From Bacteroidales bacterium (lineage in GTDB: Bacteria > Bacteroidota > Bacteroidia > Bacteroidales > UBA7332): a stretch of 64,000 nt of DNA. Within the stretch, counting starts at the first letter, position 1; each line of letters starts with the position of its first letter. Below the pieces are notes generated by a model. The model saw only the letters and a list, made by a program, of their open reading frames with translations, ran no database searches and was not told the DNA's origin. The translations under genes were made by a program, and so were the position numbers. Where the stretch lies: assembly GCA_028687995.1 (NCBI GenBank), contig JAQTZA010000007.1, positions 21,099 to 85,098 of the forward strand. The letters run 5' to 3'. Shown piece by piece: positions 1-64,000 of the stretch.

Positions 1-704
1 ATTTGTTCCACCAGAGGAATCAACACATGATCTTCAATTTGAGAGTGGATCCGAAGATCAAACTCTAATTCAGAGAGGCTAAAAAGCAACTTTCGACGAG
101 CAGATTGATCATTGCCCATGGGTAAAAACTTGACCAACAGATTCTTCAAGTCTGACAATTTCTCTTCAATGTTATCGTGGTGATCTTTGTATTCAGAGAC
201 CGAATAATCGATATTACTGGCAGTCAATATTTCTCCATCGAGTCGATTCAATAAATCGGTAATGTAAGGAAAGACGGTGCTGTTTTCATAATCGAGATGT
301 TCGGCTACCTCATCAAAATATTGCTTAAAGAAACCTTCCAACATCACAATCTCGGGATTTGGATTGAGCTTCTTAATCAACTGAATGTATGCTTTTATTT
401 GTGGATATTTCTCCTCTTTATAAAAATAATGGCAGTGGCGTAAATATGAAATAATCTGTTGCAAATCTTTCTTCTCATAACAAATGGAAGTTTGATGATT
501 CGACTCTACATACAAATCGGCTATCACCAAAAAAAGATCAACATGCAAATCATTTTCGTTACAAATTTGCTCCACTGTTTTCTCTTGAAGCATCAAATTG
601 ATTCGAAAATGCTCCAACATCAAAAAAAGATACGGATATCGAATAACCAACTCCGACACCATATCATCTGGTCGAACGGCACGATACATTGATTTATGAT
701 TCAT
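1..704 (-). CDS. Hemerythrin/HHE cation-binding domain protein (runs off the window start; absent from the ORF track)
   Basis: Manual translation from ATG at 704 is open to base 1: MNHKSMYRAVRPDDMVSELVIRYPYLFLMLEHF...EHLDYENSTVFPY...HHDNIEEKL...LRIHSQIEDHVLIPL. The repeated H-x3-E motifs are typical of hemerythrin-like helical bundles. Confidence 0.8.
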   Translation of the reverse strand, partial: MNHKSMYRAVRPDDMVSELVIRYPYLFLMLEHFRINLMLQEKTVEQICNENDLHVDLFLVIADLYVESNHQTSICYEKKDLQQIISYLRHCHYFYKEEKYPQIKAYIQLIKKLNPNPEIVMLEGFFKQYFDEVAEHLDYENSTVFPYITDLLNRLDGEILTASNIDYSVSEYKDHHDNIEEKLSDLKNLLVKFLPMGNDQSARRKLLFSLSELEFDLRIHSQIEDHVLIPLVEQ

Positions 705-728
705 AAAACTCTAATTCAAATTAATAAA

Positions 729-761
729 AAAAGGTACGAAGAGTGATTCTTCGTACCTTTT
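729..761 (-). terminator. Rho-independent terminator downstream of rmuC
   Basis: AAAAGGTACGAAGA-gtgat-TCTTCGTACCTTTT, a perfect 14-bp stem with A/T runs on both sides. Confidence 0.7.
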
Positions 762-801
762 AACAGTTTAACAACACTTAAAGTTCAGCAATTTAGCGTT
801 A

Positions 802-2133
802 TCAAATCTCTTCTTCCTCATCTGTCGGTGTAATACCTAGAATATTTTGAGATTCGCTGCTAGGTAATGACTCAACCTCCCGCAATTTACGTCTGATGGC
901 GTTACTCCTCGCACCCATCAATTCACTCAAATTATCACTCGCAGCATGTATATTTTTCTGAGCTTTATCGAGCATTCCTCCGAATTTTTCGAACTCACTT
1001 TTCACAGCACCCAGTATGGTCCACACTTCGCTGCTGCGTTTTTGCAGTGCCAAGGTTCGAAATCCCATCTGCAAACTATTCAGTATGGCTGCCAAGGTTG
1101 TTGGACCGGTTACTATCACTTTATAATCGCGCTGCAACTGTTCTAACAAAATCGATCGGCGGATCACTTCAGCAAAAATACTTTCGAACGGCAGGAATAA
1201 AATCGCAAAATCGGTGGTTCCGGGTGGGTCGATGTATTTATCCGAAATATCTTTTGCCATCTTTTTGATGGTCGATTCCAACAATTTTCCGGCTGTTTCT
1301 ATCAATGCCACATCCCCATTTTCGTAGGCATCAAGTAATTGTTCGTAGATCTCTTTCGGAAATTTCGCATCTATGGGCAAATAGACTCGCGTATCGGAGT
1401 CATCTCTACCGGGCAACTTCACCGCAAACTCCACCACATCCGAAGAGCCTTTCTTGGTGCGCACATTGGCTTCGTACTGATCTGGAGCAAGTATTTGTTC
1501 GAGCAACATAGCCAATTGCACTTCGCCTAGTATTCCACGGGTTTTCACGTTACTCAACACACGCTTCAGGCCGCCAACATCTTGCGCTATATTTCGCATT
1601 TCGCCCAATCCTTCTTGCACAATTTGAAGCTGTTTTGCTACTGTTTCAAAAGATTGACCAAGTCGCTCGTTCAACGTTTTCTGAAGTTTCTCGTCCACCG
1701 TTTGACGCATCTGTTCGAGCTTCTCTTCCGTTTTACGAATCATCTCTACCTGCGTTTTATCGAGTTGGGAGAATTTCTCTCGTTGCAGATTGTTGAACGA
1801 TTCGATGTTTTTATCCAGATTGGTTTGCGAATCTTTTAAGGTGGCAGTCAGCTCATCGCGGTTGGTTTTCAGTGCTAAGTTGATCTCGCTTCTATTCGCA
1901 GAGACGTTGGTTGCCATTTCGTCACGATTGGTTCGAAACTCCTCTTTTTGGCGCAATTCAAAATCAGCAATCCGTTTCTCTAACCTATTTTCGAGCTCAG
2001 CAATCCCTTTTTCTAGCCGTTCGGTTTGTTTGAGCAACTCATCACTCTCTCCTTTTAGCCCATTTTTCATCTGAAAAACGAGTACAATGAGTACAACTAT
2101 TGCAACACAGATTATTATTTCTACAACCAACAT
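802..2133 (-). CDS. rmuC: DNA recombination protein RmuC
   Basis: N-terminal TM segment and coiled coil, followed by NVKTRGILGEVQL, LPIDAKFP and FAILFLPFESIFAE motifs. Confidence 0.93.
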   Translation of the reverse strand: MLVVEIIICVAIVVLIVLVFQMKNGLKGESDELLKQTERLEKGIAELENRLEKRIADFELRQKEEFRTNRDEMATNVSANRSEINLALKTNRDELTATLKDSQTNLDKNIESFNNLQREKFSQLDKTQVEMIRKTEEKLEQMRQTVDEKLQKTLNERLGQSFETVAKQLQIVQEGLGEMRNIAQDVGGLKRVLSNVKTRGILGEVQLAMLLEQILAPDQYEANVRTKKGSSDVVEFAVKLPGRDDSDTRVYLPIDAKFPKEIYEQLLDAYENGDVALIETAGKLLESTIKKMAKDISDKYIDPPGTTDFAILFLPFESIFAEVIRRSILLEQLQRDYKVIVTGPTTLAAILNSLQMGFRTLALQKRSSEVWTILGAVKSEFEKFGGMLDKAQKNIHAASDNLSELMGARSNAIRRKLREVESLPSSESQNILGITPTDEEEEI

Positions 2134-2292
2134 AATGTTTTATTTAATTTGATAGTTCTACAAAACTACAGGAATATTTTCAGAAAAAGAATACAATCTG
2201 ACAATTATTATTTCAGTCAATATCTAGTTTATATTATAAAAAAAGGAAGAGCTAAAAACCCTTCCTTTGAATTGATTACATTATAGCTATAA

Positions 2293-3795
2293 CTACACAA
2301 ACTGTTGCCAAATGCTTCCCTTTTGATAATTCTCGATGATAACAGTGCTCTGCTCGTGGTTGTAATCACATACCAAATTTGCGACTTCTTGACGAAGCAT
2401 AGAGATTGCTCCATTTATCATATCCTGACGGAATCCTTTTTCACCCAACACTATGACCATATTCATAGAGGCAATTCGGCTCATCATACGACCTAGTTCT
2501 GTTAATTTACGCTGCTGTTGTTGCAAATCAAGATCAAAACTCACCAAATCTTTGACAATATCAGCTGCACGGCTGGTTAATGAATGACCTTTCAAGAATG
2601 TGTAAAGATTCTTCTCGCCAGCAACCTTCATCAGTTTTAGAAGAGCCTCACCAATTTGAATATAAAGAATATCATTTGAACCTTCAAAAATCTGGAACGG
2701 ACGGCTATCGACAATACCACGACCTGCAACGTGGTTGAGCTTGTATGCTGCTGCACCAACCAACGTAAGAAGTGATTGAGCTGAATCTTGCATTAAATCG
2801 GTAGTCACCGTTTTGATGATATTGGCTTCTAAACCATAAGGTGTCAAATCATTTTTAATATCAGCAAGTTCCACACTTTTCAAACTAAATGCAGAACAAA
2901 TCGTGTAGTCAGCTTGCAAACGAGCCAAGCGTTGTTGCACCTGATCATAAGAATAGAGCGATTTGCCACCAACTGCACGTTGCTGTGCATGTGCAATTGC
3001 TTCATCTAGCATCCGTTGTATAAAACCAAGACCCATACCTGGAAATTGAAGACGACTGCGATGCAAAAGATCAAGCATCATCTGAACACCGGTTGTATGA
3101 GGAATCAATCGTTGTACTTTTGGGATTTTTACATCCAAAATATTTCTACCGTAAGGAATTTGATATAATCCCAAATTTTCAAAATATTCTTCTACTACTA
3201 TCTGTTGATTGTGTGCAGAATTATCACAAATAAAGAAATCGACATCACGCATCAAACCACCATGTGGTGCTTGTTTGCGTGCAGTCAATAACCAAAAATC
3301 GGCTTGTCCGGTTAATCCTGCCCAATGTTTTGTCCCTTTGAGATGAAACGAATTTTCTTCTTCTACAAAAGAAGTTTGCATATTGAGGGCGTCGCTACCA
3401 AAACCAGGTTCAGTAATCATAAGTCCGCCCATGTTTTTCATTTTCATGAAACGATCAAACACAAATGCCTTAGCTTCTGATTGACCATATTTGGCAACTG
3501 GTTGCAAAAAAAGCGCACTATTGATACCAAAAGTCAGCGAGAGAGCCAACGATTCGTACGATGCTGCTGACAACAGCGTTAAATTTTCTTGTACAATATT
3601 TCCGCGTCCACCAAATTCTGTAGGAATACTTACAGATAGAGGATTGCAGGCCATTATTTCGCTCAAAACGTTTTCCGGTAAGCCGCGATTAACACTCAGC
3701 TTATTAATGTCGTTTTCTTCGTGAAACAGCGATTTGAGAGTTGTCTTGAATTCACTGATAAATGAATCGAACGATTTTGTCTGGGGTACTTGCAT
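2293..3795 (-). CDS. Acyl-CoA dehydrogenase family protein
   Basis: MITEPGFGSDA, LKGTKHWAG, R-x-VGG and FQIFEGSNDI motifs of the ACAD fold. Confidence 0.88.
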   Translation of the reverse strand: MQVPQTKSFDSFISEFKTTLKSLFHEENDINKLSVNRGLPENVLSEIMACNPLSVSIPTEFGGRGNIVQENLTLLSAASYESLALSLTFGINSALFLQPVAKYGQSEAKAFVFDRFMKMKNMGGLMITEPGFGSDALNMQTSFVEEENSFHLKGTKHWAGLTGQADFWLLTARKQAPHGGLMRDVDFFICDNSAHNQQIVVEEYFENLGLYQIPYGRNILDVKIPKVQRLIPHTTGVQMMLDLLHRSRLQFPGMGLGFIQRMLDEAIAHAQQRAVGGKSLYSYDQVQQRLARLQADYTICSAFSLKSVELADIKNDLTPYGLEANIIKTVTTDLMQDSAQSLLTLVGAAAYKLNHVAGRGIVDSRPFQIFEGSNDILYIQIGEALLKLMKVAGEKNLYTFLKGHSLTSRAADIVKDLVSFDLDLQQQQRKLTELGRMMSRIASMNMVIVLGEKGFRQDMINGAISMLRQEVANLVCDYNHEQSTVIIENYQKGSIWQQFV

Positions 3796-3827
3796 TATAA
3801 TTCTGATATTTGGTTGATTAACTAATT

Positions 3828-3850
3828 ATGACCCTATGTTTTAAGGTCAT
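3828..3850. promoter_or_regulatory. Candidate operator palindrome upstream of the acyl-CoA dehydrogenase gene
   Basis: ATGACCCTA-tgttt-TAAGGTCAT has 9-bp arms with one mismatch and lies about 33 nt upstream of the start codon. Confidence 0.35.
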
Positions 3851-4178
3851 TTATAATAACAAAACCTTTTGCTAAATGTTCTTAAATCAATTCGTAATTG
3901 TTGTATTATGAGCTCTATTTATAAAGCATAAAGATAAATTATTAGAATCGAATCGAATTCTAATCTTCTATTTTGATGAATATTCACTATTTGAATACTC
4001 GAATAACATGGTTTGGGAGAACAGAAAAAGAGTTGACAATTTCTTTTATCGTAAGGAAATGCTGTGCATAAATAACCTTAAATAGTTTGTTGGTAAAGGT
4101 TGTTACTTATTTGGGGAATGTGTCAATCCAAAATTCATTTTTTTGAAAACCACATTCAAAGGAAAGAAAAAAACAGTA

Positions 4179-4208
4179 GGGAAACACGAAGTTATCTTCG
4201 GATTTCCC
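4179..4208 (-). terminator. Probable terminator of the hdr/qmo-like operon
   Basis: The minus strand reads GGGAAATCCGAAG-ataa-CTTCGTGTTTCCC, then TACTG and a T-run. Confidence 0.55.
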
Positions 4209-4365
4209 CACCAAACTGTGTGTATTACTCATGAATTCATTAGTAATTCATTAGCCGTGAAGCTTTTGGTAATGGCGTTATTTTTGTTGCCGAGAAGCTT
4301 TAATATTAATCGAATGGATTCTTCAACTTCGAAGAGCTGCCTATTCTCTATTTTTCGACTAACAA

Positions 4366-4740
4366 TTAATGACTACAAGTATGACCATGCTCATGTGAAG
4401 AACAATTACTTCCACTATCTTTGACCTTGCCTAAGAGATATTGTAACACAAGGTCATTTACATCTCCATCACAATTTCTAATCACCGATACACCATGATC
4501 ATTGAGTTTATTAATAGCTCCATCGCCAATACCACCTGCCAACATCAGTTCAATTCCCATGGCTTGAAAAAGTTCTGAAACATTCGATTTACATCCACAC
4601 CCTTGTGGCGAGTCCATTCTTTCTTCGAAAATGATCTGATTTGTGCTCGAAATCTCGAAAATCTTATAGAAGGAGCAATGACCAAAATGAGCATCAACTT
4701 GATTATTTTCTTTTGTCGGAACTATAATCTTCATATTCAT
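4366..4740 (-). CDS. NifB/NifX (dinitrogenase FeMo-cofactor biosynthesis) family protein
   Basis: VDAHFGHCSFY, GCGCK and LAGGIGDGAINKL motifs, with a His/Cys-rich tail (CSSHEHGHTCSH). Confidence 0.85.
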   Translation of the reverse strand: MNMKIIVPTKENNQVDAHFGHCSFYKIFEISSTNQIIFEERMDSPQGCGCKSNVSELFQAMGIELMLAGGIGDGAINKLNDHGVSVIRNCDGDVNDLVLQYLLGKVKDSGSNCSSHEHGHTCSH

Positions 4741-4745
4741 ATTTT

Positions 4746-5798
4746 TTATTTACTCAGCTCAATCAATTTAGCAAAATACATAGCAAACGAACGATAGAGA
4801 AAGTGAGTCCATTTACCAAATGGAACAACGATTAACGCCCATTGTGCCAACACAATCAAATGAACGATAAAAATCCACAATTGGCTTTGGATCATATTCA
4901 TATCGATAGCTAATCTTACCAAAAAAGCAGTGAAACCCATCAATAGCAAACCAACTACAAAAAGCCAGTCAGAAGGTTGTGAGTGGGTACTAACCGCTTT
5001 CTGTTTTTTCAAGCGGCTATTCACAAAATCAGCTGTTATCACAAACACGGCGATACTCTCGATATAACCCAAAGCGATAACGAAGAGATTCTTCGAATCG
5101 AACCAATCCAGAAATACGGTGGTAAATAACAATGCCAGGTATCCGAAAACGAGGATCAAATGTTCGAACCATCGCACTTGATTATCGTCGCAGCCCAGCG
5201 AACGTTTTTGGGTAAACATGTGGACAAAGAAATCCCCCGAAGCTTTAAAGTAAGTAGCAAAAGCAACTTTTTTCTTCGGCTTGATAATTACAAAATACCA
5301 CATTCTGATGATGTTGGGCACCAACACAACGGCAAAGACCGAACCAATGGCAATCATTTCGAAATAGTGTCCATAATGCATCAGAGATTCCAATTCGAAG
5401 TTTTGCTGATATGCAAATCCAACAACGCCTAATGCCACGACTATCAATGAAATGAGGGTAACGGCAAGCGATTTATACAAAAGTCCAGAAAATCCGGTCC
5501 AATCGTATTTGGCTGTCAGCCAACGGCGAAGCGACATCATCAATTCTCCCGGATTTGCATCTTGCGGACAGTGCAACGAACATTCGCCACAATAGTAGCA
5601 AAGCCAGGGTTTGAGAGAAGCTTCAATCTCTTGATCTTGTCCCAAGGTGCTACATCTCACCATATTACGCGGGAATGAGTCTTCGGGTGTAGAGAGTGAG
5701 CAAACGGCGGTACACGTTCCGCAATTGTAACACGCATTGAAGTTTTCTGCTCCGTACTCTTTTAGTTTTTCTCCAAATTTAGGATTTATGTTTGCCAT
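4746..5798 (-). CDS. QmoC-like membrane protein: HdrC-type 2x[4Fe-4S] domain fused to an HdrE/cytochrome-b-like membrane domain
   Basis: CYNCGTCTAVC and CYYCGECSLHCP motifs plus NPGELMMSLRR, then about 6 hydrophobic helices with His residues (FEHLIL, IVHLIV, KWTHFLYR). Confidence 0.8.
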   Translation of the reverse strand: MANINPKFGEKLKEYGAENFNACYNCGTCTAVCSLSTPEDSFPRNMVRCSTLGQDQEIEASLKPWLCYYCGECSLHCPQDANPGELMMSLRRWLTAKYDWTGFSGLLYKSLAVTLISLIVVALGVVGFAYQQNFELESLMHYGHYFEMIAIGSVFAVVLVPNIIRMWYFVIIKPKKKVAFATYFKASGDFFVHMFTQKRSLGCDDNQVRWFEHLILVFGYLALLFTTVFLDWFDSKNLFVIALGYIESIAVFVITADFVNSRLKKQKAVSTHSQPSDWLFVVGLLLMGFTAFLVRLAIDMNMIQSQLWIFIVHLIVLAQWALIVVPFGKWTHFLYRSFAMYFAKLIELSK

Positions 5799-6076
5799 TA
5801 TTGTTTCAATTTATAGGTATAATACTCATCCATATCGTCGATCTCGCCGGTTTCTACCCAACCGAATTTTACCATCGACAACAGATTATACATCACTTCG
5901 TGGGTTGGCATCTCCAACTTTTGAGACAATTGAAGTATAGTCATATCACTCTCTTTCAAAGCATCAAGAATTCTTTTCTTAATTTGGGTGAACGCCTTTA
6001 AGTTCTCCTTTACTTGCTCCGATACGCCTTGTTTATCTCTAAGATATTTGGCCGTTTTTCCTTTTTCAACTTCCAT
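5798..6076 (-). CDS. Small winged-helix protein
   Basis: ILDALKESDMTILQLSQKLEMPTHEVMYNLLSMVKFGWV fits a wHTH pattern. The stop codon overlaps the ATG of the QmoC-like gene. Confidence 0.7.
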   Translation of the reverse strand: MEVEKGKTAKYLRDKQGVSEQVKENLKAFTQIKKRILDALKESDMTILQLSQKLEMPTHEVMYNLLSMVKFGWVETGEIDDMDEYYTYKLKQ

Positions 6077-6086
6077 TTTATGTCTG

Positions 6087-8027
6087 TTAAATCTGTTCTG
6101 TTAACGCATCTATCATATTCATAATCTCTTTGCTGGAGAAGGTAACCAAGTCAATCGCATCCGTTGGACAAACAGGTGTACACATGCCACAACCTTTGCA
6201 AACCGTGGTATTGACAACGGCTATTTTTCGATCACCATCGAGACCTTGTGTAATGGCATCGAACGGACAAGCTGTTGAACATTCATTACACCACGTACAT
6301 TTGACAGCGTCGATTTCTACCACAATCGGTTCGGTCTCCAATTCGCCTTTGCTGATGTATGAAAATGCTTTAGTAGCAGCGGAGAGAGAGGAGTTGACCG
6401 ATTCTGCTACGTTTTTCGGACTTTGGCAAGTACCGGCAATCGTGATACCGTCAATCGCTGTCTCTACCGGACGAAGTTTCATGTGAATCTCGTTCAGAAA
6501 ACGATCGCGACCTTTTGGCAATTTGAATAAAGTGCTTACTTTCTTATCCGATCTGGGCACCATACCGGTAACCAACACCACCAAATCAACCTCCACTTGC
6601 ATCTCTTTCGATTCTGTCAGAATATCATTCACCTTCACCCATGTTCTTCCATTTTCGGAATAAACTTCGGCGGGAGAATCGTCTGTTGCCTGAAGATAAA
6701 GATCACCTAATTTTAAGGATTCTGCATACAAAACCTCTTGTTTTCCGTACGTGCGAATGCCCCGATTGAAATGAAAATTGTGGATATTCTTGAACTTCTT
6801 TTTCGCAATAATGGCACTGTGAATGGTTGACGTGCAGCAATACCGTGAACAGTAGCTGTTGCCTTCGTCACCCTGACGACTACCTACGCAATAGATGTAG
6901 GCAATATTTTTTATCTCTTTGCCTTTGTAAATCAGTTTTGATTCACTGTTGTCTATCAGTTTTTTGAATTGTGGTAATGTAATCACACTTTCGTTTTCTG
7001 CATATCCAAACTCTCCATTTTCAGGAGTATAAGGATCGAAACCGGTTGCCATCAGCACCGAACCAACGTGCAACTCCACCATCTCTTTTTGCAAAGATAG
7101 ATCGATGTTTTTACTCACCTTCTCACAAGCACCACAGTGGGTACAAGCGGCATCATCGATGGTTGCCTGTTTGGGATATTGGCTTGCCGCAAATCCATAA
7201 ATAGCTTTGCGATTGGTAATGCCAAAGGTAAAAGGATCGGGCACAACCACCGGACAAACGTCCATCGCCTTTTGAAGCTCTTTCGCATCACAATCTTGAG
7301 AAATGTACCTCGGTGTCGTTTCAATTTTCAAACTGAAATCACCAATACTACCTGAATAAGAAACCACTTCAGAATTGGTGTAGATTTGCACGTTTTTGCG
7401 TGTTACCAACTGAGCATACAACGATGAAATCAGTTCATTTCCAGTCTGATTGGTCGTGAACATTTCGCCCCACTGACCTACTCTTCCACCAATGAATGGC
7501 TCTCTTTCAATCAACACGACCTGCGTATTTTTGTCTGACAAAGAGATAGCCGCTTTCAATCCGGCAACACCTCCACCAATAACAGCCACCGCATTGATTG
7601 CCATAATCTTATTTGGTGTGAGAGATTCTGCCAATCGCGCTTTTGCAATCGCAGCTTTCACGAGTAAAATGGTCTTCTCAGTCGCTCCTTTTTTATCATC
7701 GGAATGTGCCCACGATGCTTGCTCGCGAATGTTGGCATGAACGTAGTTATACTTATTCAAATCAGCTCTTTCGCTCACTTGGCGAAAGGTATTCAAATGC
7801 AGTTTTGGAGAACAAGACGCCACTACGATTCCAGATAAATTTTGTTCCTGAATGTCGAGTACCATCTCTTTCTGATTCGAATCGGAGCAGGCGAACTGAG
7901 TCGTTTTTGACATCAGCACACATCCATCATTTTCGATTGCTTCTCTCACTTTTTCCACGTCAACGTAGTCGGATATATTTCCACCACAATGACATATATA
8001 GACACCTAATCTTTTATCCATTTTCAA
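6087..8027 (-). CDS. hdrA: Heterodisulfide reductase subunit A-like flavoprotein (full-length)
   Basis: N-terminal YICHCG/FACS/ASCSP Cys domain, GGGVAG FAD motif, CVGSR...CSRYCC, and a C-terminal 2x[4Fe-4S] domain (CTWCNECSTACP, CKGCGMCTPVCP). Confidence 0.9.
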   Translation of the reverse strand: MKMDKRLGVYICHCGGNISDYVDVEKVREAIENDGCVLMSKTTQFACSDSNQKEMVLDIQEQNLSGIVVASCSPKLHLNTFRQVSERADLNKYNYVHANIREQASWAHSDDKKGATEKTILLVKAAIAKARLAESLTPNKIMAINAVAVIGGGVAGLKAAISLSDKNTQVVLIEREPFIGGRVGQWGEMFTTNQTGNELISSLYAQLVTRKNVQIYTNSEVVSYSGSIGDFSLKIETTPRYISQDCDAKELQKAMDVCPVVVPDPFTFGITNRKAIYGFAASQYPKQATIDDAACTHCGACEKVSKNIDLSLQKEMVELHVGSVLMATGFDPYTPENGEFGYAENESVITLPQFKKLIDNSESKLIYKGKEIKNIAYIYCVGSRQGDEGNSYCSRYCCTSTIHSAIIAKKKFKNIHNFHFNRGIRTYGKQEVLYAESLKLGDLYLQATDDSPAEVYSENGRTWVKVNDILTESKEMQVEVDLVVLVTGMVPRSDKKVSTLFKLPKGRDRFLNEIHMKLRPVETAIDGITIAGTCQSPKNVAESVNSSLSAATKAFSYISKGELETEPIVVEIDAVKCTWCNECSTACPFDAITQGLDGDRKIAVVNTTVCKGCGMCTPVCPTDAIDLVTFSSKEIMNMIDALTEQI

Positions 8028-8077
8028 TGTTTCGATTGTCGGTTTTTACTTTTATTTCTTTTACAATTCTGATTCGG

Positions 8078-9373
8078 TTACTTCAACAGATAACTAATGG
8101 CTTCTGATGAAGCAGATCCTGCCGAAAGAATAGCATCTGGAATATCCATCGGGCCTGTAGCAGTTCCTGCCACAAAAACGCCGTCAATACTGGTATGCGA
8201 AGGGTTTGCCAATCCATCGGTTTGATGAACAAAACGATACGGATCGAGCATCAATTGCTCCTCTGAGAAAAGTGAAGTGGTTCCTTCATTGGGTAAAACA
8301 CCCACCGAAAGAATCACCATATCGTGCTCCTCTTCTTTCACTATGCCTTCGTTGATATCCTCGTAGCGCAACATCAGATTCCCATTTTCGGTTTCTGAGA
8401 TTGAGCCAACTTTACCTTTCACAAAATTGACACCCATTCCCTTTGCCTGTTGGTAAAAATCTTCGAATCCTTTACCAAAAGCTCTGATATTGATGTAGTA
8501 GATAGTCACATCCGCCATGGGCAAAGCACCCATCAACAGTTGCGATTGCTTGATAGAATACATACAGCAAATCTGTGAACAGATCGGATTTCCGACCGAA
8601 GCATCACGCGATCCCACGCAAAGTACATACGCAATTTTATCAGGCACTTTTCCATCGCTGGGTCTCAAAATGGTATTGAATGGACGGGTCGGTGCAATTT
8701 CACGCTCCATTTGCAGAGAGGTGAGCACATTTTTATATTTTCCAAAACCATATCGGGGAATACGGTTGGCGTCGAACATCTCAAATCCGGTAGCCAAAAT
8801 CACCGTTTTGAATTGCATCTCTAAATGTTCTACCTCCTGAGTAAAATCGATACAATTTGTCGGACAAGCTCGTTCGCAGGCACCACACAACGTACAATTT
8901 TCAATATCGATGGCTGCTGCTTTCGGGCTGGCAATGCTAAAAGGAATATATGCGGCTTTACGGCCAATCAACCCAAACTGGTATTGGTCGCGCACACTTA
9001 CCGGACATGCTTTTTCGCACAATTGGCAAGCGGTACAATCTTCTACTCTCACGTATCGTGGTTGACGGGTGATATTCGCCACAAAATGATTATCGGCAAC
9101 CCGTCTGATATTGGAAGCCTCTGAACCGGTAAAGATGGTGATATTGGGATGACGCGAAATTTCAGATACTTTGGGCGTAGTGATACAGGCTGAGCAATCT
9201 AAAGTCGGGAAAACTTTACTCAACTTGATCATATTGCCGCCCACCGACAAATCTTTTTCTACCAACAATACCTTAAATCCGTTTACGGCTAAGTTTAGTG
9301 CGGCTTCGCCGCCTGCTATGCCTGCTCCGACGACTAATGCATCGTAAGAAACACTATTTTTCGTTGAACTCAT
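8078..9373 (-). CDS. hdrA: Heterodisulfide reductase subunit A-like flavoprotein (short, QmoA-sized)
   Basis: GAGIAG FAD motif, FPTLDCSAC, an inserted 2x[4Fe-4S] domain (CTACQLCEKACP, CTLCGACERACP) and CVGSR...CSQICCMYSIK. It lacks the N-terminal and C-terminal Fe-S domains. Confidence 0.9.
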   Translation of the reverse strand: MSSTKNSVSYDALVVGAGIAGGEAALNLAVNGFKVLLVEKDLSVGGNMIKLSKVFPTLDCSACITTPKVSEISRHPNITIFTGSEASNIRRVADNHFVANITRQPRYVRVEDCTACQLCEKACPVSVRDQYQFGLIGRKAAYIPFSIASPKAAAIDIENCTLCGACERACPTNCIDFTQEVEHLEMQFKTVILATGFEMFDANRIPRYGFGKYKNVLTSLQMEREIAPTRPFNTILRPSDGKVPDKIAYVLCVGSRDASVGNPICSQICCMYSIKQSQLLMGALPMADVTIYYINIRAFGKGFEDFYQQAKGMGVNFVKGKVGSISETENGNLMLRYEDINEGIVKEEEHDMVILSVGVLPNEGTTSLFSEEQLMLDPYRFVHQTDGLANPSHTSIDGVFVAGTATGPMDIPDAILSAGSASSEAISYLLK

Positions 9374-9783
9374 TTCTCTGTATTTGAACTCTTTAATAAG
9401 TATTCGTTGAAACTTTTGATCTGTTTCACAAACGATTCGCTACACACTGAACACATCGCTGCCATTCTCAATCTTGCGGGCTCGATCTGTTTTTCCTGCA
9501 TCAGAATATGAGTTTTGCCAACCAATGCACCTGTTTTCTCGGTACACGATTCACCAAACACACAATCGCTTCCATCCGCAGCAATAAATACACCATCAAA
9601 TCCTTTTTCGTAGGCATACATGATCCAACTGGGTTTAATTCCACTAGAGCAAGGAATTGTGATTGTATAAACGGTGGGTGGGTAATGCAACTTTAACAAA
9701 CCGGCCATATCGATTGCCGGATCTGAAATTTTCTCGGTCGAAAACACCAATATTTTCGCACTTTTTTTCGAAATATCTGCCAT
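9370..9783 (-). CDS. MvhD/FlpD-like iron-sulfur subunit (divergent)
   Basis: IDMAGLLKLHYPP...IPCSSGIKPSWIMYAYEKGFDGVFI...DC...IEPARLR follows the MvhD pattern. The stop overlaps the hdrA start by 4 bp. Confidence 0.8.
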   Translation of the reverse strand: MADISKKSAKILVFSTEKISDPAIDMAGLLKLHYPPTVYTITIPCSSGIKPSWIMYAYEKGFDGVFIAADGSDCVFGESCTEKTGALVGKTHILMQEKQIEPARLRMAAMCSVCSESFVKQIKSFNEYLLKSSNTEK

Positions 9784-9819
9784 GTCTTATGGGTTATGAG
9801 AGGCTTTTTATAAAAAAGA

Positions 9820-9898
9820 GTAAAGGGCAGCAAAGGAGTATTTTGTAAAACATCTAACCTTAATACAATAGACACAACCGATGAAATCTGCCCTTTAC
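9820..9898. repeat. Intra-operon inverted repeat between tusA and mvhD
   Basis: GTAAAGGGCAG (9820-9830) and CTGCCCTTTAC (9888-9898) form a perfect 11-bp inverted repeat. Confidence 0.75.
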
Positions 9899-9916
9899 AA
9901 TACTGTTTGACAGGAA

Positions 9917-10168
9917 TTATTTTTTCTTGAGATAAACTTTGAAATATCCGTTTACATCCACAAAACCCAAGTATTCGTGACCTTGTTTTCCGCACCATTT
10001 GGGGATATCCGATTTCGTTCCTTCGTCTGCTGATAATACTTCCATCACATCACCTGATTTGATGCTACCAATTGTTTTTTTTGCTTCCAAAAGCGGTCCG
10101 GGACAAGCTGTTCCTCTTGCATCTACTGATTTTGCTACCGCTACGGTCATTAATTCTTCTGTTGTCAT
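9917..10168 (-). CDS. tusA: TusA/SirA family sulfur-carrier protein
   Basis: VDARGTACPGPLLEAKK...EVLSADEGTKSDIPKWC. The start was moved to the ATG at 10168 because the longer ORF overlaps dsrE. Confidence 0.9.
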   Translation of the reverse strand: MTTEELMTVAVAKSVDARGTACPGPLLEAKKTIGSIKSGDVMEVLSADEGTKSDIPKWCGKQGHEYLGFVDVNGYFKVYLKKK

Positions 10169-10214
10169 AATTTGTCTTTTTAATTTGAATATAGAAATTC
10201 TGAATCTTGTTTTC

Positions 10215-10781
10215 TCAAATAAATAGTTGAATGCTGCTTTCGCCAGCATCTGCCACAAAAGTGCCCGCTCCTGCGTAGCGTAGGTTTGGATAATCAATGA
10301 TCTCCTCTTTCTTGAAGCCCATCAAATTCATCGACATCTCACACACGGTAATTTCGATGCCCAATTCGCCGGCCTCTTTAAACATCTGATCCAACGACAT
10401 GACACCTTGTTTTTTCATCAAGTGATTAATCATTTTAGGGCCAATACCGCACATATTCATATTGGATAACGCCAATTTCTCTTTACCTTTTGGCAGCATC
10501 ATACCAAACATTTTTGAAATGATGTCTTTACCGGGTGCTTTTTTCTTGCGATCCCGCAAAGCCGAAACCGACCAGAACGAGAAAAACAGTTTCACCTCTG
10601 TATCCATCGCAGCAGCAGCAATGGAGATAACCATGGCCGCCAGAATCTTATCCATATCACCCGAAACAATAGCCATTGATAATTGATCTTTGCGCGAATT
10701 TTCCAGTGTGCTTATCTTGCTTTTCAGCTCATCTATCTGAGCTTGAAGGTCTGCGATTTCGATATTTTTATTCGTTTCCAT
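10215..10781 (-). CDS. DsrE/DsrF/DrsH-like (DsrE2-type) sulfurtransferase
   Basis: SGDMDKILAAMVISIAAAAMDTEVKLFFSFWS and ITVCEMSMNLMG (conserved Cys), with an N-terminal coiled coil. Confidence 0.88.
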   Translation of the reverse strand: METNKNIEIADLQAQIDELKSKISTLENSRKDQLSMAIVSGDMDKILAAMVISIAAAAMDTEVKLFFSFWSVSALRDRKKKAPGKDIISKMFGMMLPKGKEKLALSNMNMCGIGPKMINHLMKKQGVMSLDQMFKEAGELGIEITVCEMSMNLMGFKKEEIIDYPNLRYAGAGTFVADAGESSIQLFI

Positions 10782-10820
10782 AATGAATTATACTAAAATT
10801 GGTTTGTTAAATTTGATAGG

Positions 10821-10828
10821 CAAAGGTA
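10821..10828 (-). promoter_or_regulatory. Bacteroidota -7 promoter element of the dsrE operon
   Basis: TACCTTTG on the minus strand matches TAnnTTTG, 40 nt upstream of the dsrE start. Confidence 0.6.
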
Positions 10829-10880
10829 TGGTCTTTCAAAAAAAGAGGACGAGTAAATATATGTGCATCTATTTATAAAT

Positions 10881-10902
10881 AAATGTGATATATATCATAT
10901 TA
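10881..10902. promoter_or_regulatory. Crp/Fnr-type binding site
   Basis: aaaTGTGAtatataTCATAtta matches TGTGA-N6-TCACA at 9 of 10 core positions and lies between the divergent genes. Confidence 0.6.
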
Positions 10903-10906
10903 TGAC

Positions 10907-10914
10907 TATCTTTG
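10907..10914 (+). promoter_or_regulatory. -7 promoter element of the Crp/Fnr gene (probably leaderless)
   Basis: TATCTTTG ends 4 nt before the ATG at 10919. Confidence 0.55.
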
Positions 10915-10918
10915 CAAG

Positions 10919-11596
10919 ATGAAATTTGAATGTATTAATTGTATATGTAAGTCCAAAGCGACAGAAACGCTAGGCCATTGTGATGTAGATAAGTTGACAG
11001 ACAACAAAGCTTTAGTCACATTTACGAAAGGTGAAAATATTATTCGTCAAGGTACATTTTCCACGAATATTGCTTTCCTAAGATCTGGAATTGCCAAAAT
11101 TCATTTAACAGGACCTTCTCATGAACAGATTGTAAGGATTATCAAAGCCCCTACTTATATGGGACTTCCTACTACTTTTGGAGAGAAAATAAATCAGTAT
11201 TCGGTTACAGCAATAGGTGATGTAGAGGTGTGTTATATCGACATTACCTTCTTTCGCAAGTTATTGAACGAGAAAGCAGACTTTTCGTACGAAATCATAT
11301 TAGAACTTTGTAGAAATGAATTAGAGACGCTTCGCCGATGTGCTAATCGGACACAAAAACAGCTACGAGGAAATTTAGCCGATGTATTATTGGATCTATC
11401 GGAAAACATCTTCGAATCTGAATCCTTCATTTTGCCTATGAATCAATCAGAATTGGCAGGATTAGTGGATACTAGTCGAGAGAGTATAAGCCGACTTCTA
11501 ACAGAGTTTTCTAAAGATGGAATTATTGAAATGAGCGGTAAACAGATTAAAATCACAAATGAAAAATCGCTGAAACTAATCAGCCAAAATGGATAA
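10919..11596 (+). CDS. Crp/Fnr family regulator with an N-terminal Cys cluster
   Basis: CINCICK...HC at the N-terminus, a cNMP-binding-type beta domain, and the HTH ELAGLVDTSRESISRLLTEF. Confidence 0.9.
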   Translation: MKFECINCICKSKATETLGHCDVDKLTDNKALVTFTKGENIIRQGTFSTNIAFLRSGIAKIHLTGPSHEQIVRIIKAPTYMGLPTTFGEKINQYSVTAIGDVEVCYIDITFFRKLLNEKADFSYEIILELCRNELETLRRCANRTQKQLRGNLADVLLDLSENIFESESFILPMNQSELAGLVDTSRESISRLLTEFSKDGIIEMSGKQIKITNEKSLKLISQNG

Positions 11597-11599
11597 AAA

Positions 11600-11632
11600 A
11601 AATCCCGATTGACACTAAGTCAATCGGGATTT
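11600..11632. terminator. Bidirectional terminator
   Basis: AAATCCCGATTGAC-actaa-GTCAATCGGGATTT lies between convergent genes. Confidence 0.8.
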
Positions 11633-11650
11633 AACATCTATAATTATAGG

Positions 11651-12166
11651 TTACATTTTCTTCATCATCATCTCTATTTCACGAATCTGTGCGGTCAATA
11701 ATTTTTGTTTGTCCAGTTTTTTTGCAGATTCTAGATAAACCATGGCGACTTTTTTGTTTCGCTGCGACAATGCGATGGCAGCCAAATTTAGCTTGGCTAC
11801 GGCTTGGTCATTTTTCATACGCAAACCTGTAGACAGTGCCTTTTTAAAGCTTTTCTCTGCTTTAGTTACATGTCGTTGTTGACTTTCAACCAATCCACGT
11901 AAATAGTAAAAATAAGCTTCTTGGCTTTTAATCATCAGCTCCGGACGCTTTACATAGTTCAAAGCCAACGTTGCTCCTTGTATGTTATTTTTTCTCACAA
12001 AATAGAATGCAAGTAGATTTTTCTCATTTTTGAAATGAAGTAACACGAAGATGCTTGCCAACAAGTCAATCATTACACCTGTAAAAATCCATCCATATAT
12101 ATAAAGGAATACAGAACCAATAATGAGAAGAGATGCAATAATGAGTCGGATAAATTTGAGAAACAT
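11651..12166 (-). CDS. Hypothetical membrane protein with TPR-like C-terminal helices
   Basis: Two N-terminal TM helices, then AYFYYLRGL...AEKSFKKAL TPR-like helices. Confidence 0.7.
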   Translation of the reverse strand: MFLKFIRLIIASLLIIGSVFLYIYGWIFTGVMIDLLASIFVLLHFKNEKNLLAFYFVRKNNIQGATLALNYVKRPELMIKSQEAYFYYLRGLVESQQRHVTKAEKSFKKALSTGLRMKNDQAVAKLNLAAIALSQRNKKVAMVYLESAKKLDKQKLLTAQIREIEMMMKKM

Positions 12167-12298
12167 AATTTGTTTGTTTTAAATTAGGAGCGCAAATTTA
12201 ACAAATAATCTATTGAATTCGACCTTGAATTTATTTTTGTGTTGAAAATTATAAACAGAATTGCTAGAAATCTGTTTTATTTCTATAAAAATAAGATT

Positions 12299-12775
12299 AT
12301 GAGTCAAAAAATAACTCCATTTCTTTGGTTCGACAACCAAGCCGAAGAAGCCGTAAACCTTTACACTTCTTTATTTAAAGATTCCAAAATTGAAAACATT
12401 AGCCATTACGGAGAAGGATCTCCAATGTCAGAAGGAGCTGTTATGTCTATATCGTTTCAACTACAAGGACAAAATTTTATCGCACTGAATGGTGGTCCAA
12501 TGTTTTCTTTTTCGCCAGCCATGTCACTATTTGTAAATTGTGAAAACCAAGACGAGGTAGATTTACTTTGGGAGAAACTAGGTAAAAATGGCTCAGAAAT
12601 GCAATGTGGATGGCTCACCGATAGATTCGGTGTAACTTGGCAAATTGTTCCAACAATTCTACCAGAACTTCTCAACGACGATGATGAAGAGAAAGCAGCA
12701 AGAGCGATGCAAGCCATGCTCGGGATGAAAAAATTAGATATAAACGAATTAAAACAAGCGTTTGATGGCAACTAA
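12299..12775 (+). CDS. VOC/PhnB family protein (3-demethylubiquinone-9 3-methyltransferase-like)
   Basis: MSQKITPFLWFDNQAEEA...ALNGGP...CGWLTDRFGVTWQIVP...AMQAMLGMKKLD. Confidence 0.9.
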   Translation: MSQKITPFLWFDNQAEEAVNLYTSLFKDSKIENISHYGEGSPMSEGAVMSISFQLQGQNFIALNGGPMFSFSPAMSLFVNCENQDEVDLLWEKLGKNGSEMQCGWLTDRFGVTWQIVPTILPELLNDDDEEKAARAMQAMLGMKKLDINELKQAFDGN

Positions 12776-13181
12776 AATCAAAGTAGAAGTATTGATTAAC
12801 AATACATTAGAGAAAGTGTGGAGTGCATGGATTACACCTAGCGACATTGAAAAATGGTATTTCGCTTCACCGGATTGGTATGTCCCTGCCGCTGAAAACG
12901 ATTTACGTGTTGGGGGTCGATTTAAAACAGTTATGTCGTCTCGGGATAAAACAATGGGATTTGATTTTGAAGGAACTTATACAGAAGTCAACAATTTGTC
13001 TAAAATTGTCTATGTGCTGGCCGACGAACGAGTGGTTGAAACTACGTTTACCCTAGAATCTAATGGCGTGAAAGTGACACAAATTTTCGATCCTGAAACC
13101 GAAAATCCAATTGAGATGCAGCAGTATGGCTGGCAGTGTATTTTGGAAAACTTCAAAATACATGTTGACAGTTTGTCTTAA
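12765..13181 (+). CDS. SRPBCC/AHSA1 (START-like) family protein
   Basis: VWSAWITPSDIEKW...NDLRVGGRF...FDFEGTY...QQYGWQCILENFK. Confidence 0.88.
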   Translation: MATKIKVEVLINNTLEKVWSAWITPSDIEKWYFASPDWYVPAAENDLRVGGRFKTVMSSRDKTMGFDFEGTYTEVNNLSKIVYVLADERVVETTFTLESNGVKVTQIFDPETENPIEMQQYGWQCILENFKIHVDSLS

Positions 13182-13200
13182 AAAATTCACTTTAAATGAT

Positions 13201-13238
13201 AAAAACACTGATTAACTCTGATTAATCGGTGTTTTTTT
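13201..13238 (+). terminator. Rho-independent terminator
   Basis: AAAAACACTGATTAA-ctctga-TTAATCGGTGTTTTTTT. Confidence 0.7.
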
Positions 13239-13477
13239 GTCTTTATGTAAATTTAAACATAAATAATAACATTTTTTATAACATATTGTCATTTTTGTGT
13301 GTAACTTTGTTATTTAGAAAAACGCCACCACAAATTACATTTTATTACTTTATTCTCAATTATACACCTGCCCACCTCAGGCCATTTTTACACAAAAATA
13401 GATACCCCTTTTCCTCAAAATAAGAATCTTACGTCTTAAAGTGCGGAGTCAGCACGGTAATCACTGACGTCTAAATC

Positions 13478-15742
13478 ATGAAAAAGATTTATCTATTGTG
13501 TATCGGATTATTGCTCAGCTTTAATTCGCAAAGCCAGATTAGCCAAATCAACGATCCAATGATGTTTGGCGGTAGAATCAGAGCATACGCTCAAAATGCG
13601 AATTGTGTGCTCGTGGCAACCTCAGGTGGCATCTTCAAAACCATTGATTACGGCCATAGTTGGACAAATTCTTCATTTAATTTCAGTTCCGAAACGACAG
13701 ATTGTAGTCAAATCGTGAGCATTGGAAGCGATTTTTATGCGCTAAGCAACAATCCACACGGACCAAAAGTGTATAAAAGCAGCGACAATGGTGCAAATTG
13801 GTCGATAATTAATTTCCCCAATTTTAATTCTCAAGCTATTGGAAAACTTGGCAACATGCTGTATGCTGTTGGCTACGACTACATGTCTGGTGGAAAACTT
13901 TATTCATCATCCAACGGTATAGATTGGTCTGCACGTGCAATTTTGTGGACAAAAGAGTGGCAAGGCGGAAATTGTCAACTCATCTCATTTAGCTCCGACA
14001 GACTTATTTTGCTGCTAAACGATAATTTGTATTATACTACCGACGGCAATTCAATGACGACTGTTTCGGTCAATGGACTGGGTAATACAACGTCATTTAA
14101 TGGCGATTACGATGTTGCTGGAGATGCTGCTGGAAATCTCTATTTTCTTACAAACAACATCATATACAAGTACAATTTTAGCAACGAAACTTGGGGAGAT
14201 ATCTCCACTGGAAAAGTACCAGACACGTATCAATTACTAAATATATCAGTTACCAACAACGCCATTTTTGCAGTGGCAATGACACCATTTGTTGGGCTGA
14301 AACTCTATCGATCAACAAATCAAGGCGGTTCGTTTGATATTCTTAACTCCACTGGTTTGGATTCGCCAATGATTGAGCGAATTTGTCAACTTTCGGCAAA
14401 TAATCTCATTGGAATAGACCTATACGACCAAATCCTATTCTCATCCGATGGAGGCGATTCTTGGACTTCGAACAACAATCAATTCATCTCCACTTATGCA
14501 GGTAATCTAACTAAATCAGGTACAAAATTACAATACACGACAAACAATAGAGGAATCATACGTTCATCAAACGAAGGATTAAGTTGGAGTGCTGATAATA
14601 ATGGAATACCCGATTTTGGCGATATTGCTTATTTCGTAGAAGACATTATGGCAGTAAAAGACACGCTCTTTTCGTTAGTTCGCCCCGATCCATTTGCAAA
14701 CGATGTAATGCTTTACAAATCAATTGATAATGGCGATTCTTGGAAATCGGCTCCTATCCCTGTTCCTTACAATTCAGGGAAAGATTACCTTTTTGCTGGG
14801 AAATGCGATTCGGCTTTATACATCAGTTATTTCGACTCAAACACCTCATCTTATGCCTTGATTGTGACTTATAAAAATGGAGCTTCATGGGTGAAACCCA
14901 GTAGCCAAAACACCAATCAACGGATCTACCTCAAAGGTCCAAAGAATTGCTTGTTTGCTTTCTATTCTGAACAAGACAATGGTTGGCAGGATTTTACGAA
15001 TGTAAATCGGGCAAATAATTTCGGAATGAGTTTTTCAGACATCAATCCCAATCAACTATTTGGGTATGATTTTACCATCAAACGAATTCCGCTTAACAGA
15101 GGCGATAAAGGTGCTCCGATAATGGATTTCGACTTAGCGCACAATTATGCCATTTTTGCGGTAAACGATAGAAGAATGGGTGTCGATTTGGATAAACTTT
15201 ATAAATATGATATTGGGATGAACCAATGGTCTGAAATATCCACCACTGGATTACCTCAAAAGTTCATTATTAGTTTCATAAAAAATTATGGCTCAAATCT
15301 CTGGCTATTAGCAACAAATGAAGGATTATACAAAAGCACCAACGGAGGTAACGACTGGGTATTGACTCACAATGTAAACAATTGGCAAAAAGGAATCACA
15401 GTCAATAGCATTCAGTTATTGGGCAATAAAGCCTTTATGGGCACATTGTCAAATGGTGTTTGGGTGACTGATTTATCATCTGGTATTGTAGAGCATGTAG
15501 TTGATGCTGATTTCATTATTTATACCAATCCATCTACTTCAAAAATTACCGTCAAAATACCGGAAATAAATGAAATTGGTGGCACCGTTTCGCTCTATGG
15601 TTTCGATGGAAGACAGATTATTTCTAAATCAATTTCGAGTGCAACCTTTGAATTGAGCTTGGATAATGTGAAAGCAGGAAGTTATATTGTGGTAGTAAAT
15701 GCTAATCACCGAATCTATCGGAAAGCTATTATTAGAAAATAA
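13478..15742 (+). CDS. T9SS type-A CTD protein with BNR/Asp-box beta-propeller repeats
   Basis: Signal peptide; repeated (Y/F)xSxD/NxGxxW motifs (YKSSDNGANW, FSSDGGDSW, YKSIDNGDSW, YKSTNGGNDW); CTD YTNPSTS...LYGFDGR...GSYIVVV...KAIIRK. Confidence 0.82.
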   Translation: MKKIYLLCIGLLLSFNSQSQISQINDPMMFGGRIRAYAQNANCVLVATSGGIFKTIDYGHSWTNSSFNFSSETTDCSQIVSIGSDFYALSNNPHGPKVYKSSDNGANWSIINFPNFNSQAIGKLGNMLYAVGYDYMSGGKLYSSSNGIDWSARAILWTKEWQGGNCQLISFSSDRLILLLNDNLYYTTDGNSMTTVSVNGLGNTTSFNGDYDVAGDAAGNLYFLTNNIIYKYNFSNETWGDISTGKVPDTYQLLNISVTNNAIFAVAMTPFVGLKLYRSTNQGGSFDILNSTGLDSPMIERICQLSANNLIGIDLYDQILFSSDGGDSWTSNNNQFISTYAGNLTKSGTKLQYTTNNRGIIRSSNEGLSWSADNNGIPDFGDIAYFVEDIMAVKDTLFSLVRPDPFANDVMLYKSIDNGDSWKSAPIPVPYNSGKDYLFAGKCDSALYISYFDSNTSSYALIVTYKNGASWVKPSSQNTNQRIYLKGPKNCLFAFYSEQDNGWQDFTNVNRANNFGMSFSDINPNQLFGYDFTIKRIPLNRGDKGAPIMDFDLAHNYAIFAVNDRRMGVDLDKLYKYDIGMNQWSEISTTGLPQKFIISFIKNYGSNLWLLATNEGLYKSTNGGNDWVLTHNVNNWQKGITVNSIQLLGNKAFMGTLSNGVWVTDLSSGIVEHVVDADFIIYTNPSTSKITVKIPEINEIGGTVSLYGFDGRQIISKSISSATFELSLDNVKAGSYIVVVNANHRIYRKAIIRK

Positions 15743-15773
15743 AGACAAAACTTGCTAATTCCTAATTTTGAGC

Positions 15774-15818
15774 AAAAAGAATCCCGACCAGCACACTTGT
15801 TGATCGGGATTCTTTTTT
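15774..15818. terminator. Bidirectional terminator
   Basis: AAAAAGAATCCCGACCA...TGATCGGGATTCTTTTTT lies between convergent genes. Confidence 0.75.
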
Positions 15819-15821
15819 TGC

Positions 15822-15850
15822 TCCTCCCTTTGGGGGAGGTTGGGTGGGGT
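15822..15850. repeat. Short GC-rich REP-like hairpin
   Basis: CCTCCC-tttg-GGGGAGG followed by TTGGGTGGGG, which stands out against the AT-rich intergenic background. Confidence 0.35.
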
Positions 15851-15853
15851 TTC

Positions 15854-17473
<1,620 letters not shown>

Positions 17474-17546
17474 CTAAATATTATCATCAACATTTTTGAG
17501 AGTGCAAAGGTACGATTTTTATTTCTAAAAGTCGTAAGTCAAAATT

Positions 17547-17584
17547 AGTCGTAAGCCTGCCTGTCGGCAGACAGGCTTACGACT
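17547..17584. repeat. Palindromic REP-like element (CCTGCCTGTCGGCAGACAGG core)
   Basis: 17-bp stem with one mismatch, AGTCGTAAGCCTGCCTG-tcgg-CAGACAGGCTTACGACT, plus an extra AGTCGTAAG direct copy at 17530. Confidence 0.7.
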
Positions 17585-17586
17585 TT

Positions 17587-18510
17587 TCACTTTTTCAACT
17601 TCAACGTATCTCCATCATTTGGAATATAGTCGTCGGTCAGTTTATTGATTTTGTAAATATATTTCATCCTTACGCCATACATTTGCGCAATACTATGAAT
17701 CGATTCTCCAGGCTGAATGATGTGGAACTTGAAATCACCTTTCACCTTTTTATTCTTCATTTGAAGGTAAACAATATCGCCCTCTTCGAGTGGGAAATCT
17801 TTTGGAACTTCATTACAAATCAACAACTTACGATCATTAAAACCGAGTCTTTCTGCCAACGACTCGTACGTATCGCCTCGCTTAGCCACTACATAAAGAA
17901 GACCTTGCGATTTGAATACTTCGGGTAGAGAGCTATCAAAAGCGGGACTTTGTGTACGTTTCTCGCCTTTACCCATTGCTTTGAGGTCGTATTCGAAAAG
18001 CGAATAATCTTCAATCACTTTGATCAGCTTATTGGCATACGATTTATCGGTTGCGTAACCAGCTCGTTGCAATCCTGTTGCCCAATTGCGATAATCGCGA
18101 ATATTGTATTCGAAAAGGAACGCATAGCGTGGATTACGGTTCAAAAACTGGGAGTGATCTTCATACGATTCGTGCGCATGATTGTATTTACGAAAACAAT
18201 CGTCTTTTCGATCATCGTCGTGTAAAACGTGCGGACCTGCCCAGCCATTGTTGCATTTTATCCCAAAATGATTATTCGAAGCGATGGTAAGTGCACTCCT
18301 TCCAGCGCCTGATTCCAACAAACCTTGCGCCAAGGTGATACTAGAAGGAATTTTAAAGCGTTTTTGATGATCCATTGCCAAATCACAATATTGCTCTATG
18401 TAGGAGAGATATTGGCTGTTTTTATTCTGAGACACCACAGAAATGTATCCGACAAATGCAGTAAAAACCAATAAAACAGATCGCTTGATATTCGGACTAT
18501 TTTTGCTCAC
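17587..18510 (-). CDS. GH73 glucosaminidase with C-terminal LysM domains
   Basis: ITLAQGLLESGAG, NNHFGIKC and GYATDKSYA motifs, followed by two LysM-like repeats. Confidence 0.92.
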   Translation of the reverse strand: MSKNSPNIKRSVLLVFTAFVGYISVVSQNKNSQYLSYIEQYCDLAMDHQKRFKIPSSITLAQGLLESGAGRSALTIASNNHFGIKCNNGWAGPHVLHDDDRKDDCFRKYNHAHESYEDHSQFLNRNPRYAFLFEYNIRDYRNWATGLQRAGYATDKSYANKLIKVIEDYSLFEYDLKAMGKGEKRTQSPAFDSSLPEVFKSQGLLYVVAKRGDTYESLAERLGFNDRKLLICNEVPKDFPLEEGDIVYLQMKNKKVKGDFKFHIIQPGESIHSIAQMYGVRMKYIYKINKLTDDYIPNDGDTLKLKK

Positions 18511-18567
18511 TTAAACTAATATTTATGAATAATCTACTATATTTGTAAAAATAAAAACTAAATCAAT

Positions 18568-19050
18568 ATGAACGAACGGATTGTGAGCGCAAAGATACAA
18601 GTTTATGAACTTGAAGAACTATCAGAAATCGAAAAAAACCTTATAAAATTGGCTCAAGATGCAACGAGCAGAGCGTATGCTCCATATTCTAAATTTCAAG
18701 TGGGTGCAGCTGCGCTGCTCGAAAATGGTGAAATAATAACGGGAACAAATCAAGAAAATGCAGCCTATCCATCGGGATTGTGTGCTGAACGTGTCGCACT
18801 CTTTTTCGCAAACTCACAATTCCCCAACGTTGGAGTAAAATTATTGGCAATAGCTGCTCAAACAGGTGGCAGCTTCACCAAAGAGTGCACTGCTCCGTGT
18901 GGTTCTTGCCGTCAAGTTATTCTTGAAACAGAAAATCGATTCGACACTCCTATTCGGATTTTAATGGCGGGTAGCGAAGTCATTTATGCTGTGAATAGCA
19001 TCACAGAACTATTGCCACTTCATTTCGACAAAAGTAGCTTGAACGGCTAA
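18568..19050 (+). CDS. cdd: Cytidine deaminase
   Basis: AYAPYSKFQVGAA, ENAAYPSGLCAER and PCGSCRQ. Confidence 0.95.
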   Translation: MNERIVSAKIQVYELEELSEIEKNLIKLAQDATSRAYAPYSKFQVGAAALLENGEIITGTNQENAAYPSGLCAERVALFFANSQFPNVGVKLLAIAAQTGGSFTKECTAPCGSCRQVILETENRFDTPIRILMAGSEVIYAVNSITELLPLHFDKSSLNG

Positions 19051-19092
19051 TTAAATAATTCGAAAAACATATCAATTCGTTCACATTCAAAA

Positions 19093-19233
19093 AATTCGAT
19101 AAGCTCAACACCTTGAATATATCATATTATTATATCATATTGAAAATCAATTTATTAATAATTTTAGAAACAACTACTAAAGCGAATATATACGCAACTG
19201 AGTTGAGCTTATCGGAATTAGAGTTGAGCTTAT
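19093..19233. repeat. Nested inverted and direct repeats upstream of the cassette-like gene (attI-like or decayed attC-like)
   Basis: AATTCGATAAGCTCAAC (19093-19109) is inverted to GTTGAGCTTATCGGAATT (19202-19219). GAGTTGAGCTTAT is repeated directly at 19200 and 19221. Confidence 0.7.
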
Positions 19234-19239
19234 ATTGAT

Positions 19240-20506
19240 GTTAGCGGTAAGGCTAAAAAAATAAAATATAAAACAAAAACATTATGCAAGAGATTAAAAT
19301 TGTAAATCAAGAGAATGATCTTGAACCTAAGAATTTCTCAAAAGGTTATCTCACTTTTCCATTTGACATAAGTCAATTTAAAGATTTCATAACAGGGCTA
19401 CTTGGTAAACCTCAAACCATTTCGAAGAGAATTTCAGGCAACTTTGAAGTACAACTAAGTGACTTACAAAGTTTTTATGAATTGGTTAATCAACGTGTTA
19501 CTCAACAAAACAATGGACAACTAATACAATTTACCGCAAAAATATTCTTTACAGACCGTTCTGCAGTTCAATTAGGAAGTTATAATGAACTTGTAACGTA
19601 CAACGAAGTAAAACCTATTATCTCCGAAGCGGTAAAATTAACTTGGGACTATTTAATTCAATTTAGTGACAAAACACACCCAGAAAAACAAGTAATTGAG
19701 CTGTTAATAATATCAGCAACTGAAAAAGCAGTAATTGAAGACGACGATGTACCCTCTTTTTTATATGTTTCAAAAGGAGAATTCAGAATTAATATTGAAC
19801 ATACTGCGAGAAGTTTTGGGTCGGATATTGAAAATACACTAACAAATCAAATTGAATCACTTTTAAAAAAAGAAAATAAATTCAAACGTTTTGTTAGGAG
19901 ACATAGTAGTAAATTCAGTTTGGGATTTTCATTTTTATTCTTACTTACATCAATTTTTGGGGCTTACTTAGCGACAAGTCATTTTATTGAAAATGAAATG
20001 AAAAGAGTCCAAACATATACTAATTCCGCTCAACATACAGTTAATGAAAAGGTTGATTTTCTTACATCCTATATGGCTAGCGGTGTTTCTTCACAACATT
20101 ATTTTAAAGTGGTGATTTTCTTGCTTATTTCAGTGATTTTATCTATACTTTTTGGGGTTTGGATTGAAGAAACTGCTTCAAATAACAGAGAACTAAGCTT
20201 TGTAACCCTAACTCGAAAAGCAAAAGATTATAGAGATGAAATTAGAAAAAAAATGGAACATAAGTGGACTTGGTTTTTAATTTCAATTGGAACGAGTATC
20301 GCAACAGGAATAATCGCAAACATTATTTTTAATTTTCTTGTGGAAAAGCCCTAACCGCTAACACACGCCTATGTCCATTGGCTGGCTGACGTGCATTCCG
20401 GCAGTTTTGCTCCCGCATTCACCTTGTCGTTCCACGAAAGCGAACGCTCCCGCAAATGAAACATCCCGCCTAAGCGGTGACCGCCAAATGCCCATAGCCT
20501 CGGTCG
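19240..20506 (+). mobile_element. Solitary integron-type gene cassette (putative)
   Basis: It starts with GTTAGCGGTAAGGCT and has the near-perfect inverse AGCCCTAACCGCTAAC at the gene stop. A 155-bp imperfect palindrome follows and ends in GTT. The cargo gene is AT-rich. Confidence 0.55.
19284..20354 (+). CDS. Hypothetical membrane protein (cassette cargo)
   Basis: Long open AT-rich ORF with a soluble N-terminal region of about 205 aa and three C-terminal hydrophobic segments. No family recognised. Confidence 0.8.
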   Translation: MQEIKIVNQENDLEPKNFSKGYLTFPFDISQFKDFITGLLGKPQTISKRISGNFEVQLSDLQSFYELVNQRVTQQNNGQLIQFTAKIFFTDRSAVQLGSYNELVTYNEVKPIISEAVKLTWDYLIQFSDKTHPEKQVIELLIISATEKAVIEDDDVPSFLYVSKGEFRINIEHTARSFGSDIENTLTNQIESLLKKENKFKRFVRRHSSKFSLGFSFLFLLTSIFGAYLATSHFIENEMKRVQTYTNSAQHTVNEKVDFLTSYMASGVSSQHYFKVVIFLLISVILSILFGVWIEETASNNRELSFVTLTRKAKDYRDEIRKKMEHKWTWFLISIGTSIATGIIANIIFNFLVEKP

Positions 20507-20512
20507 TTTCAA
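20355..20512. repeat. attC-like recombination site
   Basis: CCGCTAAC (R''-like), CTATGTCCATTGGC (20369-20382), its imperfect inverse GCCAAATGCCCATAG (20483-20497), then GTT at 20506. Confidence 0.55.
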
Positions 20513-20525
20513 AAAAATAATCTCT

Positions 20526-21773
20526 ATGAATAAACTTCTTTACATATTGCTTTTCCAACTTATTCTACCAGCCGTCGTTGCACAATCTAAAGCAGCAGAC
20601 GATCTGGTGAGAACTCTCACAGTAAGGGTGAAAGAGAATTGGCAAGTACCGCCAGTGATAGAACTGAATGGAGATCAGAGCATTGAAATTAAATTCGATT
20701 ATCTGGATTTGAATGTTCACTATTTCTACTATAAGATTACCCATTGCGATGCCAGTTGGAAACCAACAGACATTTCAGAATCTGAATTTCTCAATGGATT
20801 CAATAACCAACCGATTGAGATTCACAAAACATCGTTCAACACCTACGAAAACTACACTAACTATCAATTTACGATTCCAAATGACAATTTAAAAGTCAGA
20901 CTTTCGGGCAATTATCAAGTGACAATTTATGACAACGACAACCCCGAAACCGTCATTGCAACGGCACGTTTTTCGGTGTACGAACGGTTAGTGAATGTAG
21001 GAGCAACAATCAACACCATTACAGATATCGATTACAATCGCGGACATCAACAACTCGATTTGCAGATTGATACGCGCAACTACACCATCAGAACGCCTCA
21101 AATGGAAATGAAAGTGGTTGTGAATCAGAATAGCCGAACCGACAACCAGGCATTGCTGACGATTCCTACGATCACTCAAGGTTCGAATCTACTATTTACG
21201 CATGTTCGTGACCTGATTTTTGAAGCAGGCAATGAGTTTCGACGTTTCGAAATGGTTTCGTACCGATACAATGGGCTCAATGTAGAGCAAATTAAACACA
21301 TCAACCCCTATTTTCATGCCTTTCTCTATCGCGATAAAATCAAGACATTCAGCACCTATGTTTATGACCAAGACCAAGATGGTCGTTGCTTTATCAGAAA
21401 TAGCGAAGCACAAGATTTCGACAACGAATCCGACTATTTCGTCACCCACTTTTCGTTAGCATCAGATGCACCAATAGGAAACGGGAAACTCTATATTTTA
21501 GGCGAATTTAATGGTTTTAAAATAGATCCGGCGTGGGAAATGGAGTACGACATCGATCAACGGGCATACACAAAAAAGATTTCGCTGAAACAAGGTGCAT
21601 ACAATTATCAGTATATCTTTGTACCCGATGGACAACAAAAGGGAACCACCGCTTTAACCGATGGAAATTTCTACGAAACGGAGAACGAATACACTGTACG
21701 AGTATTTCATCGACCCATCGGAGGAAGATACGATAGGTTAGTAGGATATGGTTTATTCAAATCGACTAAATAA
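20526..21773 (+). CDS. DUF5103 / type IX secretion system plug-like protein
   Basis: Signal peptide; YKITHCDASW, FEAGNEFRRF, LKQGAYNYQY and GNFYETENEY...YDRLVG motifs. Confidence 0.75.
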   Translation: MNKLLYILLFQLILPAVVAQSKAADDLVRTLTVRVKENWQVPPVIELNGDQSIEIKFDYLDLNVHYFYYKITHCDASWKPTDISESEFLNGFNNQPIEIHKTSFNTYENYTNYQFTIPNDNLKVRLSGNYQVTIYDNDNPETVIATARFSVYERLVNVGATINTITDIDYNRGHQQLDLQIDTRNYTIRTPQMEMKVVVNQNSRTDNQALLTIPTITQGSNLLFTHVRDLIFEAGNEFRRFEMVSYRYNGLNVEQIKHINPYFHAFLYRDKIKTFSTYVYDQDQDGRCFIRNSEAQDFDNESDYFVTHFSLASDAPIGNGKLYILGEFNGFKIDPAWEMEYDIDQRAYTKKISLKQGAYNYQYIFVPDGQQKGTTALTDGNFYETENEYTVRVFHRPIGGRYDRLVGYGLFKSTK

Positions 21774-21781
21774 TGTGAATT

Positions 21782-22069
21782 ATGAACAACAAGGAACTGA
21801 CTGCTCAATTGTCGAAAAAAATGGGTCACTCAATCCCCGAAACTCAGACATTGCTGAAAACAACCTGTGAAGTATTGGGTGCTACATTTGCAGAAATGAA
21901 TTCATTGACCATTCAAGGATTCGGAACCTTTGAGGTAAAGAAAAAACAAGAACGTCTCACTATTCATCCTAGTTCTGGAAAGAGATTGTTGATTCCACCG
22001 AAATTGCATCTAGTCTTTTTGGCAAGCAAATCATTCAAAGAAAAACTGAAAGGAGAAAATCATGAATAA
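21782..22069 (+). CDS. HU family DNA-binding protein
   Basis: MNNKELTAQLSKK...TIQGFGTFEVKKKQER...HPSSGK. Confidence 0.9.
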   Translation: MNNKELTAQLSKKMGHSIPETQTLLKTTCEVLGATFAEMNSLTIQGFGTFEVKKKQERLTIHPSSGKRLLIPPKLHLVFLASKSFKEKLKGENHE

Positions 22070-23006
22070 CAAATTATCCTTATCAGACTTGACCGACCAT
22101 TTAGCAAAAACGGCAAACATATCAAAAAAAGATGCTGCCATTTTTCTGAAAAACCTGTTCGAAACCATCGAAGAAAATCTATCGACGGATAAAATTGTCA
22201 AGATAAAAGGACTGGGTACGTTCAAATTGGTGAAAGTAGAAAGTCGTCGCATAGCGAATGTGAACACGGGTGAACTTCAAGAAATTGCAAGTCATTACAA
22301 AACTTCTTTTATTCCCGATGAGGCGCTTGCTAATGCGGTAAACGAGCCGTTTGCACACCTTGAGACAATGATTCTTGATGAAGAAACCATTGCCGATCAA
22401 CCGATAGTGCCAATCGAACAGAGCGAAAATAGGGCTAAGCAAGAAGAACATCCGATAATTAATAGTGACATTGAATCCGCCAAAGAGAGTGAAGACTCCA
22501 TAGATCATACAAAATCACAACGCAGATTGCGGTGGGTTTACTATTTTATCGTTTTACTGCTCATCACAAGTGGCACCTATTTTGGATGCAACTTCTATTA
22601 TGGCAACTATGCCACCAAACAATCATCAGCGCCACAACCAGTTGTAGTCAAAGACTCAATTACACAACCTAAATCAGATTCTTTGATTATTAAATCGGTC
22701 ACAAAAGCGATGGAATCTGTTGATAATAATCAAATCGAACTCAATGCCGATGACATTTTAGCCAAAGTGACGATGGAACCGGGAGCACGATTAACACGCA
22801 TTTCACTCAAATACTATGGTGAAAAGGCATTTTGGGTCTATATTTATGAAGCGAATAAATCATTGATTCGAAACCCAAACAGAGTTCCAACAGGAATTGA
22901 GATTGTAATTCCCAAAAAGGAAATCTACCAAATAGATTCAAACAATCCAGAATCTGTAACAAAAGCAAAAGCATTGGAAACTAAAATACTATCGAACCTT
23001 GAATAA
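22062..23006 (+). CDS. HU domain-TM-LysM-like fusion protein
   Basis: N-terminal HU fold ([12 protein letters not shown]...NVNTGE), one TM helix, and a C-terminal [10 protein letters not shown]...IYEAN...NPNRVPTG LysM-like motif. Confidence 0.8.
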
Positions 23007-23035
23007 CCAACACACAATTCAAAATCTCTAAATCT

Positions 23036-23467
23036 ATGAAAGCGAAAGGATTAATACAAGAATTCAAACAATTTGCCATGCGTGGCAATGTAAGCGACAT
23101 GGCTGTAGGTATTATTATCGGAGCAGCTTTTGGAAAAATCGTCTCTTCATTAGTAGCTGACATTATTATGCCTCCCATTGGCTTACTAGTTGGAGGTGTC
23201 AATTTCACAAACCTCAAAATCGTGATGCAGCAAGCAAACGAAATGGAAGGTTTGAAGGAGGTTAGCCTCAACTACGGAAATTTCCTTCAAGTGGTATTCG
23301 ATTTTGTGATTGTAGCATTCTGTATCTTTATGCTCATCAAATTTATGAACCGACTGAGCGAGAAAAAAGAGATTGAAACTCCTGCCCCACCGCCAGCACC
23401 CGTTGAACCATCGGATGAAGTAAAATTATTAACTGATATTCGAAATCTCTTGAGTGAGAAGAAATAA
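23036..23467 (+). CDS. mscL: Large-conductance mechanosensitive channel
   Basis: [39 protein letters not shown]...LLTDIRNLL. Confidence 0.97.
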
Positions 23468-23482
23468 GTTCAAAGAATCTTT

Positions 23483-23524
23483 AAATGGAGTGTAAAAAAT
23501 CAAAAATGTTTACACTCCATTTTT
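23483..23524 (+). terminator. Terminator after mscL
   Basis: AAATGGAGTGTAAA...TTTACACTCCATTTTT. Confidence 0.7.
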
Positions 23525-23554
23525 AATTCCTTTAGTTTTGTAAAAAAAAAGAGT

Positions 23555-24475
23555 ATGCTAAACGAATTCGATACAATTGCAAAAACAACGGTAGATAGCG
23601 TGGAGACCCACATTTCAAAAACAATTGGTTTACCTACCAGTATCAACGACCTTTCTGGAGAAACTTTACACGCTTTTCTTCAACAATTAGCGACACAAGC
23701 GCTAGGTTTTGCGACAAAGCTGCTCATCGCTTTAGTAATCTATTTCGTTGGTCGATGGATTATCGGTCGATTGAAGCGCATTTGCATCAAAATATTCGAC
23801 AGACGAGAGATGGATCTTTCCCTTCGTACCTTCCTGATTAGTTTGATAAATATCGGACTAACCATCGTTCTTATCGTCGTGATAATAGGCATTCTTGGTA
23901 TTGAGACCAGTTCTTTTGTAGCACTATTTGCCTCTGCCGGTGTGGCGGTTGGTCTTGCATTGAGCGGCACATTGCAAAATTTTGCGGGTGGCGTGATGGT
24001 ACTGCTTTTCAAACCATATAAAGTAAATGATGTGATCGAAGCGCAAGGTTATACAGGTACTGTGAAAGAGATTCAGATTTTCAACACTGTGCTCAATACC
24101 TTCGACAACAAAGCGATCATAATTCCCAACGGTAGCCTCGCAACAGGTATCATTAATAACTTCTCAAAAGAGAATCGTCGTCGCATCGAGTGGACTTTTG
24201 GCATTGCCTATGGAGATGATTTTGATAAAGCTAAATCTTTAATTTTAAGACTCTTGCAGCAAGATGACCGTGTGCAAAAAGAGCCAGTAGAACCATTCGT
24301 CGCTTTAGCAAAACTGGGTGATAATTCTGTGGATATAGTAGTGCGTGTCTGGGTCGAAAGTTCCGAATATTGGAACGTATATTTCGATTTGAACGAATTG
24401 GTTTACAAAAACTTTGCCGAAGCAGGTCTCAATATACCATTCCCACAAATGGATATTCACTTGAAGAGAGATTGA
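23555..24475 (+). CDS. mscS: Small-conductance mechanosensitive channel
   Basis: GVAVGLALSGTLQNFAGG, IIIPNG and GLNIPFPQ. Confidence 0.93.
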   Translation: MLNEFDTIAKTTVDSVETHISKTIGLPTSINDLSGETLHAFLQQLATQALGFATKLLIALVIYFVGRWIIGRLKRICIKIFDRREMDLSLRTFLISLINIGLTIVLIVVIIGILGIETSSFVALFASAGVAVGLALSGTLQNFAGGVMVLLFKPYKVNDVIEAQGYTGTVKEIQIFNTVLNTFDNKAIIIPNGSLATGIINNFSKENRRRIEWTFGIAYGDDFDKAKSLILRLLQQDDRVQKEPVEPFVALAKLGDNSVDIVVRVWVESSEYWNVYFDLNELVYKNFAEAGLNIPFPQMDIHLKRD

Positions 24476-24627
24476 ATCCCAAGTTTTCGATAATAATATT
24501 ATCTACTGAGAATTTAAACTTAAATTTTCATAGAAACAAATCAGAACTATTATTCTGATTAAAGCGTTGTATTTCTGAGTTTCCAATAATTCGTATAAAA
24601 ATCTCGTCGCTTCATTCAAAATTCAAA

Positions 24628-26037
24628 ATGACAAAGACAAATAAGCTGAGCACAAAAGAAAAATCGGTTCGTATCAATATTGATTCGAAATACTACGGAG
24701 CAATCGCCGAAATTGGTGGTGGACAAGAGACTGCCCGACATCTATTTCAAGCGGGTGGCGCATCTAATACCGTTGCTAAATCCATTTCAGCGTATGATAA
24801 GCTTTTCAGCGACCATTTTTATAATCACGGAACACCCTCGCGTTATGTCGCAGAAGATCGTTTGCGTAAAATGGTGGATTATGAGTACGACGAACTGATT
24901 GAAATTCTGGACAAAAAAAACAGCCAAAAATTCTTTGCTTTTGCCAATACGGTTGAGACCCTAAACTTCACGAAAACGAATCAAGGAAGCGGTTGGCTGG
25001 GCATTTCGGTAGAAGGCACAAAGCGGTATGAGCCGAATAAGATTTTCATTCACGTAAAGTTGCACGAAAACGACACCTTATTGCAACAATATACACTTGG
25101 AGCCTTAGGCATAAATCTCATTTATGGCGGTCTTTTTGAATGGGAAGATCCCCGCAAAATTCTCCTTTCACTGCTCGACAATCTGGATACTGATCGTGTA
25201 GAAGTCGATTATATATATGTAGAAGGCCCCGATATGAAATGGGTGGACAATCGCATTCTTAATCTGATGTTGGTCAGCAACAACATGACACCCGCCATCA
25301 TGTTCGACAAAGATGGCAAAGTGCAACAACCCAGTGATATGTTGCACAAAAAGAATGTCCTTTTGCTCAGAGGATATTTCAGACCGATTAATAATTTGGG
25401 AATAGATTTCATCAACGATAGTCTGGCAATATTCAAGCAAGACGAAGATTATATGCCTGATAATACGATTGCGTTTTGCGAAATTTCGTTGAATTCACTC
25501 ATGCGAAACGAAAAAGTAGATGAAAAGGATTTTCTTCATCGGGTAGATTTGCTCAATATGATGGGGCAAAGTGTGATGATCTCTCGTTTCACACGTTTCT
25601 TCAAATTGGTCAACTATTTTGCGCAGTTTAAGATGATTAAACTTCGACTCGTGATTGGACTGCCTACTTTCGAGAAAATTCTAGACAACCAAAACTACAC
25701 CGATTTGCGAGGTGGACTTCTGGAAGCAATGGGCACCATGTTTCAAGAAAATGTAAAAATTTACCTATTCCCTTACCTCGACTCTAAAACGGATGAAGTG
25801 AAATATCCCGAAGATACACACTTCTCACCAGAGAATCGCCTTCTGTGGCAATACCTGAATATAACAAAAAAAATACTGATTCTGAACAGCATTTCTTCTA
25901 GAAATTTGAAAATAAATTCAGAATATATCACAAAACTAATTGAAAATGGCAATGACAGTTTTGCTGAATTTGTTCCACAAGAAGTTTTTGAGCATATTAA
26001 AAAGCACAAGCTATTTGGTTATGATCGAAATAAATAG
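24628..26037 (+). CDS. Conserved Bacteroidota protein with a possible nucleotidyltransferase-like C-terminal fold
   Basis: YGAIAEIGGGQETAR...AKSISAYD at the N-terminus, an LRGYFRP motif, and C-terminal VPQEVFEHIKKHKLFGY resembling the end of NadD. Confidence 0.55.
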   Translation: MTKTNKLSTKEKSVRINIDSKYYGAIAEIGGGQETARHLFQAGGASNTVAKSISAYDKLFSDHFYNHGTPSRYVAEDRLRKMVDYEYDELIEILDKKNSQKFFAFANTVETLNFTKTNQGSGWLGISVEGTKRYEPNKIFIHVKLHENDTLLQQYTLGALGINLIYGGLFEWEDPRKILLSLLDNLDTDRVEVDYIYVEGPDMKWVDNRILNLMLVSNNMTPAIMFDKDGKVQQPSDMLHKKNVLLLRGYFRPINNLGIDFINDSLAIFKQDEDYMPDNTIAFCEISLNSLMRNEKVDEKDFLHRVDLLNMMGQSVMISRFTRFFKLVNYFAQFKMIKLRLVIGLPTFEKILDNQNYTDLRGGLLEAMGTMFQENVKIYLFPYLDSKTDEVKYPEDTHFSPENRLLWQYLNITKKILILNSISSRNLKINSEYITKLIENGNDSFAEFVPQEVFEHIKKHKLFGYDRNK

Positions 26038-26224
26038 GCGTACATTTCTTCGCCATTTTATCATCAACTTTTTGGGCAAAAACATTCATTATCACTTCTC
26101 TAATTAATCAAGATGATATATCTTTGCACTCGAAAATAAGCTGGGTGGTACTTTTTGCTGCAATAAGGAATCAAACGTCATTTTTTCACACAAATTTATT
26201 ACAAATTTACAAACCAAATAATCA

Positions 26225-27517
26225 ATGGATAATCAAGCTTTATCTCTCAACAACACCATCGTGGCAACCAATGCGAATGTGTTGAGTATGCTCTCTGAAC
26301 GAGGAAAAAATATATTTTTCCCAAAATTGGGAATTCTAGCGCAAGCTGCGCAAGCACGTGGTAAAGCTATCAATGCAACTATTGGTGAAGCGGTAGAAGA
26401 CGATGGTTCGTCGATGCACCTTCCTGAGTTCGATGCATTGGTGAATATGCCAACTGCCAATATTTTCCCTTATGCGCCGAGTTTTGGAAAACCCGAATTT
26501 CGCTCTTTGTGGAAAGATTCAATCTATCGAAAAAATCCATCTTTGAAAGAGACAGTGATTAGTAATCCGATTGCAACCAATGGCTTGACGCACGGTCTCA
26601 GCATGGCAGCATATCTGTTTGCCAACGAAGACGACACGGTTTTACTATCGAACCACTACTGGGAAAACTACAACCTGATTTTCGAAAACAACTACGGCGC
26701 AACGGTCGAAACTTTCGAACTATTTGCAAATGGTGGCTTCAACGTAGCTGATTTCGGTAAAAAACTGAACGAAATCGAAGGTGAGAAAATCATCACGCTG
26801 CTCAATTTCCCTAATAATCCGGCTGGTTACACGCCGCTGGTTTCTGAAATTGCAACCATCGTTGCCGAAATCAAAAAAGTAGCTGACAAAGGCAAAAAAG
26901 TGATCGTGTTGATCGATGATGCTTACTTCGGATTGGTGTACGAAGAGAACGTATTCACAGAGTCAATCTTTGTGGAACTGGCAAACTTGTCGGAAAATGT
27001 GTTAGCAGTGAAACTCGACGGCCCAACCAAAGAAGATTACGTGTGGGGATTCCGTGTGGGTTTCATCACCTACGCCATCAAAGGCGGAACAGCCGAACTA
27101 TACGAAGCACTCGAAAACAAAACAGCAGGTGCTGTGCGTGGTAACATCTCAAACATCAGCCAATTGTCGCAATCGATGTTGTTCAAAGTTTACTCAGCAC
27201 CAACGTACGAGCAATCAAAAAAAGAGAAATTCGACATCTTGAAAGGACGCTACGACATCCTTCGTGACGCACTTTCTAACCCCAAATATGCTGAATATTT
27301 CTCACCACTGCCGTTCAACTCGGGCTACTTTATGTGTGTAGAGCCTAAAAAAGGCCTCGTGGCTGAAGAGATCCGCAAACACCTGCTCGAAAAATACAGC
27401 ACCGGTGTAATTGTTTTGGGCAGTGTGATTCGTCTGGCATTCTCAGCCGTTCCACAAGCCAAATTACCGGAATTGGTAGAAAACATCTACAACGCTTGTG
27501 TTGATTTAGATAAATAG
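26225..27517 (+). CDS. PLP-dependent aminotransferase class I/II
   Basis: NFPNNPAGYT, IDDAYFG and KLDGPTKEDYVWGFRVG. Confidence 0.92.
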   Translation: MDNQALSLNNTIVATNANVLSMLSERGKNIFFPKLGILAQAAQARGKAINATIGEAVEDDGSSMHLPEFDALVNMPTANIFPYAPSFGKPEFRSLWKDSIYRKNPSLKETVISNPIATNGLTHGLSMAAYLFANEDDTVLLSNHYWENYNLIFENNYGATVETFELFANGGFNVADFGKKLNEIEGEKIITLLNFPNNPAGYTPLVSEIATIVAEIKKVADKGKKVIVLIDDAYFGLVYEENVFTESIFVELANLSENVLAVKLDGPTKEDYVWGFRVGFITYAIKGGTAELYEALENKTAGAVRGNISNISQLSQSMLFKVYSAPTYEQSKKEKFDILKGRYDILRDALSNPKYAEYFSPLPFNSGYFMCVEPKKGLVAEEIRKHLLEKYSTGVIVLGSVIRLAFSAVPQAKLPELVENIYNACVDLDK

Positions 27518-27544
27518 GTCAAATACAACGAAATATTTGTGGTG

Positions 27545-27570
27545 AAGGCGGATTTTTATCCGCCTTTTCT
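27545..27570 (+). terminator. Hairpin/terminator, copy 1
   Basis: AAGGCGGAT-tttt-ATCCGCCTT-ttct after the aminotransferase gene. Confidence 0.7.
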
Positions 27571-27649
27571 GTTTCGTGAAGTTTGCGAATTAGTAAAGAA
27601 TAAATATATTTGTTGTTGGAAAATAGTATCCTATAACATCATTCAAAAA

Positions 27650-27946
27650 ATGATAAAATTAAATATACCCTCAAACTGGGTGATTGTAAAGTCTGACTTA
27701 CTTGAAATAGAAGAAAAGCAAGATAATTCACTTTTAATTGAAGATCTTTTTCAAATAAAAAGGATGAATTATCTAATTGATGCAGGCTGGTACGATAACC
27801 AAAATGCATTTGTCATTTATCTGATTCAAGAATCAAGTTGGGACGATCCTATTATTAAGATTAAAAGTAACGATTTGCAAAGTTGTATTGAAGCTATTCA
27901 ATTTTCAATTTATTATGTAGATAGACTTTTTGATCAATCCAATTGA
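27650..27946 (+). CDS. Small acidic hypothetical protein (immunity-protein-like)
   Basis: AT-rich, with EDLFQI...YLIDAGWY...FVIYLIQESSWDDPI. The start is set at ATG 27650, downstream of the TATATTTG box. Confidence 0.6.
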   Translation: MIKLNIPSNWVIVKSDLLEIEEKQDNSLLIEDLFQIKRMNYLIDAGWYDNQNAFVIYLIQESSWDDPIIKIKSNDLQSCIEAIQFSIYYVDRLFDQSN

Positions 27947-27967
27947 CTAATAAAAATCAGAAATATA

Positions 27968-28606
27968 ATGAAATTTAATAGAAAAATAATGAGTCTTGTT
28001 TTGTGCTGTATTTTTATAAGCTGTAATTCCCAAAATAATAGCAAAACACAGTCAATTAATAGCAGAAATGCTAATAATCAATTAGATATAACTCAATCTT
28101 GTCAAAAAGCAACCAGTACTTTAAAATATGATGACTACAATGTTGTTAAAGACACTCTGAAAATTAATTCAGATGATGATTTTATAGACTACCCATTTGG
28201 CTGTTTTAAAAAATTAGCAGATTTAAAGAACCAAATGAAGAATCTGCATTATAAACAAGAGTGCTATGAAGATCAGGATAAGACTAAATTAGAAAAGTTT
28301 TATTCTGGTAGAAATTATGTAAAGTTCTATTTTGTAGAAAGATTTATTGATAAAAAAAGTCGATATGAGATTGTATCGGCAAAAATATTGGATAATGATA
28401 TATTATTGACAAACGGAGTTCATATAGGTATGTCCAAAACTGAATTCTTGTCAATTATTCCTTCAGCAATCAAAATTAGTAATGAGGGAATTAATGTAGT
28501 AGAGTTATGTTGGGATGTTCTTGGAGTGTATCATTATTATAGCTTTAGTAATGATACTCTAACATCAATAATTATTGATACTGATTTTCAAGTTAATAAA
28601 AATTAG
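27968..28606 (+). CDS. Hypothetical lipoprotein
   Basis: Lipobox-like IFISC-NSQ at the N-terminus; AT-rich. Confidence 0.7.
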   Translation: MKFNRKIMSLVLCCIFISCNSQNNSKTQSINSRNANNQLDITQSCQKATSTLKYDDYNVVKDTLKINSDDDFIDYPFGCFKKLADLKNQMKNLHYKQECYEDQDKTKLEKFYSGRNYVKFYFVERFIDKKSRYEIVSAKILDNDILLTNGVHIGMSKTEFLSIIPSAIKISNEGINVVELCWDVLGVYHYYSFSNDTLTSIIIDTDFQVNKN

Positions 28607-28688
28607 AGAGAATAGTATAAAATATAGATTTATAGCCATATCAAACTACAAACAAAAACCAAACCATGCACAAAGCCACTCCTTGGTC

Positions 28689-28716
28689 AAGGCGGATGTG
28701 TCATCCGCCTTTTTTA
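28689..28716 (+). terminator. Hairpin/terminator, copy 2 (same arms as at 27545)
   Basis: AAGGCGGAT-gtgtc-ATCCGCCTT-tttt. Confidence 0.7.
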
Positions 28717-28751
28717 GTACTATAGGAATTTATAATTCCGACAATTAGAAA

Positions 28752-28759
28752 TATATTTG
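28752..28759 (+). promoter_or_regulatory. -7 promoter element of the putative ncRNA
   Basis: TATATTTG matches TAnnTTTG. Confidence 0.55.
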
Positions 28760-28764
28760 TTATC

Positions 28765-28939
28765 CGAACTCGTTCCCTTACAACAAAGACGGAATACAAT
28801 TCTGTCAAGACGGGTGTTAGTTGTCTCACCGGATATGAAGCCTTAAAAAAAATAAAGTTGATCAAGGCAGATTCTATGCGTCTCAATTTTCGCAAACAGC
28901 GAGTTAAGTATTAATACACTTAACCCGCTCTTTTTTTTT
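28765..28939 (+). ncRNA. Structured small RNA candidate (6S-like / Bacteroidales-1-like)
   Basis: It is bounded by a -7 box and a terminator (AGCGAGTTAAGT...ACTTAACCCGCT plus a T9 run). 5' AACTCGTT can pair with 3' AGCGAGTT, there are internal helices, and there is no credible ORF. Confidence 0.5.
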
Positions 28940-29172
28940 GTAAGATGAGAAAGATAGCTTACCTTCGATTATTCATTACACAAATAAATGCAATTTGTGC
29001 AATGAAATTCTCTTTGCTACAACTTTTTTGCACACTACGCTATACCTCTGTGCAATAGCAATTTAAATTGTAAAATTATTTTATTTTTTAATAGAGAAAT
29101 ATTTCTTTATATCAATTTAATCTTTCTACCTTTGTGGCACAAAACTGAATATTTACTTAAAAAGATAAAATT

Positions 29173-29583
29173 ATGAACTTATCTCACATCGAACATTTGG
29201 GCATTGCAGTAAAAAGCATCGAAGCATCACTACCTTACTACGAAAACGTTTTAGGATTGAAATGCTACAACATAGAAGTGGTAGCTGATCAAAAAGTAAA
29301 AACAGCATTTTTCAAAATTGGGCAAACAAAAATAGAGCTACTCGAGCCAACGAGCGAAGATAGCGCAGTCGCAAAATTCATCGAAAAAAGAGGCGAAGGA
29401 ATTCATCACATCGCTTTTGCTGTAGATAGCGTAGCAGACGCCTTAGCGGAAGTCGAAAGCAAAGGAGTACAGCTCATAGACAAAGCGCCTCGTGCTGGAG
29501 CCGAAGGTCTTAACATCGCATTCTTACATCCAAAAAGCACCTGTAGCGTATTGACTGAATTGTGCGAAGAGCCTAAAAATTAA
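29173..29583 (+). CDS. mce: Methylmalonyl-CoA epimerase
   Basis: IEHLGIAV, TKIELLEP, EGIHHIAF and FLHPKST...ELCE. Confidence 0.95.
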   Translation: MNLSHIEHLGIAVKSIEASLPYYENVLGLKCYNIEVVADQKVKTAFFKIGQTKIELLEPTSEDSAVAKFIEKRGEGIHHIAFAVDSVADALAEVESKGVQLIDKAPRAGAEGLNIAFLHPKSTCSVLTELCEEPKN

Positions 29584-29646
29584 ATTTAGGCAACCTTTTC
29601 AGGCAAAACGTTTTTCAATGACGAACACATTTAATAGATAATCAAA

Positions 29647-31200
29647 ATGAGTAACCAACTTGAAAAAGTAAAAGAGCTGATACAATTGCGAGATAAGGCA
29701 CGTATTGGCGGTGGCGAGAAACGGATAGAATCTCAACACAAAAAGGGCAAATACACTGCCCGCGAGAGAATTGCCATGTTACTCGACGAAGGAAGCTTCG
29801 AAGAGTTCGACATGTTTGTGACTCACCGATGCACCAATTTTGGCATCGACAAAGAGTCCTATTTAGGTGATGGCGTTGTCACTGGATATGGTACAATCAT
29901 GGGGCGATTAGTTTACATTTACGCTCAAGATTTCACCGTTTTCGGAGGTTCTTTATCTGAAACATTGGCAATGAAAGTTTGCAAAGTAATGGATCAAGCC
30001 ATGAAAATGGGTGCTCCAGTGATTGGCATCAATGATTCGGGTGGTGCACGCATTCAGGAAGGCGTAAATGCCTTGGCTGGTTATGCAGAAATTTTCCAAC
30101 GTAACATTCTGGCTTCAGGTGTTGTTCCTCAAATTTCAGGTATTTTCGGTCCGTGTGCAGGTGGAGCAGTTTATTCTCCAGCATTGACCGATTTCAATAT
30201 CATGACAAAAGGTACTAGCTATATGTTTTTGACCGGACCAAAAGTGGTGAAAACGGTAACTGGCGAAGATGTCACTCAAGAAGAGTTAGGTGGAGCAAGT
30301 GTGCATGCAAGTAAATCTGGCGTTGCTCATTTTGCCGTCGAAAATGAAGAAGAAGGCATCTCTTTGATTCGCAAACTGCTCTCCTACTTGCCGCAAAACA
30401 ATTTGGAAGAGGCTCCTGTCATTGCTTGTAACGACCCTATCAATCGCCTAGAGGATGGATTAAACGACATTATACCCGACAGTTCAAACAAGCCTTATGA
30501 CATGTATGAGGTGATTGGAGCGATTGTTGATAATGGTGAATTCCTAGAAGTACACAAAGATTATGCCCAAAATATCATTATCGGGTTTGCCCGTTTCAAT
30601 GGTCAATCAGTAGGTATGGTGGCTAATCAACCCAAATACTTAGCTGGAGTACTCGATATCAATTCATCGCGCAAAGCAGCTCGTTTTGTTCGTTTTTGCG
30701 ATGCATTTAATATTCCGTTGGTAACGCTGGTCGATGTTCCTGGATTTTTGCCAGGCACTGCTCAAGAATATGGCGGTGTAATTCTACATGGAGCTAAATT
30801 GCTCTACGCTTATGGAGAAGCTACTGTACCAAAAGTAACAGTCACACTTCGTAAATCGTATGGCGGAGCTTATTGTGTAATGAGTTCGAAACACCTACGT
30901 GGCGATATTAACTACGCTTGGCCAACAGCTGAAATTGCGGTCATGGGTCCATCGGGAGCTATCGAAGTGCTCTATTCGAAAGAGGTAGCTGCATCAGAAA
31001 ATCCAGCGGACATAACTGCACAAAAGGAACAAGAATACCGCGACGCTTTTGCAAATCCATACAACGCAGCCAAATATGGGTATATCGATGATGTCATCGA
31101 ACCACGAAACACACGTTTCCGTATCATTAGAGCTTTGCAACAGCTTCAAACTAAAAAGCTGACAAATCCGGCTAAGAAACACGACAACTTACCGCTATAA
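29647..31200 (+). CDS. mmdA: Methylmalonyl-CoA decarboxylase alpha subunit (acyl-CoA carboxyltransferase)
   Basis: [34 protein letters not shown] and KKHDNLPL; operon context. Confidence 0.92.
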
Positions 31201-31212
31201 ATTCAACATAAC

Positions 31213-32220
31213 ATGAAGAAAATTATGATGAAATATAAATTCGGAATTTTGTTGGTAGGCTTATTTCTTTTCGTTTTCAGTGCCACAGCTCAGCGTGCTA
31301 CACAACTGAGAATAAATGAAGTAATGGTCAAAAATATGAACAATTTTCAGGATGACTATGGGATACAGAGTCCTTGGATTGAAATTTTCAATTCTGCTTA
31401 CGCCACAGTCAATATTGGGGGATGTTATTTATCAAATGATGTTGCGAACCTAAAAAAGTATATGATTCCCAAAGGAGATGTACTTACAAAAATCAAGCCT
31501 CGACAACACACCCTATTTTGGGCAGACAATGAACCAACTAGGGGCACTTTCCATCTAAATTTCACGTTGGATACCGTAAAAGTAAATACACTGTATCTTG
31601 TAGATTCGAATGGAAAGGACATCATCGATAGCATTTTTGTAAAATGGAATGGAGATGCGAATACCAGTTTCGGTCGATGTGCCGATGGAAAAGATTTCGT
31701 CAAAAACGACTCGACTGGAGAATTGGAATCTGCGTGGAAAACACTCTCTGTCATTACGCCTAGTACCAATAATACCATTACAACAGACAAAGAGCATCAG
31801 GCAGTTTTACAAAAACAATTTCCAAATGGAATTGGCAATGCCATCATGTCAACAGGAGCTGCCAACGAAAAGTTTGAAACAAACGACCCATTGGGTGTAG
31901 GCATGAGTGCTACTGCCATGTTTGTAGTGTTTATAGGTCTAGTTATCCTATTTCTTATGTTTAAACTGATTGGGTACATTTCCATTCAATTAAAACAACG
32001 AAGAATGATGAAATCGGGAATAGATTCGACCAAAGCACAAGAACTGTTGGATAACGAAAGTGGAGAAATCTATGCGGCTATTGCAATGGCACTTTATGCT
32101 GTTGAAAACGAAGATCACGATTGGGAAGATACCGTTCTTACAATAAACAAAGTGGCGAAGACTTACTCTCCATGGAGCTCTAAGATTTATGGATTACGAG
32201 AAATGCCAAACAAAAATTAA
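31213..32220 (+). CDS. OadG/MmdD (delta) subunit fused to an N-terminal lamin-tail-like domain
   Basis: Signal peptide, LRINEVM...WIEIFN (LTD), TM AMFVVFIGLVILF, then EIYAAIAMAL...SPWSSK. Confidence 0.85.
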   Translation: MKKIMMKYKFGILLVGLFLFVFSATAQRATQLRINEVMVKNMNNFQDDYGIQSPWIEIFNSAYATVNIGGCYLSNDVANLKKYMIPKGDVLTKIKPRQHTLFWADNEPTRGTFHLNFTLDTVKVNTLYLVDSNGKDIIDSIFVKWNGDANTSFGRCADGKDFVKNDSTGELESAWKTLSVITPSTNNTITTDKEHQAVLQKQFPNGIGNAIMSTGAANEKFETNDPLGVGMSATAMFVVFIGLVILFLMFKLIGYISIQLKQRRMMKSGIDSTKAQELLDNESGEIYAAIAMALYAVENEDHDWEDTVLTINKVAKTYSPWSSKIYGLREMPNKN

Positions 32221-32238
32221 TTCTAATCTAATAAGAAG

Positions 32239-32673
32239 ATGAAAGAATTCAAATATACAATTAATGGTAATGTTTACAAAGTAAATGTAACCAATGTAGA
32301 ACAAGAATATGCCGAACTTGAAGTAAACGGCACAAAATACAAAGTTCAGATTGAGAAAGTACACAAAAAATCAATCAAACCACTGATCAAAGCTGCGGCT
32401 CAGGCACCCACTACTTCAACAGGTGCGCCGGTAGTGGCTAAACCAGTTGTTAAATCGTCTGCCTCAGCCATCAAATCACCTCTTCCGGGTGTCATTCTCG
32501 AGGTCGCAGTGAAGACCGGAGATACAGTAAAAAAAGGTCAAAAGCTCCTCATCCTCGAAGCAATGAAGATGGAAAACAGTATCAATGCTGATAAAGATGG
32601 AGTAGTTTCTGAAATCAAAGTCAACAAAGGTGATTCAATTCTTGAAGGAGCGGATCTATTAGTAATTGTATAA
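32239..32673 (+). CDS. mmdC: Biotin carboxyl carrier (gamma) subunit
   Basis: LILEAMKMEN biotinylation motif with an Ala/Pro-rich linker. Confidence 0.93.
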   Translation: MKEFKYTINGNVYKVNVTNVEQEYAELEVNGTKYKVQIEKVHKKSIKPLIKAAAQAPTTSTGAPVVAKPVVKSSASAIKSPLPGVILEVAVKTGDTVKKGQKLLILEAMKMENSINADKDGVVSEIKVNKGDSILEGADLLVIV

Positions 32674-32676
32674 ATT

Positions 32677-33837
32677 ATGGGAACCAGTTTCTTTTCATTT
32701 ATAGGTGAAAATTTAGAAGAATTTCTCACCTACACTGGATTTGCGAATGCGACTCCTGGGCATTTTGTGATGATTGCGGTCGGGCTTATATTCATTGCAT
32801 TAGCAATCGTGAAAGATTGGGAACCGATGCTTTTAATTCCCATTGGATTTGGAATTCTAATTGGCAATATTCCTTTTAAAGAGGTAGGATTACAGCTTGG
32901 CGTTTACGAAGAAGGATCGGTACTGAGCATTCTTTATTCAGGAGTAACACAAGGTTGGTATCCTCCCTTGATATTCCTTGGAATTGGAGCAATGACTGAC
33001 TTTTCAACTTTAATTTCGAATCCAAAACTTATGTTGATTGGTGCTGCTGCTCAATTTGGTATTTTTGGAGCATACATGATTGCTCTTCAAATGGGATTCG
33101 AGCCTAATCAAGCAGGAGCAATCGGCATTATTGGTGGAGCTGATGGTCCTACAGCAATCTTTCTCTCATCAAAATTAGCTCCGAATCTGATGGGTGCCAT
33201 TGCCATATCGGCATACTCATATATGGCATTAGTTCCAGTGATACAACCGCCAATCATGCGATTATTGACTACAAAAAAAGAGCGACTTATTCGTATGAAA
33301 CCAGCGCGTGCAGTCTCTCATACAGAGAAAGTAATTTTTCCGATAGCTGGATTACTTCTTACTTCTTTTCTTGTGCCATCAGGGTTACCATTATTAGGTA
33401 TGCTTTTCTTCGGAAATTTATTAAAAGAGAGTGGCGTTACACGACGTTTGGCCGAAACGGCAAGGGGTCCACTTATCGATGTAATTACAATGCTTTTGGG
33501 TGTAACCGTCGGAGCATCCACACAAGCTACTCAGTTTTTGACAACCGATTCTGTTAAAATATTCGGGTTAGGAGCTCTTTCATTTGTGATTGCGACTGCC
33601 GCAGGAATTTTGTTTGTCAAGTTCTTTAATCTTTTCTTAAAGAAGGAGAATCGAATCAATCCACTTATTGGAAATGCGGGTGTATCTGCCGTACCCGATT
33701 CTGCTCGAATTTCTCAAACTGTAGGATTGGAATACGATAGAACAAACCATTTGCTGATGCACGCTATGGGACCTAACGTAGCAGGTGTAATCGGTTCGGC
33801 TGTTGCAGCAGGTATTTTGCTAGGGTTCTTAATGTAA
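32677..33837 (+). CDS. mmdB: Na+-transporting decarboxylase beta subunit
   Basis: GIIGGADGPTAIF, IGNAGVSAVPDSAR and HAMGPNVAGVIGSA. Confidence 0.95.
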   Translation: MGTSFFSFIGENLEEFLTYTGFANATPGHFVMIAVGLIFIALAIVKDWEPMLLIPIGFGILIGNIPFKEVGLQLGVYEEGSVLSILYSGVTQGWYPPLIFLGIGAMTDFSTLISNPKLMLIGAAAQFGIFGAYMIALQMGFEPNQAGAIGIIGGADGPTAIFLSSKLAPNLMGAIAISAYSYMALVPVIQPPIMRLLTTKKERLIRMKPARAVSHTEKVIFPIAGLLLTSFLVPSGLPLLGMLFFGNLLKESGVTRRLAETARGPLIDVITMLLGVTVGASTQATQFLTTDSVKIFGLGALSFVIATAAGILFVKFFNLFLKKENRINPLIGNAGVSAVPDSARISQTVGLEYDRTNHLLMHAMGPNVAGVIGSAVAAGILLGFLM

Positions 33838-33856
33838 TAAGAACTACATCTTAAAA

Positions 33857-33900
33857 AAACCTCCAATTGAAGCTTATCGGTCAATTGGAGGTTTCTTTTT
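33857..33900. terminator. Bidirectional terminator
   Basis: AAACCTCCAATTGA...TCAATTGGAGGTTT lies between convergent genes. Confidence 0.8.
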
Positions 33901-33918
33901 GAGTTTTAAATAGTGTGC

Positions 33919-34605
33919 TTAGTCTAAATCTTCATCATGAACTATATCTGCAAATGCATGTCGATTCAAAATTCGTATTTCGTTGTCATTATAGGTCACT
34001 AATTTCTTTCGTTTGAGATCTTGCAAAACAGCAATCAAATTTTCTTTTGAATCTCCCAATAATTTCGCCATTTCATCGATCTTTGCGGCAAGAATACTCT
34101 CCTCTGCCTTTTTGTGAGTCAACAGCAATACCCACAAAGCGAATCGTTCATTCAGATCTCCAGCAGAAACAGATAACATTGTGTGGTAATATGTCTGCGA
34201 TCTAGCAGATAGAAAATTGAGATAATTGATCATAAAAATTGGTTCCTTACGAAGTAATTCCAGCAAATCTTCTTTAGCTATTTGCATAATTCCAACATCG
34301 GAATGAGCAATACACGTTGAGTTTGAAGATGTTTCAATTCCAAAAATATAATTTCCAAAAATTAGATTTGGAGAACCAAAAATCTCCTTTATCTCAAGGC
34401 TCAGAGCTTTATTGGGTGTGATTGTCAATAATTTTCCTGAAATCAAAAATTTCAAATGAGTAAAGTCATCTCCTTGAGACACAACCGTTTCTCCAGCTTT
34501 GTACTTCAAAAACTCTACACAATGTTTTTCAAGACAAGTCGTTAATTTCAACTTACTCACTCCTTGAAAAATAGGTGTTTGTAGTAATACGTCTAAAAAA
34601 CTCAT
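33919..34605 (-). CDS. Crp/Fnr family protein
   Basis: cNMP-binding-type domain (YKAGETVVSQGD...LISG) with a C-terminal wHTH-like region. Confidence 0.8.
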   Translation of the reverse strand: MSFLDVLLQTPIFQGVSKLKLTTCLEKHCVEFLKYKAGETVVSQGDDFTHLKFLISGKLLTITPNKALSLEIKEIFGSPNLIFGNYIFGIETSSNSTCIAHSDVGIMQIAKEDLLELLRKEPIFMINYLNFLSARSQTYYHTMLSVSAGDLNERFALWVLLLTHKKAEESILAAKIDEMAKLLGDSKENLIAVLQDLKRKKLVTYNDNEIRILNRHAFADIVHDEDLD

Positions 34606-34724
34606 TGTGAAATGGTTTTAATGAATATTGTTGAGGTAAAATTAAGAAAAAATCTTAATTTTGTGTTTCGAGAGGCGGTTTCTTAACACTATTATAACAA
34701 TATTTAATTCCACAGGTTCACACC

Positions 34725-35327
34725 ATGCACAATCTAGTATTCAATCTGAAAGAGTTTATTAGTGCCTTTGTTGTTCTTTTTGCTATTATAGATATAACGG
34801 GTTCTGTGCCCGTGGTTTTATCTTTAAAAAGCAAAGGTGCGATTGTAAGTCCACTACGTGCATCAGCTTATTCCCTTTTCACGCTGCTTGGGTTTTTGTT
34901 TGCTGGTGAAATTATCCTCAAACTTTTTGGTGTTGACATTCACTCATTTGCTGTTGCTGGAGCACTTATTATACTTGTGATGGCAATAGAGATGATTATA
35001 GGAGTTGAGATTTTTCGATTCGACACTGGCACAGAGTCCTCTTCTATTGTTCCATTAGTTTTTCCTTTGATTGCTGGCGCAGGCACATTCACTGCACTTA
35101 TTTCGTTACGTGCCGAATATAATATTCTCAATATATTGTTAGCCCTTTTCGCCAATATGCTTGTGGTTTATCTCGTTCTAAGAAGTTTGACCAAAATAGA
35201 GAAGATTCTTGGAAAAGGAGGAGTTTATATTCTTCGAAAATTCTTCGGCATTATTCTTCTAGCCATTTCGGTGAAGCTTTTTACGTCAAACATTGCCATG
35301 ATAGTCAGTGACGTTTTCAGACATTAA
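34725..35327 (+). CDS. MarC family membrane protein
   Basis: FAVAGALI, IVPLVFPLIAGAG and RKFFGIILLAISV. Confidence 0.9.
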   Translation: MHNLVFNLKEFISAFVVLFAIIDITGSVPVVLSLKSKGAIVSPLRASAYSLFTLLGFLFAGEIILKLFGVDIHSFAVAGALIILVMAIEMIIGVEIFRFDTGTESSSIVPLVFPLIAGAGTFTALISLRAEYNILNILLALFANMLVVYLVLRSLTKIEKILGKGGVYILRKFFGIILLAISVKLFTSNIAMIVSDVFRH

Positions 35328-35334
35328 TTCCATT

Positions 35335-36006
35335 TTACTCTTTTGTATTTTCAGTAGGTTCTTCATCTGGAATATCTAACCAATATTCATCGGCAATCTC
35401 CTCTGTCTTTGAATCTTCGACAACCACTACTGGTTGGGGAGAATGCTTGCGATATACGATAGCTAGCAAAATTCCCGAAATGGCTCCAGACAAATGACCC
35501 TCCCACGACAGTTCAGGGCGCCATATTTCTGATACTGGCAACATATTCCAGACAAAACCACCGTAGGTAAACGCCACCAAAGCCGACAATGCCATCAAGG
35601 GTAACATTCGACGAAACAAACCGCTAAAGAAAAGGAAGAATGCCAACCCGTAAACAATGCCGCTTGCACCAATGTGAAACGATGGTCGTCCGATAAACCA
35701 TGTGAATAAACCTGATCCAATCCAAACCAGTCCGAACACTTTAAATGAAATATCTCCATAGAAATAGAATATCGACCAAACTAAAAATAATAGTGGAATG
35801 CTATTCGACCAAAGATGCGAGATATTTTCATGAATAAACGGCTGTAATAAAATTCCAGAAAGATGATCTAAACTTAAGGGGTAATTCCCAAAATCAGAAA
35901 AGTCAAGATTCGATGTAATTTCTACCAATTTGACAAGCCATAAAATACCCAATAGAATGATAGGATAATAGAGTGCATATATAATTTTCTTTGTCTCAAT
36001 ATTCAT
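35335..36006 (-). CDS. Rhomboid family intramembrane serine protease
   Basis: PFIHENISHLWSN, HIGASG and SWEGHLSG. Confidence 0.9.
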   Translation of the reverse strand: MNIETKKIIYALYYPIILLGILWLVKLVEITSNLDFSDFGNYPLSLDHLSGILLQPFIHENISHLWSNSIPLLFLVWSIFYFYGDISFKVFGLVWIGSGLFTWFIGRPSFHIGASGIVYGLAFFLFFSGLFRRMLPLMALSALVAFTYGGFVWNMLPVSEIWRPELSWEGHLSGAISGILLAIVYRKHSPQPVVVVEDSKTEEIADEYWLDIPDEEPTENTKE

Positions 36007-36183
36007 TGCAAAAGATATAAAAAGAGGAGTAAATATATCAAAAAGATTACTCTATTGGGCTATATAAAAAGAAAAATAGTTTTTTATCTGACTTTTTTTA
36101 AGATTAAAAGTGATTTTCTCAAATTTATATATAATTTTGGGAAAAGCCACTATTTATTAAAACTGACTAAAAACAACAGATTA

Positions 36184-38142
36184 ATGGGCTACTTAAAGTT
36201 TGACAAGAATACACTGATAAATCTCGAACAATCATTACCCAAAGAATTGTTACGTACAAATCAATCGGGAGCTTATCTAAGTACCACTCTCATCGGATGC
36301 CACACCAGAAAATACCATGGATTATTGGTAACTCCAGTTCCAGAAATTGACGACGATAATCATGTTTTACTATCATCGCTCGATGAAACTATTATTCAGC
36401 ACGGAGCAGAATTTAATTTAGCGATACATAAATTTGGTGGTGAGCATTATAGTCCGAAAGGTCATAAATACATCAGAGAACTACATACCGAAATAGTTCC
36501 ACGTGTTATTTATCGCGTCGGTGGCGTTGTGCTTGCAAAACAGAGAGTACTCCATTACAACGAAAATCGCATTCTGATTAAATACACCTTACTTGATGCT
36601 CATTCTAAGACAACATTACGGTTGAGACCACTATTAGCATTCAGAAACGTGAACAGCCTCACTCAAGAAAATGACACTATCAATAAAGAGTATCAAGAGG
36701 TGAAAAACGGTATTGGATCTTGCCTCTACAATGGATATCCTACTCTGTTTATGCAAACCAATAAAAAGGGAAACTTTCATTCACTCCCCGATTGGTACAA
36801 AGGAATCGAATATTCGAAAGAACAAGAACGCGGATATCCCTACAAAGAAGACCTTTACACCCCAGGCTACCTAGAAGTTGAAATCAAAAAAGGAGAGAGT
36901 GTTTATTTTTCTGCTGGTACAACTCCTATCAATCCGACTTCTCTGAAAATCACTTATGAAAAAGAGATTGAGAAGAGAACAGCACGTTCGAGCCTCTACA
37001 ACTGCTTGAAAAATGCTGCTCATCAGTTTATTTATCATAAAAATAGTAAACAAGACTATATCATTGCTGGTTATCCGTGGTTTAAAGTAAGGGCTCGAGA
37101 TTTATTTATTTCATTACCCGGCTGCACATTGTCTATCGATGAAAAACATCACTTCGAAAGCATAATGAATACAGCTCTTGCCGCTATTCACAAATTTACA
37201 CATAACGAACCTCTTGACACCAATATAAAAGAGATTGACCAACCCGATGTTTTGCTGTGGGCGATTTGGGCAATACAACAATATTGCAAAGAGAGTGATG
37301 TTCAGAAACTGTGCTCTACTTATAAGAAAGCCGTATTAGAAATCGTAGATTTCATAAAAAACAACAATCATCCAAATCTGAAGATCCAAGAAAACGGATT
37401 GCTTACAACAGATGGAACAAAAAAAGCTTCTTCATGGATGAACTCATCGATTGGAGGCAAACCAGTAACACCACGCACTGGATTTTTAGTTGAATTTAAT
37501 GCACTTTGGTACAACGCAATTTGCTTTGCGGGACAAATTGAAACCGAGGGTGGACAGCACCAACAGGCAGAAGAGCTTACTCAACTAGGTAATTTGATTC
37601 AAGAATCATTCCGAACTAAATTCAAAAATAGCGCAGGATATTTATTTGATTATGTTGATAATGGTTATGTCGATTGGAGCGTCAGACCGAACATGATAAT
37701 CCCATTGGCATTAGATTATAGTCCACTTGACAAACGAGAACGGAAAAGTGTTCTCGACTACGTCACCAAAGAGCTTTTAACTCCCAAAGGCATTCGCAGT
37801 CTCAGTCCGAAAAGTCAAGGATACTCTCCCACTTATTTTGGACCTCAGGCTGATCGCGATTATGCATATCATCAAGGAACAGCTTGGCCTTGGTTGATGG
37901 GATTCTACATCGAGGCCTATTTGAAAATATTTGGATTGAGTGGATTGTCGTTTGCGGAAAATAGATTAGTCAGTTTTGAAGATGAAATGTCGAACAACTG
38001 TATTGCAACTATAAGCGAAATGTACGACGGAAATCCTCCGTTTACTGGACGTGGCGCTATCTCTTTTGCTATGAATGTTGCGGAGATATTGCGCATGTTG
38101 AAATTAATTAAATCGTATAACACCTTAATACCTACCGAATGA
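36184..38142 (+). CDS. Glycogen debranching enzyme (amylo-alpha-1,6-glucosidase, archaeal type)
   Basis: TRKYHGLL, IIAGYPWF, SSWMN...TPRTG, AYHQGTAWPWL and ISEMYDG. The start is set at ATG 36184. Confidence 0.9.
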   Translation: MGYLKFDKNTLINLEQSLPKELLRTNQSGAYLSTTLIGCHTRKYHGLLVTPVPEIDDDNHVLLSSLDETIIQHGAEFNLAIHKFGGEHYSPKGHKYIRELHTEIVPRVIYRVGGVVLAKQRVLHYNENRILIKYTLLDAHSKTTLRLRPLLAFRNVNSLTQENDTINKEYQEVKNGIGSCLYNGYPTLFMQTNKKGNFHSLPDWYKGIEYSKEQERGYPYKEDLYTPGYLEVEIKKGESVYFSAGTTPINPTSLKITYEKEIEKRTARSSLYNCLKNAAHQFIYHKNSKQDYIIAGYPWFKVRARDLFISLPGCTLSIDEKHHFESIMNTALAAIHKFTHNEPLDTNIKEIDQPDVLLWAIWAIQQYCKESDVQKLCSTYKKAVLEIVDFIKNNNHPNLKIQENGLLTTDGTKKASSWMNSSIGGKPVTPRTGFLVEFNALWYNAICFAGQIETEGGQHQQAEELTQLGNLIQESFRTKFKNSAGYLFDYVDNGYVDWSVRPNMIIPLALDYSPLDKRERKSVLDYVTKELLTPKGIRSLSPKSQGYSPTYFGPQADRDYAYHQGTAWPWLMGFYIEAYLKIFGLSGLSFAENRLVSFEDEMSNNCIATISEMYDGNPPFTGRGAISFAMNVAEILRMLKLIKSYNTLIPTE

Positions 38143-39407
38143 AGGCACTAATGTTTGGATGGGAATTTCCACCCCATATTCTCGGAGGACTTGGCACTGC
38201 CAGTTTTGGTCTTACACGAGGAATGGTAGATTGTGGAGATATGGACATCACCTTCGTTATTCCTAAACCATGGGGAGATGAAGATAAAAGTTTTTTGAAG
38301 ATCATTGGTGCAAATTGCACACCGATTGCGTGGAGAGATCATTCTGAAGAGTATGTTCAACAACGCATCGGATATTGTACAGAACCAAAGGAGTATTTCC
38401 ATTTGAGAAATCACATCTATGCTGATTTCAACCATCTAGGATACTTGAATGATTTAGGTTGCATTGAGTTCTCGGGGCGCTATCCTGAGAATCTTTTAGA
38501 GGAGATAAACAACTATTCGATTGTGGCTGGAGTAATTGCCCGTTCCGACAATTTCGACGTCATTCATTCACACGATTGGCTCACATATCCCGCAGGAATT
38601 CACGCAAAAAAAGTAACTGGGAAACCGTTGGTCATTCACGTGCACGCAACCGATTTCGACCGAAGTAGAGGCAATGTCAACCCCACGGTATTTGGCATCG
38701 AAAAAGATGGAATGTATTGGGCTGACAAGATTATTACTGTGAGCGAAATGACAAGGCAAACTGTGATTGATAAATATCACATCGATCCGCGAAAAGTAAT
38801 TACTGTACACAATGCCGTGGAACCTGTAAGTCCGGAAATTGAAGCGATTGTTCCTATTCGGAATACGAAAGACAAGGTGGTTACCTTTTTAGGTCGCATC
38901 ACGATGCAAAAAGGACCAGAATATTTTGTTGAAGCAGCACATCGTGTATTGCAACGCACCAAAAACGTTCGTTTTGTAATGGCTGGTAGCGGTGACAAAA
39001 TGAATGAAATGATTCGACTTGCTTCGGCAAGAGGTATTGCTGATCGATTTCACTTCACCGGATTTTTGAAGGGAAAACAAGTATATGAAATGCTGAAATC
39101 GAGTGATGTTTACATCATGCCTTCGGTATCTGAGCCATTTGGCATTTCGCCTTTAGAAGCCATGCAAGTAGGCGTTCCAAGTATTATTTCGCATCAATCA
39201 GGTTGCGCCGAAATTCTTACTAATGTCATAAAAATTGACTATTGGGACATTGAAGCCATGGCAGATGCAATCTATTCCATTGTCACATACCCTGCTATGT
39301 ACGAACATTTGAAAATTGAGGGGAAAAACGAAGTTGATCAAATCGTGTGGGAAAAAGCAGGTCAGAAAGTTATCGACATCTACAAAGAGGTGTTAGGTTG
39401 GCGTTGA
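38139..39407 (+). CDS. Glycosyltransferase family 4 (glycogen synthase-like)
   Basis: FGWEFPPHILGGLG, HSHDWLT and PSVSEPFGISPLEAM. Confidence 0.92.
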   Translation: MKALMFGWEFPPHILGGLGTASFGLTRGMVDCGDMDITFVIPKPWGDEDKSFLKIIGANCTPIAWRDHSEEYVQQRIGYCTEPKEYFHLRNHIYADFNHLGYLNDLGCIEFSGRYPENLLEEINNYSIVAGVIARSDNFDVIHSHDWLTYPAGIHAKKVTGKPLVIHVHATDFDRSRGNVNPTVFGIEKDGMYWADKIITVSEMTRQTVIDKYHIDPRKVITVHNAVEPVSPEIEAIVPIRNTKDKVVTFLGRITMQKGPEYFVEAAHRVLQRTKNVRFVMAGSGDKMNEMIRLASARGIADRFHFTGFLKGKQVYEMLKSSDVYIMPSVSEPFGISPLEAMQVGVPSIISHQSGCAEILTNVIKIDYWDIEAMADAIYSIVTYPAMYEHLKIEGKNEVDQIVWEKAGQKVIDIYKEVLGWR

Positions 39408-39453
39408 TATTCCTCTAAATCAGAAAAAGAACAACATAAAAAAATTATATTCT

Positions 39454-40776
39454 ATGAAAACCATCTGTTTTTATTTTCAAATACACCAGCCTTTTCGTCT
39501 GAAACGTTATCGTTTTTTTGATATTGGCGGAGACCATTATTATTATGATGATTTCAACAATGAAGCCATCATTACTCGAATTGCCGAACGCTCCTACCGA
39601 CCAGCTCTGCAAACATTGAGTGAAATGATCGAAAATTCTGGGAAGAAATTCAAGGCAGCATTTTCGATTTCGGGAACAGCGTTAGAACAAATGGAAATTC
39701 ATGCACCTGAAGTGATTGAGTCACTTAAATCATTAGCAAAAACGGGTTGTATCGAGTTCTTGGCAGAAACCTATGCTCACTCTCTTTCATCTTTATACGA
39801 TGATGCGGAATTTGAGAGACAAGTAAAACTTCACTCTGCCAAAATTCAAAATCTATTTGGTCAAACGCCTGTCGTTTTTCGCAATACTGAGCTTATTTAT
39901 TCTGATGAAATAGGTGAGAAAATACAAAAAATGGGATTCAAAGGAGTGATGATAGAAGGTGCAAAGCATATTTTGGGTTGGAAGAGTCCAAACTTTGTTT
40001 ACAACTGTGCATCATCTCCAAAGTTGAAAATCTTGATGCGAAATTACCGTTTTAGCGATGATATTTCATTTCGATTCTCTAATCAAGGATGGAGCGGTTT
40101 TCCATTAACTGCTGAGAAATATATTGACTGGATAGCCTCAACTCCCGAAAACGAGACAAATATCAATCTGTTTATGAACTTCGACACCTTTGGTGAGTTT
40201 CAAACCAGAGAGAGTGGAATTTTCAATTTCTTGAAAGCCTTACCTCGATGTGCTGAAGAACGTAAAATAAATTTCAGAACTCCTAGTGAAATTTTTCAAA
40301 GCACCAAAGCGGTTGACAGCATCCATGTAATGCACAATATATCGTGGGCTGATGAAGAACGCGATACCAGCGCATGGTTAGGAAATCGCCTACAAAAAGA
40401 TGCTGCAGATAAACTCTATTCAATCAGCGAACGGGTGAGAATGAGTAAAGACCGTCGATTGATGCAAGATTGGAACTATCTTCAATCAAGTGATCATTTT
40501 TATTACATGAGCACGAAACACTCATCGGATGGAGCGGTTCATAGCCACTTTAGTCCGTATGATACACCATTCGATGCCTTTACAAACTATATGAACGTAT
40601 TGGGTGATTTTATTGCCCGTGTGAACGCTCAATTCCCAGATACAATAGAAAATGAAGAATTGAATGCTCTATTAACGACTATTCATAATCAAGATCACAA
40701 AATTATGGATCTTGAAGAGGAACTCAAAAAGTTGAAAGCAACAAAACGAAAAGAGTCGAAAGCTACGAAAGCTTGA
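39454..40776 (+). CDS. Glycoside hydrolase family 57 (alpha-amylase-like)
   Basis: FQIHQP, FRNTELIYSD, DTFGEFQ and QSSDHFYYM. Confidence 0.92.
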   Translation: MKTICFYFQIHQPFRLKRYRFFDIGGDHYYYDDFNNEAIITRIAERSYRPALQTLSEMIENSGKKFKAAFSISGTALEQMEIHAPEVIESLKSLAKTGCIEFLAETYAHSLSSLYDDAEFERQVKLHSAKIQNLFGQTPVVFRNTELIYSDEIGEKIQKMGFKGVMIEGAKHILGWKSPNFVYNCASSPKLKILMRNYRFSDDISFRFSNQGWSGFPLTAEKYIDWIASTPENETNINLFMNFDTFGEFQTRESGIFNFLKALPRCAEERKINFRTPSEIFQSTKAVDSIHVMHNISWADEERDTSAWLGNRLQKDAADKLYSISERVRMSKDRRLMQDWNYLQSSDHFYYMSTKHSSDGAVHSHFSPYDTPFDAFTNYMNVLGDFIARVNAQFPDTIENEELNALLTTIHNQDHKIMDLEEELKKLKATKRKESKATKA

Positions 40777-40783
40777 TGACAAA

Positions 40784-40817
40784 AAAAATGGTCAGAAAAT
40801 TAATTCTGACCATTTTT
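40784..40817. terminator. Bidirectional terminator
   Basis: AAAAATGGTCAGAA-aattaa-TTCTGACCATTTTT. Confidence 0.75.
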
Positions 40818-41261
40818 AATTTGATTTGGAATCGTTATTTTTTGAGGTATTTCCTCCATTCGAATAGGCCAATCAACATTCAACAGCGTTTCGGGATAAA
40901 GAAGAAAACGTAAATCTTCTGACTCTTCTACCTTCGCATTAGCGTGCCCGGTGGCGATTAATCCAATTTGCTTTGCGGCCACATAAGAGATATCTACAAT
41001 ACGTCCTCGTGCATAAGGCCCTCTGTCTGTAACACGTACAACTACAATTTTACCATTATCTATATTTGTGACTTTCAGTATTGTACCAAAATTATATGTT
41101 CGGTGAGCAGCGGTAAACATCCTCGGATTGTAACGTTCACCATTCGAAGTTTTTCGACCTTTCAATCGATTCGAATAGTAGGACACTTTACCATATTGCT
41201 GACCAAATGTAGGCAACAGGAAAATGAACAATAAGAAGGTTGCAGCGATGGAAAATCTCAT
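40800..41261 (-). CDS. rlpA: Septal ring lytic transglycosylase RlpA family
   Basis: SYY...TSNGERY...TAAHRT...VRVTDRGPY...IVDIS. Confidence 0.9.
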   Translation of the reverse strand: MRFSIAATFLLFIFLLPTFGQQYGKVSYYSNRLKGRKTSNGERYNPRMFTAAHRTYNFGTILKVTNIDNGKIVVVRVTDRGPYARGRIVDISYVAAKQIGLIATGHANAKVEESEDLRFLLYPETLLNVDWPIRMEEIPQKITIPNQIKNGQN

Positions 41262-41304
41262 TCAACTCTGTGATAGTTTTCACAAAGATAAAAAATCCTC
41301 GTCA

Positions 41305-42639
41305 TCACACAATACCTTGAGCCATCATTGCACGTGCTACTTTCATAAATCCAGCAATATTTGCGCCTTTCATGTAGTTGATATAACCATCCGGCTCTTT
41401 GCCGTATTTCACACATTGATCATGAATACTGACCATGATTTGTTTCAATTTGGCATCAACCTCTTCAGCGGTCCACGAGATGTGCATCGCGTTTTGCGTC
41501 ATCTCCAAACCTGATGTGGCTACACCTCCTGCATTCACTGCTTTTCCAGGGCCGTAAAGTAATTTATGTACAATAAACATATCTATCGCTTCGGGTGTAC
41601 ATCCCATATTAGAAATTTCAGCTACGCAAGTCACGCCATTGGCAATCAACATTTTAGCATCATTAGCATCCACCTCATTTTGAGTGGCACAAGGCAATGC
41701 AATATCTACTTTTTGTTCCCAAGGACGTTTTCCGGCAAAGAATTGAACGCCAAATTCATCAGCATATGGCTTCACTTCATCGTTAGCTGTGGCTCTGAGT
41801 TCGAGCATATAATCAATTTTTTCACCAGAAATTCCGTCTGGATCATACACATAACCATCTGGGCCTGAAATAGTGACAACCTTTGCGCCCATCTCCGTAG
41901 CCTTGATAGCTGCACCCCACGCCACATTGCCAAATCCTGAAATAGCTACCGTTTTTCCTTTGATATCGATGCCTTTATCGTGCAACATTTGATTGACGAA
42001 ATAGAGTCCACCGAAACCTGTTGCCTCGGGTCGAATCAACGAACCGCCGAATTCCAATCCTTTTCCTGTGAATGTGCCGGTATTTTTCCGAACTAATTTG
42101 CGATACATACCATAAATATAGCCAATCTCACGTGCTCCAACGCCAATATCACCTGCGGGAATATCGGTATCAGGACCTACATGACGCCATAGTTCGAGCA
42201 TAAATGCCTGACAGAAACGCATTACTTCGTTATCCGATTTGCCTTTGGGATTGAAGTCGCTTCCTCCTTTGGCACCACCCATGGGCAATGTCGTCAGCGA
42301 GTTCTTGAATGTTTGTTCGAAGCCTAGAAACTTCAGAATGGAGAGATTCACCGATGGATGAAAGCGCAATCCACCTTTGTAGGGGCCAATGGCATTATTA
42401 AACTGAATACGATAGCCGATATTCAGTTGCACTTCGCCTCTATCGTCCACCCACGGCACTTTGAAGGTGAAAATACGATCTGGCTCAACCAATCGTTCTA
42501 TGATTTTCGCCTTTTCGAATTCCGGATGCTGATTATAAATATCTTCAATGGAAAGTAAAACCTCTTTAACTGCTTGCAGAAACTCTGCCTCTCCTGGGTG
42601 TCTTGCCTCCAGGTCGTACATGATTTGATTGATCTTCAT
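41305..42639 (-). CDS. gdhA: NADP-specific glutamate dehydrogenase
   Basis: GPYKGGLRFH, LPMGGAKGGSDF, RPEATG and GFGNVAWG. Confidence 0.97.
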   Translation of the reverse strand: MKINQIMYDLEARHPGEAEFLQAVKEVLLSIEDIYNQHPEFEKAKIIERLVEPDRIFTFKVPWVDDRGEVQLNIGYRIQFNNAIGPYKGGLRFHPSVNLSILKFLGFEQTFKNSLTTLPMGGAKGGSDFNPKGKSDNEVMRFCQAFMLELWRHVGPDTDIPAGDIGVGAREIGYIYGMYRKLVRKNTGTFTGKGLEFGGSLIRPEATGFGGLYFVNQMLHDKGIDIKGKTVAISGFGNVAWGAAIKATEMGAKVVTISGPDGYVYDPDGISGEKIDYMLELRATANDEVKPYADEFGVQFFAGKRPWEQKVDIALPCATQNEVDANDAKMLIANGVTCVAEISNMGCTPEAIDMFIVHKLLYGPGKAVNAGGVATSGLEMTQNAMHISWTAEEVDAKLKQIMVSIHDQCVKYGKEPDGYINYMKGANIAGFMKVARAMMAQGIV

Positions 42640-43159
42640 TTGGAATAAATTTTAGGTTATCACAAATATAAATCTAATTCCTGTTAAACATCCATTTTAT
42701 AAAAGAGATTTCCCCTAAAAAGAGTTCGATTTCACTTAAGAATCATTCGTTTTGCTTTTATTAATAAAATGAATGAATGAGGGTGATAAACTTACAATCT
42801 AAAAGAAAATTATCCGACTTAATAGAAAAGTCATTAGTAAACTACAGTTCCTTCACAGAAAAATGATTTCCCTTCTGGGAAATTCAATTTCCTATTTGGA
42901 GAATTTAAATTTACATGTCGTTATTAAAATTTCTTTCAATGAGATGGCTTTAGCAACGTGAGAAATGCTTTCCATCAGATAGTGAATAACATTAGTAACA
43001 TAGAAGATTGAATTTCGTTTGTGTATTACCACATAGACCCAAAATACAATGCACCCCTACATCCTAAGTGAGAGAATTAAGAATAAGGCTTCACCTGTAG
43101 TTGATTTAAAAAAGTAGATTAAATCCCATTAGTTATTGGGATTCCTTCGACGTAAGGTA

Positions 43160-43456
43160 TTATAGATTCCATGATTTGTTATTTCGCCTTCCATCCAATA
43201 TTGTTAATACTATAAGCGTTGTACTATTTGCTTCATAGATTAACAAATAATCACGAATAATCTTTACTCTGACGTTTTCAAAAGTAGTTTTTCGCCCCGT
43301 TTCAGGATAACGAGCAGTTAATCGTAGTGATTCCTGTATAAGTTTATTCAGCTTTATACTGTAACCTTTCGACTGAGTTCGTTCTATCCAATAAGCTAGT
43401 ATTTCTCTTCGCTCTTCATTGGCTTTATGTGTCCAAACTATTTTCCGTTTAGCCAT
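43160..43456 (-). CDS. RelE/ParE family toxin
   Basis: IVWTHKANEE...YPETGR...RVKIIRDYLLIY...ILDGRRN. Confidence 0.85.
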   Translation of the reverse strand: MAKRKIVWTHKANEERREILAYWIERTQSKGYSIKLNKLIQESLRLTARYPETGRKTTFENVRVKIIRDYLLIYEANSTTLIVLTILDGRRNNKSWNL

Positions 43457-43674
43457 TGATCGATCGAATCGTCTGCTTGTTGTTCAGATAATACATTTCC
43501 AGCAATATACTCTGACTTTGCCTCGCTAACTCTTTGTTGTTGTTGCGGACTGAGGTTATACGGTTCTTTGCTGAGTTCGAAATCAAGCAATTTACAAAGC
43601 TCCTCAATAATAGAGGGTTCATCCGTGTTTGCTATGCGATTAATTAAATCTATTTTTAATTCTGCTGTACTCAT
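43438..43674 (-). CDS. Cognate antitoxin (putative)
   Basis: Small acidic ORF directly upstream of and overlapping the toxin gene: MSTAELKIDLINRI...LSPQQQQRVSEA. Confidence 0.75.
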   Translation of the reverse strand: MSTAELKIDLINRIANTDEPSIIEELCKLLDFELSKEPYNLSPQQQQRVSEAKSEYIAGNVLSEQQADDSIDQWLNGK

Positions 43675-44011
43675 TGCGCTTATTATGGATGTATTTGTTT
43701 CCTTACAAAAATAATATTTATTTCTCAATTGATTCTTTAAGTCCTTATATTTTGGAACATTTTTGATTTAATATAAAAAGGGAAAACTTGCAAATCTGCC
43801 TTTTCTCCATTATCATTCAACCATGTCATATACTGTAAAACATGAAGTTTGTAACTTCAAAAACAGGCACAGATCTAAGATGCAGAGAAGCGGTACTGTT
43901 AAAATTAAAAACAAGACTTGTCCCGAGCAGCGAGAAGTTACGTTGCGCTAAGAGGGGCAGTTGTTTTTTCATGGTTTGGTTAATATTTATTGTTTCAAAA
44001 TCAAGCATTTG

Positions 44012-46723
44012 TCACATTGCCACTTTCACTGTTTTCGCACCAACCTTTATCAAGTAGATTGCGCCTTTACGAAGCGAGAATCTAAGTTGTTCGCCTTGCG
44101 AAATTGCTGACTTAAGCATAACACCGAATAGATTATAAACTTCAACTCGTTCATCAGATTCAACGCCTTCGACTACAACATCTGATACTTGCGTGAAGAT
44201 TCTGTATCTATTTTGATGGACTGGCTGAATGCCATTTGCATTTCTCCAAGCGTAAACAGATATTGAAGTGACTGAATCTTTAGGAAATTCAACTATGCGA
44301 TTAGGCTGATCTTTTCCTGTCTCATCTACTTCTGCATCATTCCAAGTCAGACCGTTATACAGTCGATAGTTCATCACATAAACATCTTTTGCGGTAAAAG
44401 AAAAAGTCCCATCTTGGTTTTTGATTCCAAGCTGACTATTCTCAATTTTCCAACCTAAGAAACTCCCTTGGAGCCAACATTCTATTGTTCCCGTCGGAAC
44501 AGTTGCTTTTATCTTGATTGTTCCTAATTTAGCTTTATCATAAATATAGTCAAAGCTTGAGATTGTTTCTACAGTAGTAGTATCTCCCCAAGATGGAAAA
44601 TAAAAATTCTCTTTTTTGGACTGTTGATAATCCCAGGTTGGACCCGCACAAAATCGATATTGAAGTGAACGCAAATCATCAGTCCAAATTCGAAGAGAAA
44701 AGAGCTTGCCAGAGGCGTTTGTTTCTACCAACTTCATCTTTGTAGAATCAGTAGGAAGTGCCCAACTACAGAAGTTTCCAACTAAATAGAGCTCATTTAC
44801 TGATGATGAAACTTGTGCTTTTATTGTCACATAACCAGGGAATACAAGAGGGGGTGGAAAAAAGACTGGCCATTTTAATACAGTATCTTGTTCATGATAA
44901 CTTCTATCCAGAATTTCTACACCACTCGCTGCTTTTTCTACACATCCCCAATCACCTCCACACTGTAAATATTTGTATTGAATATTTGATACATTAACTG
45001 TTTTGTCGGTGAATTCAGCTTCGTTTATGGTCAAAATATAATGGTGAGCATCGACTTTTGACATTTGGTACTTGTTGTTGTTCCAACCACAGAAATTACC
45101 AACTATCCAACACTGGTATGTTCCATCAGGTACAGTCACATTGAATGTAATAAATTTCCCACCAGTAGTGTTAAGTGTTGAAACAACGAATTTATCACTC
45201 TCTAATGAATTATGACCAAAAGCATCTCTTGCAATCACTGTGAATGAATAAGTTGTATTAGGAAGAAGTCCAGTTACTTCTATCAATTCAGATGTAGTCA
45301 TTTTATAAAATACGCCATTTTTATACACGTCATAGGACACAACACCTGTGTCGTCTGTGGATGGATTCCATTGAAGGGTAACAGAGTTTGCCGCTACTTT
45401 TATACTAGAAAGGACAGATGGTTGAGTTGGTGGCTGTGTATCAATATTTGCAGTTTTTACAATCAATTTCGCACTTTCTATCGATTTATTTCCTGCTGCA
45501 TCCCGTGCTACTACGGTAAAAGAGTAACTGGTATTCTGTTTAAGATTCAATACAGATGTCCATGTACTCGTTGTGTTAATATAAAACACACCATCCTTAT
45601 ACACATCATAACTTATCACAGAAACATTATCAGTTGAAGCATTCCAGCTCAGTGTAATCGAGTTTAAAGTGGCAAGTGTAAAAATTAATTCTGTTGGTTG
45701 ACTCGGTGCTTGTTTATCGATATACGGAGTGTAGCCATTTTTCCAACCTTTAACGGTTATGGTTGTTTGTGCATCAGCTGGATAAGATAACTTCCGATTA
45801 GCTCTTTCATAACCCAAAGAATCAATTTCGGGATAATCCCAAGCAGGTTTATTATATAGGCGATACTCCATTTGCATAACTTGCTTAACGGTGTATTTAA
45901 ACTTGCCATCAGTAACTTTCGTACACAATTGTGCTGAAGGATTATTCCAGTTCCAATTATACAAACTCCCTTGAATCCAAACGCTATCAGTGCCAAGAGG
46001 TACATTAATCGTCATATTTACATCTCCAAGTTTGGTAGAATCATAGATTGCTTTGAAACTCGAAATCAACACAAAATCCTCACTCAGAATAGGATCAGAC
46101 ATCATAAAGTTTGCAGATTCAGTTTGTTCGTAATCCCAAGCAGGTCCCGCACAAAATTTATATTGCAATTTTTGCGCATCATTTGTCCAGATTTTCAAAG
46201 AGAAGTGTTTTCCCGAAGCGTTTGTTTCCACCAACTTCATTTTTGTAGAGTCCGTTGGCAACGACCAACTACAGAAGTTCCCGACCAAATAGAGTTCGTT
46301 AATTGTTGAAGGAACCTGTGCGTTTATAGTTACGAAGCCCTTAATTGGCTCATACCCACAAAAGCATTGGGCCCAACTTAAGACTGTATCTCGTTCATGA
46401 TAACTTCTATCCGGAATTTCAGATCCATCTGCACTTTTTTCCACATAAGCCCAATCACCACCACCTTTCAAATATTTGTATCGAATATTTGAAAGATTAA
46501 CTGTTTGATCTGAGAAATCAGATTCATTAATTGTTAATGTGTAATGGTTGGCATCGACTTTTGTCATTTGATGTTTGTTGTTGTTCCAACCACAGAAATT
46601 GCCTGCAATCCAGCACTGGTATGTTTCAGAAGGCACTGTTACATTAAACGTGACCGCATCAAGCCTAAGGCTAAACAAGAAAAAGCTCAAAAGAGCGAGC
46701 AAAGGAAGAAGATGTTTTTTCAT
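44012..46723 (-). CDS. Secreted multi-module protein: 3x CBM20-like, 2x Fn3, 3x CBM20-like, T9SS-type CTD
   Basis: Signal peptide; a duplicated block of TFNVTVP...WIxGNFCGW...YKY...W..VEK..G.EI.DR-type modules; two chitinase-type Fn3 domains (APSQPT...SWNASTDN...YDVY); CTD VEVYNLFG...GAIYLIKVG. Confidence 0.78.
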   Translation of the reverse strand: MKKHLLPLLALLSFFLFSLRLDAVTFNVTVPSETYQCWIAGNFCGWNNNKHQMTKVDANHYTLTINESDFSDQTVNLSNIRYKYLKGGGDWAYVEKSADGSEIPDRSYHERDTVLSWAQCFCGYEPIKGFVTINAQVPSTINELYLVGNFCSWSLPTDSTKMKLVETNASGKHFSLKIWTNDAQKLQYKFCAGPAWDYEQTESANFMMSDPILSEDFVLISSFKAIYDSTKLGDVNMTINVPLGTDSVWIQGSLYNWNWNNPSAQLCTKVTDGKFKYTVKQVMQMEYRLYNKPAWDYPEIDSLGYERANRKLSYPADAQTTITVKGWKNGYTPYIDKQAPSQPTELIFTLATLNSITLSWNASTDNVSVISYDVYKDGVFYINTTSTWTSVLNLKQNTSYSFTVVARDAAGNKSIESAKLIVKTANIDTQPPTQPSVLSSIKVAANSVTLQWNPSTDDTGVVSYDVYKNGVFYKMTTSELIEVTGLLPNTTYSFTVIARDAFGHNSLESDKFVVSTLNTTGGKFITFNVTVPDGTYQCWIVGNFCGWNNNKYQMSKVDAHHYILTINEAEFTDKTVNVSNIQYKYLQCGGDWGCVEKAASGVEILDRSYHEQDTVLKWPVFFPPPLVFPGYVTIKAQVSSSVNELYLVGNFCSWALPTDSTKMKLVETNASGKLFSLRIWTDDLRSLQYRFCAGPTWDYQQSKKENFYFPSWGDTTTVETISSFDYIYDKAKLGTIKIKATVPTGTIECWLQGSFLGWKIENSQLGIKNQDGTFSFTAKDVYVMNYRLYNGLTWNDAEVDETGKDQPNRIVEFPKDSVTSISVYAWRNANGIQPVHQNRYRIFTQVSDVVVEGVESDERVEVYNLFGVMLKSAISQGEQLRFSLRKGAIYLIKVGAKTVKVAM

Positions 46724-46869
46724 GGCGGATAGTGTATGTGGTTAAAATATACTGCACAACAAGATGTAAACTATTCAGAACGAATAGAGACACAAATATA
46801 CTCATCTGTTTCTAATAAACAAATAAATTTTACCGAAAATAAATGGATAAATAGAAAGAAAGTAGCAGA

Positions 46870-48429
46870 TTATACGCCCATCATCGCCGCCACCGCCTCA
46901 GCCGTCCGTTCTCCATCTATTGCTGATGAGACGATACCCCCGGCGTAACCTGCTCCTTCGCCGCATGGATAAAGTCCTTTGAAAACAATATGCTGAAACG
47001 ACTCCCGATCACGTGGAATACGCACCGGAGAGGAGGTCCGCGACTCAACACCAATCATCACCGCATCGTTTGTCAAGAAACCGCGAGAGTTTCGTCCAAA
47101 TTGTTGAAATCCATCCCGCAGTCTATCGGTGATAGCTTTCGGCATCCAGTCGACAAATCGGGTATCGGTCAACCCCGGAGCGTAGGATGTATCGGGTAAG
47201 GAGCTGGAAGAACGGTTGTTCACAAAATCATCCATTCGTTGCGCTGGGGCAGATTGTCGTTTGCCACCTTGCACCCAACTATCGTATTCGAATTGCTCTT
47301 GAAATTTCAGCAACGCCAACTCTCCATGTTTAGCATATTGCGGAAAGTCTTCGGGACGAACTTCCACCACCATGCCGGCATTCGCAAACTTAGATCCCCG
47401 ACGTGAAGCTGACATTCCGTTCACTACTACTTGTTCGGGACCACTGGCTGCCGGTACGACCACACCACCGGGACACATACAAAAGCTGTAAACACCCCGG
47501 TCTTTCGCTTGTGCCACCAAGCTATATTCAGCCGCTGGCAAATACTCTCCACGTCCTTGCGGCGAATGGTATTGGATCTGATCAATCAGTGGCTGCGGAT
47601 GCTCTAATCGTACACCAACGGCAAATCCTTTCGATTCGAGGTGAATCGCCTTGCGCTTCAACAGATAATATACATCGCGCGCAGAATGACCGGTCGCCAA
47701 AATAACCGAACCCAGAAATTGATTTCCTGTATTGGTTTCAATGCCCAATATCGAATTGTTTTCAATGATTAAATTATCCATTCGAGTACCGAAATGTACT
47801 TCGCCACCAGAATTGACAATCTGCTGACGCATTTTTTTTATCACAGCGGGCAATTTATCGGTTCCGATGTGAGGATGAGCATCAGCCAGAATAGTCGGAT
47901 TGGCACCGAACTGACAAAAAATATTGAGAATTCGATCCACTGAACCCCGCTTTTTGCTTCGGGTATAGAGTTTTCCATCGGAAAAGGCGCCTGCTCCACC
48001 TTCGCCAAACGAGTAGTTTGATTCTGGATCGACAATGTGCTCGCGACTAATCAAACCAATATCGCGCTTACGTTCGTTGACGTTTTTGCCTCGTTCGATG
48101 ACGATGGGCTTTAACCCAAGTTCGATTAAACGCAAAGCTGCGAATAATCCTGCTGGCCCTGCTCCTACCACAATCACTTGTTTCGCGTTCGACACGTCTT
48201 TGTATTCGTTCCGTTGAATCAAATCACCTTGTGGCTCTTCGTTCACAAAAACCTGCAACTTCACATTAATAAATATCGACCGTTGGCGCGCATCAATAGA
48301 ACGCTTCAACACGCGAATCGCAGTGATTTCACCAACAGAAATGGACGTTTCGCGAGCCACAGCTTGTTTAAGAGAATCCTCAGAAGCAGCTTCTTGAGGA
48401 GTTATTCGGAGTTGTATTTCTTTTTGCAT
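46870..48429 (-). CDS. FAD-dependent oxidoreductase (uncharacterised dehydrogenase family)
   Basis: GAGPAG, GEGGAGAFSDGKL, ATGHSARD, FCMCPGG and GEGAGYAGGIVSSAIDG. Confidence 0.9.
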   Translation of the reverse strand: MQKEIQLRITPQEAASEDSLKQAVARETSISVGEITAIRVLKRSIDARQRSIFINVKLQVFVNEEPQGDLIQRNEYKDVSNAKQVIVVGAGPAGLFAALRLIELGLKPIVIERGKNVNERKRDIGLISREHIVDPESNYSFGEGGAGAFSDGKLYTRSKKRGSVDRILNIFCQFGANPTILADAHPHIGTDKLPAVIKKMRQQIVNSGGEVHFGTRMDNLIIENNSILGIETNTGNQFLGSVILATGHSARDVYYLLKRKAIHLESKGFAVGVRLEHPQPLIDQIQYHSPQGRGEYLPAAEYSLVAQAKDRGVYSFCMCPGGVVVPAASGPEQVVVNGMSASRRGSKFANAGMVVEVRPEDFPQYAKHGELALLKFQEQFEYDSWVQGGKRQSAPAQRMDDFVNNRSSSSLPDTSYAPGLTDTRFVDWMPKAITDRLRDGFQQFGRNSRGFLTNDAVMIGVESRTSSPVRIPRDRESFQHIVFKGLYPCGEGAGYAGGIVSSAIDGERTAEAVAAMMGV

Positions 48430-48459
48430 AAATTTAATTGGTAACGAAAAATAAATGAA

Positions 48460-49071
48460 TTAGTCTTCTTTATAAAAACCTTTGTGCTTTAGAATTGACT
48501 TCGACACAGCAAAGATGACTGCAGCATTCCAATCAGTGAGATAAGTTTGAGCTTTGTAATTGTTATGATTTTCATCAGAGAAAAGAGCAAAATAGTAGGT
48601 GTATTCTCTTAATCTCAAATCTTCCCATTTAACAAAAATATTCTTTTTAGAAATATCCCAACAAACACCTGAATTACTGAAAGCAAATCCTTCTATTTGA
48701 AGGGTTTCTCCTTTTAGTATATTTTCTATTTGATAAGAAATGATATCTTCGAAATAATACTCATATAGCTTATCGACAATATCAGTGAATTTTTCACTTA
48801 ACGTTTTTTTGTTAATACTATATATCGATCTGAGGCGAATTTTTATAATTCTATTTTTAGAATCTCTTATATCGATACAAAATAAACGACCAATTGTAAA
48901 ATCAACCCCTCGAATCCAACTTACTCCAAATCTAAAACCTTCAATCTCTTTTTTTTCTAGTTTGGTAATGGTTCGATTTTCATTAGAAAGAGTCAGTTCA
49001 TCTTCCGAGAAAGTAATAACTCTTTTAGGACTGTAGAAATTCGTTTTATACTCAATTTTAAAATCTTCCAC
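48460..49071 (-). CDS. Hypothetical protein
   Basis: Open AT-rich 203-aa ORF co-oriented between conserved genes. No family recognised. Confidence 0.65.
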   Translation of the reverse strand: MEDFKIEYKTNFYSPKRVITFSEDELTLSNENRTITKLEKKEIEGFRFGVSWIRGVDFTIGRLFCIDIRDSKNRIIKIRLRSIYSINKKTLSEKFTDIVDKLYEYYFEDIISYQIENILKGETLQIEGFAFSNSGVCWDISKKNIFVKWEDLRLREYTYYFALFSDENHNNYKAQTYLTDWNAAVIFAVSKSILKHKGFYKED

Positions 49072-49085
49072 TTTATCAAAACTTT

Positions 49086-51110
49086 CTATTTCGTCACCTC
49101 ATCCACCGCTTTCAAAATCGGATGAACGGAGATTTTGCTGCCAGTAGCTTCCATCATCCACTGATCGGGTGTGAGGCGACCGATGGTGAAAATACGTTCA
49201 ATCTCTTTGCCAAAGTCTTTGCCTTTTACCTGATTTTCTAATTGAAATTGAATCAAATTACCAAACGAATAGGCGGACAGGTAAAGTGGATAAGAGATCA
49301 TGTGGCTATAAATCGCAAAGAGAGTCACATCTTTTTGTCCCAAAACAGGAGAATAATAGTTGTTCCAAACATCACTTGCAATGCTAATGACAGCCGCTTT
49401 CAGTTCAACAGGTGTAGCATTGGGATGAGCATAGAGCCATTTCCAGATGCGAATATCCACCAACGAAACACCCATAATCTCATACAACGACCAGAAATTA
49501 TCCAGCACATACATTTTGTACGCTTCAGAATCATTGTTATTGATTCCTAAAATCTGTAAGTCGCGCGATTGAAACATAAATGCCAGTGCTTCGGTGAAAG
49601 CAGTATTGGGAACGCCATTCAACAAGTAATAATCGACATTATAGAGCGAAAATGTTTGCTCAACGTTGTGTCCAAATTCGTGAACGGCAATGTTATAACC
49701 TTTGTAATCCATTCCGTTGGCAGCGATGCGAGTACGGAGGTGCGCTTTATCGCCTTTCATGGCAGCACCGGCAGCATGTCCAGAGCCACGAGCAGGATCT
49801 ACAGTAATTCTCTCACTCAGGTAAGTTGCCTTTTCTGGCGTAAAGCCCAAACCACGAAGAATAGCCGGCATTTCCTTTTCGAACGCAGCCGGATTTGGGA
49901 AACGACTACGTGTCATCTCAGTCAGTTTGTTTTGATCGAGCGAACTACGTGATTTGAAGCCATCGTACCAAATATCAAACGGTTCGAGATTTCGACCTAA
50001 CCGTTTTTGAATCACGGAAGCAACGTTTTTAACTTCTGGAGAGGAGACAAACTCCACGAATAACTTCTCCACCTCCTCTACAGGCATCTCCATATCGCTG
50101 TCAAAGTTGCGTTTGATATAAGTATTGAGCGATGCATCGTAACACTCATCTTGTCGTTGCATTTGATGAAAAAGATTGATCATTTGGGTGTATCGACCAT
50201 CGTTTTCAGGAGTGGCGATTACTTTTTTATCGTCTTTTTTCACCTCATTGCTATAGGGATTCCAAGTATATGAAGCATTGTTTATCACTTCTTTTGGGAT
50301 AGTCTGATCCACGATACGTTGCATTACCTTGGCAATCATGCGCTGCTTGTCAAGACCTTGTTTCTTATCGGCATAATTAGATTTCAACTCGTCACGCAAG
50401 TTCCAATGCGAGAGTAATTTCATCTCTTTTGGAAAAAGTGCTTTGCCTTTGTTATCGCGTAATTGACCTGCCATAATATTGTAGGATGCGATGTACATCT
50501 CCGCATTATTCAACGTACTAGAATAGTCGAGTACCAGATTCGACGGCATGCGCACCTTGAATAGTTCTCCCAGACGCGCATACGCCCATTGCTGACGGCT
50601 CCAGCTTTTACCCAATTCATTTTTCTCATTGAGCGAATATTCCGGGAAATTGAGTGTTGCCACAAATGCCAGTTTATTGGAATACATATCATCGACCCAA
50701 TGTGCGCCGGCATTGTATCCGCCAAAGATTTCATCAGCTTCGCTGTAGTCGCCCATATCGAGGTCGAGCGGTTCGCGCATTTGAAGTCCCATCTTCACGA
50801 AACTACCATTCAGAATTTCGATATTTCTGGAGAATGTGGAGAATAGCTTTTGTAATTCTGCCTCGTTGGAGATAAAATGGGTGACGCAAAATTCGGAAAA
50901 TGCTTCCGGCGTACCATCTTCCGTTTGCCAAAGTTGAGCGCTCTTTTTCACGCCTCGTTCGATACGGAACGATTGCGATTCGCCTTTTTTCTGTTTAAGA
51001 ATATCGATGGTGAGTTGAACCACTTCGTTCGAAATAGTTGATTTTGCAAAAATGGAAGTTGTCACCATCAGGATGCAGGATAGGGTGAATAATAATTTCA
51101 TTTTAGTCAT
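49086..51110 (-). CDS. Secreted gluzincin-like (HExxH) metallopeptidase candidate
   Basis: Signal peptide; AVHEFGHNVE followed by NTAFTEALAF (third zinc ligand Glu). Confidence 0.65.
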   Translation of the reverse strand: MTKMKLLFTLSCILMVTTSIFAKSTISNEVVQLTIDILKQKKGESQSFRIERGVKKSAQLWQTEDGTPEAFSEFCVTHFISNEAELQKLFSTFSRNIEILNGSFVKMGLQMREPLDLDMGDYSEADEIFGGYNAGAHWVDDMYSNKLAFVATLNFPEYSLNEKNELGKSWSRQQWAYARLGELFKVRMPSNLVLDYSSTLNNAEMYIASYNIMAGQLRDNKGKALFPKEMKLLSHWNLRDELKSNYADKKQGLDKQRMIAKVMQRIVDQTIPKEVINNASYTWNPYSNEVKKDDKKVIATPENDGRYTQMINLFHQMQRQDECYDASLNTYIKRNFDSDMEMPVEEVEKLFVEFVSSPEVKNVASVIQKRLGRNLEPFDIWYDGFKSRSSLDQNKLTEMTRSRFPNPAAFEKEMPAILRGLGFTPEKATYLSERITVDPARGSGHAAGAAMKGDKAHLRTRIAANGMDYKGYNIAVHEFGHNVEQTFSLYNVDYYLLNGVPNTAFTEALAFMFQSRDLQILGINNNDSEAYKMYVLDNFWSLYEIMGVSLVDIRIWKWLYAHPNATPVELKAAVISIASDVWNNYYSPVLGQKDVTLFAIYSHMISYPLYLSAYSFGNLIQFQLENQVKGKDFGKEIERIFTIGRLTPDQWMMEATGSKISVHPILKAVDEVTK

Positions 51111-51207
51111 ACGTTTTACAATAAAAGTGATACGTTACTGATCGAATTAAAGTTAGAAAAAACTATATCAGAATTTGAACCAATTCAACCGACTATTATT
51201 TCGCTTT

Positions 51208-51373
51208 CAGCGGGACTTACTTTTTTTACGCAAAAAAAAGTAAGCAAAAAATGCTTCATCGAAAAGAACTCACTCGTTCGCCCAAAGAGCATTCAGTTAC
51301 TTTGCTCAAATTCGTAGATGGGCTACTCGTTCTACAGCTTTTCGATAGTTTGGTATTTGTTTTTGTCCCCGCT
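51208..51373. repeat. Structured REP/MITE-like intergenic element
   Basis: Outer inverted repeat CAGCGGGAC / GTCCCCGCTG, internal palindrome TTACTTTTTTTT-acgc-AAAAAAAAGTAA, and inner inverted repeat TCGAAAAG / CTTTTCGA. Confidence 0.55.
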
Positions 51374-51429
51374 GGGTCAAAGATTAAGTTTTTACTAACT
51401 TTGATTTTTAATCAATTTGCACATTAGAT

Positions 51430-54165
51430 CTATTTTTCAAAAAAGAGTCGTCCCTCTTGTACGGCTGGAATTGTAAAATAGTCTCCACGACGAGGTTTGG
51501 TGATGGTTATTTTTTCATCAGAGCCTTTTTCGAGCAGATAGATTTGTTTACTACCCGTTTTCCAACGAATCTGTATTTGCTGATTGGAGGTAATGTCCAG
51601 ATAATTATCGCCAAAGTGAATATTTGCCGAACATTCCGAGTTTTCACCTTTTAATGAAAAGCCTTTGCATTCCACTTGTGCTCCTTTTCCCAGATAGACA
51701 GCGTGCAAGGTATCTTGCCTAAATTCTATCGTGGCATACGTTCCCATAAACGATCCATCGGGAATGATTCCCCTGCGAGAAGCATCTATTGATTGCAGCA
51801 CCCAAAAACGGAGATTATCTTTGCAAGTAATATTCAGTGCCGTAAAGGCTCCTTTGTGAGATCGATTCAACCATTCGACCGATTGAACGTTGTAGTTGTC
51901 TTTGCCCACATAGGGTTCGAAAACCGAGACAAACGGTTCGTTCCACGCATCACCCATCTGATGAACGACCAACGTTGGCACACGAACAGAATCGTAAGGC
52001 GTCGTTGCAGATTCTGCTTTAGGTGAAAATCCAGAAAAATAGGTTCTATCAGCATTTGCAGGCATAAAAGACTGCATATATGCCGTTCTATTCTTAGTAT
52101 CTTTGAATGAAAACAACGAAATGATACCTTTGTTATATTCATCCGTCGCTTTTGTATTTGTGATAAAACGCATTCCGGGGAAATCGGGTTCAACTAGACG
52201 TATTTTTTGAGGATGTAAAGGCAACGGTTTCCGATCTTCCGACAGAATTTCTAATTTGTCTCCAATGTTGTGATACAAATAGTCGTTCCACAGTTTATTA
52301 TTTGACCGACAAATATCTACATAAAAACCAGAAACTGGCGATGTGCGAACCAATCCCAAAAGTCGCTCTTGATTAGTTCGGGTAAAGGTTTCGAAATAAC
52401 GGGTTTCGATAAACGATTGCGAAGGTGAAATTGCCTCCTGCATGGGCATTGGCTCCATCGCAATCAGATCAATCTGACCCATCGATTTGGAAGTACCACC
52501 ACCTTTGTAGATGCGCTCGGGACTTGAACTGCCGGCAGCCACCACCGTGTTGTGCGCCGCCCATTGACTATAATATTGTATGTGGAGCGAATCACCAAGA
52601 TTACGACCAATTCCTGGGTCGATGCCCAACACCCGACCTGCTCCATAAAACTCGGCACTCATTCCATTGGCATGATTTCCAGAATAGGTTCCACCCTGCA
52701 CATTGAGCATCAATCCGCTCGATGGGTCCGTGCCATTTCGTTGAAAGTAGAAATGAGCATAATCAATTTCACCACTTCTCGTCCAGAAATCGTTTGGTAG
52801 ATCCATTTGTGCAGGTTGTGCAGAATAGAGCAACAATCCTTGCCAATCGGTATCTTCCCGATGGTGACGACCGTTTTGAACTAACAAATCAAGTAATGCG
52901 CGTTTCTGATCCGCCTCTCCTTTTTTCTTAAAAAGTGAAAGGGAGAGCGACATTTCCAATAAATTACCATCGGAATAGACATTACTTACATCTCCAAAAG
53001 AGGATAGTGACAAATCTGGAAAAGCTGAATAAAGACGTACATCACCTGCTTGAAGCAATGCCGGATAAGCATTCAAAATGGGAATATCGTTTTTTTCCAA
53101 CACCCAAGTAGAAAGCAGAATATTATTTACGGCAGATGCATGTTTTCCCGGATCTTTATAAAAACCGCTGGGAGAGAAAAACCTTGAAATGGCAGTATTT
53201 AGACTCAAATTACCATAATCGCGAGAAACTATAGAATCTACATCCACCAAATAACCCATCAATTTTTCTCTTTTCAATGTATCTTCTACAGATAAAGTAC
53301 TGAAAACCAACATTGGGTTTTTAATGGCATAATTCTCTAGTGAACCACGAGAAATCAATGTCCAAGCAATTTTCTCAAAAACAGGTTGATAAAAACTCGT
53401 ATCATATTTGTATTCTTTCAGAAAATCGGCGAGAAAATCATACACCAAAATAAGCGACGCATATTCGGTATCACCCGATACTGTACTCGAAAATAATCCC
53501 GATTGTTTGCAACCTTTAATTGGATTTTGATAAAAAGCCGCTTTCCCCCATTGTTGAAGTACATCTGCAGCCAATCGAGCATACTCTTTTTCGTCTGTCA
53601 GCCAATAAATAATTGCAGCATCGAGTGCAATCTGATTAATTTCACCATTTATCACTTCACTAAATCGAGAAGGATCTACCTTTTCGTATTTGTGAGTTAT
53701 CTGATTGTAAAATGGAATTTCGCTATTTTTATTGTATGGAACTAGTTCGTCAATAGCTGGTGGACGTAGTGGAAAAATATCATTTATTCCAGGTCTTTCT
53801 TCTCCAATAGAGTAGCGAATGGTAGGCACAGGTGCATCTCCCCAAAGTGAATCAATCTCAAGACCAGTTGCGTTTACTTTTAGATTGGTGAAACGACTTC
53901 CCTTCTCCCGATTCATCAGATACCGACTTGTGAGCCATGTGGGATCATATTCAGTCGTCATTCTATATTGTGAAACAAATGGATAGAGGCGTTGCTTCAT
54001 CTCACTAAAGATGTGTTGCGCCCATGGCTGTGTCTCTATTTTAGAAAGTATTTGAGCTTTATCACCATCATTGACAATCAAATGAGGATGATTGAATGCG
54101 AATGTGGAAAAAGTGGAGAATATTAGAAATGTAAATAAGAGTAGTCTGTTTATTTTCTTTAGCAT
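51430..54165 (-). CDS. Heparinase II/III-like polysaccharide lyase family protein
   Basis: Signal peptide, an alpha-helical N-terminal half, then NHANGMSAEFYG...DPGIG and WAAHNTVV motifs in a beta-rich C-terminal half. Confidence 0.65.
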   Translation of the reverse strand: MLKKINRLLLFTFLIFSTFSTFAFNHPHLIVNDGDKAQILSKIETQPWAQHIFSEMKQRLYPFVSQYRMTTEYDPTWLTSRYLMNREKGSRFTNLKVNATGLEIDSLWGDAPVPTIRYSIGEERPGINDIFPLRPPAIDELVPYNKNSEIPFYNQITHKYEKVDPSRFSEVINGEINQIALDAAIIYWLTDEKEYARLAADVLQQWGKAAFYQNPIKGCKQSGLFSSTVSGDTEYASLILVYDFLADFLKEYKYDTSFYQPVFEKIAWTLISRGSLENYAIKNPMLVFSTLSVEDTLKREKLMGYLVDVDSIVSRDYGNLSLNTAISRFFSPSGFYKDPGKHASAVNNILLSTWVLEKNDIPILNAYPALLQAGDVRLYSAFPDLSLSSFGDVSNVYSDGNLLEMSLSLSLFKKKGEADQKRALLDLLVQNGRHHREDTDWQGLLLYSAQPAQMDLPNDFWTRSGEIDYAHFYFQRNGTDPSSGLMLNVQGGTYSGNHANGMSAEFYGAGRVLGIDPGIGRNLGDSLHIQYYSQWAAHNTVVAAGSSSPERIYKGGGTSKSMGQIDLIAMEPMPMQEAISPSQSFIETRYFETFTRTNQERLLGLVRTSPVSGFYVDICRSNNKLWNDYLYHNIGDKLEILSEDRKPLPLHPQKIRLVEPDFPGMRFITNTKATDEYNKGIISLFSFKDTKNRTAYMQSFMPANADRTYFSGFSPKAESATTPYDSVRVPTLVVHQMGDAWNEPFVSVFEPYVGKDNYNVQSVEWLNRSHKGAFTALNITCKDNLRFWVLQSIDASRRGIIPDGSFMGTYATIEFRQDTLHAVYLGKGAQVECKGFSLKGENSECSANIHFGDNYLDITSNQQIQIRWKTGSKQIYLLEKGSDEKITITKPRRGDYFTIPAVQEGRLFFEK

Positions 54166-54234
54166 AAATCAAAAAATTTGGTAGGCTCATGCAAAAATAA
54201 AACAAATAGTCTCCGAAAACGACTAAATTCTTCT

Positions 54235-55161
54235 TTATTCAGACAATCGAAATGAAAGCAATGGTTTTTTATCGATTTTTAACGACACCTTCGCTCCGCA
54301 TATCAATGGATAATTATCGGAAACATGCCCTACGGGGAAATTGAATGCTACCGGATAATCGTATTCAGCCACCAAATCGTAAATCATCTCCTGCAGCGGT
54401 TTCATCATCAATTCATCTTCATTATAATCGGTAAACTGACCGATAATCAATCCCGAAAGATTCTTCAAAACTCCTCCCATTTTCAGATTGAGCAACATGC
54501 GTTCCACGTGATACGGACGTTCGCCAATGTCTTCGAGAAAGAGCACTGTTCCATTGGGATCGAAATCGTAAGGAGTTCCCCGTAAGCCCATCAATACTGA
54601 TAAATTACCGCCTCTAAGTATTCCAACACATTTTCCATCACGATTCAAGGGATGTGGTTCGAAACCATATTCTGGCAAATTTCCACTCAAAATTTGAAGA
54701 AGCGTCTGTGCTGCGTAATCATCATTTTCGGCTATATGACGAGCCATGGGTGCATGTATCGACATCAACCCGTTCTTTTGCATCAACGCATGCAGGGCGG
54801 TAATATCGCTGTAGCCAATCAACCATTTGGGATTGGATTGAATGAGTTCGGGAGAGATTTTATCGAGCAACTGCATCACACCATAGCCACCTCGACTACA
54901 TAAAATGGCTTTCACATCGAGATTGATAAAGGCATTATACAAATCGGCTAATCGTTCGTCCACCGTACCCGCATATCGTCCATAAACCGACTTGGCATTC
55001 TGTCCACTCACAGGCATAAATCCCCAACCAAAAAGTGTATCGGCAGCGGCGTCAATCCACTGAGGGTCAATTTTCCCCGAAGGTGAAACTATTCTGATTT
55101 GATCGTCGGGCTGAAGGAAAGGTGGGTGTTGCATTTGTATATATAATTTATGAAGAAACAA
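54235..55161 (-). CDS. LD-carboxypeptidase (peptidase S66)
   Basis: CSRGGYG, IGYSDITALH, RGGNLS, LFLEDIGE and FPVGH. Confidence 0.93.
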   Translation of the reverse strand: MFLHKLYIQMQHPPFLQPDDQIRIVSPSGKIDPQWIDAAADTLFGWGFMPVSGQNAKSVYGRYAGTVDERLADLYNAFINLDVKAILCSRGGYGVMQLLDKISPELIQSNPKWLIGYSDITALHALMQKNGLMSIHAPMARHIAENDDYAAQTLLQILSGNLPEYGFEPHPLNRDGKCVGILRGGNLSVLMGLRGTPYDFDPNGTVLFLEDIGERPYHVERMLLNLKMGGVLKNLSGLIIGQFTDYNEDELMMKPLQEMIYDLVAEYDYPVAFNFPVGHVSDNYPLICGAKVSLKIDKKPLLSFRLSE

Positions 55162-55308
55162 AATTATGAATTATTATCGATATACCATCAGTTCAATAAA
55201 ATATGGTTCAAGTCCAATCAAAAAAGAGTAGAATTACAACATAACCCAACAACTAAGAAAAGGTAGAATGAAGAAGCCAATTATTTATTCATTATATTTG
55301 CCATCGAA

Positions 55309-55620
55309 ATGAAAAGATTCTTTGCTGTTATATTATCTCTGTTTATATTGGTGCTCATTGCCGTGCCTTGCATCGACAAGCATGAATCGGCATCACACAA
55401 CACAGAATTGAGTAAAGATACCAGCCATCAGCATCAGAGCAGTGAGGACGAATGTTCTCCTTTTTGCAATTGCGTTTGCTGTGCTTCACCCGTTATTCAT
55501 TCCACTACAATTCTTCATCTGACTGATTTCCATTTCATTCAGAAATATACAACCATTTATCCTTCCAATTTCAAATCTTCACTTTTTGCTTCTATTTGGC
55601 AACCGCCTAAGTTGAATTAA
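55309..55620 (+). CDS. DUF6660-like small Cys/His-rich protein
   Basis: N-terminal hydrophobic segment, His-rich linker, CSPFCNCVCC and C-terminal SIWQPPK. Confidence 0.8.
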   Translation: MKRFFAVILSLFILVLIAVPCIDKHESASHNTELSKDTSHQHQSSEDECSPFCNCVCCASPVIHSTTILHLTDFHFIQKYTTIYPSNFKSSLFASIWQPPKLN

Positions 55621-55709
55621 TACATTTTTTCTTTGTAAAATTTTACCCACAGATTTCGTATGAATGAAACGATGTGGATTGTTGTATTAATTTTTCCAAA
55701 AGCAAAATT

Positions 55710-58700
55710 ATGATCGAACGTATCATTCAATTTTCGATAAATAATAAATTTATCGTTGGTTTGTGTGTGGTTGCATTAATTGGTTGGGGAACCTATTCCA
55801 TCACTCAATTACCAATAGATGCAATCCCCGATATCACAAACAATCAAGTACAAATCATTGTGCAGGCACCATCGCTGGCGGTACAGGAAGTGGAGAGTTT
55901 TGTGACCGCTCCTATCGAAGTAGCTGTGGCAAATGTGCCAAACGTCATCGAGTTGCGTTCTATATCTCGACTGGGTTTATCTGTCATTACCGTTGTTTTC
56001 AAAGACAAAGTAGATGTGTATTGGGCACGTCAGCAGTTGAGCGAACGACTGAAAGAGGCCGAAGAGAATATTCCGGCAGGGTTGGCTAAAATAGAACTTG
56101 CGCCCATCTCTTCCGGATTGGGAGAAGTGTACCAATATCGGTTGGCGGTCGAAAAAGGATACGAGAACAAATACAACCCGATGGAGTTGCGCACAATTCA
56201 GGATTGGACGATCCGGCGCGAGATGTTGGGAACTCCGGGTGTTGCGGACATCAACAGTTATGGCGGGTTTGTGAAGCAATATGAAATAGCGGTGAATCCA
56301 GAACGGTTGAGAGGATTAAACCTAACGCTGACTGACATTTTTGATGCGCTGGAAAAGAACAATGAAAACACAGGCAGTGCCTATATAGATAAAAACCCGA
56401 CGGCCTATTTTATTCGAGGCATCGGATTGGTAAAATCGATTGCCGATATTGAAAAAATCGTGGTAAAAACCAATCCATCTGGCATTCCGATATTGGTGCG
56501 AGATGTGGCGACGGTACAATATGGTAGTGCAACCCGCTATGGTGCATTGGTAATAGACACAACAGAAGCGGTGGGCGGCGTAGTGATGATGCTAAAAGGA
56601 GAAAATGCAAATCAGGTAGTAGCGGATGTAGAAACACGAATCGTCTCTATCCAAAAATCGTTGCCTGAGGGAATAACGATAGAACCGTTTCTGAATCGTT
56701 CAGATTTAGTGGATCGTGCTATTGGCACCGTTACCCGAAATCTAATGGAAGGTGCACTGATTGTTATTTTTATTCTGGTGTTGCTTCTCGGAAATTTCAG
56801 AGCAGGACTTGTGGTGTCATCTGTCATTCCATTGTCTATGTTGTTTGCCATTTCGTTGATGAATATATTTGGTGTTTCGGGTAATTTAATGAGTTTGGGC
56901 GCCATCGATTTCGGATTAATTGTGGATGGAGCCGTCATTATTGTGGAGAGTGTGGTACATAGAATTACCATGAGTAAAACGCATCATGTGGGCATCGAAA
57001 AATTATCTCAAAAACAGATGGATGAGAATGTGTTTGAATCGGCTAAACGAATGATGAGTTCAGCGACCTTCGGACAAGTCATTATTCTCATTGTATATCT
57101 TCCTATTTTGGCACTGATTGGCATTGAAGGCAAGATGTTTCGTCCGATGGCGCAAGTGGTTGTTTTTGCCATATTGGGTGCAACGCTTTTATCACTTACT
57201 TATGTGCCAATGGCATCGGCTTTGTTCTTGAGTAAAAAGACCGAGCACAAGCCTAATTGGTCGGATAAGCTTATGCATTGGCTTCAAGCGGCTTTTATAC
57301 CGGTAATCTCTTATGCGCTTCGACGCAAATTGCTCGTTTCGATTTCGGCGTTCACACTATTTCTGATGAGTCTTGTTCTATTTTCCCGATTGGGCGGTGA
57401 GTTTATACCACAACTGGAAGAGGGAGATTTGGCTGCTGGTGTGATTACGTTACAAGGTGGTTCGCTGTCAAATACCATTGAAATGGTGAAAAAGGCGAAT
57501 AAAATATTACTAGAAAACTTTCCGGAGATTGAACATACTGTGTGTAAAATAGGTGCCGGAGAGATTCCGACAGATCCCACTCCGATGGAAACAGGCGATT
57601 ACATCATTACCCTAAAAAAGGAATTGATTTCTGCCAATAATCGGGAAGAACTGGTGGAAAAGATGAAAGAAAAGCTCGTTGTATTGGCGGGTGTAAAATT
57701 TGAATTTCAGCAACCGATACAGATGCGATTCAATGAATTACTGTCAGGATCAAAACAAGATATTGCGATAAAGATCTTTGGAGATGACCTCAACACATTA
57801 TCCGAAAATGGAGTTGCTATTGAAAAGATTATTCAGAATATTGAAGGAATTGAAGACATAAATGTAGAAAAGGTGACCGGATTGGCACAAGTACAAGTGG
57901 AATACAATCGCGATAGGTTGGCACAATATGGATTAACCGTGCAAGATGTGAATCGCACTTTGCGTGCCGCCTTCGCAGGAAGTCAAGCGGGAGTAGTGTT
58001 TGACGAAGAGAAACGATTTCCATTGGTGGTTCGACTAGACAAAGACTATAGACAAAGTCTCGACGATGTCAAAAATCTTTCGGTTGCGCTTCCCGATGGC
58101 GGACAAATTCCTTTTGAACAAGTTGCCGATATTGAGATAAAATCGGGACCGGCACAAGTATCGCGCGAAAACACCAAACGACGAATCACTGTCGGATTTA
58201 ATGTGCGAAACCGCGATGTGCAAAGTGTGGTCGATGAAGTTTCATCACGCATAGATAAAGAGGTGAAACTGCCAGTGGGATATTACGTCTCCTATGGCGG
58301 ACAATTTCAAAACCTTATTGCTGCCAAAAACAGGTTAGCCATTGCTTTACCGGTAGCCCTTTTGCTCATATTTGTGTTACTCTATTTTACCTTCCGATCG
58401 GTGAAACAAAGTTTATTGATCTATACAGCGGTTCCGATGTCGGCGATTGGTGGAGTAGTCGCTTTGTGGTTGAGAGATATGAACTTCTCGATATCTGCCG
58501 GAGTGGGCTTTATTGCACTGTTTGGAGTGGCGGTGCTCAATGGCATTGTGCTGATTGCAGAATTTAATCGACTGGAGAAGGCTGGCATAACGGACATTAC
58601 GGAACGGATCTTGAAAGGATTGCATTCGCGATTGCGACCTGTGATTATGACAGCTGCGGTGGCATCGCTCGGATTTCTACCGATGGCATTATCAACTTCT

Positions 58701-60086
58701 ACCGGAGCAGAGGTACAAAAACCGTTGGCTACCGTAGTGATTGGTGGATTGATTACCGCCACATTGTTGACATTGATCGTTTTGCCAGTGTTGTACATGC
58801 TGTTTTCCTCCTATTCATTCAACGGATTTTTTAGGAAAAAGAGGGCTAAATCGCTGCTAATTATTCTCATTTTATCCATGTTTGCGATGTATGCAAATGC
58901 TGAAGAGAAAAAGTCAATCACCCTACAACACGCCATCGAACTGGCTTTGGATCATAATCTTGCCATACGCGCCTCTACCTATTCGGTGAACGTTCAGAAA
59001 ACGTTGAAAGCGGCTTCGTGGGACATTCCCAAAACTGAAGTTACAGGCGAATATGGACAGTTAAACTCTTACACCAAAGACAACAGCATTCGGGTGTCGC
59101 AATCGTTTGCCTTCCCCACGGTCTATATCAATCAACACCGATTAGCCAAAGCCAATGTCAAAAGTAGTGAGTGGCAACTGAAAACAACCCAATTGGAGAT
59201 TGCAACGGAGGTAAAACAGGTGTATAGTCACCTCTCCTATCTGCAAGCTAAACGAAAACTGGTTCAATATCAGGATAGTTTGTACGATGGTTTTTTCAAA
59301 GCCGCCGAACATCGGGCAAGAATTGGCGAAACAAACCGATTAGAGATGATTTCAGCCCGTTCGCAACGGATGGAGGCACAGAATCAATTGCAGCAAATTG
59401 TTGCTGATGTGATGGTGTATCAACAGAAGTTGCAAACGTTGTTGAATGTTGAGGTTTCATTCTCATTGACCGACACAGTTTTGCTACGGATTGATCCTGT
59501 TTCAGCGATTGAAAACAGTGAGTTAAACGAGAATCCTACGATTGGTTTTCAGAAGCAGCAAATTGACATATCACGCATGGAGAAGAAACTGGAATACAGC
59601 AAAATGATGCCCGATATAAGCATAGGATACGTCAGCCAGACCATGCAAGGCGTGCAAGAGGTGAATGGTTTGCCCCGTACTTTCGGAAGAGGCGATCGAT
59701 TGACGGCTATAGAGGTCGGCATTGCCTTTCCGCTGTGGTTGACTCCCTCTTTGGCAAAAACAAAAGCGGCAAAATTAAAACAACAAGCAATAGAAACAAA
59801 CGCCGAATACGTCCTGAAATCACTGGAGGGGACACATCGTTCGTTACAAAGTGAATATGCAAAATTCAGTAACAGTGTAGCCTATTACGAAACACAAGCT
59901 TTGCCCGAAGCCAATCTCATTATTGAACAAGCCACCCGAAGTTATCAGATCGGTGCGATGGACTATTTGGATTATATCGTGAATCTTACCCGTGCGTTAA
60001 ACATCAAACAAAACTACCTGGATGCACTCGATAATCTGAATCAAACGGTCATTTCAATTGACTATGTTTCGGGTAAAATTTACTAG
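55710..60086 (+). CDS. CusA/CzcA heavy-metal efflux RND transporter with fused C-terminal TolC domain
   Basis: IDAVPDITNNQVQ, GAIDFGLIVDGAV and RLRPVIMTA, plus about 400 aa of outer-membrane efflux domain. The start is set at ATG 55710. Confidence 0.93.
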   Translation: MIERIIQFSINNKFIVGLCVVALIGWGTYSITQLPIDAIPDITNNQVQIIVQAPSLAVQEVESFVTAPIEVAVANVPNVIELRSISRLGLSVITVVFKDKVDVYWARQQLSERLKEAEENIPAGLAKIELAPISSGLGEVYQYRLAVEKGYENKYNPMELRTIQDWTIRREMLGTPGVADINSYGGFVKQYEIAVNPERLRGLNLTLTDIFDALEKNNENTGSAYIDKNPTAYFIRGIGLVKSIADIEKIVVKTNPSGIPILVRDVATVQYGSATRYGALVIDTTEAVGGVVMMLKGENANQVVADVETRIVSIQKSLPEGITIEPFLNRSDLVDRAIGTVTRNLMEGALIVIFILVLLLGNFRAGLVVSSVIPLSMLFAISLMNIFGVSGNLMSLGAIDFGLIVDGAVIIVESVVHRITMSKTHHVGIEKLSQKQMDENVFESAKRMMSSATFGQVIILIVYLPILALIGIEGKMFRPMAQVVVFAILGATLLSLTYVPMASALFLSKKTEHKPNWSDKLMHWLQAAFIPVISYALRRKLLVSISAFTLFLMSLVLFSRLGGEFIPQLEEGDLAAGVITLQGGSLSNTIEMVKKANKILLENFPEIEHTVCKIGAGEIPTDPTPMETGDYIITLKKELISANNREELVEKMKEKLVVLAGVKFEFQQPIQMRFNELLSGSKQDIAIKIFGDDLNTLSENGVAIEKIIQNIEGIEDINVEKVTGLAQVQVEYNRDRLAQYGLTVQDVNRTLRAAFAGSQAGVVFDEEKRFPLVVRLDKDYRQSLDDVKNLSVALPDGGQIPFEQVADIEIKSGPAQVSRENTKRRITVGFNVRNRDVQSVVDEVSSRIDKEVKLPVGYYVSYGGQFQNLIAAKNRLAIALPVALLLIFVLLYFTFRSVKQSLLIYTAVPMSAIGGVVALWLRDMNFSISAGVGFIALFGVAVLNGIVLIAEFNRLEKAGITDITERILKGLHSRLRPVIMTAAVASLGFLPMALSTSTGAEVQKPLATVVIGGLITATLLTLIVLPVLYMLFSSYSFNGFFRKKRAKSLLIILILSMFAMYANAEEKKSITLQHAIELALDHNLAIRASTYSVNVQKTLKAASWDIPKTEVTGEYGQLNSYTKDNSIRVSQSFAFPTVYINQHRLAKANVKSSEWQLKTTQLEIATEVKQVYSHLSYLQAKRKLVQYQDSLYDGFFKAAEHRARIGETNRLEMISARSQRMEAQNQLQQIVADVMVYQQKLQTLLNVEVSFSLTDTVLLRIDPVSAIENSELNENPTIGFQKQQIDISRMEKKLEYSKMMPDISIGYVSQTMQGVQEVNGLPRTFGRGDRLTAIEVGIAFPLWLTPSLAKTKAAKLKQQAIETNAEYVLKSLEGTHRSLQSEYAKFSNSVAYYETQALPEANLIIEQATRSYQIGAMDYLDYIVNLTRALNIKQNYLDALDNLNQTVISIDYVSGKIY

Positions 60087-60178
60087 GTTAACCGTTTGAA
60101 GCCATGTTGTATTTATTTCAAAAAAAGAAGAGTTAATACAATAATTTTATCAATTATATCACTTAAAACATACTATAT

Positions 60179-61360
60179 ATGTCATTTATAAAATTAAAAC
60201 CAGTCGCATTTGCGTTGCTCGTTTCCACTACACTGCTTTCGTGTCGTAGTGGACAAAAAGCAGAAGAGAAAGAGACGGAAATTCTACCCGAAGATATTGT
60301 TGAACTAAGAGATGACCAACGAAAGATGGCAAATATCGAGATGGGAAGTGTAGAGATACGCACCATTAGCAATAATCTCAAAGTAAATGGAACGGTAAAC
60401 GTGGCTCCACAAAACCGTGCGACAGTGTGTATGCCAATGGGTGGTTTTGTGAAGAGCATTCGCTTGGCACCAGGTAGTGCAGTCAGAAAAGGAGAAGTGC
60501 TAGCCATTCTCACAAATCAAGAGTTTGTGGATATACAGCAAAATTACCTGGAAGCTAAAAACAGATTTGATTATGCAGAAGCAGAATACAAAAGATACCG
60601 TGAGCTTTTCAAAGAAGATATCTCTTCTCAAAAAAATATGCAACAGGTAATTTCCGACTACAAGAGCCTCAAAACTCAAGTAAAAGCGTTGGAACAAAAG
60701 TTATCGCTAATAGGCATACAAGCGACACGATTAACGGAAGATAATATCAGCAGTGCGGTTTCGGTGGTCTCTCCTATTTCGGGATACATGAAGTCTGTGA
60801 ATATTAGCATGGGTAAATATGTCTCTTCGTCAGATATTTTGTTTGAGATAGTAAACACCGATGCACTTTACCTCGACCTCACGCTTTTCGAAAAAGATGC
60901 GGATAAAGTTTCGATTGGTCAGAAGATTCATTTCTTTATCAATAACGAAACCGATCAACACGATGCTGTGATTTATCAAACGGCTAAATCAATCAATTCG
61001 GACAAAACATACAATGTATATGCCAAAGTGGTGGGTGTATGCAAAAATACGTTGCCAGGAATGTATGTAAATGCCATCATAGAGACTTCGAATGACAAGG
61101 TAATGGCACTTCCCTCGGAAGCTGTGGTAAGATTCGACGACAAAGAGTATATTTTTATTTTAGAACGAGAAAAGGTAGAGGACGGAAAACCTTTTACCGA
61201 ATATCGTATGGTAGAGATATCCAAAGGGGTGACAGAAAACGGATACACCCAAATTACATTGCCCGACACATTGAAAATGGAGACCATCAAAGTGGTGATA
61301 AAAGGAGCGTATAAGCTCTTATCGGCCAAAAAAAATGCGGGTGAAATGAGTTGTGGGTGA
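60179..61360 (+). CDS. Efflux RND periplasmic adaptor (CzcB/CusB-like) lipoprotein
   Basis: Lipobox LLSC, the lipoyl-like MGGFVKSIRLAPGSAVRKGE and SPISGY. Confidence 0.92.
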   Translation: MSFIKLKPVAFALLVSTTLLSCRSGQKAEEKETEILPEDIVELRDDQRKMANIEMGSVEIRTISNNLKVNGTVNVAPQNRATVCMPMGGFVKSIRLAPGSAVRKGEVLAILTNQEFVDIQQNYLEAKNRFDYAEAEYKRYRELFKEDISSQKNMQQVISDYKSLKTQVKALEQKLSLIGIQATRLTEDNISSAVSVVSPISGYMKSVNISMGKYVSSSDILFEIVNTDALYLDLTLFEKDADKVSIGQKIHFFINNETDQHDAVIYQTAKSINSDKTYNVYAKVVGVCKNTLPGMYVNAIIETSNDKVMALPSEAVVRFDDKEYIFILEREKVEDGKPFTEYRMVEISKGVTENGYTQITLPDTLKMETIKVVIKGAYKLLSAKKNAGEMSCG

Positions 61361-61531
61361 TTGGGTAGATCCAATATTATTAAAATAGAATAGCGCGATT
61401 ATTATCTCAATAAAATAGTTTTTTTTTTGGCATTGTAACAGCATTTTTCTTACTTTTGCAAACTATTATTTAAAATCATTCGCAATTAGAATGCTCTAAT
61501 TGCGGAAAACAAAGCTCTATTTAAGCCTAAA

Positions 61532-61909
61532 ATGAAGTACCGAGCCCTCGCCATACTACACCTCATCGTGCTCGCTATTTATATCGTTCGCCCCATCCTA
61601 CCATATATCGAATACGCTATCAACAAGGATTATATTGCCAAAAATCTATGCGTAAATAGAGACAAGCCCAAAAGTTGCTGTGAGGGGAAATGTTATTTAG
61701 AGAAACAAATTAAGAAAAACAGTGAACCCGAAGAGTCAAAAGAAAAGAATCGGACTAAAAAAGCGGAAGTAAAAGAGATTAATCAATTTCTATCTGCTTC
61801 TGACTTGGTGCAATTAACTACAGCTGCGTACATCAAACTGCTCAATAAACCTGAGACGCCAGTTTCAACCCGATATTTATCCTCCATTTTTATCCCTCCA
61901 GAGGTATAA
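61532..61909 (+). CDS. Small Cys-rich conserved Bacteroidota protein upstream of a TBDR operon
   Basis: N-terminal TM, YIAKNLCVNRDKPKSCCEGKCYL and C-terminal SIFIPPEV. Confidence 0.8.
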   Translation: MKYRALAILHLIVLAIYIVRPILPYIEYAINKDYIAKNLCVNRDKPKSCCEGKCYLEKQIKKNSEPEESKEKNRTKKAEVKEINQFLSASDLVQLTTAAYIKLLNKPETPVSTRYLSSIFIPPEV

Positions 61910-61969
61910 TTTGAATTTTTACTAATTCATATTTCGCTAATCTTGTAAAGGTTGGTGCAATATTGCTAC

Positions 61970-61999
61970 ACCTATCCAGAAATCCGTTTTGGGATAGGT
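61970..61999 (+). promoter_or_regulatory. Intergenic hairpin between the small Cys-rich ORF and the FixH/YtkA-like gene
   Basis: ACCTATCC-agaaa-tccg-ttttg-GGATAGGT. It has no strong U-tract. Confidence 0.45.
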
Positions 62000-62049
62000 A
62001 AATGCTATAACTATTCACGTAAACAAAATTCAAATCAATACGAATCATT

Positions 62050-62886
62050 ATGAAATCAAACATTCAAAAATTCATATATACCCTTGCCCTTTCTATCGTT
62101 ATATTTTCTTGCCAAAAAGAAGATAATATCATCTCTTCTAATTCGTTAGATGGCCTTTCGAAGCTAAAAGAGGGTTATGCCATTGGCGCATCTGCAAAAG
62201 TAGAAATCTGGGGAAAGAAGAACTTCTTTGTGGGCTACAACAATCTAGTGGTTGTATTGTACGATTCACTCAATTTGAAAGAGAAAATAACCGATGCACA
62301 CATTCACTTTATGCCGTTGATGACCATGAGCATGATGGGACAAATGCCAATGGTGCACGCAGCACCAGTGGAAAATCCATCCGAAACGCCTGTTAATGAT
62401 GTTTTTCCTGGGGCAGTGGCTTTTATTATGCCATCGACTGAAACTGGTGTTTGGCAATTGCGTGTGGCGGTGCACAACCACAAATACGACAAAGAGGGTA
62501 CAGCTTCTTTCAATATCAACGTGGATAGTCCAACGAATAGCTCGTTAACCGTTTTCACCACGACGACGGATAGCTTGAAATTGGTATTATCGATGGTGCA
62601 ACCGACTACACCCAAAGTAGGAATGAACGATATTGAGTTCACAATTCACCAAAAAGCAGGCATGATGGATTTCCCTGCCGATGACTCTTATGCAATAGAA
62701 ATCACACCCGAAATGCCAAGCATGGGACACGGTTCTCCTAACAATGTCAACCCTACCAATACTGGAAATGGTCATTACAAAGGAAAGGTCAACTTCACGA
62801 TGACTGGCGAATGGAAAATCAACGTGGTGGTCAAAAAAAATGGCGTTGCGGTTTCGCAAAACCTATATTTCAACGTAGTAATCTAA
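62050..62886 (+). CDS. FixH/YtkA-like Met/His-rich lipoprotein (putative copper chaperone)
   Basis: Lipobox IFSC; two Ig-like repeats with PLMTMSMMGQMPMVHAAP and PEMPSMGHGSPNN...NFTMTGEWKI. Confidence 0.72.
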   Translation: MKSNIQKFIYTLALSIVIFSCQKEDNIISSNSLDGLSKLKEGYAIGASAKVEIWGKKNFFVGYNNLVVVLYDSLNLKEKITDAHIHFMPLMTMSMMGQMPMVHAAPVENPSETPVNDVFPGAVAFIMPSTETGVWQLRVAVHNHKYDKEGTASFNINVDSPTNSSLTVFTTTTDSLKLVLSMVQPTTPKVGMNDIEFTIHQKAGMMDFPADDSYAIEITPEMPSMGHGSPNNVNPTNTGNGHYKGKVNFTMTGEWKINVVVKKNGVAVSQNLYFNVVI

Positions 62887-62942
62887 CAAAAAGTGCCGGA
62901 GGATGATCATATTCTTCCTCCGGCTCATTAATTAATTTGATT

Positions 62943-64000
62943 ATGAAGAAATATTTTTTACTATCGTTGATACTCATTTTCAGTGAATTCGCTCATGCCG
63001 AAACGATTGATACGACAAAAATGACCTGCACCTGTGTCGATTTGGAAGAGGTCAATATCTCGGCCAATCTGCCACTGAACGACAACAAAGTAGCCGGCTT
63101 TTTCCGCACAAATCAATTTGCTTCGATGGACAATATCAATGCTCGTTTGGAAGGAATGTCGCTTATCAAGCGTGGTGCTTATGCGATGGAACCTCAACTG
63201 AATGGATTCTCGGGCGGACAAATCAACGCGACCATCGACGGCATGAAGATGTTTGGTGCTTGCACCGACAAGATGGATCCGATCACGTCCTACATCGAAC
63301 CAACGAATTTGAAAACACTCACCATCAGCCAGGGAACGAGCGGTTGCCAAAACGGATGCTCTCTCGGAGGCACTTTCGACATGACATTGCAAGAGCCCGA
63401 CAGCAAAGGACTTATCCCTTTTTATTCGTCGTTGGGGTTTGGCTACGAGAGCATTTCGAGAAGCAAAAACGTACTTTTTTTATCAGGATTTTCGCATCAA
63501 AAATGGGCATTTGGAGTTGAAGGAGTTTATCGTAAAAATGAGAATTACAAAACCGGTGAAAACGTAACGATTCCGTTTTCTCAATTTCAGAAAGCGAACC
63601 TACATTCGGTGCTCAAATACAAGCCAAATAGCAAATCGACATTCAAAGCCGACTTTTTGTTGGATGATGCCCGCAACGTGGGTTATCCAGCGTTGCCCAT
63701 GGATGTGGGTGTGGCGCGCGCTTCGCTTTTTGCATTAGAATACACGCACCAAGGGAAAATTCAAACAAAAGCGAAAATGTATGTCAACTCCATTCTTCAC
63801 GTGATGGATGACTCGCAACGCGATTCTCTCTATATACTCAAAACCAAACCCGTTGGTAAATCTGACACCGTATTTATGCGCATGGATATGCCGGGGAAAA
63901 GTTCGACATTAGGTGCCTATTTGCAATTTGTAATTCCGTGGAACAACCGCAACAAACTGATGCTGAAAGTGGACAATTACACCAATCGTTCGTTGGCAGA
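62943..64000 (+). CDS. OprC-like TonB-dependent copper receptor (runs off the window end; absent from the ORF track)
   Basis: Manual translation from ATG 62943 gives a signal peptide and a plug domain with IDGMKMFGACTDKMDPITSY, a CxxxM motif like OprC GACPxRMDxPxSY. Confidence 0.8.
   Translation, partial: MKKYFLLSLILIFSEFAHAETIDTTKMTCTCVDLEEVNISANLPLNDNKVAGFFRTNQFASMDNINARLEGMSLIKRGAYAMEPQLNGFSGGQINATIDGMKMFGACTDKMDPITSYIEPTNLKTLTISQGTSGCQNGCSLGGTFDMTLQEPDSKGLIPFYSSLGFGYESISRSKNVLFLSGFSHQKWAFGVEGVYRKNENYKTGENVTIPFSQFQKANLHSVLKYKPNSKSTFKADFLLDDARNVGYPALPMDVGVARASLFALEYTHQGKIQTKAKMYVNSILHVMDDSQRDSLYILKTKPVGKSDTVFMRMDMPGKSSTLGAYLQFVIPWNNRNKLMLKVDNYTNRSLA

Follow-up and report, generated by a model that had tools for sequence, protein, structure and literature searches.

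To our knowledge, the step of S-S chemistry is performed in every characterised Hdr by HdrB with its CCG domains. In Qmo, QmoA measures about 410 amino acids and QmoB about 750. QmoABC, a quinone-interacting membrane-bound oxidoreductase, is found in sulfate reducers and in some sulfur oxidisers, and type II Qmo is its nearest form to the locus presented here; type II occurs with or without Apr/Dsr, its function is unclear, and it has been described as nearer to typical HdrA than to bacterial QmoAB (Neukirchen et al. 2023, PMC10504309). The sulfur-oxidising sHdr system is fed by TusA/DsrE relays, the relay consisting of TusA/DsrE3/rhodanese (PMC11094781). In archaea, dsrEFH type II adjoins qmoAB, and clusters of DsrEFH type II with YeeE and TusA are now interpreted as oxidative (PMC13293266). 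Finally, flavoproteins with TusA and DsrE domains, such as Pcar_0429, have been proposed as cytoplasmic sulfur reductases in Pelobacter (PMC3543383).

Here we analyse an operon of a Bacteroidales bacterium (GCA_028687995.1), which lies in a stretch of 64,000 nt from contig JAQTZA010000007.1 (positions 21,099-85,098 of the forward strand), referred to below as the window. By domain content, the operon has a Qmo-type set, combined with a split MvhD, a probable winged-helix subunit and linkage to TusA/DsrE. We regard it as an even call whether its products form a membrane redox complex of the Qmo type that reduces cysteine-bound sulfur carried by TusA, using menaquinol together with a low-potential donor. 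We infer from sequence that the proteins assemble into one complex, that TusA-bound sulfur is the substrate, that the complex works reductively and that it may confurcate.

Organisation and conservation of the operon

The operon comprises eight genes on the minus strand (10781-4366; Table 1), running from the DsrE2-like gene through TusA, MvhD/FlpD, the short HdrA, the full-length HdrA, the winged-helix protein and QmoC to the NifX-like gene. In this order, the intergenic spacings are 49, 133, -4, 50, 10, -1 and 5 nt (negative values are overlaps), with the MvhD gene overlapping the short HdrA gene by 4 nt and the winged-helix stop overlapping the qmoC start. Since TusA orthologues measure 82-86 aa, the ATG at 10165 was taken as the start of this gene in preference to the TTG at 10297. 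Eight tight, co-oriented genes with a divergent Crp/Fnr regulator had been reported in a preliminary description of this DNA, and all nine genes were confirmed at the coordinates given there.

Table 1. Positions of genes and sequence elements in the window
Feature	Position	Strand	Evidence
DsrE2-like sulfur carrier, 188 aa	10215-10781	-	PF13686, 149 bits
TusA-family sulfur carrier, 82 aa	9917-10165	-	PF01206, 80 bits
MvhD/FlpD-like iron-sulfur protein, 137 aa	9370-9783	-	PF02662, 90 bits
Short HdrA, QmoA-like, 431 aa	8078-9373	-	5ODC_A residues 139-562, 370 bits
Full-length HdrA, QmoB-like without MvhD domain, 646 aa	6087-8027	-	5ODC_A residues 3-648, 432 bits
Winged-helix protein without conserved cysteines, 92 aa	5798-6076	-	AlphaFold model, pLDDT 86.6
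QmoC-like membrane anchor, 350 aa	4746-5798	-	NCBIfam qmoC, full-length, 146 bits
NifX/NifB-C-terminal-like protein, 124 aa	4366-4740	-	PF02579, 66 bits
Crp/Fnr-family regulator, 225 aa, divergent	10919-11596	+	PF00027 and PF13545
Palindromic CRP/FNR-type box, TGTGATATATATCATA	10884-10899		one mismatch to TGTGA-N6-TCACA
Bacteroidota-type -7 element (TAnnTTTG), TACCTTTG	10821-10828	-	read from sequence, 40 nt before dsrE2 ATG
Na+-translocating methylmalonyl-CoA decarboxylase set	29173-33837

Synteny was counted in Bacteroidota species genomes with enough flanking sequence (n=60), and recurrent neighbour families were taken from 80 Bacteroidota loci and from 23 related metagenomic loci with clustered neighbours. 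The cluster is real and conserved: its order recurs in 60/60 independent Bacteroidota species genomes, an arrangement for which chance cannot account, by far. TusA, MvhD and both HdrAs precede QmoC in all 60 loci, TusA lying upstream of MvhD in each of them and in 17 of 28 distant loci, and the DsrE2 and winged-helix genes are each present in 58/60. Distant relatives, with QmoC 33-42% identical, retain TusA-MvhD-HdrA-HdrA-wHTH-QmoC. QmoC homologues number more than 3000, and relatives are encoded in 453 species genomes. The operon is carried by Bacteroidales, Lentimicrobiaceae, Paludibacter and Prolixibacteraceae, groups that are not known to reduce sulfate. The carriers originate from places that are sulfidic or anoxic, namely landfill, digesters, and sulfidic springs and caves.

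The NifX-like gene, which the preliminary description had counted among the genes of the operon, is probably co-transcribed with the operon in the window, given the short gap to qmoC. It adjoins QmoC downstream in only 1/54 Bacteroidota loci and 0/22 distant loci, and therefore falls outside the conserved unit.

Genes for HdrB/CCG proteins, hydrogenase, Flx, AprAB, Sat and Dsr were not found in the 64-kb window, nor were any of them found among the recurrent neighbour families of the 80 Bacteroidota and 23 metagenomic loci, in agreement with the earlier claim that HdrB, hydrogenase, Flx and AprAB/Sat are missing at the operon. Stand-alone HdrC and LbpA are likewise absent from the operon and the window. 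The methylmalonyl-CoA decarboxylase set identifies the context of the window as fermentative and of the menaquinone type.

Redox modules and their relatives

The MvhD, short HdrA, long HdrA and QmoC proteins together correspond, by domain content, to the QmoABC set with MvhD split off. The preliminary description had held that the operon fits none of the known Hdr or Qmo classes, which is too strong in view of this set, although the absence of HdrB, hydrogenase and AprAB on which it drew stands for the window and the recurrent neighbours.

The short HdrA has an FAD domain, a complete inserted 2x[4Fe-4S] ferredoxin domain and the HdrA signature cluster motif; its GxGxxG motif and every cluster cysteine are 100% conserved across orthologues, and Cys60/Cys63 are the equivalents of Cys194/Cys197 in 5ODC HdrA. 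The full-length HdrA (positions 1-643 of NCBIfam HdrA2) has an N-terminal cluster domain, FAD, a partly degenerate insert, the signature cluster and a C-terminal 2x[4Fe-4S] domain; its cluster cysteines are conserved, but there are no counterparts of Cys194/197. Jointly, the two carry all HdrA domains (FAD and six [4Fe-4S] clusters). Against NCBIfam HdrA2 they score 473 and 553 bits, compared with 357 and 401 for the pair at locus L145, which is Qmo-like; at the sequence level, the operon's pair is the nearer of the two to methanogen HdrA. Both proteins vary among Bacteroidota. A long HdrA of ~575 aa without the inserted domain was seen in five translated loci (L009, L012, L025, L044 and L067), and their gene layout recurs in about 20/80 loci. 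The short HdrA is enlarged to about 920-970 aa in 8 loci (9 if L007, with 525 aa, is counted), and in L010, where the protein has 930 aa, Pfam assigns it an internal NAD(P)H module of the GltD/NfnB type (Fer4_20 + Pyr_redox_2). MvhD has the invariant cysteines Cys45, 74, 80, 111 and 114.

QmoC has an HdrC-like 2x[4Fe-4S] N-terminus (E = 1e-12 against HdrC 7BKB_C) followed by about six transmembrane helices. It contains eight cluster cysteines, and its conserved His193, His213, His313 and His332 are candidates for the ligation of two haems b. Its AF2 model (pLDDT 56.6) was too poor for use. The NCBIfam qmoC score lies under the equivalog cut-off of 300 bits, though the match is full-length.

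Foldseek places the model of the winged-helix protein with generic minimal winged helices (ArsR/SmtB, Z-alpha, DsrD). Structure 1WQ2 of DsrD, the winged-helix activator of DsrAB, appears only at rank 33 (target-based TM 0.72), domains of the ArsR/SmtB and Z-alpha types being equal or better, and a search with PF08679 (DsrD) gave no match. In 11 loci the long HdrA carries this protein as a C-terminal fusion (732-760 aa product), and it is therefore probably a subunit of the complex, structural or docking in function, and not a regulator. A homologue between HdrA and QmoC is also kept in distant relatives.

In a comparison with methanogen MvhAGD-HdrABC, a flavin-based electron-bifurcating heterodisulfide reductase (5ODC), the alignment of the long HdrA runs over the whole of HdrA, from the N-terminal domain through FAD and the signature cluster to the C-terminal ferredoxin domain. 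The short HdrA retains the inserted ferredoxin domain as well as Cys194/197, and there is an MvhD homologue and an HdrC-like N-terminus in QmoC. Unlike that complex, the operon has a membrane anchor and neither the HdrB catalytic subunit nor a hydrogenase; its HdrA pair is predicted to form an asymmetric heterodimer, where methanogen HdrA is a homodimer, and its proposed partner is a sulfur carrier instead of CoM-S-S-CoB. The resemblance to QmoABC consists in one short and one long HdrA-like flavoprotein (431 and 646 aa), an MvhD-type module, and a QmoC in which a 2x[4Fe-4S] part of HdrC type is linked to a membrane part containing conserved histidines. By its published description, type II Qmo is matched by the HdrA-like flavoprotein pair of the operon. 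In Qmo, however, the MvhD module forms the QmoB C-terminus, whereas here it is a separate gene ahead of the flavoproteins and the long HdrA ends past its ferredoxin domain; a fused long HdrA-MvhD form exists elsewhere, for example in L145 (746 aa). The operon further differs in its extra conserved winged-helix subunit, its own Crp/Fnr regulator, a QmoC below the equivalog cut-off, and its link to TusA/DsrE-family carriers in place of aprBA/sat. These differences bear on the idea that this is an ordinary QmoABC serving AprAB/Sat encoded elsewhere in the genome. The identical domain set and the JGI label 'QmoC' for homologues speak for it, but with apr/sat missing from the window and the recurrent neighbours, a QmoC at 146 instead of 300 bits, the split MvhD, the additional subunit, carrier groups that are not known as sulfate reducers and TusA/DsrE linkage everywhere, we regard it as extremely improbable.

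The operon also resembles sHdr, in which an HdrA-family flavoprotein is genetically coupled to TusA and DsrE-family carriers, but sHdr depends on lipoate-binding proteins together with HdrB1/B2 and HdrC1/C2, none of which the operon encodes (PMC11094781, PMC6067878), and has no QmoC-type anchor of this kind. The minimal sHdrA (6TJR, 349 aa) matches only the core of the operon's HdrAs (98-128 bits). The sHdr gene set (hdrC1B1AHC2B2 plus lipoate-binding genes) is not matched here: HdrB, stand-alone HdrC and LbpA are all missing from the operon and window.

Regulatory elements

The Crp/Fnr regulator is encoded divergently in 54/60 Bacteroidota loci, and Cys5, Cys8, Cys105, Cys141 and His62 are conserved in at least 96% of 55 orthologues. 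All of its NCBIfam matches fall under their cut-offs. The spacing of its cysteines is unlike that of the oxygen-sensing E. coli FNR, whose [4Fe-4S] cluster is bound by an N-terminal cysteine group and a central cysteine (Cys20, 23, 29 and 122). A TGA-N6-TCA box lies at most 60 nt from the crp start in 31/58 loci (0.03 expected per interval searched), and among 30 distinct sites the flanking TG/CA, outside the search pattern, are retained in 29-30. Wherever a locus yielded both this box and the -7 box, the former was 67-69 nt upstream of the latter. This TGTGA-N6-TCACA box is likely to be the binding site of the divergent Crp/Fnr, as predicted from its sequence and position.

The preliminary description had also given the operon its own TAnnTTTG promoter and a downstream terminator. 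The promoter is supported by the -7 element ahead of dsrE2, which stands at an equal relative position in many orthologous loci; there was no clear match to a -33 TTTG at canonical spacing from it. The terminator was not borne out: a search of the minus strand beyond 4366 gave no hairpin accompanied by a T-run, and the 176 nt downstream of the operon fold no better than shuffles (z = -0.89).

Sulfur carriers and the direction of electron flow

The DsrE2-like protein has a coiled-coil-like N-terminal extension and an invariant Cys147 (100% in 61 orthologues), and its closest PDB match is 3PNX, 'putative sulfurtransferase DsrE' (E = 4e-27). With the NCBIfam DsrE2 equivalog NF047629 it reaches 61 bits, far from the cut-off of 210; it thus lacks equivalog-level similarity to the Allochromatium-type DsrE2 and is a member of the wider PF13686 DrsE_2 family. 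TusA has the TusA fold with the Cys-Pro-x-Pro signature, here an invariant Cys21-Pro-Gly-Pro (Cys21 100% in 70 orthologues), and, at 44 bits where the NCBIfam cut-off is 78, is distinct from the TusA equivalog of E. coli. Sixteen Bacteroidota loci contain an additional DsrE gene (PF02635), and eight contain an alternative DsrE_2-like gene. In distant loci, QmoC is followed by one or two DsrE-like genes, a second TusA and YeeE/YedE (PF04143, 265 bits); YeeE occurs in 2/80 Bacteroidota loci and not in the window. The linkage of tusA/dsrE to the hdrA pair, on which the preliminary description had staked its proposal beforehand, therefore holds across Bacteroidota as well as in distant lineages with YeeE-TusA-DsrE after QmoC.

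It is conceivable that the complex has no sulfur substrate and is a ferredoxin/NAD(P)H:menaquinone oxidoreductase, for which all redox modules are present while an HdrB-type catalytic site for sulfur chemistry is absent, with TusA/DsrE2 as accessories for cofactor sulfur, cluster repair or redox regulation. We consider this improbable: carriers with invariant cysteines accompany the complex in 60/60 testable Bacteroidota loci, in distant lineages the set is enlarged by DsrE-like proteins and a sulfur transporter along with a second TusA, and linkage so tight and expanding is unusual for maturation factors.

In gene families, the YeeE, TusA and DsrE-like genes directly after QmoC in distant loci resemble YTD (YeeE-TusA-DsrEFH type II) clusters, while in the window TusA is accompanied only by the DsrE2-like protein of PF13686 and YeeE is missing. 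YeeE, with the TusA-like YeeD, imports thiosulfate, whose reduction potential is about -400 mV. The position of YeeE/YedE and a second TusA directly after QmoC would thus fit a complex that reductively cleaves a Cys-S-thiosulfonate on TusA to sulfite and sulfide or persulfide, much as Qmo/AprAB frees sulfite from APS, and so low a potential would explain the need for an HdrA module assisted by ferredoxin or NAD(P)H. With YeeE missing from the window and from 78/80 Bacteroidota loci, and no sulfite reductase linked, such a cytoplasmic, respiratory splitting of thiosulfate seems quite unlikely.

The same complex and partner might instead run in reverse, oxidising sulfide or TusA/DsrE2 sulfane sulfur towards menaquinone for SQR-like detoxification or supplementary energy in the cytoplasm of cells from sulfidic habitats. 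The couple HS-/persulfide lies at about -270 mV and menaquinone at -74 mV; this route would be downhill and need no second donor. The sulfidic or anoxic origin of the carriers fits it, TusA/DsrE relays are best known in sulfur oxidisers (PMC11094781), and YTD clusters are read as oxidative (PMC13293266). On the other hand, oxidation beyond persulfide needs HdrB/LbpA or DsrAB, neither of which is linked to the operon, a downhill route would have no use for an HdrA pair that is competent for bifurcation and has full ferredoxin domains or an NAD(P)H module, and the hosts resemble strict fermenters. We regard the oxidative direction as unlikely.

Reduction of TusA-carried sulfur is consistent with intact and conserved cofactor motifs throughout (FAD, HdrA clusters, MvhD, QmoC histidines, TusA Cys21, DsrE2 Cys147), with synteny in Bacteroidota and a link to sulfur genes that persists at 33-42% QmoC identity, with the fusion of the winged helix to the long HdrA and the GltD/NfnB NAD(P)H module inserted in the short one, with the absence of HdrB, Apr, Sat, Dsr and hydrogenase from the window and recurrent neighbours, with the conserved box at a fixed distance from the -7 box, and with the fermentative, menaquinone-type context. 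Against it, there is no obvious S-S catalytic site, since HdrB with its CCG domains is absent, oxidation of sulfide or persulfide towards menaquinone is thermodynamically easier than reduction, and a linked sulfur importer is usually absent in Bacteroidota. Precedents are the Pelobacter sulfur reductase (PMC3543383) and the TusA/DsrE relays to sHdr (PMC11094781). NADH persulfide/polysulfide reductases fused to rhodanese/TusA/DsrE follow the same flavoprotein-carrier logic, but proteins of the Pcar_0429 type are unrelated flavoproteins of the CoA-disulfide-reductase type, possess an active-site cysteine and are soluble and NADH-only, without a quinone link or iron-sulfur chain (PMC3543383, PMC7887784).

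In the proposed reductive mechanism, an HdrA heterodimer, free-standing MvhD, the small winged-helix subunit and QmoC would form the complex, whose cytoplasmic partner would be not APS reductase but cysteine-bound sulfur (persulfide, possibly thiosulfonate) on TusA, loaded via DsrE2. Sulfane sulfur would be taken up at DsrE2 Cys147 and transferred to TusA Cys21, and TusA would dock onto the HdrA/MvhD/winged-helix module. QmoC, with its iron-sulfur clusters and two haems b, would exchange electrons with the menaquinone pool, menaquinol electrons entering here; low-potential electrons would also enter, from ferredoxin via the HdrA ferredoxin domains or, in variants with the GltD/NfnB-like insertion, from NAD(P)H. 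The two streams would join at the HdrA flavins and release the bound sulfur as H2S, providing anaerobic propionate-type fermenters with an extra electron sink, and the cysteine-containing Crp/Fnr would set expression through the TGTGA-N6-TCACA box upstream of the promoter. More tentatively, and with considerable doubt, the operon may represent a new class of respiratory enzyme, an HdrB-independent reductase of TusA sulfane sulfur driven by menaquinol plus ferredoxin/NAD(P)H, in which HdrA flavin confurcation would allow sulfur reduction at low potential to draw on the quinone pool.

The pairing with TusA/DsrE in place of APS reductase suggests, as far as gene content indicates, a hidden electron route to or from protein-bound sulfur in organisms regarded as fermenters. 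If true, this would mean a hidden sulfur-cycling role for hundreds of 'purely fermentative' Bacteroidota, counted by the species genomes with a QmoC relative, and for relatives in other phyla, in habitats such as guts, digesters, landfills and sediments.

Organization and conservation of the operon

The eight co-oriented, closely spaced genes of the preliminary description were found on the minus strand (10781-4366), together with the TAnnTTTG-type promoter and the divergent Crp/Fnr regulator that it had reported; a search downstream of the operon found no terminator, which had also been claimed. Intergenic distances in gene order are 49, 133, -4, 50, 10, -1 and 5 nt. TusA likely starts at the ATG at 10165, since a longer, TTG-started reading frame would overlap dsrE2 and the orthologues are 82-86 aa long. 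The gap between tusA and mvhD (9784-9916) is unusually long at 133 nt; it measures about 10 nt in many orthologous loci and 90-140 nt in Paludibacter-like loci. An internal promoter or a regulatory RNA may lie within the gap. An Rfam search of the window returned no match. An ACAD-family gene on the same strand (2293-3795; 500 aa with a C-terminal extension), whose top NCBIfam match is 3-sulfinopropanoyl-CoA desulfinase (90 bits, cut-off 600), was dropped as an operon member, as it lies 570 nt downstream and its adjacency is not conserved in other genomes.

Features of the operon and its divergent regulator, with the matches on which each assignment rests
Feature	Position	Strand	Match or remark
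DsrE2-like	10215-10781	-	PF13686
TusA	9917-10165	-	PF01206
MvhD/FlpD-like	9370-9783	-	PF02662
Short HdrA, 431 aa	8078-9373	-	methanogen HdrA 5ODC_A, residues 139-562
Full-length HdrA, 646 aa	6087-8027	-	5ODC_A, residues 3-648
Winged-helix protein, 92 aa	5798-6076	-	structure model
QmoC-like anchor, 350 aa	4746-5798	-	NCBIfam qmoC, full length
NifX-like	4366-4740	-	PF02579
Crp/Fnr-family regulator	10919-11596		divergent from operon
Bacteroidota -7 element TACCTTTG	10821-10828		
CRP/FNR-type palindrome	10884-10899		one mismatch to TGTGA-N6-TCACA

This type of QmoC has more than 3000 homologues, with a relative encoded in 453 GTDB species genomes, and the best 80 of the QmoC loci are all from Bacteroidota (Lentimicrobiaceae, Paludibacter, Prolixibacteraceae, Rikenellaceae, Muribaculaceae-labelled MAGs and others). 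Among the 60 Bacteroidota loci with at least 6.3 kb 5' of QmoC, TusA, MvhD and both HdrAs occur in unchanged order in every one, DsrE2 and the winged-helix gene in 58 each; 54 have a divergent Crp/Fnr gene. An extra PF02635 DsrE gene precedes DsrE2 in 16 loci and another DsrE_2-like gene is found in eight; the cultured isolate Alistipes sp. ZOR0009 (GCA_000798815.1, contig JTLD01000014.1) carries the complete set with an additional DsrE. A NifX-like gene comes after QmoC in just 1 of 54 loci and is, like DUF134 and metallo-beta-lactamase-fold genes, an occasional neighbour, which argues that the conserved unit comprises seven genes plus the regulator rather than the eight genes first proposed.

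Elsewhere in the window are Bacteroidota markers (a T9SS plug protein, 406 bits, and BamI_Bacteroidota) and the genes of a Na+-translocating methylmalonyl-CoA decarboxylase, a set characteristic of fermenters that convert succinate to propionate, and the closest QmoC homologues (72-82% identical), where named, belong to Lentimicrobium and Bacteroidales MAGs. The description of the host as a fermentative Bacteroidales is therefore reasonable, if short of proof. The marker of succinate-to-propionate fermentation lies at 29173-33837 (plus strand), where a methylmalonyl-CoA epimerase-like gene accompanies the carboxyltransferase, biotin carrier and beta subunit of the Na+-translocating methylmalonyl-CoA/oxaloacetate decarboxylase; its gamma chain (31213-32220) bears an unusual lamin-tail domain. 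A glycogen metabolism cluster (36055-40776, plus strand) encodes a debranching enzyme (GDE_N/GDE_C), a GT4/GT5 glycogen-synthase-like protein and a GH57 enzyme. Further along, a single 1470-aa reading frame (55674-60086, plus strand) encodes both an RND inner-membrane permease (PF00873, residues 17-1044) and an outer-membrane-factor domain (PF02321), and is followed by genes for an HlyD-type adaptor (60179-61360) and a YtkA-like protein (62050-62886). A genuine fusion, the loss of a stop codon or a faulty assembly could each account for this; in Alistipes sp. ZOR0009 permease and outer-membrane factor are encoded separately. A sequencing-run search traced the sequence to three DNA runs, all from one landfill metagenome, and to no RNA run.

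Redox subunits, sulfur carriers and their relatives

Over its whole length the long HdrA matches the methanogen HdrA 5ODC_A (432 bits). It has Cys12/14/47/72 for the N-terminal cluster and Cys380/393/397/398 for the signature cluster, along with the FAD motif and the C-terminal 2x[4Fe-4S] domain; the inserted ferredoxin domain has partly degenerated, and equivalents of 5ODC_A Cys194/Cys197 are missing. The short HdrA consists of the FAD core, a complete inserted 2x[4Fe-4S] domain and the signature cluster, with Cys60/Cys63 as the counterparts of Cys194/197. Every module of a bifurcating HdrA dimer is found across the two proteins, which together look like an asymmetric heterodimer of the QmoA/QmoB kind, whereas the similarity of the minimal sHdrA (6TJR) to them is confined to the core. 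In MvhD five cysteines are invariant, as are Cys21 of TusA (in its CPGP motif) and Cys147 of DsrE2. QmoC matches the NCBIfam qmoC model, but its score of 146 bits lies below the cut-off of 300. Its N-terminus is HdrC-like (7BKB_C, E = 1e-12); some six hydrophobic helices come next, carrying His193, 213, 313 and 332, four residues that are kept even in relatives at 35% identity and would fit two haems b; the predicted structure, from a shallow alignment, has a pLDDT of 56.6.

The winged-helix protein has no conserved cysteine and a generic minimal winged-helix fold (Foldseek; model pLDDT 86.6). In 11 loci it forms the C-terminal end of a fused long HdrA of 732-760 aa, and in distant relatives a small homologous gene lies between HdrA and QmoC; we take it for a subunit or docking domain rather than a transcription factor. 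Homology to DsrD, an idea which arose from a weak Pfam Z-alpha match, is not claimed, with DsrD only at rank 33 in Foldseek. In eight of the 11 fusion loci (L010, L018, L020, L032, L050, L056, L078 and L079) the short HdrA reaches about 920-970 aa. That of L010 (5007-7799 of the locus) carries a GltD/NfnB-type module (Fer4_20 and Pyr_redox_2) inside the ferredoxin domain, an "HdrL-like" architecture, and NAD(P)H is a putative partner of the complex in lineages with such an insertion. Direct translation showed that the long HdrA lacks any inserted domain in five loci; selenocysteine was ruled out for the loci half-matched by tblastn, where the HdrAs are shorter and uninterrupted, with no in-frame TGA.

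Clustering at 50% reduces the Bacteroidota QmoC clade to one or two representatives, and the next relatives, 31-42% identical, include those of Desulfofundulus thermobenzoicus, a Thermoanaerobacteraceae MAG and Desulfoplanes. Two QmoC relatives, P0400 (764 aa, from a Desulfoplanes MAG) and P0256 (771 aa), are about twice the usual length and one is annotated as a 'heterodisulfide reductase-related iron-sulfur binding cluster', so that QmoC may be fused to an HdrB/HdrD-like CCG domain in other lineages. A metagenome scan with the distant QmoC sequences gave 28 loci with sufficient flank, 17 of which keep TusA-MvhD-HdrA-HdrA-(wHTH)-QmoC. Downstream of QmoC many distant loci have one or two genes of the DsrE-like type, then a second TusA and a YeeE/YedE sulfur transporter (PF04143, 265 bits), this YTD-like set lying directly beside the Qmo-like genes in L135, L127, L118, L140, L143, L147 and L158; the transporter suggests a thiosulfate-specific role as a rival reading. 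The linkage of tusA/dsrE to the hdrA pair, conserved in Bacteroidota, reaches distant loci. Other loci, such as L145, have the usual order of QmoA, QmoB with fused MvhD, and QmoC. Hence the link to sulfur carriers is old, and it belongs specifically to the form with split MvhD and wHTH. L145 itself serves only partially as a canonical qmoABC control (QmoC scores 216 against the cut-off of 300, and aprBA is not adjacent); the HdrAs of the operon score higher on HdrA models than its Qmo-like pair.

Genes for CCG-domain HdrB, AprAB, Sat, Dsr, Asr, Flx or hydrogenase were found neither within the 64-kb window nor among the recurrent neighbours of the 80 Bacteroidota loci or of 23 clustered metagenomic loci, in agreement with the initial reading. 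That reading also held that the operon fits none of the established Hdr and Qmo systems. It does fall short of the defining feature of HdrABC and of sHdr, namely HdrB, but its architecture is that of a QmoABC which departs from the type in three ways: MvhD is a separate protein, there is an extra subunit, and the partner differs. A canonical Qmo role is a very unlikely rival reading, given that neither Apr linkage nor a fused MvhD was found.

Regulation

Of 58 loci, 31 have a palindrome with the consensus TGTGA-N6-TCACA no more than 60 nt from the crp start (0.03 expected per search interval), and the outer TG/CA, which lie outside the search pattern, are present in 29-30 of 30 distinct sites. 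In every locus where both were found it lies 67-69 nt 5' of the TAnnTTTG box. The regulator has conserved Cys5, Cys8, Cys105, Cys141 and His62, a set that suggests a redox-, metal- or Fe-S-based signal, although the cysteine spacing differs from that of E. coli FNR.

Perfect boxes also lie at 18990-19005, within the 3' end of a cytidine deaminase gene, and at 41269-41284, 8 nt upstream of an RlpA-like gene (40800-41261) and just past gdh. With a second Crp/Fnr gene (33919-34605), these hint at a broader Crp-type regulon; sites with at most one mismatch number seven in the window against 2.7 expected, an only marginal excess. Many of the distant loci have a divergent LysR gene and often an upstream ArsR gene. 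The latter was rejected as a SqrR/BigR-type persulfide sensor, being a generic ArsR (best match NolR) with the BigR cysteine position unmatched.

Proposed function and significance

The best-supported reading is a Qmo-type complex that would use TusA-bound sulfur as its cytoplasmic partner. Judged from the motifs, electrons would pass from the menaquinone pool through the haems and clusters of QmoC to the HdrA pair and MvhD, with a second, low-potential input from ferredoxin, through the HdrA ferredoxin domains, or from NAD(P)H, through the inserted NfnB-like module. Menaquinol has a potential of -74 mV and persulfide one of about -270 mV; menaquinol and a low-potential donor acting together would make persulfide reduction feasible, in parallel with the confurcation idea proposed for Qmo/AprAB. 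TusA would be loaded by DsrE2, on the pattern of the known Rhd/DsrE/TusA relays (PMC11094781). The same complex might run oxidatively, but we favour reduction of sulfane sulfur to H2S because the hosts look like fermenters needing electron sinks. A flavoprotein carrying fused TusA and DsrE domains was earlier proposed as a cytoplasmic sulfur reductase (PMC3543383). The weakest point of the sulfur-reductase reading is that it has no HdrB-like catalytic site, for which Cys60/Cys63 in the short HdrA and the MvhD cluster are candidates only; a sulfur-independent Fd/NAD(P)H:menaquinone oxidoreductase is a rival, to be weighed against the persistent association with sulfur carriers.

HdrA modules are a model for flavin-based electron bifurcation and, to our knowledge, every characterised one ends in HdrB-type disulfide chemistry or, for Qmo, in APS reductase. 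The operon would represent a third, very widespread wiring of HdrA, in which the Qmo scaffold is coupled to a TusA/DsrE sulfur relay. A full-text literature search gave no description of this gene set, although reviews of HdrA modules or TusA may mention it, and we conclude that the TusA/DsrE-linked Qmo-like operon is real, widespread and uncharacterised. The analysis corrects the automated labels 'QmoC', 'CoB-CoM heterodisulfide reductase' and 'transcriptional regulator', which in metagenome studies can be mistaken for sulfate reduction or Hdr-type sulfur oxidation; the 'complete heterodisulfide reductase system' reported in several anaerobic isolates, including Lentimicrobiales (PMC11129491), may be an example of such a misreading. 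With Alistipes sp. ZOR0009 as a cultured carrier, the question is open to testing. If carrier-bound sulfur is reduced or oxidised, the Hdr/Qmo repertoire would gain a new terminal reaction, the 'type II Qmo without Apr/Dsr' genes flagged as unexplained in surveys would gain a role, and abundant anaerobic Bacteroidota, modelled as plain fermenters, would join the turnover of H2S and sulfane sulfur.

Follow-up and report, generated by a model that had tools for sequence, protein, structure and literature searches.

The operon and its MvhD-fold subunit

The window, a 64,000-nucleotide stretch of a Bacteroidales contig, contains a minus-strand operon in which the gene at 9370..9783 encodes a 137-residue subunit of the MvhD/FlpD fold. 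MvhD/VhuD is the [2Fe-2S] delta subunit of the F420-non-reducing [NiFe] hydrogenase, and in MvhD/FlpD proteins the cluster wires an electron-input module to HdrA. We use MvhD* as a new label for the subfamily described here, whose members still have the MvhD fold and an HdrA partner. The first gene of the operon (10215..10781) encodes a DsrE2-type sulfur carrier that matches PF13686 with 148.8 bits and scores 60.9 bits against NF047629, below the cut-off of 210. Directly upstream of the MvhD* gene lies tusA (9917..10168). Its 83-residue product, read from the ATG at 10168, matches PF01206 with 79 bits and is the only TusA in the genome; the active-site cysteine C22, in the motif ACPGP, is present in 84/84 orthologues. 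At its other end, the MvhD* gene overlaps its neighbour in ATGA, where its TGA stop meets the ATG of the gene for a short HdrA/QmoA-like flavoprotein of 431 residues (8078..9373; NF040770, 473 bits, below cut-off). An ungapped alignment to 8rvu_a places C60 and C63 of the short HdrA (FPTLDC60SAC63) at the positions of HdrA Cys202 and Cys205, and both are invariant in 82/82 orthologues. The long HdrA/QmoB-like flavoprotein (6087..8027; 646 residues) has Fe-S domains at its N- and C-termini and no fused MvhD domain, and pairwise comparison shows its cysteine pair replaced by FTTNQT. The remaining genes encode a cysteine-free, winged-helix-like protein of 92 residues with weak Pfam matches, found in 71/88 loci (5798..6076), and a QmoC-like membrane Fe-S/cytochrome b subunit that matches the whole qmoC model NF038018 with 146 bits against a cut-off of 300 (4746..5798).

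The family assignment of MvhD* rests on several searches. PF02662 matches with 90.5 bits (E=1.1e-25, cut-off 22.3), spanning profile positions 1-119 of 123, and the NCBIfam matches are to MvhD/VhuD and the C-terminal domain of HdrA2. An AF2 model (pLDDT 89.5) shows the four-stranded parallel alpha/beta fold of MvhD. The top Foldseek matches are 5odc_D, 8rvu_F and 7bkb_F (TM 0.83-0.85), the best being MvhD itself (5odc_D, TM 0.85, rmsd 1.6 Å); all structural matches from Foldseek are MvhD or flavodoxin-like folds, and none indicates a thioredoxin fold. A search of the ESM Atlas returned FlpD clusters only. From these profile matches and the predicted structure, we are confident that the product of 9370-9783 is an MvhD/FlpD-family protein, and a genome search identifies it as the sole FlpD.

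The gene neighbourhood is conserved. In 79/80 Bacteroidales loci tusA lies directly upstream of the MvhD* gene, and in 7/9 distant contexts it is part of the same operon; Vulcanisaeta, Acidobacteriota, Bacillota, Anaerolineales and further contigs share this association. The MvhD* gene always precedes a pair of HdrA-like genes, and its arrangement with the short HdrA gene is conserved in 88/88 loci. Of 301 sampled genomes of this Bacteroidales order, 67 carry the operon, and relatives in Vulcanisaeta and in no fewer than four further bacterial phyla have it too. The 80 best loci in a scan of genome contigs with a seven-sequence alignment are all from Bacteroidales, and the distribution beyond this order is drawn from cluster names and nine contig look-ups. 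We describe MvhD*, on the basis of sequence, as a subfamily, so far uncharacterised, whose genes nearly always lie beside tusA, within a widespread TusA/DsrE2-linked Qmo-like operon. Neither this subunit nor its CxxC motif is described in the literature searched; the nearest published case is a Cloacimonadota cluster of Hdr, TusA and sulfurtransferase genes, interpreted as sulfur oxidation (PMC8542988).

A profile search of the operon detected no gene for an electron-input enzyme (MvhAG/VhuAG hydrogenase, Fdh or Elp). The genome, 99.99% complete, has no PF00374 match for a [NiFe] hydrogenase large subunit, and we found in it neither DsrA nor DsrC. AprA is absent from the operon, and TIGR02061 has no match in the genome. 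The CCG/HdrB domain PF02754 does not occur in the operon, and the genome's only CCG proteins are on other contigs. The initial annotation had proposed TusA/DsrE as the partner in place of a hydrogenase, which fits the adjacency of tusA, the lack of a [NiFe] large subunit and the presence of a single FlpD and a single TusA in the genome. In practice, the database name of MvhD*, 'hydrogenase iron-sulfur subunit', is being applied in genomes that have no such hydrogenase. Because the operon has no catalytic partner of the HdrB or AprAB type, where the sulfur chemistry takes place becomes the central question.

Cysteines lost, retained and gained

Translation of 9370-9783 on the minus strand places cysteines at positions 45, 74, 80, 111 and 114, exactly as first listed. 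We compared them with those of M. thermolithotrophicus MvhD (5odc_D) in a pairwise HMMER alignment, and the three substitutions proposed in the initial annotation (CxWC to STEKIS at the N-terminus, GCH to ADG, and MCSVC where MvhD has ISASE) are all borne out. FCCNWCTY of MvhD becomes FSTEKISD, with the loss of C12, C13 and C16; the loop F14-S-T-E-K-I19 (codons 9727..9744, minus strand) replaces the canonical C-C-x-W-C, and T16 occupies the place of ligand C13. GGCHLGDCHY becomes AA-DGSDCVF, in which C67 is deleted and C72 is retained as C74. Just upstream of C74, D70 and D73 match MvhD His68 and Asp71, the latter position thus remaining an aspartate. The C-x5-C stretch from C74 to C80 (codons 9544..9564, minus strand) ends in a new cysteine, C80, at the N-terminus of helix 3. 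MCSGR becomes PCSSG, retaining C42 as C45 after strand 2 (codon 9649..9651, minus strand). Finally, C111 and C114 arise from the change of WISASEGE to AMCSVCSE. This new CxxC (C111-S-V-C114; codons 9442..9453, minus strand) lies between strand 4 (105-109) and helix 4 (115-136) of the AF2 model. The S-T-x-x-I loop is found in 39 representatives. We considered whether S-T-x-x-I-S-D might be a flavodoxin-like phosphate loop and rejected this, since a Gly-rich motif is lacking and the type B relatives described below do not conserve the loop.

Canonical MvhD uses C13, C42, C67 and C72 for its [2Fe-2S] cluster, a set deduced, with C16 as an extra non-ligand, from conservation and from PMC13580544. 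MvhD* retains the equivalents of C42 and C72 only. C13 and C67 are missing in the sequence and the structure alignment alike, and both are absent from the whole clade containing MvhD*, so a standard cluster at the canonical positions is impossible; this supports the initial annotation, which had suggested either altered ligation or the gain of a redox-active CxxC. The matches to Pfam and NCBIfam models of MvhD/VhuD and the HdrA2 C-terminal domain, together with the database name, could be taken to mean that this is an ordinary MvhD with a normal [2Fe-2S] cluster that has been misaligned; the missing ligands refute this at the sequence level. Nor does the gene appear to be decaying, since 74-91% identity over about 80 species and translational coupling imply strong purifying selection. 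Either explanation is now scarcely credible.

The initial annotation had staked its reading on two points, conservation of the new cysteines in syntenic orthologues and the absence of a standard cluster at the canonical positions, and neither check refuted it. All five cysteines are invariant in 121/121 homologues (74-91% identity) and in seven representatives from other phyla (43-50% identity). In the alignment of these seven, they make up five of 31 invariant columns out of 137, with a probability of about 5e-4 by a simple hypergeometric estimate; judged from these alignments, their conservation is not due to chance. A wider set of representatives, with identities as low as 29%, draws on Bacteroidota, Bacillota, Chloroflexota, Acidobacteriota and the archaeon Vulcanisaeta; only nine columns are invariant in 15/15 of these, and C111 and C114 are two of them. 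Across the syntenic loci, the pair is present in 88/88 and C45 in 87/88. A search of homologues for breaks at codons 111 and 114, and of the 88 loci for in-frame stops, gave no sign of selenocysteine at either position, which is a weak test. In the tree, the proteins bearing CxxC form one well-supported split (99/92), which shows a single origin of the motif.

The subtype to which the protein belongs, which we call type A, is alone in conserving C45, C74 and C80. The hallmark of the subfamily is therefore the CxxC and not the set of five. Type B relatives have the two CxxC cysteines alone, as in P0166 and P0184, or three cysteines at varying positions. Their operons have the same composition as those of type A, so the shared function needs just these two cysteines. 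Natural fusions of MvhD* with GltD/HdrA keep all five cysteines; a REC-fused form occurs without tusA, and in one variant a GcvH/lipoyl-type protein replaces TusA.

These patterns bear on a possibility that we regard as substantial, if somewhat doubtful: that MvhD* is still an electron wire, carrying a [2Fe-2S], [4Fe-4S] or other metal site on a shifted set of cysteines, with the sulfur chemistry of TusA taking place elsewhere. The ligands could be C74, C80, C111 and C114, or C45 and C74 together with the CxxC. Where a representative covers both sites, it has C13 without the CxxC in 36 cases, the CxxC without C13 in 14, both in none and neither in one, the mutual exclusion expected of a ligand swap. 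The earliest-branching CxxC lineage (P0165/P0302) keeps the equivalents of C16, C42, C67 and C72 and has no tusA nearby; with three canonical ligands plus the CxxC, it lacks C13 alone. The CxxC may thus be older than the link to TusA, and its first role may have been to replace a cluster ligand. In type A the five cysteines are invariant across phyla, and C-x5-C and C-x2-C in neighbouring loops would also be expected of a metal or cluster site. The C-terminal edge of the parallel sheet, the cluster-binding side in MvhD, carries all five, and in the usual 2-1-3-4 strand order C111, after strand 4, would adjoin strand 3, which ended in the deleted C67. Within the core, pLDDT is lowest in loop 71-80, and by cryo-EM the HdrA cysteine pair and MvhD Asp71 hold an unassigned ligand (PMC13580544), both of which would suit such a site. 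However, type B proteins with the same operon keep too few cysteines for a four-cysteine site within the subunit throughout the clade; there the site could lie between subunits, completed by C60 and C63 of the short HdrA. Going by fold topology, the distance from C45, which follows strand 2, to C111, which follows strand 4, is also likely to be too great for one shared [2Fe-2S] cluster.

A putative cysteine hand-off site

The arrangement of a strand, a CxxC and the N-terminus of a helix resembles that of redox-active CxxC motifs. Nothing else in the subunit encoded right after TusA is both clade-specific and invariant, which makes the CxxC the best-defined candidate for a catalytic or hand-off site in the operon. 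We lean, with slightly less than even confidence, towards the view that MvhD* is a docking subunit in which the Fe-S wire has been replaced by a cysteine hand-off site between TusA and the cysteine pair of the short HdrA. Against this view weigh the occurrence of the P0165/P0302 lineage and of the REC-fused form without tusA, and the lack of any sign of selenocysteine in place of C111 or C114.

One competitor is that MvhD* merely holds the HdrA pair or TusA in place, and that the CxxC serves folding or stability as a structural disulfide or Zn site. The MvhD fold and docking helix are indeed retained, the corresponding VhuD helix N76-L93 is a binding element for input modules (PMC13518236), and the natural fusions indicate that MvhD* is physically part of the flavoprotein. 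Such a role leaves unexplained why, through about 70% sequence divergence and across two domains of life, nothing clade-specific but the CxxC has stayed invariant, and in type B two cysteines are insufficient for a Zn site. Structural disulfides are, moreover, unlikely in the cytoplasm of strict anaerobes. We consider a purely structural role improbable.

In the hand-off model, a TusA/DsrE2-linked Qmo-like complex would comprise the short HdrA, the long HdrA and the QmoC-like membrane anchor, with MvhD* as its small docking subunit. MvhD* would dock on the long HdrA as MvhD does on HdrA. In methanogen complexes, the HdrA Cys202/Cys205 pair lies between the MvhD cluster and the FAD, beside MvhD Cys16 (PMC13580544), a position that is selenocysteine (CxxU) in VhuD (PMC13188914); the pair has been proposed to work as a relay, with a disulfide or selenylsulfide that is redox-active (PMC13518236). 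The face of MvhD that carries the cluster, His68, Asp71 and Cys16 swings toward Cys202/Cys205 and the FAD of the partner HdrA (for the roles of His68, Asp71 and the docking helix N76-L93, see PMC13580544 and PMC13518236). The MvhD* subfamily has lost the ligands C13 and C67 and the extra Cys16 and has gained the invariant CxxC, and this face would now present C111 and C114, to which type A adds C74 and C80. DsrE2 would load TusA with a persulfide on Cys22, and the cysteine site of MvhD* would swap a disulfide or persulfide with it. C60/C63 and the FAD of the short HdrA could then recycle this site in the manner of thioredoxin reductase, and the flavin's electron partner may be menaquinone, reached through the QmoC-like subunit, or ferredoxin, reached by way of the long HdrA's Fe-S domains. 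The scheme could run in either direction, as reduction of sulfane sulfur to sulfide or as oxidation.

A stronger version, which we regard as rather unlikely, holds that MvhD* is itself a catalytic thiol module and that the complex represents a new type of Hdr-family enzyme without HdrB, in which a protein-based relay of dithiol/disulfide or persulfide type runs from the TusA Cys22 persulfide to C111/C114 and on to HdrA C60/C63 and FAD. Were this so, the relay would link carrier-bound sulfane sulfur to menaquinone, ferredoxin or both. Having an Fe-S wire replaced by a cysteine relay within a single fold would, in addition, offer a natural experiment on the electron step between the MvhD site and the bifurcating flavin of methanogen Hdr, where the route from the MvhD cluster to the FAD passes a conserved Cys (or Sec) pair and the unidentified ligand.

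Comparison with known systems

MvhD* shares with MvhD/VhuD (5ODC chain D, 8RVU chain F, 9SFI chain K) the PF02662 domain, the fold, an HdrA-type flavoprotein partner and the equivalents of C42, C72 and Asp71. Unlike these proteins, it has no C12, C13, C16 or C67, its CxxC replaces a conserved S-A-S-E, and C80 is new. It belongs to a separate clade (99/92), and its operon encodes TusA as the neighbour instead of a hydrogenase or formate dehydrogenase partner.

Like HdrA2/QmoB, the long HdrA and MvhD* jointly cover the HdrA2 model from end to end (positions 1-643 and 644-773, respectively), but the MvhD-like part is here a separate gene upstream of both HdrA genes. What the MvhD domain does in QmoB has no explanation either (PMC3333476). 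The sampled HdrA-MvhD fusions keep C13, C42, C67 and C72 and have no CxxC. No NCBIfam qmoB model gave a match, none of them is established as a genuine QmoB, and the one whose context was read lies in a glutamate-synthase-like cluster, not beside aprBA; the statement on canonical cysteines is therefore limited to 'HdrA-MvhD fusions'. As in QmoABC, the operon combines a QmoA-like short HdrA with a QmoC-like membrane subunit. It differs from the QmoABC of sulfate reducers in that the genome has no aprBA and the QmoC-like protein scores under the qmoC cut-off (146 vs 300).

The proposed path from FAD to a CxxC, to a partner CxxC and then to a substrate, here the TusA persulfide, recalls low-Mr thioredoxin reductase with thioredoxin, and also HdrA Cys202/Cys205 (Cys/Sec197; PMC13518236). 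MvhD* does not have the thioredoxin fold, and the likeness would be mechanistic only. With the sHdr-LbpA system, which is fed by TusA and DsrE3 (PMC11094781, PMC6067878), the operon shares an Hdr-type flavoprotein complex and genetic coupling to TusA and DsrE-family carriers. sHdr has HdrB1/B2, with CCG domains and non-cubane clusters, and HdrC1/C2, and no MvhD, whereas the MvhD* operon encodes no CCG protein and has a QmoC-like anchor.

Fold and cysteines of the MvhD* subunit

The gene at 9370–9783 on the minus strand encodes MvhD*, our name for the MvhD/FlpD subfamily bearing a CxxC motif (here C111-S-V-C114). The ORF starts with ATG, specifies 137 residues and ends in a TGA that shares bases with the ATG start codon of the following gene (ATGA). 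In the translation, cysteines lie at positions 45, 74, 80, 111 and 114, exactly where the initial annotation had placed them. The protein matches the Pfam FlpD/MvhD family (PF02662) at 90.5 bits over profile positions 1–119 of 123, and in NCBIfam it aligns best with positions 644–773 of the HdrA2 model, the MvhD-like part at the C-terminus of that model. The AlphaFold2 model, calculated from 40 aligned sequences, has high confidence (pLDDT 89.5), with strands at residues 11–16, 38–43, 64–69 and 105–109 and helices at 20–29, 51–59, 80–97 and 115–136. Foldseek ranks MvhD chains at the top: 5odc_D (TM 0.85, rmsd 1.6 Å), then 8rvu_F and 7bkb_F. Taken together, these matches place the MvhD family and fold beyond doubt.

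Residue correspondences with 5odc_D, the M. thermolithotrophicus chain that gives the canonical numbering, were read from a HMMER alignment. The canonical F-C12-C13-N-W-C16 corresponds to F-S15-T16-E-K-I19 in MvhD*, M-C42-S-G to P-C45-S-S, G-G-C67-H68-L-G-D71-C72 to A-A-(gap)-D70-G-S-D73-C74, and W-I-S-A-S-E to A-M-C111-S-V-C114. C80, C111 and C114 are new. Among the sampled canonical family members, C13, C42, C67 and C72 are near-universal and C12 is variable. Based on this conservation, we infer that these four residues are the cluster ligands; MvhD* would then lack two of the four, as well as Cys16. In the selenoprotein VhuD (chain 9sfi_K), canonical positions 16 and 67 are each matched by a non-standard residue (X). 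Position 16 is a selenocysteine within a CxxU motif (PMC13188914), and the residue at 67 places a selenocysteine at a presumed cluster-ligand position.

Conservation and origin of the CxxC

All five cysteines are invariant in 121 homologues at 74–91% identity, and likewise in seven cluster representatives at 43–50%. Across 88 syntenic loci, C111 and C114 are present in 88/88, C45 and C74 in 87/88 and C80 in 85/88. With MvhD* as query, the protein representatives yielded no more than 381 relatives at E ≤ 1e-3, and the CxxC is present in 39 of those that span the motif. When 15 sequences with identities as low as 29% are aligned, no more than nine columns stay invariant; C111 and C114 are two of these. 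That MvhD* is simply an ordinary or decaying MvhD is very improbable.

In a maximum-likelihood tree of 54 representatives, the 15 CxxC bearers all fall on the same side of one branch (support 99/92). The first-branching lineage, P0165/P0302 from Thermoanaerobacterales, retains equivalents of C16, C42, C67 and C72 besides the CxxC and may be a transitional form. Type A (support 98/90) has the five-cysteine pattern of the window protein and includes, by sequence name, Bacteroidota, Bacillota, Limnocylindrales and the crenarchaeon Vulcanisaeta. Type B (support 99/98) comprises Acidobacteriaceae and Anaerolineales sequences. Here C45, C74 and C80 are gone in varying combinations, and the CxxC pair is the sole remaining cysteine in P0166 and P0184. 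Among representatives covering both regions, 36 have C13 without CxxC, 14 have CxxC without C13, one has neither and none has both. This exclusivity reflects a single evolutionary event and is therefore a pattern rather than a statistic.

These distributions bear on the main alternative, that MvhD* holds a relocated metal or Fe-S site, which we regard as a real possibility. The five invariant cysteines of type A, the mutual exclusivity of C13 and CxxC, and a basal CxxC lineage lacking only C13 are each consistent with a ligand swap. In type B, such a site would need to be shared with HdrA.

The operon in the window and in relatives

The minus-strand operon reads DsrE2 (10215–10781), TusA (9917–10168), MvhD*, a short, QmoA-like HdrA (8078–9373), a long, QmoB-like HdrA without an MvhD domain (6087–8027), a cysteine-free winged-helix-like protein of 92 residues (5798–6076), a QmoC-like protein (4746–5798) and, last, a NifX/NifB-like protein (4366–4740). 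A Crp/Fnr-type gene lies upstream in divergent orientation. The NifX-like gene is not conserved with the operon: a clear homologue lies nearby in about 9 of 88 loci, mostly non-adjacent. Between tusA and the MvhD* gene lie 133 nt (9784–9916) that contain an inverted repeat with a long loop, AAAGGGCAG ... CTGCCCTTT, and then a T-run. The spacing of these two genes in relatives is anywhere between about 10 and 190 nt, which means that the operon does not conserve this element. Downstream, a gene for a 500-residue acyl-CoA dehydrogenase-family protein (2293–3795, minus strand) has 3-sulfinopropanoyl-CoA desulfinase as its best NCBIfam match, at 89.8 bits, far under the cut-off of 600, and is probably unrelated to the operon. 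The window's genome, 99.99% complete, encodes one FlpD and one TusA; it has no match for [NiFe] hydrogenase large subunit, AprA, DsrA, DsrC or YeeE, and its CCG-domain proteins are on other contigs only.

Eighty species-level Bacteroidales genomes show the same gene order, with tusA directly upstream of the MvhD* gene in 79; the exception is interrupted by a contig end. Within the order the module is patchy: of 301 genomes sampled, 67 have it, in 55 of 208 genera. Outside the order, tusA and MvhD* share an operon in Vulcanisaeta, in an Acidobacteriota contig with a reduced gene set, in a Bacillota MAG with a GltD-like NAD(P)H module instead of QmoC, in Anaerolineales together with DsrE2, a second TusA and YeeE, and in two further contigs. 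Across all operons of this type, the CxxC is the one shared feature. At L088:5672–15333 (GCA_054003055.1), a TusA-MvhD*-HdrA-HdrA-QmoC-like operon adjoins DsrN-like, DsrC and DsrO/DsrP-like genes, placing the module inside Dsr-type sulfur metabolism in some organisms.

Two loci outside the order are exceptions to tusA sharing. At the basal P0302 locus, the five-gene core occurs without tusA or dsrE; upstream of this core (L086:9001–14139, a Thermoanaerobacterales MAG) are one gene resembling an Fe-hydrogenase small subunit and another for a 4-cluster ferredoxin. In the other, a metagenome contig (P0323–P0325), an N-terminal receiver (REC) domain is joined to a type A MvhD* within the same HdrA-HdrA-wHTH-QmoC-like core. 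Its tusA slot is occupied by a 537-residue protein with REC and GcvH/lipoyl-type domains, which suggests that a lipoyl-type dithiol carrier can replace TusA. A sigma-54 two-component system adjoins this operon.

Naturally occurring fusion proteins that combine MvhD* with a GltD/HdrA-like flavoprotein retain all five cysteines and support a physical association with the flavoprotein. Forms from Bacillota and from other contigs (L085:10001–15178 and P0326–P0330) have no QmoC-like anchor and join a GltD-like NAD(P)H module to the first HdrA; some also fuse MvhD* itself to this HdrA (649–1057 residues). The GltD-fused form would amount to a soluble variant of the system that is linked to pyridine nucleotides.

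The HdrA cysteine pair and the role of the CxxC

The short HdrA carries the motif FPTLDC60SAC63, whose cysteines correspond, in an ungapped alignment, to residues 202 and 205 of M. marburgensis HdrA (8rvu_a). The pair is invariant in 82/82 orthologues, distant ones included. In the long HdrA this site reads FTTNQT. The two paralogues are complementary, with the N- and C-terminal Fe-S domains on the long one and the cysteine pair on the short one only, which fits an obligate asymmetric heterodimer. In methanogen complexes, the HdrA pair sits between the MvhD cluster and the bifurcating FAD and, together with MvhD Asp71, binds an unidentified ligand close to His68 (PMC13580544). Asp71 is retained in MvhD* as D73. 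The VhuD helix N76–L93 aids docking of the electron-input module (PMC13518236), and the corresponding helix of MvhD* begins at C80.

The CxxC lies at a strand-to-helix junction, on the sheet edge that faces HdrA in MvhD. In view of this location, together with the MvhD fold, the pairing with HdrA, the missing canonical ligands, the universally conserved, single-origin CxxC and the neighbouring tusA, we tentatively favor, as the most likely reading, a redox-active or sulfur-accepting cysteine pair. It would link the TusA persulfide with the HdrA cysteine pair and flavin. A purely structural role for MvhD* appears unlikely. A literature search found no description of the MvhD* subunit. The nearest published case is a Cloacimonadota MAG, in which Hdr genes cluster with TusA, a sulfurtransferase and a sulfur transporter, an arrangement interpreted as sulfur oxidation (PMC8542988).

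Follow-up and report, generated by a model that had tools for sequence, protein, structure and literature searches.

A solitary, probably integron-type gene cassette in the cdd-plug spacer of a landfill Bacteroidales bacterium, and related arrays beside recombinases lacking the I2 insertion

The stretch of DNA analysed here (the window, 64 kb) comes from a landfill Bacteroidales bacterium and carries, alone between two housekeeping genes, a segment of 1.27 kb with the features of a gene cassette. On its left lies cdd, which encodes a cytidine deaminase (18568-19050, + strand; Pfam dCMP_cyt_deam_1, 1.4e-16), and on its right the gene for the T9SS plug protein (20526-21773, + strand; NCBIfam T9SS_plug, 1.2e-121). 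The gap between these host genes is 1475 nt in the window and only 13-33 nt in the relatives L068, L069 and L070, whose plug proteins are 62-77% identical and none of which belongs to the same species; the gene that fills it is therefore an insertion here. It encodes a protein of 356 aa (19284-20354, + strand) at a GC content of ~30%, against 40-45% in the flanks. The cassette that contains it measures 1266 nt (19241-20506, + strand), from the TT of the left G|TT to the G of the right G|TT, and is preceded by an AT-rich element of 190 nt (19051-19240, 25% GC) whose last base is the G of the left G|TT and which is also missing from the relatives. Beyond the cassette, a short host spacer read from the sequence (TTTCAAAAAAATAATCTCT, 20507-20525) precedes the plug start codon, and this spacer together with positions 19238-19240 restores a putative GTT target. 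The original prediction, of a captured cassette with no integrase in the window, agrees with these observations: a Pfam scan of the 20 ORFs of 200-500 aa found no tyrosine recombinase, the other ORFs scanned are housekeeping genes, and the gene is absent from the relatives' cdd-plug junction.

The segment is an insertion with exact boundaries. Both junctions in the window are G|TT, the right one falling at 20506|20507, and the left boundary is G|TT in three independent contexts, namely the window, an X8 contig and the X2 and X3 contigs. The cassette recurs at 98-100% identity in other metagenomes without the cdd and plug flanks, which have a depth of 0 in the runs X2, X3 and X6 that do contain it; homology to these contigs begins at 19240-19244 and breaks inside the attC. 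The X8 contig is 100% identical from 19240 on, where it follows AATGCCCATAGCCTCGGTC, a 3' end belonging to the same attC family; in the X2 and X3 contigs (98% identical) the match begins at 19244, after another sequence whose end is ...GGTGTTAG. The X8 junction may derive from an array, and not from a circle. In the source run X1, represented by contigs from which rare variants have been dropped, we saw no joint that skips the cassette and no empty allele, nor was any circle or excision product seen.

The cassette starts with TTAGCGG..., and its 5' leader (19241-19283, + strand), made up of TTAGCGGTAAGGCTA and then an A-rich tract, resembles the cassette starts of arrays, such as GTTAGCGGTCAGGCTA (L229), GTTAGCGGTCAGGC (L071) and GTTAGCGGTCAGTGTAAAAAAAAAG (L075). 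Across the left junction, TGTTAGCGGTAAGG (19239-19252) is complementary at 13 of 14 positions to CCTAACCGCTAACA (20350-20363), which lies 2 nt past the stop codon; we estimate the chance probability of such a complementary pair at two gene ends at ~0.006, and the 64 kb hold no further copies of the pair. The outer box AGCCCTAAC with the R'' core CGCTAAC (20356-20362), together spanning 20347-20362 on the + strand, is the reverse complement of the cassette start, and our cassette-finding routine recovered the same architecture in homologous array cassettes. An AT-rich gene whose start and end are inverses of each other, repeats to its left and G|TT at both ends had all been described, and all lie where they were placed.

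At the end of the cassette is an attC-type recombination site of 157 nt (20356-20512, + strand), running from R'' (20356-20362) to a hybrid R' (GTTTCAA, 20506-20512). Its L boxes, L'' (CTATGTCCATTGGC, 20369-20382) and L' (GCCAAATGCCCATAG, 20483-20497), are read on the + strand and are the terminal arms of a GC-rich block (20355-20512); between them lies a variable centre with a 24-nt hairpin module (20456-20479), and a spacer (20498-20505) follows L'. R'' (CGCTAAC) and the rebuilt R' (GTTAGCG) are inverse core sites of the RYYYAAC/GTTRRRY type, the first two bases of R'' deviating from the RY consensus. Typical attC sites are ~55-141 nt long, a range that the window site exceeds; its copies in L075 measure ~133 nt, and the 24-nt hairpin module is extra in the window. 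The 155-bp imperfect palindrome described in the original prediction stands as far as its terminal arms, which do pair, but not as a whole, as pairing in the integrated site is confined to the ends and the integrated form is no more stable than shuffled sequences (z -0.8 and -1.2). Only when the circle junction is rebuilt (attC + TTAGCG) does one long hairpin form: the rebuilt bottom strand reaches -31.2 kcal/mol, a z of -2.3 matched by 3 of 200 shuffles, so that the attC-like bottom-strand hairpin that had been anticipated does appear in this form. The pairing of L'' with L' is unexceptional by itself; its mismatches and one-base bulge are kept in every copy of the family. A naive scanner for AAC...GTT arm pairing could not distinguish the site from background and was dropped, an Rfam scan of 18900-20700 returned noise only, and neither BLAST nor a covariance model found a second copy of the site in the 64 kb.

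Elsewhere this site is anything but rare: it belongs to a heavily repeated family located in arrays. It is 89-96% identical to four spaced copies in L075, which lie between different genes, has related copies in L150 and L154-L161, and is carried by eight IMG/VR contigs. Many different upstream sequences join window-type sites, and the family is attached to many unrelated genes; similar repeats linked to other variable genes, as the original prediction had anticipated, are thus numerous, L075 and L157 among them. In X1 the site has a depth of 1034x against a genome depth of 24x, and in X2, X3 and X6 it reaches 5,000-44,000x, an excess over the surrounding sequence of 40x to >1000x. We used ad hoc covariance models R1, R2 and R3, built from 8, 20 and 150 related sites, a MAFFT alignment of mixed-length attCs being excluded from model building because it misaligned the arms. 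These models recover held-out sites in many loci and give no score to the L075 copies or to the window site, the latter even with filters off. They do score L160 274-404, a site with a window-type 3' arm, as well as neighbours of window-type sites in L154, L156 and L157, and L157 joins a window-type site in one chain with sites that the models recognise. Across the 150 class sites, in an alignment fitted to the model, 91% of cells are paired against 24-35% in slid controls, with 860 double-sided changes and almost no G-U pairs.

The arrays themselves follow the rule seen in the window, whereby a cassette begins with the reverse complement of its own end box: this holds in L010, L049, L071, L075, L153, L176, L222 and L229. 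In L075 the start/end rule is obeyed at 3/3 junctions and self-complementarity of the single site fails at 2/3, which places the crossover at G|TT. Cassettes form uninterrupted chains in L010, L049 and L071, and chain length runs from 3 to >15 cassettes across L010, L049, L071, L153, L176, L222 and L229; no chain emerged from L152 under a strict 9-mer rule, although R2 located two sites in it. Cultured Flavobacterium, Cyclobacterium and Prolixibacteraceae genomes, and many metagenome contigs, contain long arrays that conform to the cassette rules.

The ORF family is likewise carried on cassettes. Its ~100 homologues are sparse, spread across many phyla and set among different neighbours at every locus examined, and 13/62 genome loci and 11/80 metagenome loci show a perfect GTT.../...AAC match, 8 nt or longer, at gene start and stop, compared with 1/80 in the control. 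Members of the family also sit on short classical attCs in Desulfobacteraceae, Thiohalomonadaceae, Vibrio, Saprospiraceae and a Bacteroidales MAG (56-87 nt in all of these except Vibrio). The 356-aa product has an N-terminal alpha/beta domain and a C-terminal helical, hydrophobic region resembling a membrane anchor, and is a predicted membrane-anchored protein. It had no significant match in Pfam, PADLOC, NCBIfam, PHROGs or a PDB sequence search, and Foldseek with an AlphaFold2 model (pLDDT 81) gave no match at E < 1e-3; a role in phage defence or another accessory function is only a guess.

Arrays of this attC class adjoin Xer/IntI-like tyrosine recombinases of 267 or 479 aa without the IntI-specific insertion. 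We saw such recombinases beside arrays in Cyclobacterium lianum, in a Bacteroidales MAG and at 55 of 80 IMG/VR loci, the 80 having been selected by recombinase similarity alone; at these 55 the model-positive sites lie nearly all on the strand opposite the recombinase. Model-positive attC sites were near an I2-less recombinase in 4/4 Bacteroidota loci examined (L071, L151, L152 and L153). The recombinase of L071 stops 114 nt short of the first G|TT, and the second cassette of this array carries a 65%-identical homologue of the window ORF; L151 and L153 share this layout, and by the start/end rule the first G|TT in these three loci is 114-140 nt from the end of the recombinase gene. In L229, L176 and L222, arrays of 7 to >15 cassettes begin 50-780 nt from the recombinase 5' end. 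At the protein level, the 479-aa form has 21 residues where VchIntIA (PDB 2A3V) has 64 (183-246), and PF00589 aligns to the array-linked recombinases without a gap. TIGR02249 is among their best NCBIfam matches, scoring 150-210 bits against a cut-off of 265 in a two-piece match that breaks at model position ~180, and their best solved relatives are archaeal XerA proteins. The 479-aa recombinase has an additional 200-aa N-terminus and a conserved zinc-ribbon partner gene. No recombinase was found beside window-type sites in the DNA available for L075 and L154-L161, and no IntI-type protein was seen adjoining any array of this class.

The AT-rich element to the left of the cassette contains GAGTTGAGCTTAT exactly at 19200 and 19221 (direct repeats 19200-19212 and 19221-19233) and an inverted copy at 19099-19111, within an 18-nt inverted repeat of 89% identity (19092-19109 / 19202-19219), and its hairpin has a z of -4.4. 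Its depth in X1 is single-copy, and the other runs are without it. It has no covariance-model match and no similarity to the attI-side regions of L071, L151, L153, L229 and L222; the attI-like nature once proposed for its direct repeats is not established. As this element too is missing from the relatives, the insertion may have taken more than one clean step.

Taken together, 19241-20506 is very probably an integron-type mobile gene cassette that was inserted singly into the short cdd-plug spacer. The element has the make-up of a SALIN, a single attC lacking an integrase, which is a known category for a solitary cassette: the 64 kb hold one attC-bearing cassette, no integrase and no further clear attC nearby, and the putative target is GTT, in keeping with the GWT rule for genomic insertion (Loot et al.), at a site that is empty in L068-L070. 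It is not a complete integron as defined by IntI, with no adjacent recombinase bearing an I2 helix region. In the circular cassette, the 157-nt site would fold on itself through pairing of R'' CGCTAAC to R' GTTAGCG and imperfect pairing of L'' to L'. A tyrosine recombinase from elsewhere, be it the genome or the donor, would then cut at G|TT and the circle would be joined to a chromosomal GTT, giving G|TTAGCGG at the left end and ...GGTCG|TTTCAA at the right end, and leaving a solitary, SALIN-type cassette with no integrase nearby. The acting enzyme was probably an I2-less Xer/IntI-like recombinase of 267 or 479 aa, as flanks the arrays of this class.

Could the cassette instead be an ordinary one, moved by a canonical I2-bearing IntI, with the I2-less neighbours doing something else, for instance as Xer paralogues or phage integrases? 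IntI behaviour would account for a crossover at G|TT, for the way the R and L boxes are laid out and for a GTT target; members of the ORF family are found on short classical attCs too; and several of the IMG/VR arrays have phage-like surroundings, in which one would expect an integrase in any case. However, the lack of any IntI-type protein beside these arrays, the position of model-positive sites near I2-less recombinases at all four Bacteroidota loci (with the first G|TT at a similar short distance in three) and at 55/80 viral loci with a consistent strand bias, and the sub-threshold TIGR02249 scores with their break at model position ~180 make this unlikely. We would give similarly little credence to the idea that 19051-20506 is the remnant of a small array, a two-site CALIN in which a degenerate, ORF-less cassette precedes the ORF cassette and which arrived in one or two steps. 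The GCTCAAC...GTTGAGC inverted repeat of the left element could be a decayed second end site, as its cores match RYYYAAC / GTTRRRY exactly and its hairpin is strong; three consecutive G|TT occur at 19202, 19223 and 19240; and the left 190 nt are also missing from the relatives. Yet this element has no L-box pairing, no covariance-model match and no related copy anywhere, its depth is single-copy, and its complementarity continues past the cores on their outer side, the pattern of an unrecombined site and not of a linear array.

Two further readings were rejected. The 13/14 inverted repeat does bracket the ORF, and the 14-nt GTTAGCGGTAAGG pair might for that reason be taken for the terminal inverted repeats of a non-autonomous, MITE-like transposon; this is highly improbable, as there is no target-site duplication (the flanks are TTGA and CACG), the mobile unit in other metagenomes runs ~150 nt past the right repeat, the repeats obey the start/end rule of the arrays, and no copies bounded exactly by the 14-nt repeats with duplicated targets were seen. 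A reading in which the gene is ancestral and the relatives have lost it deserves even less credence: those compared are indeed distant, but the low GC of the ORF, the ever-changing neighbours of its homologues and, above all, the near-identical cassette found in other samples with neither cdd nor plug beside it contradict it.

Returning to an integron-type cassette, how does it compare with known systems? It shares with SALINs the single ORF and attC-type site, the missing integrase, the chromosomal GWT (GTT) target and the G|TT crossover, but differs in the length of its site and in a sequence class that models of the related arrays do not score, in a partner enzyme that is probably not a canonical IntI, and in the extra 190-nt repeat element on the left. 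As in the VCR-type sedentary chromosomal integrons of Vibrio, the end site is a sequence-conserved repeat that separates unrelated small genes, the cassette start is complementary to its own R'', and imperfect hairpins show strong covariation. Unlike those arrays, the ones described here have sites of 90-200 nt whose outer boxes (CCTAAC / GTAAGG) are conserved, as is the A-rich leader of the cassettes, and in which L'' is followed by a TYAGTG-like motif; their hosts are Bacteroidota and phage-like contigs, and their recombinase is I2-less, its 479-aa form being oriented as the cassettes are. The array-linked recombinases resemble IntI (TIGR02249; VchIntIA) in their Xer/IntI-like character, their place at the array head and an attI-like gap of ~50-780 nt, and depart from it in having no I2 and in their size, 267 aa or 479 aa with the 200-aa N-terminus. 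Under IntegronFinder rules the related arrays, being without IntI, would be CALINs, assuming that its attC model recognises the sites; unlike CALINs, they adjoin a dedicated-looking recombinase, and the window element has one clear site only.

Integron activity is known to produce solitary cassettes, so that the element, taken by itself, is no more than a modest find. The integron literature treats Bacteroidota as almost integron-free, and the I2 insertion both defines IntI and is held to enable single-strand attC recombination; arrays headed by I2-less recombinases, for which we found no published description, raise the question of whether the insertion is necessary, or whether there is another way of handling folded sites. 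We tentatively posit that the cassette in the window strayed from a widespread, undescribed integron-like branch in Bacteroidota and phage-like elements, in which I2-less recombinases serve the arrays; such a branch might be marked by structured sites of 90-200 nt and might either never have acquired I2 or have lost it. The prediction of a Bacteroidota-specific cassette system has support in its claim of a distinct system, with I2-less recombinases beside arrays; its taxonomic limit is not established, the ORF family being present also in Desulfobacteraceae, Thiohalomonadaceae and Vibrio. Finally, in landfill and groundwater metagenomes the depth of this one site family is thousands-fold, which makes it a large store of mobile genes whose extent is probably underestimated.

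The window element is very probably a SALIN-type insertion, a single attC without an integrase, and the original prediction of a solitary integron-like cassette between cdd and the T9SS plug gene reads the locus correctly: the insertion itself, a G|TT boundary in three contexts, a repeat family at its end and an ORF family carried on cassettes all speak for it. The empty junction expected in relatives does exist. Three relatives, the Bacteroidales MAG L068, the 5.3-Mb genome L069 and the Logan contig L070, have a cdd-plug gap of 13-33 nt, against 1475 nt in the window, and the gene order on either side matches; this comparison rests on the nearest relatives of the plug protein, at 62-77% identity, and on it the window segment is an insertion. 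In L068, a YefM/YoeB toxin-antitoxin pair (120-628) adjoins an ABC-F gene.

The sequence features from which the cassette was predicted are present in the window as described. Its ORF (19284-20354, plus strand, 356 aa) has ~30% GC against 40-45% in the flanks; TGTTAGCGGTAAGG (19239-19252) and CCTAACCGCTAACA (20350-20363), the latter directly past the stop codon, are complementary at 13 of 14 positions, and no further copy of the pair occurs in the 64 kb. A block of 50% GC follows the ORF, with terminal arms CTATGTCCATTGGC (20369-20382) and GCCAAATGCCCATAG (20483-20497) and a right junction G|TT at 20506|20507, while on the left GAGTTGAGCTTAT occurs as exact direct copies at 19200 and 19221 and as an inverted copy near 19100. 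The routine used to call cassettes in arrays, run by the same procedure on the window, returns a cassette of 1266 nt and a site of 157 nt. The predicted palindrome holds for one form of the element: in its integrated form the end block shows no folding advantage over shuffled sequence (z -0.8 and -1.2), whereas the circular-cassette junction, rebuilt by appending TTAGCG after the G of the end site, gives a single long hairpin (bottom strand -31.2 kcal/mol, z -2.3). At the centre of the site lies a 24-nt hairpin module (20456-20479) which is absent from the related copies in contig L075 and present at the same position in contigs from sequencing runs X2 and X3; its stem varies among copies with pairing kept (CCGC-CTAA-GCGG, CCGT-GTAA-CGG, CCGT-GCG-ACGG).

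The end repeat is also linked to other variable genes. By BLAST against all fetched loci, the 3.1-kb contig L075 holds four spaced copies of the window site (89-96% identical), lying between different genes, one of them homologous (49%) to the window ORF, and eight IMG/VR contigs carry the exact 3' arm. The L075 copies also locate the crossover. Within this contig, the variable triplet that follows GTTA agrees with the R'' end box of the next site in 3/3 cases and with that of its own site in 1/3, which places the crossover at G|TT. Public sequencing runs confirm both the mobility and the boundaries of the cassette. In X1, the source landfill metagenome (96% of sampled words present), the genome stands at ~24x and the site region at 1034x and 556x in two bins. 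In X2, X3 and X6, depth is 0 over the cdd and plug flanks, and the ORF is found at ~98% identity and 8-10x on contigs of ~1.2 kb that start at 19244 and end by a break within the site; there the end site reaches 5,000-44,000x, with many different sequences joining upstream. X8, from the same study, yields a contig that matches the window at 100% identity from 19240 on; directly before this stretch stands AATGCCCATAGCCTCGGTC, which is the 3' end of the window's own site family. The cassette copies in X2 and X3 follow a different sequence, with ...GGTGTTAG at its end. Since these upstream sequences differ from each other and from that of the window, the left G|TT boundary is seen in three different contexts.

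Homologues of the ORF, ~100 and sparse, occur in Bacteroidota, Vibrio, Xanthomonas, Nostoc, Desulfobacteraceae, Planctomycetes and other groups in the genome and metagenome scans, each with different neighbours. In 13/62 genome and 11/80 metagenome loci, the sequence just 5' of the gene contains an 8-12-nt word that begins with GTT, and the reverse complement of this word, ending AAC, turns up within ~30 nt of the stop codon (1/80 for a control window inside the gene), and 3' of the AAC word comes an imperfect palindrome of 56-200 nt with GTT at its end. The rule that a cassette starts with the reverse complement of its own end box joins successive cassettes unbroken in Prolixibacteraceae JC049 (L010), Flavobacterium muglaense (L049) and the JGI contig L071; the window ORF is a cassette gene. 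Its protein has no significant sequence or fold match. The AlphaFold2 model (pLDDT 81) comprises an alpha/beta domain (29-193) and then long helices with hydrophobic stretches, which we read as putative membrane spans. A homologue in L003 sits among TIR/SEFIR, SLFN-AlbA_2 and DUF5677 single genes, and phage defence is frequently encoded by integron cassettes; on these grounds a defence role could be guessed at. Mucilaginibacter and Kaistella show a further type of single-gene insertion in Bacteroidota: solitary 23S_rRNA_IVP/four-helix-bundle genes and a Y1_Tnp gene are inserted between housekeeping genes (L002 1705-2070; L005 264-731 and 2109-2474); the 23S_rRNA_IVP gene is called in L002 and uncalled in L001, an NCBI contig with the same protein.

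What lies to the left of the cassette admits several readings. This AT-rich element of 190 nt (19051-19240) is missing from relatives, single-copy in X1 and found in no other run. It holds an 18-nt inverted repeat (19092-19109/19202-19219, cores GCTCAAC...GTTGAGC; hairpin z -4.4) and a second direct copy of GAGTTGAGCTTAT, and three G|TT sites follow one another at 19202, 19223 and 19240. L-box pairing is absent from it, none of our covariance models (R1-R3) matches it, and it does not resemble what lies on the attI side of related arrays. A decayed cassette lacking an ORF, a native spacer that supplied the GTT target and an operator are all conceivable.

Models R1-R3, made from 8, 20 and 150 related sites, recover held-out sites in L071, L042, L048, L057 and L151-L153, as well as hundreds across IMG/VR loci. 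Neither the window site nor its L075 copies are ever scored by any of them; the window site is therefore a separate sequence class. Three links nevertheless tie it to the model-positive class: L157 has a window-type site (2362-2493) to which model-positive sites are chain-linked on either side, in L160 a model-positive site (274-404) has a window-type 3' arm, and arms and cassette leaders of the two classes are visibly similar. In an alignment of 150 sites, fitted to the model and so biased towards the structure, 91% of cells are paired (24-35% with partners slid) and 860 changes are double-sided; the near-absence of G-U pairs is in line with a DNA hairpin. Conservation reaches beyond the classical R boxes, with outer boxes CCTAAC/GTAAGG and an A-rich leader, and long Bacteroidota sites (L010, L049, L071, L153) share (T/A)YAGTG(G/C) 3' of L'', which in the window reads TGACGTGC (20386-20394). 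In L003 (JGI Ga0081606_1000109, 2600-10800), single genes with TIR/SEFIR, SLFN-AlbA_2, DUF5677 and TPR domains are parted by a ~100-nt repeat (ATTGTCAGTGTATAGTTTGATTGCG...), perhaps another site class since R3 finds zero matches there; its ORF homologue is also bracketed by a second direct repeat of ~150 nt (4625-4737/6050-6163).

As predicted, the window encodes no integrase: a Pfam scan of its 20 ORFs of 200-500 aa found no tyrosine recombinase. Three window ORFs (24628-26037, 27968-28606 and 48460-49071; 469, 212 and 203 aa) match nothing in Pfam at E <= 1e-4. The array in L071 has its first G|TT (GTTAGCGGTCAGGC) 114 nt past the end of a recombinase gene, and its cassette 2 is homologous (65%) to the window ORF. 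The recombinase shares 96% identity with a 479-aa Cyclobacterium lianum protein and belongs to a large Bacteroidota family; the same layout, with recombinase and cassettes in one direction, recurs in C. lianum (L151) and a Bacteroidales MAG (L153). Two model-positive sites also lie near a family member in a Marinilabiliaceae MAG (L152), whereas five control loci have none. One L152 site (8173-8302) is found 5' of the recombinase beyond an AAA_14/DUF4143 gene, on the side opposite the expected array. Aligned with VchIntIA (PDB 2A3V; 206-382 to 9-182, 404-473 to 247-316), the 479-aa protein has 21 residues in place of IntI's 64; PF00589 aligns gap-free, archaeal XerA proteins are the closest relatives with a solved structure, and the TIGR02249 score, at 210 bits, stays below the cut-off of 265. 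Scanning IMG/VR with an alignment of the array-linked Bacteroidota recombinases gave 80 loci, 55 of them with R2 sites (209 in all, nearly all on the strand opposite the recombinase). The three arrays traced (L229, L176, L222) run to 7 to >15 cassettes, beginning 50-780 nt from the recombinase 5' end, and cassette starts such as GTTAGCGGTCAGGCTA are almost identical to the window's GTTAGCGGTAAGGCTA. The fully read recombinases (L229, 267 aa; L176, 266 aa) also break the IntI model match at position ~180.

SALINs have already been described, as has their origin, in which an integrase drives insertion at a GWT site of the genome, and the window element agrees with that description. Integron reviews name Bacteroidota among integron-carrying phyla, IntegronFinder 2.0 lists for them loner integrases only and one complete integron (Salinibacter), Ghaly et al. 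have no taxon-specific attC model for the phylum, and Darracq et al. cite it as an example of a clade formerly found without any integrons. IntI is defined by its additional domain, which the array-linked recombinases lack. We infer that this I2-less family is a somewhat better than even candidate for having moved the window cassette. Arrays of attC type headed by such enzymes were not found described, in an incomplete full-text literature and as absence of evidence only; that family and arrays are truly undescribed and functional is possible, at a little under even chances.

At L176 (8787-12386) and L229 (10219-11319), in IMG/VR contigs, the units of short recombinase (267 aa) plus array have phage-like neighbouring genes (an SNF2 helicase-DNA methyltransferase fusion; a thymidylate synthase), so some arrays may be carried by phages or phage-like elements. 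Just 5' of each 479-aa array-linked recombinase lies a conserved, divergent minus-strand gene of 118-137 aa (L151 8491-8904, L152 8506-8880, L153 8549-8905), whose product, with an N-terminal CxxC...C..QC zinc-ribbon/treble-clef motif and a weak DUF2116 match, may be an accessory factor.
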